DNA of 24,244 nucleotides from a virus (Duplodnaviria; Caudoviricetes), in the IMG/VR virus record IMGVR_UViG_3300017938_000004, positions 1 through 24,244 of that record; one strand, 5' to 3'. This document shows positions 1 through 24,244 of the stretch, piece by piece; the stretch's first letter is position 1, and every line of letters starts with the position of its first letter. Both the position numbers and the translations under genes were made by a program. The notes below the pieces were generated by a model. That model did no database searches, was not told the DNA's origin, and was given only the letters and a program-made list of their open reading frames with translations.

Positions 1-70
1 GACAAGATAGCCGAATATCGTAGAAAGAACAAAGACAAGATAGCCGAACAAAAAGCTGAATATTATAGAA
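1..70. repeat. Terminal direct repeat (circular assembly overlap), copy 1
   Basis: Identical to 24175-24244. Confidence 0.95.
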
Positions 71-189
71 AGAACAAAGACAAGATAGCTGAATATTTAG
101 CTGAATATTATAGAAAGAACAAAAGGCAGAGAATGTCAGAGAGATATTCAAAATTACTAAAAGGGGGTCTCAATTCCTCCCAAGCTTGA
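1..189 (+). CDS. 3' part of the origin-spanning YYRKNKDKIAE-repeat protein (starts at 23944)
   Basis: Frame 1 is open from base 1 to TGA 187-189 and ends KGGLNSSQA; in frame with ATG 23944 after circularisation (139 aa). Confidence 0.85.
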   Translation, partial: DKIAEYRRKNKDKIAEQKAEYYRKNKDKIAEYLAEYYRKNKRQRMSERYSKLLKGGLNSSQA

Positions 190-220
190 AAGCATGGGTA
201 TCCTTGAGACGATTATATGA
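159..220 (+). repeat. Right-end hairpin element R, copy in cassette 2 (62 bp)
   Basis: Identical to 3444-3505; imperfect palindrome GTCTCAA..CCCA-A-GCT-TGAA-AGC-A-TGGG..TTGAGAC; ends in ATGA. Confidence 0.95.
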
Positions 221-408
221 CACAAAAACAAATAACAAAACAAGAAGAGTTTAATGAAGCAACAAAACCAATTAGAAAATATGTAACAACTATTCCCATT
301 CTTTTGATAGGATTTACTGTTCTATTTGGTTTTCCATTTGGAATTAATTTAATGTCTATTCCTATATTTTCATTGGGAATTATAAATTGGATATATTATT
401 CAAAATGA
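217..408 (+). CDS. Small membrane protein, MTQKQ-leader family (63 aa)
   Basis: Two hydrophobic segments; start codon supplied by element R; ATGA overlap with the next ORF. Confidence 0.75.
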   Translation: MTQKQITKQEEFNEATKPIRKYVTTIPILLIGFTVLFGFPFGINLMSIPIFSLGIINWIYYSK

Positions 409-551
409 CAACACAAAAAACAAACACACGAGGGGGAACACAAACCCCCCAGAAAAACACAGAAACAAAGAAGAAGAAATGTAGAACTTGTTTAATTCCT
501 TTAATTCCAAATCATCCTAAATTAAATAAGATTATTCACTTTTTATGCTAA
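405..551 (+). CDS. Small putative Zn-binding protein (48 aa, not in ORF track)
   Basis: MTTQKTNT...CRTC...HFLC; ATGA-coupled to the upstream ORF. Confidence 0.55.
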   Translation: MTTQKTNTRGGTQTPQKNTETKKKKCRTCLIPLIPNHPKLNKIIHFLC

Positions 552-552
552 A

Positions 553-600
553 ATGACGACTGAAACAGAAATCTTCGGCGATGATGCTGAATTAAAATGA
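553..600 (+). CDS. Micro-ORF MTTETEIFGDDAELK, MTTETE-leader family
   Basis: First 19 nt identical to the 22243 start and 21/22 nt identical to the 22643 start; ends in an ATGA overlap with a 10-aa ORF at 597-629. Confidence 0.4.
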   Translation: MTTETEIFGDDAELK

Positions 601-630
601 AGCCACAAAAACGGAGAAAATTTAGATAAC

Positions 631-1518
631 ATGGAAAAAAAAGAGGTAGATAAAGAAGTAAAAGTCCAAAAGTCAAGCTTTTACTTGTTCTTATTCAATC
701 GCATCAAGGAGGGAAAAACACCTTCTTCTATTTCTAAGGAGTATCAAATCCCTAAGCAAAAGCTCCAATATTATCTAAATCAGCTGAAGAAAGGAGGTTT
801 CATAGAAAAAGTCGGTTACAAATCATGGAAAGTAAAAGTAAAAGAGTTCTCGTTAGGAACGAGACCGACAACCAACCTTCATGCCTTACAAATCAATATT
901 CCTATTCTTTCAGGGGAAATCAAGGGGTCGGACTGGGAAGTAAAAGAAGAATTAAGAAACTGGACTCCAAAATACAAAACTTTGGACATCTTAGGAGGTC
1001 TTACCATTAAAAACAATAATAATAAATCTATCAGCATCTTTGCTCATTCAAGGGATTTGAAGGAGTTGAAGGAGATTGATGCCCTTTCTTATGATATAGT
1101 AAATTTCGCATTAGAATGGTTTAAGCGAGACTTTAATGTAACTCTTGACTTGTTCAATGCAGAAGTCAAATCTCTTCATATCGCCACTCAAGATAAAGTA
1201 AGCGAAGATATGCAGAAGCAAGGAGATAGGTTTGAATTGGACTTGCAGAAGAAGGCAGAAAAGGTTTTTCCTAAAGATAAGATAGACGGAAAAGCATGGA
1301 TTGATGGTTCTCCTTTCACTTTTACAGCAGAAACAAATGATAAGGAATGGAAAAGAGCTTACTTGTCTATGCCTTTTATGATGGAAGAAATAGCAAAAGC
1401 AACCCATTATATCGCATTAAACTATGCTTCCCATGTCAAACTGGTAGAAAAAGCAAGTAAAGTAATGGAGAAGCTGGATAAAAGATTATCTCAAACTAAA
1501 TTAACGGAGTTCCTATGA
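631..1518 (+). CDS. Winged-HTH protein with uncharacterised C-terminal domain (candidate replication initiator)
   Basis: N-terminal TPSSISKEYQIPKQKLQYYLNQLKKGGFIEK wHTH pattern; LHAL, LHIA, WIDGS and ETN motifs; replication role is inference only. Confidence 0.6.
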   Translation: MEKKEVDKEVKVQKSSFYLFLFNRIKEGKTPSSISKEYQIPKQKLQYYLNQLKKGGFIEKVGYKSWKVKVKEFSLGTRPTTNLHALQINIPILSGEIKGSDWEVKEELRNWTPKYKTLDILGGLTIKNNNNKSISIFAHSRDLKELKEIDALSYDIVNFALEWFKRDFNVTLDLFNAEVKSLHIATQDKVSEDMQKQGDRFELDLQKKAEKVFPKDKIDGKAWIDGSPFTFTAETNDKEWKRAYLSMPFMMEEIAKATHYIALNYASHVKLVEKASKVMEKLDKRLSQTKLTEFL

Positions 1519-1715
1519 CACTTGAACAATCAGTTTCTTCAAATCCAGATCCAGCAATTCGTTTTTATGAAAGCAACCTTACAGAAGAAGAAATAGCAAA
1601 GCTAAAGCTATTCTCCAAGACAGAGGAAGACTATGTATCCAGGTTGATTGATGCTTACAAGATGACTTTTCTAAACAAGAGATATGAGATAGTAAGAGGA
1701 GAAGAAGAATTATGA
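1515..1715 (+). CDS. Hypothetical protein (66 aa)
   Basis: ATGA overlaps at both ends. Confidence 0.7.
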   Translation: MTLEQSVSSNPDPAIRFYESNLTEEEIAKLKLFSKTEEDYVSRLIDAYKMTFLNKRYEIVRGEEEL

Positions 1716-1954
1716 AGCAGCAGCTAATTCCCCAAGTTCAGAAAAAACCAATCATTAGAGTTCTCTGTCCTTACTGCCAGAAGAACTATTTGGTTTTGAG
1801 AAATAGACAATCAAACTTGAACCTTTCTTTTTTTGTAAGAAAATGGAAGGAAGAAAGAGAATGGCATTGCTCTGGCGGATGTATTTCTTCTTTCCCTGAA
1901 AACTACTTTGATGTTTTTCCACAGTTTGAGAAATTTGTGGAGAGGAAAGTATGA
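1712..1954 (+). CDS. Zn-ribbon protein (80 aa)
   Basis: CPYC...CSGGC; ATGA-coupled, upstream GAGGAG. Confidence 0.7.
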   Translation: MKQQLIPQVQKKPIIRVLCPYCQKNYLVLRNRQSNLNLSFFVRKWKEEREWHCSGGCISSFPENYFDVFPQFEKFVERKV

Positions 1955-2058
1955 AAGAAAAAATACAGAAAATCTTGTTCAAGATAGGAGAAGCAATCCT
2001 TACAGGATTAGGAGTTACAATAGGCGCTTACTTGGCAGGAGTAGTGATAAGAAGATGA
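1951..2058 (+). CDS. Small membrane peptide (35 aa, not in ORF track)
   Basis: MKEKIQKILFKIGEAILTGLGVTIGAYLAGVVIRR; ATGA overlaps at both ends; GxxxG motifs. Confidence 0.7.
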   Translation: MKEKIQKILFKIGEAILTGLGVTIGAYLAGVVIRR

Positions 2059-2597
2059 AAGTTTGTTTATATGCAAGAGTTTCAAAAGAAGAAGAAGGAA
2101 TGCAAGACCCAAACAATCAGCTTATTCCTTTAAGAAAATTCTGTGAATCAATGCAATGGGAAATAAAAAAAGAATTTATTGACAGGGCTTCTGGAGGTTC
2201 TGCAAACAGACCAGCATTTCAATTAATGTTAAGTGAAGTAAAGCAAAGGCATTTTGATTTGATTCTTATTTGGGCATTAGACAGATTTTCAAGAGAAGGA
2301 ATTGTTAGCACATTAAAATATTGCCAACTTCTTAATGATTATAAAACTTCCTTAAAGAGTCTGCAGGAATCATGGTTAGATACAAGAGATGAAGGCATGG
2401 GGCAATTAATGTTGGCAATGATGGCTTGGTTTGCCCAACAAGAAAGAAAAAGAATAAGTGATAGAACAAAAGCAGGATTAAAACAAAAGAAAGAAGAAGG
2501 GAAGATTTTGGGAAGACCAAAGGGATGGAGAAAAAGTAAAATAAAAGGGGTTCAAAATCCTTCTTATAAAAACACTCAAAAAGAGGTAGAGGTTTAG
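2055..2597 (+). CDS. Serine recombinase, resolvase/invertase family (180 aa)
   Basis: MKVCLYARVS catalytic Ser motif, DRASG, RPAF, LDRFSR, ERKRISDRTKAGL...GRP; start reassigned from 1908 to ATG 2055; no clear C-terminal HTH. Confidence 0.95.
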   Translation: MKVCLYARVSKEEEGMQDPNNQLIPLRKFCESMQWEIKKEFIDRASGGSANRPAFQLMLSEVKQRHFDLILIWALDRFSREGIVSTLKYCQLLNDYKTSLKSLQESWLDTRDEGMGQLMLAMMAWFAQQERKRISDRTKAGLKQKKEEGKILGRPKGWRKSKIKGVQNPSYKNTQKEVEV

Positions 2598-2610
2598 ATG
2601 TCCGTTTAAT

Positions 2611-2790
2611 ATGCAATTTGAAATAATCCAACTAAAAATGGGAGGATGGAAGAAACTGAAATTTCCAAGAAGATGCAAAGTATGCAACAAAGTATTAGGC
2701 AAACAGAACAAATCAGGAATCTGCTCTAATTGCTCTCTTGAAATTCGTCAAAAAAATCAACATGACATACTCCCATACCCTAAAGGGTAG
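2611..2790 (+). CDS. Small Zn-finger protein (59 aa, not in ORF track)
   Basis: RRCKVCNKVLGKQNKSGICSNC; its stop codon lies inside element L. Confidence 0.65.
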   Translation: MQFEIIQLKMGGWKKLKFPRRCKVCNKVLGKQNKSGICSNCSLEIRQKNQHDILPYPKG

Positions 2791-2811
2791 GGTATCTTAA
2801 AGAAAATGGAA
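2762..2811 (+). repeat. Left-end hairpin element L, copy in cassette 1 (50 bp)
   Basis: Identical to 23900-23949; ATGACATACTCCCATACCC-TAAA-GGGTAGGGTATCTTAAAGAAAATGGAA; stem TACCC/GGGTA. Confidence 0.95.
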
Positions 2812-3474
2812 ACAAAAACAATAAAGATTTTGAATTTATATGCTGGAATTGGTGGAAATAGAAAACTATGGACAGGAGATATAGAAGTTACGGCAGTAGA
2901 GAATGTTCCAGAGATAGCTAAGATATACCAAGACTTTTTCCCTAATGATAAGGTAATAGTAACAGATGCACACCAATTTTTATTAGAACATTTTAAAGAA
3001 TTTGATTTTATATGGAGTTCTCCACCTTGTCCAAGTCATAGTAGGATAAATACTATGTTAGTAAATGGAAGAGGGTTTAAAGCAAAGTTTCCAGATATGA
3101 AACTTTATGAAGAGATATTGTTTCTACAAGCATACTTTAAAGGGAAATGGATTGTTGAGAATGTTAGAAGTTTTTATACTCCTTTAATTAAACCACAAGA
3201 AAGAGGTAGACATTATTATTGGAGTAATTTTGAGATAGGATATTTAGGAAAAAGTAAGAAAGTTAGGAATGATAAAGGTTCAATTTTGAGTTTAAAAATG
3301 AAAGATAGAGAAATGGTTGTTAGTGATTTTAAAGATTATAAAGGGGATAAAAGGACTTTGATAAATAATTGTGTAGAACCTATTGTAGGATTATTAATAT
3401 TTGAAATGGCTTTCAAGAAACCACAAAAAACTTTATTAGAACAAAAAGGGGGTCTCAATTCCTCCCAAGCTTGA
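2806..3474 (+). CDS. Orphan C5-cytosine DNA methyltransferase (222 aa)
   Basis: Motif I LYAGIGG, motif IV SPPC, motif VI ENV, RGRHY; last 9 aa encoded by element R. Confidence 0.9.
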   Translation: METKTIKILNLYAGIGGNRKLWTGDIEVTAVENVPEIAKIYQDFFPNDKVIVTDAHQFLLEHFKEFDFIWSSPPCPSHSRINTMLVNGRGFKAKFPDMKLYEEILFLQAYFKGKWIVENVRSFYTPLIKPQERGRHYYWSNFEIGYLGKSKKVRNDKGSILSLKMKDREMVVSDFKDYKGDKRTLINNCVEPIVGLLIFEMAFKKPQKTLLEQKGGLNSSQA

Positions 3475-3505
3475 AAGCATGGGTATCCTTGAGACGATTA
3501 TATGA
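3444..3505 (+). repeat. Right-end hairpin element R, copy in cassette 1 (62 bp)
   Basis: Identical to 159-220. Confidence 0.95.
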
Positions 3506-3807
3506 ACACAAAAGAATTCTTCACTAAGTGGAAGCAGGGAATAGAAGCAATAACACCTTACCAGCAAGTCAGGGGTCAGTTATTCAGCATAATCCCAATC
3601 TTCATAGGAATTATCATAGGAATAATAGTAACAATAAAATCTCATACTTGGTGGCTTGTCTTAATTTTAGGTGGCTCTTTAATCCTGACTTTCTTCCAAT
3701 TTATAGGAATGCTGCAAAGATTTTTAAGGTTGAGAGTCCAAAGAGATATTATGAAGTCCATGCAGGATGTGATTCCAGGAGGTTCAAGTGAAACCAAGAC
3801 TCCTTAG
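3502..3807 (+). CDS. Two-TM membrane protein (101 aa)
   Basis: Two hydrophobic helices; start codon at the end of R. Confidence 0.8.
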   Translation: MNTKEFFTKWKQGIEAITPYQQVRGQLFSIIPIFIGIIIGIIVTIKSHTWWLVLILGGSLILTFFQFIGMLQRFLRLRVQRDIMKSMQDVIPGGSSETKTP

Positions 3808-4006
3808 ATTTCTTGCAGGGCTTTCAATAGCTTCTTCTCTTATGTTTATTCTTAGTAACATTGCAGCAATAAATGATGTAATGAAAGCAAACATTCCAAA
3901 CAAATTTCCCATTTATCTTGAAGCCATCATTTATCTTGTTCTTCTCATCGTTGATTTGATTGTCGCATTTCAGCTGTGGGAAAAGGCAAAGAAGAGGTTA
4001 AAGTAA
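3788..4006 (+). CDS. Two-TM membrane protein (72 aa)
   Basis: GTG start after GGAGGT; two hydrophobic helices. Confidence 0.75.
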   Translation: MKPRLLRFLAGLSIASSLMFILSNIAAINDVMKANIPNKFPIYLEAIIYLVLLIVDLIVAFQLWEKAKKRLK

Positions 4007-4007
4007 T

Positions 4008-4526
4008 ATGGTAAATAATTGTTTATGGTGTGGAGAACCAATTTTAGAAGGAATAAATAGGGAATATCATCCAATTTGTGTTAAAAGGAAATATAATTTT
4101 AATAATAGAAAAAAAGCATCAGAGTATTTCCAAAAGAACAAGGAGAAGATTTATTCAGTTAAGAGAATTTATAACATTAAAAATAAGGAAAAAATAGATG
4201 AAATAAAAAGAAAGTATAGGATAAAGAATAGGGAAATTCTAAATAAAAAGGCATTAAAACATTCTAAAAAAAATAGAGACAAAATAAATAAATATCATAA
4301 AGAATGGAAGAAAAATAACAAAAAGATAGTTAATGCAGAAAATCAGGCATCTATAAAAATTCAATTATTAGATTCTTGTCAAATTTGTGGAAGTAAAGAG
4401 AATCTACAAAGACATCACTGGGATTATAACAGACCATTATTAGTTACTACTTTATGTAAAGATTGTCATAGAATTCAACATATAAAGAACTTTGAAAACA
4501 GTTTCTTTGGGAGGGTATCTTGTTAG
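4008..4526 (+). CDS. HNH endonuclease with N-terminal Lys-rich helical repeats
   Basis: CQICG...LQRHHWDY...LCKDCHRIQH; YxxKNKEKI-type repeats; N-terminal CxxC...HxxC. Confidence 0.85.
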   Translation: MVNNCLWCGEPILEGINREYHPICVKRKYNFNNRKKASEYFQKNKEKIYSVKRIYNIKNKEKIDEIKRKYRIKNREILNKKALKHSKKNRDKINKYHKEWKKNNKKIVNAENQASIKIQLLDSCQICGSKENLQRHHWDYNRPLLVTTLCKDCHRIQHIKNFENSFFGRVSC

Positions 4527-4792
4527 GAGATGTCTGGGATTGGATAGCAGAAAAAACAGGAGAAAGCTGGGAAACATTCTTAGGATATTTTTCTAATCTT
4601 AATGAATTCTCTACTCCTGGATTAGTTGGAGGAATAATCTGCATGGGCTTTATTTTCTTCGTAAGGGGAAAACTTCTCAATCCATTCATCAAGGCAATGC
4701 CAGTAGCTCAAGGTGTTATAACTTATATTATTTGTTTTGCAGGAGCATTTATTGTAGGATACTTATTCATGAAGAGGGCATTTGAACAATGA
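4520..4792 (+). CDS. Two-TM membrane protein (90 aa)
   Basis: TTG start after GGAGG; two hydrophobic helices. Confidence 0.75.
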   Translation: MLGDVWDWIAEKTGESWETFLGYFSNLNEFSTPGLVGGIICMGFIFFVRGKLLNPFIKAMPVAQGVITYIICFAGAFIVGYLFMKRAFEQ

Positions 4793-4802
4793 AAGGAGGT
4801 CT

Positions 4803-5162
4803 ATGGGAGAACGATTTGAAAGATTCAAGCTGGACTTGCACAATAAAATAAAGCAGGGAACAATAGAAAGCAATCTGAATGGAGAAAGAGTCCTGATGAA
4901 ATATGGAGGTTGGCATATTGGATTCTTTGACTTGAGAACCTGGCATGTTATCAATCCGCCAGTAGTAGAAGAAAATGGAAAGCTAAAGATGAATTGGCCT
5001 AACTTTATTTTTGGAGGTTGGAAGAATCTCTGGAAACTTGTAGGAGTAATAATAGTATTCGGAGCTGTTTTATTGAGCTATTCTAATATAGTAAACCAAT
5101 TCAATCATTTAGTAAAGACTTGCACACCTTATTCTGTTAATTTGTCAGCTGCATTGAAGTAA
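4803..5162 (+). CDS. Single-TM membrane protein (119 aa)
   Basis: ATG 4803 follows AGGAGGT; C-terminal TM helix. Confidence 0.75.
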   Translation: MGERFERFKLDLHNKIKQGTIESNLNGERVLMKYGGWHIGFFDLRTWHVINPPVVEENGKLKMNWPNFIFGGWKNLWKLVGVIIVFGAVLLSYSNIVNQFNHLVKTCTPYSVNLSAALK

Positions 5163-5274
5163 TTAGTTATTTTTTTGGATTTAACTTACCCTTCCTTTAC
5201 TTTTTTCTGATTTCCTTAGCCAGGTTAATTATTATAAAGTATACTTATAACCGAGAATTAGACAAAAAACCTTA
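5163..5274. terminator. Convergent intergenic region with oligo-T tracts
   Basis: TTTTTTT and TTTTTT on the + strand after 5162, and an A6 tract (T on the - strand) near 5264; archaeal-type terminators. Confidence 0.5.
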
Positions 5275-6141
5275 TTAGCCGTGTTTTTCCGACACTTCGC
5301 CGTCATTTTCTTCTGAGGTATCGGAGTATTCTTCAAGTATCTTGTAAATTTCAGCACGGCTCAAGCCACAAATCTCTGAAATCTCCTTTGCAGGTATTCT
5401 TTTCTTTTCTTTTAGGTAGACTATCAGCTTATTCCTTTGCTGAACCTTCTTATCCTGGTTCTGTTTGTTCTTTGATTGTTCAATCAGATGCTTTCCTTTC
5501 ATCTTCTCATACAAATCCCAGTCAGCAATCCATTTCTTTGTATATCTTCCCCTGAAGTTAGGTTTCTCTGCATTGTAATCAACAAACTTGTTCCCTTTGA
5601 CATACAATTTCCTTTTTTCATCCCTTCCGAAAGCTGCAAAGTAACCTCTTTCAAAAGAATCAGAATAAACAACGAACAAATGCGAAGTCCTGAAGATAGC
5701 AATGCCTTTAGACAAGTCAAAGAAATTAGGAAGGCAAAGAATAATGAATAATCCTTTCTGCCTTATTAGTTGCAGATGGTTTACAATCCTTAAAAATTCA
5801 GCAGAGCTTGAAACTCTTGAATTTAAGCTCTCAAAAGATTCATCAAGCATGAAAGCCATACCTGTTTTGGCATCAGGACTTGCTGTTCTTTCAATCAATC
5901 CATTTTCTCCTGTTCCTGTAAAGCATATTCTGTCTTTTGCATTGAATGAAGGGTCAAGAAACTTGCATATCTGCTGTGTGAATGTAGATTTCCCTGTTCC
6001 TGGAATCCCTGCGACAATAGCCAAGTAATCCCATCCCCTTTTCAATACAGAATTTTTTACAGCTTCAAGATTTTCCTTTAATGTTTCATCAATATACATT
6101 TCATCATCAGAACCATCATCTCTTTTTGCAGGGACTATCAT
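5275..6141 (-). CDS. P-loop ATPase with C-terminal HTH (putative morphogenesis/packaging ATPase)
   Basis: Walker A GIPGTGKS, Walker B FMLDES, IRQKGLFIILC; C-terminal AKEISEICGLSRAEIYKIL; next to capsid genes as in spindle-shaped viruses. Confidence 0.85.
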   Translation of the reverse strand: MIVPAKRDDGSDDEMYIDETLKENLEAVKNSVLKRGWDYLAIVAGIPGTGKSTFTQQICKFLDPSFNAKDRICFTGTGENGLIERTASPDAKTGMAFMLDESFESLNSRVSSSAEFLRIVNHLQLIRQKGLFIILCLPNFFDLSKGIAIFRTSHLFVVYSDSFERGYFAAFGRDEKRKLYVKGNKFVDYNAEKPNFRGRYTKKWIADWDLYEKMKGKHLIEQSKNKQNQDKKVQQRNKLIVYLKEKKRIPAKEISEICGLSRAEIYKILEEYSDTSEENDGEVSEKHG

Positions 6142-6545
6142 TATTTGTTCAGGTTCTTCTTATCTTCCTTAGGGGGAATAAGATAACCATATTTTTTTAG
6201 AGTATCCATTAATAGTTCACTGTAAGAATCCAGATTTTTAATAAGTTCACTTCCATAATTCTTTGAGAACTCAACTTTCTTGGAAAGATTGAATCCAGAA
6301 TATGTAGTAACCTGAAGTCCGAATGTATTGTTCAGCTCTTTTTCTTTTTCAACAAACTTTTCCCTCTCATCCTGCTTCAAATTAGCAACGATAATCATTC
6401 TTATCGCCTTAAGATTCCTAAAGCATGTTTCAAAATTATATCTTATGTAATTATTTGTAGCTGCATTGAGAATAATCGCTATTTGTTCAATAATTGCCTG
6501 GGATAAATTCCAAGCAACCTCTTGACTGTCAGAAGTGTATGCCAT
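6141..6545 (-). CDS. Hypothetical helical protein (134 aa)
   Basis: TAATG-coupled to the ATPase; probably leaderless. Confidence 0.8.
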   Translation of the reverse strand: MAYTSDSQEVAWNLSQAIIEQIAIILNAATNNYIRYNFETCFRNLKAIRMIIVANLKQDEREKFVEKEKELNNTFGLQVTTYSGFNLSKKVEFSKNYGSELIKNLDSYSELLMDTLKKYGYLIPPKEDKKNLNK

Positions 6546-6562
6546 AATTATGAAACTATAAA

Positions 6563-6590
6563 AAACACAATCTTTATTAAGTTTGTGTTT
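6563..6590. promoter_or_regulatory. Palindromic divergent promoter/operator
   Basis: AAACACAA-T-CTT-TATT-AAG-T-TTGTGTTT; central TTTATTAA reads as TATA-like on both strands. Confidence 0.65.
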
Positions 6591-6647
6591 ATATTAAAAT
6601 TATGGAAAATCGCAAGATTCTTCCCTTCATGAAGGAGGGTAGTAAAG

Positions 6648-6869
6648 ATGTTAGGAAATTTAATAACTGGGTTCTTGATTATTCTCGTTGGAGTAAATTT
6701 AGCCCCAACAGTTGCTAACCAGGTAGCTGCACAGACAAGCAATACAAACTTCACAAACGGCTCTTCTGCTGTTCTTAGTTTGGTTACATTGTTCTTTGTC
6801 CTTGCAGTCGCTGTAGCAGCAATGGATATAGCTGTCGTTGGACTCAGACAATCAGGACTTATAATTTAA
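6648..6869 (+). CDS. Major capsid protein, spindle-virus type, paralogue 1 (73 aa)
   Basis: Two hydrophobic helices joined by a short loop with sequons NFT and NGS; GGAGG RBS; architecture of SSV1 VP1/VP3 and His1 MCP. Confidence 0.8.
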   Translation: MLGNLITGFLIILVGVNLAPTVANQVAAQTSNTNFTNGSSAVLSLVTLFFVLAVAVAAMDIAVVGLRQSGLII

Positions 6870-6889
6870 GTTTCCACATTTGAAATAAA

Positions 6890-7153
6890 ATGTTAGGAAA
6901 TTTAATTACAGGATTCTTGATTATCTTGGTTGGAGTGAATATAGCTCCAACAGTCGCATCACAAGTCCAGGTAGCAGTTTATCCATGGTCAAACGGAACA
7001 GGGCCAGGAGCAAACTTGACCCCAAGCGATAACTTCACAAACGGTTCAGGAGCAGTGCTTACACTTGTAACACTATTCTTCGTTTTGGCAGTTGCTGTTG
7101 CTGCGATGGATATTGCAGTAGTAGGCCTTAGACAATCAGGACTCGTCATATAA
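6890..7153 (+). CDS. Major capsid protein, spindle-virus type, paralogue 2 (87 aa)
   Basis: Helices almost identical to 6648-6869, with a 14-aa longer loop carrying four sequons. Confidence 0.8.
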   Translation: MLGNLITGFLIILVGVNIAPTVASQVQVAVYPWSNGTGPGANLTPSDNFTNGSGAVLTLVTLFFVLAVAVAAMDIAVVGLRQSGLVI

Positions 7154-7168
7154 AGAGGAAAAGAGAGA

Positions 7169-8434
7169 ATGAATCATAAAATTCACAATGGGAACGATTT
7201 GTTTAAAATGATTTTTTGTTCCCTTCTCTTTCTTAGTCTCATTAGTTTTGCTTCTGCTTCTTTCGGCTACGGAAATATAAATACTTCCACAAAATATGGA
7301 TATGGAAATATTTTCACAACATCTCCCCAAGTAAATAATTATAACAATACATATACAAATGTAACAAATGGAACAGATAGCTTTGCAGGAAATTTCTCCA
7401 ACTTCTCCTCTGTTTATGCCATCGGAACTAATGGAACATTTTATCTCGCTTCAAATCCTTCTTCATTCATAACTGCTTCTTCTCTTTCTCCTTATCTTCT
7501 TATAACAAATTGGAACTCCACAAATTCATCTTATAACACTTTTTTAACAAATAATACTTTCTTGCAGATTTCAAATTGGAATTCAACAAATTCAAGTTAT
7601 AATACAGCTTTTTTTTTAGCAACCAATAATACTTTTATGAAATTCTCGGATTGGAATAGCACTAATTCAAGCTATCTTACATCAGAAACTTACTGGAATG
7701 GAAATTGGTCTGCATTCAAAACAATAAATCAATCTGTAACCAATAATACATTCTTACAAATAAGCAATTTCAATGTTACAAATTCCTCTTACCTAACTTC
7801 CTATACAGAAACAGACCCAAAATGGACTGCTAACTATTCAGGATTCCTTACAACTCAAAATTATGCTCTTAATTGGAATAACAACTGGACATGGTTTAAA
7901 ACAATTAACACAACTATCTCCAATGGAACATTCGCACAATTAGTTTCAACATCAAATCCTACTACGGCTAATTTCACAGGCAATCTTTCTGTATTCCAGA
8001 ACTTCACAGTTGATTCAGGAACATTCTTCGTAGATGCACTTCATAATTATATTGGTGTCAATCTTTCAACTCCTCAAAATGCACTGAATGTTTTTGGAGA
8101 TGCAAACATAACAGGAACAATATACACAAATTTCAATCAGAATTTAACAATACCTTATTTGTTGGCAACAAACAATACTTTCACTCAGCTTACAATCCTT
8201 AACAACGGAACATATACAACATGGGCAAATATTTTCAATGGAACAATAGCAACCAATGGAACACAAAATAACTTTTCAGTTGCAGGGATAAACACAAACT
8301 CAATAAGGATAAATGGAACAAATGGAAACCAGAGTGCAAAATACAATCTTCATGTCAATGGAAGTGCAGGAAAGATATGCTGGATAAATTATACAGGAGG
8401 ATTGTTCAACTGGTCTGACTGCCCACAAGGTTAA
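7169..8434 (+). CDS. Secreted Asn/Thr-rich fibre or adhesin glycoprotein
   Basis: Signal peptide (start may be ATG 7208); NWNSTNSSY-type repeats, YTETDP, FVDALHNYIGVNLSTPQNALNVFG fibre-like beta motif; many sequons. Confidence 0.75.
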   Translation: MNHKIHNGNDLFKMIFCSLLFLSLISFASASFGYGNINTSTKYGYGNIFTTSPQVNNYNNTYTNVTNGTDSFAGNFSNFSSVYAIGTNGTFYLASNPSSFITASSLSPYLLITNWNSTNSSYNTFLTNNTFLQISNWNSTNSSYNTAFFLATNNTFMKFSDWNSTNSSYLTSETYWNGNWSAFKTINQSVTNNTFLQISNFNVTNSSYLTSYTETDPKWTANYSGFLTTQNYALNWNNNWTWFKTINTTISNGTFAQLVSTSNPTTANFTGNLSVFQNFTVDSGTFFVDALHNYIGVNLSTPQNALNVFGDANITGTIYTNFNQNLTIPYLLATNNTFTQLTILNNGTYTTWANIFNGTIATNGTQNNFSVAGINTNSIRINGTNGNQSAKYNLHVNGSAGKICWINYTGGLFNWSDCPQG

Positions 8435-8476
8435 AATGAAAAAACTATATTCAAATAGCAAGAAAGGAGAGAAAAG

Positions 8477-9085
8477 ATGAAAAAGATATATTTGTTTTTG
8501 ATGGCTTTTCTTCTGATAGGAGTAGTCAGTGCTTCAACAAATGACCTCGGCTTCTTTGCCCCTGGCTCATGTGTTCCCTTGATTCAGACCTGCTCCAACA
8601 ACTGCACATTCAACAACATCAGCTCAATCTATGTTTCAAATGGAGGAGGAACTCCTACAGTAACTTCCTATTCTTCCCCTCTTGTAATGACAACGACAAA
8701 TAATTTCTCCTACAATTACACTTACTGCAATACAACCTCGCTGGGAAATTATTATGTCAATGGATATGGAAATGACGGAGGAACACAAGGAAATTGGACA
8801 TACCAGTTTGAAATAGGATTTCCAATGTGGCTTGTTATTGTCTTCATGATTTTCTCCTATGGTCTTGCCATAATGGGCTTCTTTATGTATAAGAACGAAT
8901 GGATTTCTCTTGCAGGGGGAATGATGATGCTTCTCCTTGGAATTTACATAACTTCATACGGAATTTCAATCTACAACAATACCCTGACTTTGGCGATTGG
9001 GTATTTCACTATTGCACTTGGAGGAGTTGCAGCATTAGTTCCAATAGGAGAAAGATTGGAAGTAGATTTCAATCGGTTCGGATAA
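8477..9085 (+). CDS. Membrane glycoprotein: signal peptide, Cys-containing ectodomain, three C-terminal TMs
   Basis: MKKIYLFLMAFLLIGVVSA signal peptide; AGGAG RBS; sequons. Confidence 0.85.
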   Translation: MKKIYLFLMAFLLIGVVSASTNDLGFFAPGSCVPLIQTCSNNCTFNNISSIYVSNGGGTPTVTSYSSPLVMTTTNNFSYNYTYCNTTSLGNYYVNGYGNDGGTQGNWTYQFEIGFPMWLVIVFMIFSYGLAIMGFFMYKNEWISLAGGMMMLLLGIYITSYGISIYNNTLTLAIGYFTIALGGVAALVPIGERLEVDFNRFG

Positions 9086-9097
9086 AAAGGAGGAAAA

Positions 9098-9253
9098 ATG
9101 GCAGAAGACAAAAAAGAAGTTGAGATAATCCAAGTTCCTACACAGACAGCTTCGGCATTCAAGCTCCCAGACGGAAGAGTGCTTAACTTTGACGAATATC
9201 TCACTTGGATTGGAAACATTCTCATAAAACTTGAAAAAGTTTGGAGCAAATAA
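9098..9253 (+). CDS. Hypothetical protein (51 aa, not in ORF track)
   Basis: MAEDKKEVEIIQVPTQ...; AGGAGG RBS; TAATG overlap downstream. Confidence 0.75.
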   Translation: MAEDKKEVEIIQVPTQTASAFKLPDGRVLNFDEYLTWIGNILIKLEKVWSK

Positions 9254-9570
9254 TGATTAAAGGATACATAAGCCAGGCAGACCAGATGGTAGAAGTAACA
9301 ATAGCAGGAGATGGACTGAAATTCATGGACATCACGAATGACGATTTGATAATGCCTAATTTTGTCTATCTCAAGGTCATCCAAGAGTTCCCTGACTTGA
9401 AGGATGACAAAGACTGGGCAGCAAAGGCATTTGAAAGATTCAAACAGCATTTCCTCAAGATAGAAGGCGAAATGAACAGATTAAAATACATAGTGGCAGA
9501 AATGATTAAACAAGGTTACAAGCCAGAATATTACGAAGAAAACGGATTCAGGCGAAGGAGGTTTGAATGA
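9253..9570 (+). CDS. Hypothetical protein (105 aa)
   Basis: Start reassigned to ATG 9253 (TAATG coupling). Confidence 0.8.
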   Translation: MIKGYISQADQMVEVTIAGDGLKFMDITNDDLIMPNFVYLKVIQEFPDLKDDKDWAAKAFERFKQHFLKIEGEMNRLKYIVAEMIKQGYKPEYYEENGFRRRRFE

Positions 9571-9738
9571 ATGAGCTTCAACACGGACTTGAACTCAGTA
9601 TTGAGTTTTGTTCTTCCGATAGTTGCTCTTTTTCTTTTCATGGTTGCAGCATACGGAGTTGTAAAGCAGATTTCTTTTGGAGAAGCATACAAGGAGATAA
9701 TGGAAAAAATAAGGGAGGGATTATCTAATGGCAGATGA
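9571..9738 (+). CDS. Single-TM protein (55 aa, not in ORF track)
   Basis: MSFNTDLNSVLSFVLPIVALFLFMVAAYGVVK...; AGGAGGT upstream. Confidence 0.75.
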   Translation: MSFNTDLNSVLSFVLPIVALFLFMVAAYGVVKQISFGEAYKEIMEKIREGLSNGR

Positions 9739-10168
9739 AGATTTTGATTTAAGCAAATTATCTCCAACGGAGCAGGAAATAGTCAAGGCAGAAGTAGTAA
9801 GAGTCTTCGGTTCTGAAAAGATTGGAAATATCCATGAGTTTCTTACAAAAGTAATTCAGGAAGGCGACACGACAAAGTTGGGTTATCTTACAAAGGAAGA
9901 AGTCGGCTATCCTCATTTAACTCTCCGTTCTTATAAAAAATTAGCACACATGTCAAAAGAATTTGAACTGCCTGAATTTACAGATTACTTTGACAATCTT
10001 GCACACAATGTCGTTGCATCTCCAAGTCTGTCTAAGGAAGGATTCTTACTTCTATTGTCAATCACAGAGAAGAAAAAATCAGAGCTTAAGATTCCAGGGC
10101 AGAAGAAAGAGAACAAGGGATGGTTTGGAAGCAAGAATACTCCAGAAACAGCAGGAGATAATTTATGA
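9728..10168 (+). CDS. Hypothetical protein (146 aa)
   Basis: GGAGG RBS; fills the operon. Confidence 0.8.
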   Translation: MADEDFDLSKLSPTEQEIVKAEVVRVFGSEKIGNIHEFLTKVIQEGDTTKLGYLTKEEVGYPHLTLRSYKKLAHMSKEFELPEFTDYFDNLAHNVVASPSLSKEGFLLLLSITEKKKSELKIPGQKKENKGWFGSKNTPETAGDNL

Positions 10169-10190
10169 TAGTTGAAAGGAGGAGATATTG

Positions 10191-10715
10191 ATGGCAGAAG
10201 AAAATAAAGAAATCAAGCCAGAAGAAAAAACTCCCCTTCAGAAGATAGATGAAATACATAATCTTTTTGTTCCTGCAGACGATAAAAAGCTGAAGAAGAA
10301 GGAGCTTAAAATTCCAAAGATTTCAAAAGGAAAGGCGAAGAAGGGATGGGTAATAGTAGAAAAGATTGATACAAACAGAAATATCAGCTTTGAGAAACAG
10401 CAAGTAGCACAGGATATATTCAAGATGAAGGATGGAATTTTACATGCCACAGACGGAAGGGAAATATTCTTCTACAAGAATCTTCCCTTGATTCATCAAC
10501 CAGCATGGAGAATAAATCCATTTGACCCTGTAACAGAAAAAGGAGAATTGACAAGCAGGAACAATGTCTATGGATTAAAACCAATATTAGCAGAGATAGA
10601 ATCAGGAAAATATGTTGAGCAGAAGAAAAGAGGAGGATTAGGAGGTATCTGGATGATTATTTTAATCATCGGTGGTGGATACTTGTTAGGTCATTCCCTA
10701 TTGCATATATTTTGA
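10191..10715 (+). CDS. C-terminally anchored membrane protein
   Basis: AGGAGGAG RBS; C-terminal TM. Confidence 0.8.
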   Translation: MAEENKEIKPEEKTPLQKIDEIHNLFVPADDKKLKKKELKIPKISKGKAKKGWVIVEKIDTNRNISFEKQQVAQDIFKMKDGILHATDGREIFFYKNLPLIHQPAWRINPFDPVTEKGELTSRNNVYGLKPILAEIESGKYVEQKKRGGLGGIWMIILIIGGGYLLGHSLLHIF

Positions 10716-10996
10716 GCTACGGAAAGGCAAAATGGAATCCTTATGGGGATTTGGAAGGATACAACATAGAAATAAGCATTCGTGATAGTGCAAACAACAA
10801 AATTGACCATTACAGAATATACAATGAGAATCAGTATCAAGCAGTCCTGAAGGAAATAAAGAACAAATATGGATTAAAGTATCCTATTGAAATAAAGGAA
10901 GTGGAAAAGAAGCAGACTCCTTTAACTATGACTGCAACACAGATTAAGATAGAAGCAGGAATAGAAGAAACGGAAAAGAAAACACAATCTATTTAA
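10712..10996 (+). CDS. Hypothetical protein (94 aa)
   Basis: TTGA overlap with the upstream stop; start uncertain. Confidence 0.6.
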   Translation: MSYGKAKWNPYGDLEGYNIEISIRDSANNKIDHYRIYNENQYQAVLKEIKNKYGLKYPIEIKEVEKKQTPLTMTATQIKIEAGIEETEKKTQSI

Positions 10997-11001
10997 AGTT
11001 T
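10980..11001 (+). promoter_or_regulatory. Archaeal promoter sharing a motif with the 6563 promoter
   Basis: AAACACAATCTATTTAAAGTTT vs AAACACAATCTTTATTAAGTTT; ATG at +39 in both. Confidence 0.6.
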
Positions 11002-11018
11002 AAAATACATGTAAATTG

Positions 11019-11171
11019 ATGAAATGGTTTACTATAAAACCAATAGTCAATAAAGCAAACAACCAGATTAATATTTCCCTTCCTAAAAAGGAACTGCCCT
11101 CAGAACTATTAAAGGATATTCATACAAATAAAAAGATTGAAATAACATTCAAAGGGAGGAAACTAAAATGA
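11019..11171 (+). CDS. Small AbrB/SpoVT-like DNA-binding protein (50 aa, not in ORF track)
   Basis: NKANNQINISLPKK...KIEITF pattern; leaderless position after TATA. Confidence 0.55.
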   Translation: MKWFTIKPIVNKANNQINISLPKKELPSELLKDIHTNKKIEITFKGRKLK

Positions 11172-11344
11172 GATTTAAACTTATAGATAATAACGAACCA
11201 GCAGATAGGAGAGATTTTTTATTTATATCTGCCATTTGTTTTGTCCTTGCACTTACTGTTCTTGTTGCACCTTTAATTGCTCAACATCTTTCAACTCAGC
11301 ATATTGTTTATCAATCATTGATTCAAAACCAATGCCTTAAATGA
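11168..11344 (+). CDS. Single-TM protein (58 aa, not in ORF track)
   Basis: ATGA overlap, GGAGG RBS, FLFISAICFVLALTVLVAPLIA helix. Confidence 0.7.
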   Translation: MRFKLIDNNEPADRRDFLFISAICFVLALTVLVAPLIAQHLSTQHIVYQSLIQNQCLK

Positions 11345-11392
11345 TAAATAATAAAACCATGATAATCAATTCAAGCCAGAAGATGAGTTTCT

Positions 11393-13621
11393 GTGGTTGA
11401 TACAAATACAGTAGTTAATGCAGCATTTCTATCAGGAGCAGCAGCATCAAATGCAGGAATTACAAGTAGTTCTTCCTCATCTTCAACAGCAGCTACTAAT
11501 TCAGGATTTAATGCAGCAGGTCAGGCAGTAGTTCAGAATGCTTTTGGAGGTTGGTCTCCAGTTATCAATGGAGTTGTTCAAAATCAATCAGTATTAGGTC
11601 CAGTATCTCCAGCTTCAATAAATGTTTCAGGTGGAGGAGGTTATTTCGGCGGAGGTGGTGGGGGCGGAGTTTTTCAATCAACTCCTTTCACTTCTTCTAT
11701 TCTTGGAGGTTCAGGAGCTTTAAGTGGAAGTCAGGCAGCACAACAAGCAGCACAAAATGCAGGACTTTCAGCTTCTCAATTATCTTCTTACCTTACTTCC
11801 CAACAGGCAGCAGCACAATCAGCAGCAAGATTAGCAGCTCAAAGTAACATAGCTGTTGGAGATATATATGTTCCTGGATTAAATATGTATTCTTCAGGAG
11901 GAACAAAAGACCAGACAGCAATATTAAGATTTCCAACACCATCAGAACAGAAGAAAATAGATTTAGCAAATGCACAAGGTTCTTTTTCCAACCTTCCTCC
12001 AGTTAAATTCTTAAAAGGAGAATATGGATTTCAGCAAAAGACATTGAAAGGAACACCAATAAATCAATCAGCAACAAGCAGTTATGGTCAGCCAACAATC
12101 CCTTCAAATTATACTGGCTTTAATGTCTATAAGACAACAGATGACTTATTCCAAAAAGGAAATGAGATATTTACAAAGAATATAAATCCACTTCTTATCA
12201 AGGCAGGAGTTAATAAAGAGCTTGTCAATACAAATGTTTCTGTTCCATCAAATCTTCCTGGACAGCTTCTTGTTACTTCCTTTTTCAGCCCTTTGCTAAA
12301 TACAGGGAGTTATTCACAAGAAGCAGCACAAGAAGTAGCAAATGGAGAACTTAGATATGATTATGTAAAGGGAATATGGGTAAGAGTAAATAAGATAACT
12401 GGAGAAGTAACTCCTGCAGTAACAAGAGATAGTGCCTTAGCTGAATTTAAGGCATCTCCAGAAGAAAGACAAATATCTATATTAAAAAAAGCATTTACCC
12501 ACGAAGGACTTAATCCAGATGCTACCCCAATACAAAAAGTCTATCTTGACCAGCCAAGTTTATTAAAGGATGTAGAAAAAGCAAAATCATTTATGAAAGA
12601 AGCTGGATTGACTGAAGAACAAGCAAACAATCTTATATACAAGTTATTTCCAAAATTAAAACCTAAACTTCCTGCAACTGCAATTTCTTCAGACACAATT
12701 TTAAATGAGCAAACACAAACACCAGTTGCTCCAGTTTCTTCTGGCTATGAAATTAATGCCGAGATACCAAATACAAGAGGAATAAGCAAAATAACTGCTG
12801 CTTCTCAAGTTCCTGCAGAACCTCCTCCACAGAATATCTTAGTCGGAGGAAATCAGCTTTCAACTTCTTATGTAGGAACAAATCAATATGAAAGAACAGC
12901 AGGAGGATTATTACCAAAATCTGCAACCAATCTTAAAATCCAAATGAACGAACAAAGTTCAAGTCTTCTTAATCCTGCTTCTTTGTCAATTAGTGAAGGG
13001 TTGTCTTCTTTGTCAAATCAGGCAAGTTCCTTAAGTAATCCGTCTGCAAGTCTTTCTTCTTCTGCTTCAGTTTCAAGTTCAGCTTCGGCTTCAAAAAGTG
13101 CATCAGAAACATCACAAATTAGTAATTTATTAAATCCAGAATCTTCTCTTTCTATAAATCAACAGGCATCTACTTCTCAAACACAAGAAGAACAGCAGAA
13201 TCAAAATCAAAGAACAAAGTCAAAGGGATTAAGTCTTCTTCTTCCAAGCAATCTTTTAAACAAAGTAAAAAATATTGTCAAAAAACAAGCTCATATCTAC
13301 GAAGCTCTGACAATAAGAAAAAAGAAGTTAGTTCCTTTGGGAGATTTCCTTTCTGCTGATGAGGCATTCAAAAAAGGAGAGGAAGTCAGCAGAAGAACTC
13401 TTGCTCGTTCTTCTTTGGTTATAGCAAAAGATACAGGGCAATTCATCAAACCTTCTAATCTTCCAAATGACTTCAGGTTCTCTAAAAGAAATCCCTATCA
13501 GTTAGTTCAAAGGAAAGCATTGAACAGAGGAACAGGAGAAGTTCCAGAAATTCAGGCAGCAAAAAGAAGCTCTGGAAGAAGATTCACTCCAACTAAATCA
13601 TTCAAGAAAGGAAGAATATGA
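11393..13621 (+). CDS. Large low-complexity Gly/Ser/Ala/Gln-rich protein with basic C-terminus (putative virion-internal protein)
   Basis: 742-aa ORF in the structural module; no signal peptide; start codon uncertain. Confidence 0.75.
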   Translation: MVDTNTVVNAAFLSGAAASNAGITSSSSSSSTAATNSGFNAAGQAVVQNAFGGWSPVINGVVQNQSVLGPVSPASINVSGGGGYFGGGGGGGVFQSTPFTSSILGGSGALSGSQAAQQAAQNAGLSASQLSSYLTSQQAAAQSAARLAAQSNIAVGDIYVPGLNMYSSGGTKDQTAILRFPTPSEQKKIDLANAQGSFSNLPPVKFLKGEYGFQQKTLKGTPINQSATSSYGQPTIPSNYTGFNVYKTTDDLFQKGNEIFTKNINPLLIKAGVNKELVNTNVSVPSNLPGQLLVTSFFSPLLNTGSYSQEAAQEVANGELRYDYVKGIWVRVNKITGEVTPAVTRDSALAEFKASPEERQISILKKAFTHEGLNPDATPIQKVYLDQPSLLKDVEKAKSFMKEAGLTEEQANNLIYKLFPKLKPKLPATAISSDTILNEQTQTPVAPVSSGYEINAEIPNTRGISKITAASQVPAEPPPQNILVGGNQLSTSYVGTNQYERTAGGLLPKSATNLKIQMNEQSSSLLNPASLSISEGLSSLSNQASSLSNPSASLSSSASVSSSASASKSASETSQISNLLNPESSLSINQQASTSQTQEEQQNQNQRTKSKGLSLLLPSNLLNKVKNIVKKQAHIYEALTIRKKKLVPLGDFLSADEAFKKGEEVSRRTLARSSLVIAKDTGQFIKPSNLPNDFRFSKRNPYQLVQRKALNRGTGEVPEIQAAKRSSGRRFTPTKSFKKGRI

Positions 13622-13878
13622 ACAACAAAGGAGCAAGTATTTTTGTAGTCTTCATGTTTGCAATGTTACTCTTTGCATTTGGATTAGCAATAGCATCTGG
13701 ATTAAATTCTGCTGTCCAATCTGTCAGAACAACTTGGGGTTGCACGACAAACTTTACTACAATGGATTATGGAAATCAAGTTGGTTGCACAGTATCTGAT
13801 TTATACTCTCCTTTATTTGTAGCAATCATTTTTGGTATTGCAGGTAGCTTAATAGCAATAAAAATAGGAGGAGCATGA
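13618..13878 (+). CDS. Pilin/capsid-like two-TM protein with class III signal peptide
   Basis: MNNKG/ASIFVV cleavage-like motif, two TMs, Cys pair in the loop. Confidence 0.75.
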   Translation: MNNKGASIFVVFMFAMLLFAFGLAIASGLNSAVQSVRTTWGCTTNFTTMDYGNQVGCTVSDLYSPLFVAIIFGIAGSLIAIKIGGA

Positions 13879-14126
13879 ACAATAAGGCACAGGGTTTATT
13901 TATGGGATTGGTCTTCGCAGTAGTAATCTGGATAGCTGGAATCCTCTTTCTTCCAATAGTAATAAGTCTTGTTGATACAGGAAGAACAGGGCTTCAATGT
14001 TCTTTAGGTTCAATAACAGATGGAACTAAATTAATGTGCTTGATGATGGACGGAGCTATTCCTTACTTGATTTGGACAATTATAAGTCTTTCAATAGGAT
14101 TAATAATAGAGGGAAGATTAAGATGA
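13875..14126 (+). CDS. Pilin/capsid-like two-TM protein with class III signal peptide, paralogue
   Basis: MNNKA/QGLFMG motif, two TMs, Cys pair; GGAGGAG RBS. Confidence 0.75.
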   Translation: MNNKAQGLFMGLVFAVVIWIAGILFLPIVISLVDTGRTGLQCSLGSITDGTKLMCLMMDGAIPYLIWTIISLSIGLIIEGRLR

Positions 14127-16447
14127 AGAAAATAATGTTTGCTTTAGTGTTTGTAATCATTCTACTTAGCATGGTTTCTGCATATACTATGGAATCAAGT
14201 TTGACAAACTGGACTAACTTTACTACTCAATCATCAACTTCACAAAGTTTTTCAGGAGTTCAATTCACAGTTATAGGTTCAGGCATTTCTTTTAATACAG
14301 TAAATGTTTCCTCAATTAATAATGCTACTTCTGCTTATTTGGTTAATGCAAGTTCAAGTGTTGTTTTGAATAGTGCTTATAACAGAACAGGCAATCTTTT
14401 TGTTTTCCCTAAAAATATAAATTTAAACACTTCTGCTTCATACTGGATCCAGTTTGATGCCAATGGTTCAAACTTTAATTATGCAACGGAACCAGTTGCA
14501 GGAAGTTTTTATCCAGTTCTTAGTAATGGAATAAATTATACAGGAAGAAACACAGATAACAACCCAACAATTCTTAATGGACTTTTTAGCATAGGGAATC
14601 TTACCAATCCTATTTTAGCTGGAGCAATTAGTGTAGCTCTTAATTCTCCTGAAGACAATACACAAACAAATCTTAACTTAACATCTTTCAATGCAACAGA
14701 AACACCAAGCACATTTAGTCTTGTCAATGCAACCCTTTACACTTGGTTCAATAATGGAACTTTGTTTAATACTTCTACACAAACAATAACAGGAAGTGTG
14801 GCAAATGCGACAAATTGGAGTTTAAACCTGCCAATATATAATAATTATCTTTGGAATGTATTGGGAGTTCAGGGAAATGCAAACGGAACAAACAGTTCTT
14901 ATGCTCTTAACAATAACACTTTAGTTTTTACTCCTTTGATTACACAGGGAATAACATTCAATCCATTCACTTACGAAACAGCGAGTGAAACATTTTATGC
15001 AAATATATCTTCAATATCTATTCCAACAAATGCCTTTTTAATCTACAATTCAAGCACATATCCAGCAAGTATAATAAACATAGCAGGAAATTATTATAAT
15101 CTTTCCTCAACAATAGACATTCAACCAGGAGTTACAAATAATACTTTCTATTTCAATACAAGCATAAGAGGATTTACAACAACAACAAATTCATCATCTC
15201 AGGGAGTCTATAATGCTTCTTTATTAATGACAAGCAGTGCAGCATGTAATTCAGGATGGCTTCCTTATCTTAATCTGACATTCCAGGATGAAATCAATTC
15301 AACCATGCTGAATGGAACAATGGGAACTGCAAATGTTACTTATTGGCTTGGAACAGGAACACAGACTAAAAATCTATTAACTTCAAACTCGTCAGGAAAC
15401 CAATTCTATCAGCTTTGCTTTGCTCCACAAAATAGGACAATAATCACAAATTATAATTTTGAATATGGAGCAACTGGCTATCCTGGAAGAAATATCGTAT
15501 CAACTAATGTTCCCTTGACAAGCTCAATAACAAATAATGTTCTTTATCTTCTTCAGCAAAGCCAAGGGCAGATAGTTACATTCCAAATGGTCAATTCTGC
15601 AACCCAACCTATTTCAGGAGTTTATGGAACAGCATCAAGGGTAATAAATGGAGTTTCAACAGTTATAGGTTCAGGCATTTCAGGAAATGATGGTGGAATT
15701 GCTTTCTTTTTGAATCCCTTGTCTCAATATTCTTTCTCTTTCTCTTTAGCAGGATATACTACATTTACGGAAACAATATTCCCAACACAGTCAGGATATA
15801 CAGTAACATTAAGCTCTACAGCAGGTGGAGGAGCAAATGATTATACAAGGGGAATAACACAGACAATCCAACCTACAATAGGGGAATTGACAAATGGAAC
15901 TTATTATCTTTTCAACTATTCTGTAGGAAGCACTTATTGGACTCTGCAAAATTTCAGTTTCAGTCTATATGGAAATAATGGAACTTTGATAGGAACACAG
16001 TCTTCTACTACTCCTGGAACTCTCACTTTGAATGCTTCCACATCTAATTATACAAGTCTGACAATGTATTATTATTATGGAATCAATGGAACAATAACTA
16101 ATTCTTCTGTTACTTGGATTATTTCCAATCCTGGAAGCTATGGAATCTTGACATTATTTACTGATTTCAAGAATTATTTGATTGGAGGATTGTTTGGAGC
16201 AAATGCCTTCGCAGTTGCTTTAATTATTTACTTGGTAATCTTCATTTCAACAGGTTTAATCGCCTGGAAGGTAGGATACACAGCTCCAGGAACAGTTATA
16301 GCAGTCTTTACAGGGTTAGTCATCATATTTGATGTGGCCTTAGGATTTGATAGTGTAATGAATCCAGCAAATGCAGTTCCTTACTTCCCAAGCATATTCA
16401 TGTTAATCTTAGCTATAGCAGGGATACTAAGAGATAATCAAAGATGA
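14123..16447 (+). CDS. Large VP4-like adsorption glycoprotein (774 aa)
   Basis: Start reassigned to ATG 14123 (ATGA overlap, signal peptide MKKIMFALVF...); beta-rich with many sequons; three C-terminal TMs, as in SSV1 VP4 architecture. Confidence 0.8.
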   Translation: MKKIMFALVFVIILLSMVSAYTMESSLTNWTNFTTQSSTSQSFSGVQFTVIGSGISFNTVNVSSINNATSAYLVNASSSVVLNSAYNRTGNLFVFPKNINLNTSASYWIQFDANGSNFNYATEPVAGSFYPVLSNGINYTGRNTDNNPTILNGLFSIGNLTNPILAGAISVALNSPEDNTQTNLNLTSFNATETPSTFSLVNATLYTWFNNGTLFNTSTQTITGSVANATNWSLNLPIYNNYLWNVLGVQGNANGTNSSYALNNNTLVFTPLITQGITFNPFTYETASETFYANISSISIPTNAFLIYNSSTYPASIINIAGNYYNLSSTIDIQPGVTNNTFYFNTSIRGFTTTTNSSSQGVYNASLLMTSSAACNSGWLPYLNLTFQDEINSTMLNGTMGTANVTYWLGTGTQTKNLLTSNSSGNQFYQLCFAPQNRTIITNYNFEYGATGYPGRNIVSTNVPLTSSITNNVLYLLQQSQGQIVTFQMVNSATQPISGVYGTASRVINGVSTVIGSGISGNDGGIAFFLNPLSQYSFSFSLAGYTTFTETIFPTQSGYTVTLSSTAGGGANDYTRGITQTIQPTIGELTNGTYYLFNYSVGSTYWTLQNFSFSLYGNNGTLIGTQSSTTPGTLTLNASTSNYTSLTMYYYYGINGTITNSSVTWIISNPGSYGILTLFTDFKNYLIGGLFGANAFAVALIIYLVIFISTGLIAWKVGYTAPGTVIAVFTGLVIIFDVALGFDSVMNPANAVPYFPSIFMLILAIAGILRDNQR

Positions 16448-16875
16448 AGATAGTCTGGAATTACATATTTATTCTGACAGGAACAGCAATCTTGCTTCAG
16501 TTAGCAGGAATACAGATAGGTGGATTGACTCAATTATTCAATCTTATAGGTATAACATTCAATCAGTCAGCAATTAAGTCAATCAGTTCAAATCCAAGTT
16601 TCTGGAATGCAATCTTTGGTTCAGGAATAGGAATATTAATAGGTGTAGGAATAGGAGTCATAATAGGATTCTTCACAAGAGCAACTCCTGAAAACTTTAT
16701 TATACTTCCATTCATAACAGGAACTTTAACAATTTATGTTTCAGCAATATACTCAATAATAACATACAGCACTTCTTTCGGATGGGTAGGAGTTGTAATA
16801 GCTGCGATACTTCTTCCTTATGCTATCAGCTTGATTGCTGCTTTGGTAGATTATTTTCGCGGTGGAGATTTTTGA
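16444..16875 (+). CDS. Multi-TM membrane protein (143 aa)
   Basis: About four hydrophobic segments; ATGA-coupled. Confidence 0.85.
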   Translation: MKIVWNYIFILTGTAILLQLAGIQIGGLTQLFNLIGITFNQSAIKSISSNPSFWNAIFGSGIGILIGVGIGVIIGFFTRATPENFIILPFITGTLTIYVSAIYSIITYSTSFGWVGVVIAAILLPYAISLIAALVDYFRGGDF

Positions 16876-16878
16876 AAA

Positions 16879-17592
16879 ATGGAACAAAAAAAGAAAATAA
16901 TATCTGAAGAAACGAGAAAAAAGATTAGCGAAGCCCTTAAAGGAAAAAAGTATCCAAGAGAATTGTATCCAAATCGTTCTACAACAGGAAAGAAATATAA
17001 ATGGAAAGTAAAAGATTTTATTCCTAAAAATTTAAATGTATTCATAGAAAGTGGAAAGAATACAAGATTCAATAAAAATATTATTCCTTGGAATAAAGGA
17101 TTAACAAAAGAAACAGATGAAAGAGTGAAAAAATATAGTGAAAATTTAAAAGAAATAGCTAAAACAGGAATATTTATTCCAAATTCTCCATTCACTAAAG
17201 GGCATAAGTCTTATACTCCAGAACATCTTTCTGAAGAACAGAAGAGAAAGATAGGAATTAAGAATAAAGAACATAGAAAATATCAGGTATTTCCTATTAA
17301 GGACACTTCAATAGAACTAAAAATACAATCATTCCTTAAGCAGTTAGGCATAGAATACATTGCTCATGGATATATGCACATTGAACATGGTTATCAATGC
17401 GACATTCTTATCCCTTCAACTAAAACAATAATAGAATGTGATGGAAACTACTGGCACAAATATCCTAATGGAACAGAGATAGACCATATTAGGACAAAAG
17501 AATTAATAGAAAAAGGTTATAGAGTAATAAGATTATGGGAGCATGAGATTAAGAAAATGGACTTAAATCAATTTCAGGGGAAAATTTTATGA
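16879..17592 (+). CDS. Free-standing homing-type endonuclease: NUMOD3-like repeats plus DUF559/Vsr-like PD-(D/E)XK domain
   Basis: SEETRKKISEALKG, PWNKG, HLSEEQKRKIG; TSIE...CDI...IECDGNYWH...GYRVIRLWEHEI. Confidence 0.85.
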   Translation: MEQKKKIISEETRKKISEALKGKKYPRELYPNRSTTGKKYKWKVKDFIPKNLNVFIESGKNTRFNKNIIPWNKGLTKETDERVKKYSENLKEIAKTGIFIPNSPFTKGHKSYTPEHLSEEQKRKIGIKNKEHRKYQVFPIKDTSIELKIQSFLKQLGIEYIAHGYMHIEHGYQCDILIPSTKTIIECDGNYWHKYPNGTEIDHIRTKELIEKGYRVIRLWEHEIKKMDLNQFQGKIL

Positions 17593-17855
17593 GTATCACA
17601 TACATAAACCCACTTAATTTATACACAATCTTCGTAACCTACTTAGCAGGAAACCTGACTGTCTTTATTTTCTTGGCAATGATAGGAATAAGTCTATTAG
17701 CAGGAAGATTCAGGATGCCTGACAGGGTATTCATGAGTTTAATCGCTTTGTTTGGAATAATAATGAGTCAGTATCTTGGTGGCTTGTATGCCTTAATGAT
17801 AGTAGTAGCAGGACTTGTAATATATTATCAACTCGCAAAGGAGGTAAAATACTAA
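17589..17855 (+). CDS. Three-TM membrane protein (88 aa)
   Basis: Hydrophobic; ATGA and TAATG coupling. Confidence 0.85.
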   Translation: MSITYINPLNLYTIFVTYLAGNLTVFIFLAMIGISLLAGRFRMPDRVFMSLIALFGIIMSQYLGGLYALMIVVAGLVIYYQLAKEVKY

Positions 17856-18232
17856 TGGGAATCAGTGAATTTTTATCCAGTTGGAGAGAGAAACGAGCAG
17901 AAAGAAAGGAATATGAGAAGCAGCTTGAAGACCATCAACATGCAGAAAAGCATCTTGAACAGAAAAAGAAGACTCCCATGGAAAGGGAACTGGAGAAATA
18001 CAAGGAACAGGACAGGCAGAAGCAGATTACAGATGAGGTATTAAAGAGAAGAAGAGAAAAGAAGTATGAGATAGAGATGAGAAACACTCCCATAAACATA
18101 AAGCCGATTTTCAGGGATGAGAAGAACAGGAATCTCTTTAATTCAGAAAATGTATTCACAAAGAAACTTCCAAGACCTAAGATAAATCCATTCAAGGGAA
18201 AAAACATATTCATTGAAAGGAGGAAAAAATAA
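17855..18232 (+). CDS. Charged coiled-coil protein (125 aa)
   Basis: GGAGGT RBS; E/K/R-rich. Confidence 0.8.
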   Translation: MGISEFLSSWREKRAERKEYEKQLEDHQHAEKHLEQKKKTPMERELEKYKEQDRQKQITDEVLKRRREKKYEIEMRNTPINIKPIFRDEKNRNLFNSENVFTKKLPRPKINPFKGKNIFIERRKK

Positions 18233-18233
18233 C

Positions 18234-18434
18234 ATGGGAATATTAGACACAATTCCAGCACTTCAATCTACTGCTTTAGTAGCTAAAAATGTAAAGGAAG
18301 TAAAAACGGAAATTAAGCCATCAAAGAAACCGCAAAAGTCAAACTTTGTAAAAAGTGCAGTAAGGAATATAGTTGGAGTAAATCTTATAGGAGCAACTGC
18401 TAATGCAATAAAATCAGCAAATTTGAATGTATAA
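18234..18434 (+). CDS. Small basic protein (66 aa)
   Basis: ATG 18234 after AGGAGG. Confidence 0.75.
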   Translation: MGILDTIPALQSTALVAKNVKEVKTEIKPSKKPQKSNFVKSAVRNIVGVNLIGATANAIKSANLNV

Positions 18435-18435
18435 A

Positions 18436-18594
18436 ATGACGAAAGAAAACAAATTTATCAAAGGATACGGAAAAGCAATAGGAAAAATAAATATTTCAAC
18501 TCCAAAATATAAAGAGACAAAGAAGTCAGGTGGAAATTTCCTACTTCAATACTCCAAAGGAATCAATACTAAACTGCAGAAGAGGGTAAGATGA
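18436..18594 (+). CDS. Small basic protein (52 aa, not in ORF track)
   Basis: MTKENKFIKGYGKAIGKINISTPK...; fills the gap exactly. Confidence 0.65.
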   Translation: MTKENKFIKGYGKAIGKINISTPKYKETKKSGGNFLLQYSKGINTKLQKRVR

Positions 18595-18607
18595 AAGGAG
18601 GTGTAAA

Positions 18608-18826
18608 ATGAGCAAATACTGGATACAGAAGGCATTAGCCAAGCACGAGAAGGGAGCTTTGCACAGGGAGTTGGGAATACCAAAAGGCAAGATAATTCCA
18701 AATAAGGAGCTGAAAAAGATAGAACATGCTCCTTTGGGAACAAGAGTAGAAGGGCATAAGGTTACACATCTCCTGAAAGAAAGGGCAACATTGGCAGAGA
18801 CATTGAGGAAGTTCCACAAGAAATAG
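18608..18826 (+). CDS. SSV1 VP2-like virion DNA-binding protein (72 aa)
   Basis: WIQKAL..G.LHR N-terminus and A.LA.TLRKFHKK C-terminus resemble fusellovirus VP2 as recalled; perfect GGAGGTG RBS. Confidence 0.75.
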   Translation: MSKYWIQKALAKHEKGALHRELGIPKGKIIPNKELKKIEHAPLGTRVEGHKVTHLLKERATLAETLRKFHKK

Positions 18827-18839
18827 AGGAGGTATAATA

Positions 18840-18887
18840 ATGGCAAAAAAGGGAAAGAGAAGCAAAAAGAAGATAGTAACTTTGTAG
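18840..18887 (+). CDS. Basic micro-peptide MAKKGKRSKKKIVTL
   Basis: Strong GAGGAGGT RBS at canonical spacing. Confidence 0.5.
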   Translation: MAKKGKRSKKKIVTL

Positions 18888-18940
18888 TGGCTACATCCAT
18901 AATATTTAAATAGTTGTAGTGCCTAATTAAATTGGTCTTC

Positions 18941-18960
18941 AGCTGGGTTAAATCCCAGCT
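18941..18960. other. GC-rich hairpin in the main non-coding region
   Basis: AGCTGGG-TTAAAT-CCCAGCT perfect 7-bp stem. Confidence 0.7.
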
Positions 18961-19026
18961 CTCATACTCATTTTCTTAGTTACCACTTGATAGTTAATAG
19001 TGTTCACTAAGCTAACCTTCATGCAC

Positions 19027-19044
19027 ACAGAAAAGCTTAAATAG
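19027..19044 (+). promoter_or_regulatory. Archaeal BRE-TATA promoter of the accessory operon
   Basis: ACAGAAAAG-CTTAAATA about 21 nt before leaderless ATG 19065. Confidence 0.7.
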
Positions 19045-19064
19045 TTACTTACTTACTATATTTC

Positions 19065-19205
19065 ATGAAGACCATAAACGAAACATTCACGGATGATGAA
19101 TTTAATTCTCTGTTGAAATTGAAGAAGGATTTGTCTTGGCATGATTTTATTCTATCATTAATTCAAGAACAAAATGGAAGACCAAAAACTAATAAAAATA
19201 ATTGA
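19065..19205 (+). CDS. Ribbon-helix-helix / VapB-antitoxin-like regulator (46 aa, not in ORF track)
   Basis: MKTINETFTDDEFNSLLKLKKDLSWHDFILSLI pattern; first gene after the promoter. Confidence 0.7.
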   Translation: MKTINETFTDDEFNSLLKLKKDLSWHDFILSLIQEQNGRPKTNKNN

Positions 19206-19548
19206 ACAGCTGAAAGAAGTAAGAACACAGACAAAAAGCAAAGTCCCAGATGAAACATTGTTTGATGCAGCAGTAAGAATTTATAACTCAGAAGAAATTG
19301 AGAATCATAGGCAGGGGAATAAAACTTTTTCACCAAAGGTTGCTTACCCAAAAATCCATACTGTTTTTTCGGATTCCCCTGCTACTTCTGCTCCAATAAA
19401 AGAAAATATAGACTTAGCAACTCCAAACCAATTATCTGCCTTGAAGAAGATGGGCTATGACAAGGATACTTCTAAATTAACCAAATATCAGGCATGGGTT
19501 TTAATAAAGGGAGGCAAGAAATCATGGAAGACAATGGCATCTTCGTAG
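19174..19548 (+). CDS. Hypothetical protein (124 aa)
   Basis: C-terminal ATPNQLSALKKMG...LTKYQAWVLI mini-domain. Confidence 0.8.
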   Translation: MEDQKLIKIIEQLKEVRTQTKSKVPDETLFDAAVRIYNSEEIENHRQGNKTFSPKVAYPKIHTVFSDSPATSAPIKENIDLATPNQLSALKKMGYDKDTSKLTKYQAWVLIKGGKKSWKTMASS

Positions 19549-19610
19549 AATCACAAGAAGAGTTAGAGAAGATAAGCTGGAATTTGTTGTTAAGGAGGGA
19601 GGAAGAATGA
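19524..19610 (+). CDS. Acidic micro-protein (28 aa, not in ORF track)
   Basis: GGAGG RBS; ATGA overlap with 19607. Confidence 0.55.
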   Translation: MEDNGIFVESQEELEKISWNLLLRREEE

Positions 19611-19885
19611 GAGTTGAAAAAGTATTAAGTTGGATAGGAATATACAAAGAACAAGGTAAATGGAATATAGATTTTAGACAAGTTTATTCAATAATTGGAA
19701 TACTTTTTTTAATTGGATTAGGTTCTGATGCTTATTTATCTCAACCTATTTTCTGGGATAATTGGGGAATAACAAGTCCTTACATTACAAAGTTTATGAT
19801 TATCTTTATGTTTTTTATAGTTGGTTATTACATTTGGGGATATTTAAGATTATTAAATAGAGTAAATAAATTGGAGAAAAAATGA
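19607..19885 (+). CDS. Two-TM membrane protein (92 aa)
   Basis: Hydrophobic helices; ATGA overlaps at both ends. Confidence 0.8.
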   Translation: MRVEKVLSWIGIYKEQGKWNIDFRQVYSIIGILFLIGLGSDAYLSQPIFWDNWGITSPYITKFMIIFMFFIVGYYIWGYLRLLNRVNKLEKK

Positions 19886-20214
19886 CAACCTATGAAGCAG
19901 TAGAAGAAGTATTGGAAGAGAACGAAAAGGCCAGAGATGACGATTTTCTCCTATGTGTTCATGTTTATCTCAAGCTCGGCTTCGCCCACAGAATCCCATT
20001 AGGCATAGTCATTCATTATGACAAGATAGAGTTTGCCCCTGCCTTTGAAACTATTACAAGATGCAGAAGACTGATACAAAATAGAGAGAAACGATTAAGA
20101 GCAACACCTGAAACAGAATTAAGAAGACTAAACAGGGAGATTGAACTGCATACATACTTCTCAAGCAAATCAACTAAATTAGATAGCTTTCCAGGAAGCT
20201 GGATGTTAGGATGA
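19882..20214 (+). CDS. Viral-type hypothetical protein (110 aa)
   Basis: VEEVLEENEKARDDD..L...ETITRCRRLIQ; 3' end duplicated at 21338-21451. Confidence 0.85.
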   Translation: MTTYEAVEEVLEENEKARDDDFLLCVHVYLKLGFAHRIPLGIVIHYDKIEFAPAFETITRCRRLIQNREKRLRATPETELRRLNREIELHTYFSSKSTKLDSFPGSWMLG

Positions 20215-20354
20215 CAGCACAAAAAGCTAAAGATACAGAATCGTTTTTTAGAGAAATACAATTAAGAGGAATGATAGCAAAGCAAAGTCCTTTTTATTGG
20301 ATAAGATATAAGATTTATAGGATAAAAGAATATCTATATTATTATTTAACATGA
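20211..20354 (+). CDS. Small ORF in slot A (47 aa, MTAQK..., not in ORF track)
   Basis: ATGA overlaps at both ends. Confidence 0.65.
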   Translation: MTAQKAKDTESFFREIQLRGMIAKQSPFYWIRYKIYRIKEYLYYYLT

Positions 20355-20426
20355 CACAAAAACAAACAAAACAAACAGAGGAGAGCAAAGAATGAAAACT
20401 AAAAAAGAAATACTAAAGATGACTGA
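20354..20426 (+). repeat. 73-bp direct repeat, copy 1 (micro-ORF, RBS and MKTKKEILKMT)
   Basis: Identical to 21585-21657. Confidence 0.95.
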
Positions 20427-20592
20427 CTGGATGGATCTTGAAGGATACTGCAACAAGTCATATTACACTGCATTGAGCTACACGAAGAATTCAATATTCA
20501 TTCACATTGGGCCTTATGCCGCAAAAAAGATGGATGTGCTGCCTAAAGTAAGGGAAATAATCACAATCGCAAAGGAGGTGCAATACAAATGA
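20392..20592 (+). CDS. Hypothetical protein with MKTKKEILKMT leader, variant A (66 aa)
   Basis: First 11 aa shared with the 21623 ORF, remainder unrelated. Confidence 0.7.
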   Translation: MKTKKEILKMTDWMDLEGYCNKSYYTALSYTKNSIFIHIGPYAAKKMDVLPKVREIITIAKEVQYK

Positions 20593-20948
20593 ACAAAAAA
20601 GGATCTATTCTTAGCAAATTTATTGTTACAGTTCTGATTCTTCTTGCTTTGGCTATTCTTATCTTTGGTATTCCATACAAGACAGTTGTCAATGGAACGC
20701 ATACAGGAATAATCACTGCAGTTGAAACAACAGGAATTTTCTTCAAGACAGTGACTGTTTATGTTAAGACATCTGCCTTCTCTTCTCAGGAAGACCAATA
20801 TTGCCTGAAAAATCAATCATTGATTCCAATGCTGCAGCAATATGAGACTTCTGCTGAGAATGTCACAGTAACTTTTGACAGCTATCTTTGGAATGGATAT
20901 TTACATTGCGGAGACGAGTCGGCAGTTGTAACAGGAGTGTTGAAATAA
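20589..20948 (+). CDS. Membrane-anchored secreted protein with class III-like signal peptide (119 aa)
   Basis: MNKKG/SIL plus hydrophobic helix; beta-rich ectodomain with Cys pair; GGAGGTG RBS. Confidence 0.8.
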   Translation: MNKKGSILSKFIVTVLILLALAILIFGIPYKTVVNGTHTGIITAVETTGIFFKTVTVYVKTSAFSSQEDQYCLKNQSLIPMLQQYETSAENVTVTFDSYLWNGYLHCGDESAVVTGVLK

Positions 20949-20949
20949 A

Positions 20950-21375
20950 ATGCCAGAAGGAATAAAGATACGCGCTGTATCTAAGAAAGCTAAAAGGAAA
21001 AAGAAAAGATTAGTTAGACTAACCCTATTTTTGAGAAGATGGATGCCTCCTTTACATATGATTGAGCCATTTATGCTAATCCTTGCATTTGTAATTGTCA
21101 CACCAACTCTTTTAGGAACTCCCTTTGCATGGCTCTTTGCTTTATGCGCCTTTGAAGTTGCAATGAGGGTTGTAACAAGTGATCTTGAAGAAATATTCAA
21201 AGATGAAATAAAAACAGAAGATATGATTGAAGAAAATAATATCCAAATCTCTCACCTGCAAAGCGATATAAAAAGATTGAGAAGAAAGATGAAAAGGCAG
21301 AAGAAGCTCAACAAACAATTAGAAAAACTGAAAGGAGGCTTCTCCAGAGGCAGAATTAAGAAGATTAAATCATGA
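20950..21375 (+). CDS. Membrane protein with C-terminal coiled coil (141 aa)
   Basis: Basic N-terminus, two hydrophobic segments; tail runs into the gene remnant in another frame. Confidence 0.75.
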   Translation: MPEGIKIRAVSKKAKRKKKRLVRLTLFLRRWMPPLHMIEPFMLILAFVIVTPTLLGTPFAWLFALCAFEVAMRVVTSDLEEIFKDEIKTEDMIEENNIQISHLQSDIKRLRRKMKRQKKLNKQLEKLKGGFSRGRIKKIKS

Positions 21376-21451
21376 GGTTGAATTGCACACATATTTCTCA
21401 AGTAAATCTGCTCGGATAGACACATTTCCGAATAGCTGGATGAGTCCATGA
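21338..21451 (+). pseudogene. Start-less 3' remnant of a diverged copy of the 19882-20214 gene
   Basis: ASPEAELRRLNHEVELHTYFSSKSARIDTFPNSWMSP* vs ATPETELRRLNREIELHTYFSSKSTKLDSFPGSWMLG* (26/37 aa identical, ungapped); in-frame stop at 21329. Confidence 0.9.
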
Positions 21452-21582
21452 CACAAACAACTAACCAACCAAATCCCTATAAACAACTAAGAAAAGAAAT
21501 CATACAAATATATTATGAACTTGGAAAAACCTTAGAAAAAGTTGATAGGATATTAAAAAGATTACAGAACGAAACACAATGA
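21448..21582 (+). CDS. Small ORF in slot B (44 aa, MTQTT..., not in ORF track)
   Basis: ATGA overlaps at both ends; amphipathic helix. Confidence 0.65.
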   Translation: MTQTTNQPNPYKQLRKEIIQIYYELGKTLEKVDRILKRLQNETQ

Positions 21583-21584
21583 CA

Positions 21585-21657
21585 ACACAAAAACAAACAA
21601 AACAAACAGAGGAGAGCAAAGAATGAAAACTAAAAAAGAAATACTAAAGATGACTGA
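21585..21657 (+). repeat. 73-bp direct repeat, copy 2
   Basis: Identical to 20354-20426. Confidence 0.95.
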
Positions 21658-21859
21658 AAAAGAACTTCAAGATTATAAATGGAGTTCTGATTTAGATATT
21701 AAAGAAGAGAAGAAAGAAACTAACTCTGACTGCTCTGACTGCTTTAACTGCTCTAACTGCAGAAACATAAAAACATATTCGAAGTTTATGATATGCAATG
21801 TTCAGCTTACAGAAAAAGAATACAGAAAGAAGATGAAGGAGTTGAAGAATGAAAACTAA
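21623..21859 (+). CDS. Cys-repeat protein with MKTKKEILKMT leader, variant B (78 aa)
   Basis: NSDCSDCFNCSNCRN encoded by 9-bp tandem units; MICNVQLTEKEY. Confidence 0.8.
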   Translation: MKTKKEILKMTEKELQDYKWSSDLDIKEEKKETNSDCSDCFNCSNCRNIKTYSKFMICNVQLTEKEYRKKMKELKNEN

Positions 21860-22253
21860 AATAACTGAAACAGAAACAGAATACATAGTTAACGGCGACT
21901 TGATACTTACAGAAGATTTCAAGATTTCAAAGCATCTCATAGTTCATGGAGATGTTGAAGGAAAAGACGGCGAGAGATTTAACATAAATGCACGGAACAT
22001 AGATGCAGGGAACATAAATGCATGGAACATAGATGCAAGGAACATAGATGCAAGGAACATAAATGCATGGAACATAGATGCAAGGAACATAAATGCATTG
22101 GACATAAATGCATGGAACATAGATGCATGGAACATAGATGCAAGGAACATAATCTGCGAAACTCGTGTTAAGAAAGATAAGAAATGCAAAACAATAGCGA
22201 GAATTTACATTAAAAATAGAAGCAAAATAAAGAGGAAAGAACATGACGACTGA
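21849..22253 (+). CDS. Pentapeptide-repeat (beta-solenoid) protein, paralogue 1
   Basis: 11 units of [ND]I[DN]A[RWGL]; IVNGDL...LIVHGDV beta-helix-like N-terminus. Confidence 0.85.
   Translation: MKTKITETETEYIVNGDLILTEDFKISKHLIVHGDVEGKDGERFNINARNIDAGNINAWNIDARNIDARNINAWNIDARNINALDINAWNIDAWNIDARNIICETRVKKDKKCKTIARIYIKNRSKIKRKEHDD
21981..22151 (+). repeat. 15-bp tandem array (11 units)
   Basis: RACATARATGCANNG units. Confidence 0.95.
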
Positions 22254-22653
22254 AACAGAAACAGAATACATAGTTAACGGCGACTTGATACTTGAAGAAG
22301 ATTTCAAGATTTCGAAAAATCTCATAGTTCACGGAAATATTAAAGGGAAAGACGGCGAGAGATTTAACATAGATGCATTAGACATAGATGCATGGAACAT
22401 AGATGCAAGGAACATAGATGCAAGGAACATAAATGCAAGGAACATAAATGCAGGGGACATAAATGCATGGGACATAAATGCAGGGGACATAGATGCAGGG
22501 GACATAAATGCAGGGAACATAAATGCATGGAACATAAATGCATTAGACATAATCTGCGAAACTCGTATTAAGAAGTTAAAGGAATGCAAAACAAAGGCGA
22601 GAATTTACATTAAAAATAAAAACAAAATAGAGAGGAAAGAATATGACGACTAA
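22243..22653 (+). CDS. Pentapeptide-repeat (beta-solenoid) protein, paralogue 2
   Basis: 12 units; flanks nearly identical to paralogue 1. Confidence 0.85.
   Translation: MTTETETEYIVNGDLILEEDFKISKNLIVHGNIKGKDGERFNIDALDIDAWNIDARNIDARNINARNINAGDINAWDINAGDIDAGDINAGNINAWNINALDIICETRIKKLKECKTKARIYIKNKNKIERKEYDD
22366..22551 (+). repeat. 15-bp tandem array (12 units)
   Basis: Same unit as 21981-22151 with variants in a different order. Confidence 0.95.
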
Positions 22654-23275
22654 AACAGAAATCTGCTCGTGTGGGCATGAAAGAAAAGAACATAAAAATG
22701 ATTATTATATGATGGGTTCTCAAAAGATAGTTGAAGAAGATGTATGTTGGCATAAAGAAGGTAATTATTATAATTGCTCCTGTAAAAAGTTCACACCTCA
22801 AACTCCCGAAGACAAAAAGCCAAAAGTATTTATTGAAAGAGCAGAGCCATTAACAATAGAAGGAATAAGAGCAATTTGTATGAATGATGAAGATTATGCT
22901 AAATATAGAAAGGACAAAACTTCGGGGGATTTTTGTTTGAGTGATAAGATTTTGAGTAGAGTAAATCAAGTTAATGAACATTTTAAAGAATTAGATAAAA
23001 GGAAATTACCTTATGATATTAGAGAAAGAGCATTAATGACTTCTCTACCTTTGGTTATTCAAAATGATGTAAAAGAATTCGTGCGGAGATTGAAGTCTAA
23101 ATTTAAAGATGGATGTGGAATGGGTTTTACTTGGAATGACCAAGATGCCACTTGTGGAGATGATTTTGAATATGAAGGTAAGATTAAAGTTATCTTATGT
23201 TCTACTTGTCTTGAAAAGATAAAAGAAATAGACAAACTGTGTGGTTCAAAATTATCAGGAGAAAAAGATGCCTAA
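22643..23275 (+). CDS. Cys-rich hypothetical protein (210 aa)
   Basis: CSCGHERKEH...C...CSCKKF and C-terminal Cys motifs; MTTKTEI leader. Confidence 0.8.
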   Translation: MTTKTEICSCGHERKEHKNDYYMMGSQKIVEEDVCWHKEGNYYNCSCKKFTPQTPEDKKPKVFIERAEPLTIEGIRAICMNDEDYAKYRKDKTSGDFCLSDKILSRVNQVNEHFKELDKRKLPYDIRERALMTSLPLVIQNDVKEFVRRLKSKFKDGCGMGFTWNDQDATCGDDFEYEGKIKVILCSTCLEKIKEIDKLCGSKLSGEKDA

Positions 23276-23624
23276 GAAAGGATATATCAAAACAGAAGAG
23301 CATAGAAAGAAACTAAGTAATTCTATTTTAGAATCTGATAAGGGTTTTCAGAAAGGACATCAGACTTGGAACAAACAAGGGAAAGGCAGACTTAAAAGAA
23401 AGTTCAAGAGAGTAGAAGGCAAGATGATACTTAACTCTCATCACGTTTGGCTTATGCACAATAATCTAAAGACTATACCTAAAGGGTATATAATTCATCA
23501 CAAAGACCTAAACTCTATGAATGATGACATCTCTAATCTTATCTTAATGACTGATATTGACCATAAGAAATTGCATGGAGAGTTAGATAGAAAACGATTT
23601 ATGGCGGAGGAAAAATTAATATGA
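23268..23624 (+). CDS. HNH endonuclease with NUMOD3-like N-terminus (118 aa)
   Basis: KTEEHRKKLS, FQKGHQTWNK; IPKGYIIHHKDLNSMNDDISNLILM...HKKLH; start reassigned to ATG 23268 after AGGAG. Confidence 0.9.
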   Translation: MPKKGYIKTEEHRKKLSNSILESDKGFQKGHQTWNKQGKGRLKRKFKRVEGKMILNSHHVWLMHNNLKTIPKGYIIHHKDLNSMNDDISNLILMTDIDHKKLHGELDRKRFMAEEKLI

Positions 23625-23779
23625 TTAGAACTGAAATTTGTGGGTGTAAATATCTTTTGGATATAGATGGAACTAAAACTTTCGTAGCATTTTGTAAAGA
23701 ACATTCTTTTCTTAATTTTGGAAGGCATCCAAATCAAATAAAACCAATTGTAAAATCGGGGGAAAAATTAAGCAAATGA
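23621..23779 (+). CDS. Small Cys/His protein (52 aa, not in ORF track)
   Basis: MIRTEICGC...FCKEH; GGAGG RBS; ATGA overlaps at both ends. Confidence 0.7.
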   Translation: MIRTEICGCKYLLDIDGTKTFVAFCKEHSFLNFGRHPNQIKPIVKSGEKLSK

Positions 23780-23898
23780 CACAAAAACAAATAAAACAAG
23801 AACTTAAGAGAAAGGTTGAAGAAAGAGATTGGATAATAATAGCATTAGTAATATTATGGTTTTTAACTTTAGCTTTTTTTAATATGGGTTTATGGTAA
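23776..23898 (+). CDS. Single-TM peptide, MTQKQ-leader family (40 aa, not in ORF track)
   Basis: First 19 nt identical to the ORF 217 start; WIIIALVILWFLTLAFF helix. Confidence 0.7.
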   Translation: MTQKQIKQELKRKVEERDWIIIALVILWFLTLAFFNMGLW

Positions 23899-23899
23899 A

Positions 23900-23949
23900 A
23901 TGACATACTCCCATACCCTAAAGGGTAGGGTATCTTAAAGAAAATGGAA
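23900..23949 (+). repeat. Left-end hairpin element L, copy in cassette 2 (50 bp)
   Basis: Identical to 2762-2811. Confidence 0.95.
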
Positions 23950-24244
23950 CTAAAGCAATTTATAAAACAAATACCAACACCAGAAGAAACACTTGTTGAT
24001 TATGATAAAAAGATAGCCGAACAAAAAGCTGAATATTATAGAAAGAACAAAGACAAGATAGCCGAATATCGTAGAAAGAACAAAGACAAGATAGCCGAAT
24101 ATTTAGCTGAATATTATAGAAAGAACAAAGACAAGATAGCCGAATATTTAGCTGAATATTATAGAAAGAACAAAGACAAGATAGCCGAATATCGTAGAAA
24201 GAACAAAGACAAGATAGCCGAACAAAAAGCTGAATATTATAGAA
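23944..24244 (+). CDS. 5' part of the origin-spanning Lys/Glu/Tyr helical-repeat protein (139 aa total)
   Basis: MELKQFIKQIPTPEETLVDYDKKIAEQKAEYYRKNKDKIAE...; open to the window end; 33- and 45-bp units. Confidence 0.85.
   Translation, partial: MELKQFIKQIPTPEETLVDYDKKIAEQKAEYYRKNKDKIAEYRRKNKDKIAEYLAEYYRKNKDKIAEYLAEYYRKNKDKIAEYRRKNKDKIAEQKAEYYR
24175..24244. repeat. Terminal direct repeat, copy 2
   Basis: Identical to 1-70. Confidence 0.95.

Follow-up and report, generated by a model that had tools for sequence, protein, structure and literature searches.

The two gene cassettes in the 24,244-nt stretch of viral DNA analysed here (the window) are very probably transposase-less, cargo-carrying members of the IS200 family, placed or moved just before an ATGA start codon by a Y1 transposase (TnpA) acting in trans. 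We regard this as the best explanation because of the anatomy of the ends, the covariation of guides and cleavage sites, the existence of relatives with the order L-tnpA-cargo-R, a series of tnpA deletions, one site found empty, and cargos that are nearly identical although their flanks are unrelated. Gene shuttling before start codons by these units is likely, and we did not find such a use of the IS200 family described.

Ends and cargos of the two window cassettes

A search for maximal exact repeats returned L, of 50 nt (2762-2811 = 23900-23949), and R, of 62 nt (3444-3505 = 159-220), exactly the duplications that an earlier note on this DNA had claimed. Only two other exact repeats of at least 20 nt occur outside the tandem-repeat genes of the window. 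The window also carries a terminal direct repeat of 70 nt (1-70 = 24175-24244), and the virus contig, C3 of bin G000, is a circle of 24,174 unique bases. Two cellular contigs share this bin, whose genome of 530 kb has an estimated completeness of 92.5%; no copy of L or R was found on either of them. A link between virus and host is suggested by the binning, and the small genomes within the host's order point to a host of DPANN type. Judged from its sequence, the virus looks like one of the spindle-shaped type, with a 73-aa gene at 6648 matching a PHROG virion protein and the PDB chain 7xdi_A 'VP1' (E 2.8e-5), which we take to be a fusellovirus protein. This gene is the first of two tandem paralogues encoding VP1-like hydrophobic proteins (6648-6869 and 6890-7153). 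A sigma-70 scan of the window gave 7 sites against 3.8 expected, for a promoter type that is wrong for archaea. The features of the cassettes and their surroundings are the following.

2055..2597, plus strand: serine recombinase (PF00239), a neighbour outside the system
2762..3501, minus strand (the active or 'top' strand): element 1, non-autonomous IS200-type cassette of 740 bp, placed by guide/cleavage geometry and comparison of 64 cassettes
2762..2765, minus strand: right cleavage site CR, TCAT (ATGA on the plus strand), within element 1, 10 nt from the hairpin foot
2772..2792, minus strand: subterminal hairpin of the right end (RE), in L, DNA fold of -5.6 kcal/mol
2793..2796, minus strand: right guide GR, GATA, from sequence and guide/site covariation
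2806..3474, plus strand: cargo 1, compact C5 cytosine DNA methyltransferase of 222 aa (PF00145, E 2.1e-7; phrog_363, E 1.4e-12)
3452-3458/3489-3495: outer stem extending the hairpin of the left end (LE), from compensatory variants
3464..3483, minus strand: LE subterminal hairpin, in R, DNA fold of about -10 kcal/mol
3484..3487, minus strand: left guide GL, GATA, from sequence and 18-nt spacing
3502..3505, minus strand: target CL, TCAT (ATGA on the plus strand), start of the downstream 101-aa gene, outside element 1
23900..23949, minus strand: right end of element 2 (L copy), with CR 23900-23903, hairpin 23910-23930 and guide 23931-23934; identical to 2762-2811
23944..24244 and 1..189, plus strand: cargo 2, helical repeat protein of 139 aa with EYYRKNKDKIA-type repeats, ending in LE
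159..216, minus strand: left end of element 2 (R copy), with hairpin 179-198 and guide 199-202; identical to 3444-3501
217..220, minus strand: target of element 2, the ATGA start of the 63-aa gene 217-408

Element 2 thus listed spans 23900 across the origin to 216 (491 bp). Read on the minus strand, R consists of TCAT, 14 nt, GATA and a hairpin, and L of GATA, a hairpin, 6 nt and TCAT; by this reading of the sequence, R is the LE and L the RE of an IS200/IS605-type element. Both ends have imperfect subterminal hairpins, and terminal inverted repeats are absent. The cleavage sites lie 18 nt (left) and 10 nt (right) from the hairpin foot, compared with 19 and 10 nt in IS608, for which PMC3201880 places the left site outside and the right site inside the element, each recognised by a 4-nt guide 5' of the hairpin. 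The left-end spacing among 55 cassettes was 18 nt in 36 and 21 nt in 17. The earlier assignment of the ends to the IS200/IS605 (HUH Y1) type is upheld by the hairpins, the guides, the cleavage spacing and the TnpA-bearing relatives. Because of the guide/cleavage-site geometry, the final ATGA of R is the start codon of the target and lies outside the element, contrary to the view that R supplies the ATG of the next gene. At the other end, related right ends that begin with ATAA or GTAA show that the leading ATGA is part of the element.

As a general rule, guide positions 1, 2 and 4 pair with site positions 2, 1 and 4; the rule fits the pair AAAG/TTAC, and GATA gives TCNT, as at both window ends. 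We found guide and site matched in 29 of 31 related right ends (loci L014-L109, window copy included), which fell into the classes GATA, GAAA or GAGA with TCAT, AATA or AAAA with TTAT, and AAAG with TTAC. The Fisher test of this covariation (p ~1e-6) is overstated since the elements are kin. The set was gathered via the R pattern with the site fixed as T-Y-A-Y in the search, and the count refers to right ends only, the left-end guides being set by the search pattern. The match between guide and cleavage site is retained in transposase-less cassettes. No Rfam match was obtained in the window at E values up to 1.

Both repeats overlap the cargo reading frames, in agreement with the earlier observation that L supplies the ATGGAA start and R the last nine residues (KGGLNSSQA) and the stop. 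In cargo 1, whose translation shows PC and ENV motifs, the last 9 codons and the stop lie inside LE. The cargo 2 frame, from 23944 across the origin to the same KGGLNSSQA terminus, appears once the terminal repeat is removed. Its product matches phrog_17714, of unknown function (E 4e-11), has no nuclease domain, and shows a low-complexity match to the repeats at the N-terminus of the endonuclease-like gene 4008-4526; an atlas search gave a best score of 0.89, with viral clusters. The zinc-ribbon ORF upstream of element 1 (2611-2790) enters L and takes its final residues and stop from it; the insertion therefore altered its C-terminus.

Other features of the window were recorded along the way. 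Two different genes (MKTKKEILKMT) have their starts within a 73-nt exact repeat (20354-20426 = 21585-21657), and 5' ends are common to further unrelated genes at 217/20351/23776 and at 550/22240/22640; there may be a second, hairpin-free route of gene-start shuffling in the accessory region. Two adjacent paralogues of five-residue repeats (IDARN/INAWN) at 21849-22653 are 89% alike over 289 nt, with no match in Pfam or PHROG. Three homing-endonuclease-like genes are present in this 24-kb virus: the HNH-like 4008-4526, 16879-17592 (NUMOD3 with DUF559/Vsr) and 23241-23624 (HNH_3).

A family of cassettes and its transposase

Pattern scans of IMG/VR returned 4, 9 and 66 stretches, and a scan of a metagenome set gave 121 in the part scanned, from which about 350 are estimated; R was present in 14 of 401 genomes of the host's order, and an exact 25-mer of R had no match in IMG/VR. 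Among 135 distinct L copies, 64 were followed by R: 50 of the 57 with at least 1 kb of sequence and 14 of the 78 with less. R was never on the opposite strand from L (0 of 152 L matches). In the reverse direction, L was detectable for 34 of the 54 R copies with 1.4 kb upstream. Three of the 20 others have tnpA upstream; the remainder could be ends that stand alone or sequences that match by chance. The supposition that L and R occur as pairs in relatives largely holds when starting from L, with 7 of the 57 L copies lacking R; 20 of the 54 R copies stand without a detectable L. The exact window L was found in 9 other cassettes, and the window R variant in none of 62.

The 64 cassettes span 181-2330 bp and hold one to four passenger genes. 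We scanned 70 ORFs of at least 55 aa from 59 of them. A DNA-methyltransferase family was matched at or above the Pfam cut-off in 21 cassettes, and 5 more had a weak or generic methyltransferase match; a lenient count, combining three methyltransferase clusters and singletons, reached 32 of 64. By sequence, then, a third to a half of the cassettes carry methyltransferases, the rest being mostly unrelated unknown genes; one holds a PAPS-reductase domain. The 65 cargo proteins other than TnpA fell into 35 clusters, so that the predicted variety of genes between L and R was indeed encountered. The cargo stop lies in the R hairpin in 36 of 49 cases and on the TGA of the target in 12. Two parts of the earlier proposal require amendment: the family varies its cargo as supposed, yet it is not wholly non-autonomous, since transposase-bearing members also exist, and delivery is not confined to viral operons, family members being found on cellular as well as viral contigs.

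The same R also ends tnpA-only, TnpB, IscB and short PATE-like elements. IscB-like genes ending in R were seen at L022, L048, L061 and L072 (RRXRR and HNH confirmed for L061), a TnpB element ending in it at L088, and a fused L/R mini-element consisting of termini only at L159:798-860. A second IS200 lineage with similar ends occurs in genomes of the host's family (L080, L084, L091, L094, L100; L083, L096, L097, L101, L106, L109); its tnpA occupies the top strand and has a long open frame antisense to it, it also has PATE-like copies of 170-200 bp, and all lie before host ATGA starts.

In six of the 64 cassettes (L009, L161, L175, L178, L179 and L188) a Y1 transposase gene lies between L and the cargo, on the cargo strand, giving the layout L-tnpA-cargo-R; an L/R pair around a TnpA had been named beforehand as a finding that would favour mobility. 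The six proteins match the Y1_Tnp profile with E values of 1e-32 to 1e-35, and the in-cassette TnpAs retain the HUH histidines (H-x-H) and the tyrosine; a TnpA profile matched the IS608 and ISDra2 transposase chains in the PDB. The ends of L179 keep the first 37 bases of the window L unchanged and 44 of 49 bases of R. Seventeen TnpAs are at least 53% identical to that of L179, most of them recovered via end patterns and one (L262) via the protein alone. Cargo and then R follow downstream in 13; in the other 4 the sequence breaks off after 73-1020 nt. The viral contig of L262 has, in addition, two tandem cassettes without transposase (L001), in which R is broken off mid-hairpin. No TnpB or IscB family was found among 14 scanned cargo ORFs of the L179-like elements. 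TnpAs that are 90% alike carry unrelated cargos, a PAPS-reductase in one case and an N6/N4-methylase in the other. The end of tnpA joins the next gene at ATGA in 7 of 17, and the last tnpA codons persist behind L in L011, L120, L124, L160 and L182, remnants that make up a deletion series towards the form seen in the window. In a tree, 14 TnpAs formed one clade (99/97), which is weak evidence since its members had been chosen for their identity to the query. Some autonomous elements have a 46-aa ORF between L and tnpA (L261:2865-3002), with weak ribbon-helix-helix matches (E 0.004-0.016) below the cut-offs. The C-termini QLKLGDFF and QTKLTEFL (TnpA of L161, L178 and L188; window 631-1518) presumably fit a PCNA-binding PIP box; if so, the transposase would be tied to archaeal replication forks.

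No transposase is encoded in the window, as had been stated: a TnpA profile gave no match in G000, virus contig included. A weak match on contig C1 proved to be a thioredoxin-like gene. A close TnpA was found in 2 of 301 genomes of the host's family (68% identity) and in 3 of the 80 best IMG/VR loci, and none above 47% in the 37 of 64 parts of GTDB scanned. The two window copies may now be stranded, with no TnpA nearby.

Target sites, movement and exchange

The 3' boundary of the cassettes is ATGA in 49 of 64 and ATAA in 6. After in-silico excision, 27 of 39 targets were start-like, against 184 of 1273 background ATGAs, and 35 of 39 were open for 40 codons, against 460 of 1273. Selection against disruptive insertions contributes to this excess of start-like targets. 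In 13 of 43 cassettes an upstream ORF has its stop codon in the leading ATGA, as its TGA (146 of 1281 in the background). In one case, a chromosomal cassette with a 70-aa cargo (L082, genome G190) separates a hypothetical gene from an RsmB-like gene at the ATGA in which the stop of the one overlaps the start of the other. In G414 (L233) the overlap is intact and preceded by the same 8 bases. Among 30 RsmB loci of the genus, the same upstream gene was present in 6, and the cassette was absent in 5 of these. This one exact empty site is a comparison between species (74% protein identity) and not between strains. Insertion thus takes place at a tetranucleotide without net target duplication, as seen from the ATGA ends and from this site. 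In addition, cargo interiors were 97% (L157/L225), 94% and 91% identical in unrelated flanks. L157 and L225 carry a cargo related to that of G190 in two other flanks, and the cargo of L039 and L087 is identical at 431 of 477 nt. Three tandem arrays were seen (L130, L171, L172); L is itself a possible target because it starts with ATGA.

Empty-site alleles in relatives, which the earlier note had named as possible support, are represented by a single chromosomal case, and none was found for the two insertions of the window. Relatives of the downstream 101-aa gene, sought in IMG/VR for this purpose, were not found; a further search gave one 66% relative, on a 1.2-kb contig. A loose end of run X6 at 217 was considered as an empty site and turned out to be the paralogous gene start at 23776. 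Contigs of 8 of 18 runs showed neither empty alleles nor the RE-LE circle junctions that had likewise been suggested, these being low-depth contigs that drop rare forms.

Near-identical cargos were found with different R or L variants (L157/L225, L130/L186, L039/L087), and in some R ends the two halves of the outer stem cannot pair with each other, most variants being compensatory. Cargos and ends have probably been regrouped through recombination within the end cores, and the R variant that the window copies share with none of 62 others points to local recombination or conversion besides transposition. These observations are also what speaks for the strongest rival explanation, namely that the ends descend from IS200 but serve only as short homology or regulatory modules, comparable to the PeSLs of T4-type phages, the cargos being swapped by recombination with TnpA uninvolved. 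The other shared gene-start sequences of the virus, including the 73-nt repeat, and the lack of TnpA in G000 go in the same direction. Yet recombination needs ends already on site, whereas the G190 site is empty in congeners and has a precise ATGA junction; guide/site matching is kept in transposase-less cassettes, and an intact TnpA exists with the same ends. We consider this explanation unlikely.

Exchange of cassettes by the neighbouring serine recombinase, with L and R as its attachment sites, is very improbable. The gene adjoins element 1, 165 nt upstream, but no relative of it occurs in 59 other cassette loci (163 kb), so that the linkage expected of an IS607-like or att-site system is lacking, L and R have no common central crossover core in inverted-repeat arms, and the ends show HUH-type guide/site geometry and occur with Y1 TnpA. 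Of the two enzymes that the earlier note had offered, supply in trans is the one favoured, since relatives have tnpA flanked by the same ends. An integron-like arrangement, with folded attC sites as cassette boundaries, deserves practically no weight: single-gene units, single-strand hairpins and the tandem arrays recall them, but each gene here has two different ends instead of the one attC site of an integron cassette, the junction is ATGA, Y1 TnpA is the only recombinase found inside the units, and no integron integrase (IntI) was found among the 35 window ORFs scanned; the attC analogy drawn earlier is not supported. A duplication of L and R created by collapsed or chimeric assembly is just as negligible; the contig closure does fall within the tandem repeat of cargo 2, where the repeat number is uncertain, but both exits of L and both entries and exits of R were seen in independent Logan unitigs (runs X5 and X7), L copy 1 is crossed by single unitigs of X8 (2517-3038), X6 (2661-3473) and X14 (2714-2903) and R copy 1 by one of X7 (2932-4600), and the same layout recurs in 62 other cassettes, contrary to the mis-assembly that had been feared.

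Proposed mechanism and comparison with known systems

On this basis, we propose that TnpA supplied in trans would act on the minus-strand ends of the window units, which would be excised as a single-strand circle and re-inserted at TCAT. Insertion at a stop/start overlap would preserve the upstream stop and the downstream start, both being kept because the element's own end also reads ATGA, and the cargo, from its start in L to its stop inside R, would join the operon. Less firmly, recombination in the conserved hairpin cores and where tnpA meets the cargo might swap cargos and end variants, and methyltransferases might be retained as cargo for protection of viral DNA from host restriction. 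A broader reading is possible, though somewhat short of probable: the units would form a gene shuttle of DPANN-type archaea and their viruses, built on the ends of a peel-and-paste transposon. A large stock of cassettes without a transposase of their own would depend on a single TnpA clade, and their ends would also act as junctions for translation, the whole amounting to an integron-like library of DNA-modification genes run by an HUH transposase. If this is true, the start would come from L, the C-terminal tail and stop from R, and ATGA would be regenerated on both sides; any gene could then enter an operon without breaking its neighbours, be stacked in tandem and be swapped between ends.

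TnpB, IscB and Cas9/Cas12 derive from IS200/IS605 elements, which to our knowledge are treated as cargo-free. A natural cargo-carrying subgroup would demonstrate natural gene movement by single-strand transposition and would explain the reshuffling of methyltransferases in viruses of very small archaea. It would also supply a small, start-codon-targeting, operon-preserving gene-insertion system made of a 185-aa enzyme and two short ends. We found no published description of cargo-bearing IS200/IS605 elements or of this family in the openly readable literature searched, which also gave no IS200/IS605 example of a transporter IS (tIS) with such cargo. We know of no transposase or guide/target logic in the PeSL model of T4-type phages. 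PMC10691335 notes that no cargo had been known for IS200 and IS605 before, and reports rare cargo beside TnpB only. tIS are likewise IS derivatives with passenger genes (PMC9330008), and PeSL cassettes likewise consist of short conserved modules around variable viral genes (PMC2839356).

The window family has in common with the IS608/IS200 group the one-strand subterminal hairpins, the guides, sites at about 19 and 10 nt and, in its transposase-bearing members, a Y1 HUH TnpA (PMC3201880; PMC13565253). It differs in that passenger genes take the place of TnpB, tnpA and cargo are on the bottom strand, both window sites are TCAT, mimicking a 4-bp duplication, and most family copies have no tnpA. 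Covarying guides, trans-mobilised copies and flexible boundaries were reported by Meers 2023 (10.1101/2023.03.14.532601), where the word cargo is absent from the portions consulted. PATEs, which are short and non-coding by definition (Dyall-Smith 2011, PMC3119063), resemble the window family in being transposase-free and trans-mobilised with IS605-type ends, and the core-deleted L159 has this form (PMC3119063; 10.1101/2023.03.14.532601). In contrast to PATEs, the family carries intact genes fused to its ends, such as the window ORFs of 222 and 139 aa. The IscB or TnpB gene with omega-RNA that defines ISC/IS1341 (OMEGA) elements was not found in the window units. ISC and IS605B elements have N|ATGA targets (Kapitonov 2016, PMC4810608); like the window family, they insert just before ATGA, have their gene read towards the ATGA end and are mostly non-autonomous. 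Unlike in these elements, the slot holds methyltransferases and unrelated genes in place of an RNA-guided nuclease.

Follow-up and report, generated by a model that had tools for sequence, protein, structure and literature searches.

Window, virus and host

The stretch analysed here (the window, 24,244 nt) is a circle of 24,174 nt with a terminal overlap of 70 nt, and makes up contig C3 of G000, a 530-kb assembly in three contigs that is 92.5% complete. From its sequence, the window looks like an archaeal virus genome, with a virus-like gene set that includes a match to a virion structural PHROG, an ATPase, HNH nucleases and a serine recombinase. The structural match belongs to the first of two tandem small hydrophobic paralogues (6648–6869 and 6890–7153), which we take to be reminiscent of the major capsid proteins of spindle-shaped archaeal viruses. 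The host is likely a DPANN archaeon, because an archaeal-type ribosomal protein L3 is encoded in a genome of the same order as G000 and because Ca. Woesearchaeota account for three of the seven named records with the L motif described below. The window was linked to G000 as its host by binning only, and BLAST at E<1e-6 gave no DNA link between the window and the other G000 contigs, C1 and C2. At 8140–8241, look-alike blocks with loose ends occur in the run contigs; one of them matches the end of C2, but the BLAST search just mentioned gave no link.

A near-identical start or junction motif (ATGACACAAAAACAAA-like) is found at genes 217, 20351, 21582 and 23776 (and 405), and an exact 73-nt repeat (20354–20426 and 21585–21657) lies across a gene junction. 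Such repeated motifs are possible recombination linkers for gene shuffling. Two adjacent paralogous ORFs (21849–22253 and 22243–22653), made of 5-residue repeats (NIDAR/NINAW), are 89% identical over 289 nt and had no Pfam match. An Rfam scan of the window gave no hits.

Layout of the two cassettes

The window contains two cassettes, each with a cargo ORF between a left-hand sequence, L, and a right-hand sequence, R. The two L copies (2762–2811 and 23900–23949) are exactly identical, with the identity beginning at the A of an ATGA, and the two R copies (3444–3505 and 159–220) are exactly identical as well, with the identity ending at the A of an ATGA. These limits bear out the first-pass annotation of this DNA, which had both cassettes begin and end at ATGA. 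Cassette 2 spans the origin of the circle, running from 23900 to 220. The features are listed below; L and R were assigned to IS200/IS605 ends from their hairpin and guide layout.

Cassette 1 and its surroundings:
2055–2597: serine recombinase, a resident viral gene between the cassettes and part of neither
2611–2790, plus strand: Zn-ribbon (Zn-finger) ORF running through the L-side ATGA, its last 9 codons supplied by L (DILPYPKG and stop)
2762–2811, minus strand: L, probable IS200/IS605 right end (RE), with guide 2793–2796, hairpin 2772–2792 and TCAT 2762–2765
2762–2800, plus strand: 12-codon ORF in L, the same as in cassette 2
2806–3474, plus strand: cargo 1, a C5 cytosine DNA methyltransferase-like ORF of 222 aa (PF00145, E 2e-7), with its stop in the R hairpin loop
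3444–3501, minus strand: R, probable left end (LE), with guide 3484–3487
3479–3505, plus strand: 8-codon mini-ORF in R, starting 4 nt after the cargo stop
3502–3505, plus strand: putative target ATGA, first ATG of a 101-aa ORF (3502–3807) whose native start is uncertain

Cassette 2 and its surroundings:
23776–23898, plus strand: 40-aa ORF upstream of the cassette, untouched, with its stop 1 nt before ATGA
23900–23949, minus strand: L, probable RE, made up of guide GATA 23931–23934, hairpin 23910–23930, 6 nt and an element-encoded TCAT 23900–23903
23900–23938, plus strand: 12-codon ORF in L (MTYSHTLKGRVS and stop), beginning on the element's own ATG
23944–24244, plus strand: cargo 2, 5′ part of a repeat-rich ORF (PHROG 17714) of 139 aa, the repeat number being uncertain as the contig closes inside the repeats
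71–189, plus strand: cargo 2, 3′ part, ending NSSQA, with its stop codon in the R hairpin loop
159–216, minus strand: R, probable LE, with a 14-nt spacer, guide GATA 199–202 and hairpin
194–220, plus strand: 8-codon mini-ORF in R (MGILETII and stop), which begins 4 nt beyond the cargo stop and whose own stop is the TGA of the target ATGA
217–220, plus strand: putative target ATGA (TCAT on the active strand), start codon of a 63-aa ORF (217–408)

When the cassettes were removed in silico, the junctions read as had been proposed: stop, A, ATG for cassette 2, which is a clean stop–start case, and a Zn-finger ORF ending NQHEHKRILH and stop for cassette 1. The description of L as a 12-codon ORF that ends 5 nt before the cargo ATG holds in both copies.

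Cassette ends, guides and targets

Read on the minus strand, R consists of TCAT, a 14-nt stretch, GATA and a hairpin, in that order, and L of GATA, a hairpin, a 6-nt stretch and TCAT. Both hairpins fold, R with a z of about −3 and L more weakly (z −1.3 to −1.7), and their stems covary across copies. Subterminal imperfect hairpins at both ends without terminal inverted repeats are like those of the IS200/IS605 family. In IS608-type ends, a guide tetramer 5′ of each hairpin picks the cleavage site by base pairing (PMC5934647 and PMC8266576, accessible text of both), guide base 1 pairing with site base 2 and guide base 2 with site base 1 (PMC5934647, same text). Under this rule, the guide GATA selects TCAT at both ends of the cassettes. 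Guide base 4 pairs with site base 4, in agreement with the published IS608 sequences.

The rule was applied to viral contigs in a scan of R-type ends in which the guide was left free. Of 91 distinct ends, 83 had the predicted tetramer at a distance of 9–19 nt from the guide, although one of these is probably a chance hit. Guide GANA went with ATGA in all 45 of its ends, AAAG with GTAA in 12 of 14, GAAG with GTGA in 7 of 9, AACA with ATAA in 8 of 9 and AAAA with ATAA in 4 of 4. The test of this covariation covered R-type ends, as a guide-free scan of L-type ends gave ten loci and no new guide. The third guide base is variable (L330, L252). On the active strand, 110 of 119 targets among the matches listed have T at +1, where A would be expected if the third guide base paired as in ISDra2. 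A +1-base preference is known for both IS608 and ISDra2 (PMC5934647, accessible text). One bacterial chromosomal hit (L246) has TTGA despite a GATA guide.

The first-pass annotation had read ATGA as a 4-bp target duplication or a crossover core. If it were, for instance, the core of a site-specific recombinase such as that encoded at 2055–2597, with integron-like circles as intermediates, we would expect ATGA at both ends, as observed, and the single common ATGA found in tandem cassettes at six loci among the matches listed; a resolvase-type gene also lies 165 nt before cassette 1. However, IscB elements with the same R begin GTCA yet end at ATGA, four sister cassettes begin GTAA and end at ATGA, and in four other units (L002, L174, L206, L180) the ATGA at L goes with ATAA or TTAA at R. 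The tetramer follows the guide, the gene found inside the ends of relatives encodes a Y1 TnpA and not a recombinase, and IS200/IS605 elements make no duplication (PMC4810608, accessible text). A duplication is contradicted by the GTCA and GTAA sisters and by the guide–tetramer covariation, and this alternative, already largely refuted, is in our judgment very improbable. The serine recombinase was also rejected as the mover of the cassettes, given that TnpA is what lies inside the ends of relatives. An IS607-type cassette was rejected separately, as neither cassette contains the resolvase, which reaches 40 bits where the IS607 cut-off is 110. The Pfam scan of 38 window ORFs gave no match to an integron integrase.

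Because the sisters begin GTCA or GTAA and four units differ at R, the sequences identify the right-hand ATGA as the host target and the left-hand ATGA as the element's own terminus; they agree because the guide is GATA at either end. ISC and IS605B elements are already known to insert at N|ATGA without duplication (PMC4810608, accessible text), and the motif adjacent to ISGst5 is TTCAT (bioRxiv 10.1101/2023.03.14.532601, accessible text). Going by the known chemistry, the cut would fall before ATGA rather than within it, a distinction that sequence alone cannot make.

Related cassettes, transposase and cargo

Searches with patterns that did not include ATGA gave 117 viral loci, at least 120 metagenomic loci (about 550 estimated) and 7 genomic loci. 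Among the matches listed, 137 of 150 L-type hairpins have ATGA exactly 8 nt (120 cases) or 6 nt (17 cases) before the hairpin anchor; the other 13 are four hairpin variants with ATGA, six seemingly unrelated sequences, one R end, one ATGG and one TTGA. ATGA lies 10–18 nt after the anchor in 117 of the 125 complete R-type hairpins among the matches listed. These counts leave out three cut L and one cut R, and include related copies that are not independent. On the fixed ATGA boundaries, the first-pass annotation was right.

Four related loci (L139, L143, L250, L251) encode an IS200/IS605 TnpA immediately inside L, in the same direction as the cargo and preceding the passengers. All four proteins match NF033573 above the cut-off, with the HVH motif and catalytic Tyr intact. 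Internally deleted tnpA stubs are present in three others (L108, L153, L170). Neither the window nor the G000 assembly, 92.5% complete, contains a TnpA match, and mobility of the cassettes in G000 and the window is accordingly something that we infer. Even with two mismatches allowed, the only hairpins of this type in G000 are the four of the window, and the exact R pattern had no match in the viral contigs. Counting G000, 14 of the 301 genomes in the order contain related ends.

The cargo is varied. The 58 ORFs of complete units, window included, fall into 41 similarity groups among the matches listed. DNA methylases account for 21 of the 56 non-window cargo ORFs among the matches listed, 14 through Pfam methylase families (one below cut-off), 5 through methylase PHROGs in a scan that took in 11 of the 56, and 2 by grouping. 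Other cargoes include TBP-like, radical-SAM and topoisomerase-like proteins and many small unknowns; the TATA-binding-protein-like cargo (PF00352) is in L138 and L184. The Pfam search of the 56 cargo ORFs found no IscB, and IscB elements have only the R end in common with the cassettes. An identity as ISC (IscB element) was rejected on this result and on the absence of HEARO or omega RNA (Rfam) from the window.

Most cargoes begin with ATGG (117 of 131 among the matches listed) in A-rich, element-like sequence and join R near GGAGG, a pattern that points to recombination at translation signals. Recombination between ends is seen, as judged from the sequences, in the hybrids with one hairpin (L197, L208; L196, L216, L249). 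The tandem R–ATGA–L junctions, at the same six loci among the matches listed, carry the sequence expected of an RE–LE junction. In a crude strand test, with too much noise to carry weight, 90 of 117 cases were on the same strand.

Several related loci differ from this plan. The sister family with GTAA (L007, L014, L022, L074) is passenger-carrying, and its left end provides a TAA stop and no start; L014 and L074 retain the upstream stop and have GGAGG ahead of the cargo. L001 (reverse strand, 1378–2620) consists of two tandem methylase cassettes with both R hairpins cut off by the same 40-nt replacement, and its contig also carries the TnpA element L251. PATE-like relatives of about 180–220 nt are present in DPANN chromosomes (L381–L394; 9 copies in G293 and 5 in G125), where they stand before housekeeping genes such as rtcB; an antisense tnpA is found in L382/L332. 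L335 (G194:C4) has related ends and TnpB on the active strand, ahead of a glycosyltransferase-like gene, and in L342 (G058:C30) an L-type end at the contig end lies directly behind a ribosomal protein L3 gene.

Empty sites

Real empty orthologues, which bear out the expectation of empty sites with one ATGA, are known for three chromosomal insertions (G293 L331, G293 L343 and G190 L330). The genes flanking L331 have orthologues in G000 (C1:152407) that are joined by stop-AAA-ATGA. L343 lies at a 2-oxoacid:ferredoxin oxidoreductase alpha/beta junction, which is a plain ATGA overlap in L371 and L373; an R end before the start was found in none of 14 orthologous loci. L331 and L343 are short, PATE-like relatives with a different L hairpin. 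L330, from the same genus as G000, has the window's L type and uORF and a 70-aa cargo, and stands before a NOL1/NOP2 methylase gene. This gene pair is together without a cassette in 9 of 14 congeners, with an ATGA overlap in L398 and L401. The single ATGA at these three junctions, none of them a site in the window, shows insertion at a fixed target without duplication.

For the window's own junctions (2611/3502 and 23776/217), an empty-site homologue, the comparison that the first-pass annotation had suggested, was found neither in contigs nor in homologue searches. No empty or excised form of either cassette was present in the contigs of runs X5, X7, X8 and X9 (130–12000) or of runs X9, X4, X6 and X11 (22900–24244), and as run contigs drop rare variants, this does not amount to absence. 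RE–LE circle joints were likewise missing from the contigs of the runs searched. A loose end at 217 in X9, considered as an empty site, turned out to be the gene start at 23776, which resembles it. Searches for viral relatives found none for the 3502 and 631 proteins, and among 400 genomes the 217 protein had a single, unconvincing match. When 51 reconstructed empty sites were compared by BLAST with all the collected loci, the only matches were other cassette ends.

Siting at start codons

For the 119 non-tandem L ends with sufficient flanking sequence in the matches listed, an upstream ORF stops at the TGA in 53 cases, 47 sites are intergenic and 19 lie inside an ORF, compared to 182, 475 and 1063 of 1720 same-strand control ATGA from the same loci. 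An SD-like motif is found ahead of 60 of the 119 sites, among the matches listed, and of 331 of the 1720 controls. When empty sites were reconstructed, 38 of 52 (among the matches listed) were start-like, compared to 439 of the 1720 controls, with thresholds that differ slightly between the two sets. The proposed siting on start codons and stop–start overlaps is thus upheld. The associated claim that insertion never breaks a gene is not, in view of the 19 of 119 L ends, among the matches listed, that lie inside an upstream ORF.

The target word itself goes some way towards this siting. AA precedes ATGA in 97 of the 119 L-end sites and in 47 of 55 stop-overlap sites (both among the matches listed), the latter compared to 85 of 155 control overlaps. 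Of the control AAATGA, 176 of 338 are already start-like and 135 of 338 are inside an ORF. Outside the L-bearing loci, 41 of 58 R ends with an ATGA target, among the matches listed, precede ORFs of at least 30 codons. Given how often AAATGA is start-like, and that ends of other elements with an ATGA target likewise stand before ORFs, an (AA)ATGA target combined with selection accounts best for the siting at start codons, in preference to active sensing of starts.

We also considered that the element might actively seek translation starts, for example through exposed single-stranded DNA at gene 5′ ends or a protein partner, beyond what sequence and selection provide. The excess over the AAATGA controls, both in start-like sites and in avoidance of ORF interiors, is what such a process would produce. 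However, purifying selection in gene-dense virus genomes yields the same excess, and the leftover deficit inside ORFs is what selection would leave. Moreover, since other ATGA-target ends, IscB elements included, often precede long ORFs, start siting appears as a property of the target word, and the insertions inside ORFs also speak against active seeking. We therefore consider this alternative unlikely and prefer target plus selection.

Cassette 1 itself also speaks against the claim that genes are never broken, since the C-terminus of the Zn-finger ORF is changed and the homologues of the 3502 protein are longer. In eight paired cases of this type, the upstream ORF loses 3–16 codons and gains 6–32 from L. 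Three homologues of the 3502 protein start 33–39 codons upstream, with its ATG aligning to an internal position, and removal of cassette 1 does not restore these N-terminal residues. Either the protein is a short variant in this virus, or the flanks were not originally adjacent.

Possible translational relay through L and R

The first-pass annotation had proposed that translation is relayed through L to the cargo and through R to the displaced gene. The first part is plausible, resting on a conserved uORF beside the cargo ATG. Among the matches listed, 127 of 131 L ends start a 12–14-codon ORF, and in 77 of 83 distinct L sequences this ORF ends within −4 to +8 nt of the cargo ATG, a spacing kept in both the 8-nt and the 6-nt register of L. 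Only one of the 83 distinct L sequences, among the matches listed, has an SD-like 4-mer before the cargo. In H. volcanii, coupling is 40–60% at 13–14 nt and gone at 22–23 nt (PMC10666635, accessible text). By analogy, the 5-nt gap between uORF and cargo would be compatible with coupling, and the 27-nt gap between the cargo stop and the displaced ATG would not.

The second part of the proposal is more weakly supported. The spacing from guide to ATGA is 14 or 17 nt, keeping the frame, in 57 of 58 family ends among the matches listed, but in only 16 of 34 ATGA-target ends of the guide-free set; there are few independent length changes behind this figure, and unrelated ends, too, most often have a spacing of 14 nt. 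The R arm has an ATG or TTG in 46 of 58 family ends, and the longest ORF itself reaches the overlap in 10 of 58 family units (both among the matches listed). Stops in the R relay frame are not clearly rarer (2 of 19, compared to 6 and 2), and the start triplet of the R mini-ORF is partly forced by the hairpin.

An alternative is that the element is as described and the short ORFs in L and R are by-products of a terminal ATGA and a hairpin, the neighbouring genes surviving only through the preservation of stop and start codons. The ATG is indeed forced by the cleavage site and the NTG by the CCCA/TGGG stem, few independent lineages are involved, and stops are not clearly avoided in the R frame; the cargo stops 25–33 nt before the displaced ATG in 40 of 58 units among the matches listed, and the uORF of cassette 1 starts inside the Zn-finger ORF. 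Against this, the 8- and 6-nt registers of L, with different downstream sequence, each put the stop next to the cargo ATG, and a 7-nt register, which would place the stop in the loop, is absent from the 137 L ends among the matches listed. L lacks an SD, but GGAGG precedes the cargo in two of the four GTAA-type sisters, which have no ATG, and the near-constant R spacing also argues for function. On balance, a relay through L to the cargo seems somewhat probable from the sequences. A relay through R seems a little less than an even proposition, and we would put the by-product explanation at about the same level.

Proposed mechanism

Taken together, we consider it very probable that the cassettes are transposase-less IS200/IS605-family elements with a passenger, guided to ATGA, with siting, relay and cargo acquisition along the following lines. 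A Y1 (HUH) TnpA, of the type found between the same ends in related loci, likely moves the cassettes in trans as single-stranded DNA. The active strand would be the window minus strand, with R as the left end and L as the right end. The element would enter just 5′ of a host ATGA (plus strand) without duplication, its own end adding a second ATGA upstream. The target ATGA, with a preferred AA before it, would in AT-rich genomes be a gene start about half the time, and loss of insertions that break genes would lead to the start-codon siting. The element's ATGA would re-create the TGA stop of the upstream gene and open the 12–14-codon ORF, coupling translation to a cargo that lacks its own ribosome-binding motif. 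More weakly, the mini-ORF or the cargo itself may read through R to the target ATGA, coupling the displaced gene. Likely routes for gaining and exchanging cargo are recombination between copies and the flanking of a gene by two insertions.

A bolder interpretation is that of a translation-neutral gene shuttle, in which both cleavage sites are ATGA, the upstream stop is rebuilt at each stop–start junction entered, two mini-ORFs hand over translation, one to a promoterless passenger and the other to the displaced gene, and start codons serve as universal attachment sites, with dispersed, integron-like capture of whole genes (over a third of them DNA methyltransferases) that are swapped between the viruses and hosts of tiny archaea. 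We offer this more tentatively, as a possibility that we rather doubt.

If the cassettes move as inferred, they would provide a route for viruses of tiny archaea to trade DNA methyltransferases and other small genes, and would explain part of the gene-by-gene mosaicism in these virus genomes. A selfish element of this kind could enter gene-dense operons with little damage. It would also represent a compact design, with about 45 + 60 nt of ends, for gene insertion at a start codon with coupled translation.

Comparison with known systems

The nearest known elements, together with ISGst5, are the ISC and IS605B elements with N|ATGA targets (ISC1-1_MA, IS605B-1_MA and ISC2-1_HM; PMC4810608, accessible text). 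Like these, the cassettes have hairpin ends, insert 5′ of ATGA without duplication and are mostly non-autonomous. As in ISC, the passenger occupies the slot and orientation of iscB, and tnpA, where present, is co-directional as in ISC2Y. Unlike ISC, the left terminus of the cassettes is ATGA and not GT or TT, and the slot holds 41 unrelated passenger groups among the matches listed. Neither "start codon" nor "passenger" occurs in the main text of PMC4810608.

The cassettes resemble IS608 of Helicobacter pylori and ISDra2 in having a guide 5′ of each subterminal hairpin and a Y1 TnpA with HUH (PMC5934647, accessible text), and AAAG/TTAC guide–site pairs are present in the comparison set, as in IS608. 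In IS608 the two cleavage sites differ (CL, TTAC; CR, TCAA; PMC5934647, same text), whereas both are TCAT in the cassettes, mimicking a duplication. Unlike IS608 and ISDra2, the cassettes have passengers in place of tnpB, and tnpA is on the non-active strand. PATEs, short non-coding IS200/IS605 derivatives, are likewise non-autonomous and mobilised in trans, and PATE-like copies of ~190 nt with related ends are those counted above in G293 (9) and G125 (5). Unlike PATEs, the cassettes carry genes, with cargo ORFs fused to start and stop regions supplied by the element. IS derivatives with passengers are known as transporter ISs (tIS), and no IS200/IS605 member is named among them in the accessible text of PMC9330008.

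Like the cassettes described here, integron cassettes are promoterless single genes bounded by single-stranded DNA hairpins, and they occur in tandem arrays. Unlike integrons, the present cassettes have two different ends each, a Y1 TnpA and guide-directed tetramers, are dispersed at gene starts, and do not appear to be associated with an integrase or attI.

The N|ATGA target is already known. In a literature search of mostly open-access papers, PMC6563490 and PMC9330008 (accessible text) among them, we found no description of passenger-carrying IS200/IS605 elements, of ATGA at both cleavage sites or of start-codon siting. Work on IS200/IS605 elements has treated them as vehicles for TnpB and IscB, from which Cas12 and Cas9 descend. 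In the cassettes, the ends of such vehicles are found with dozens of unrelated passenger genes.
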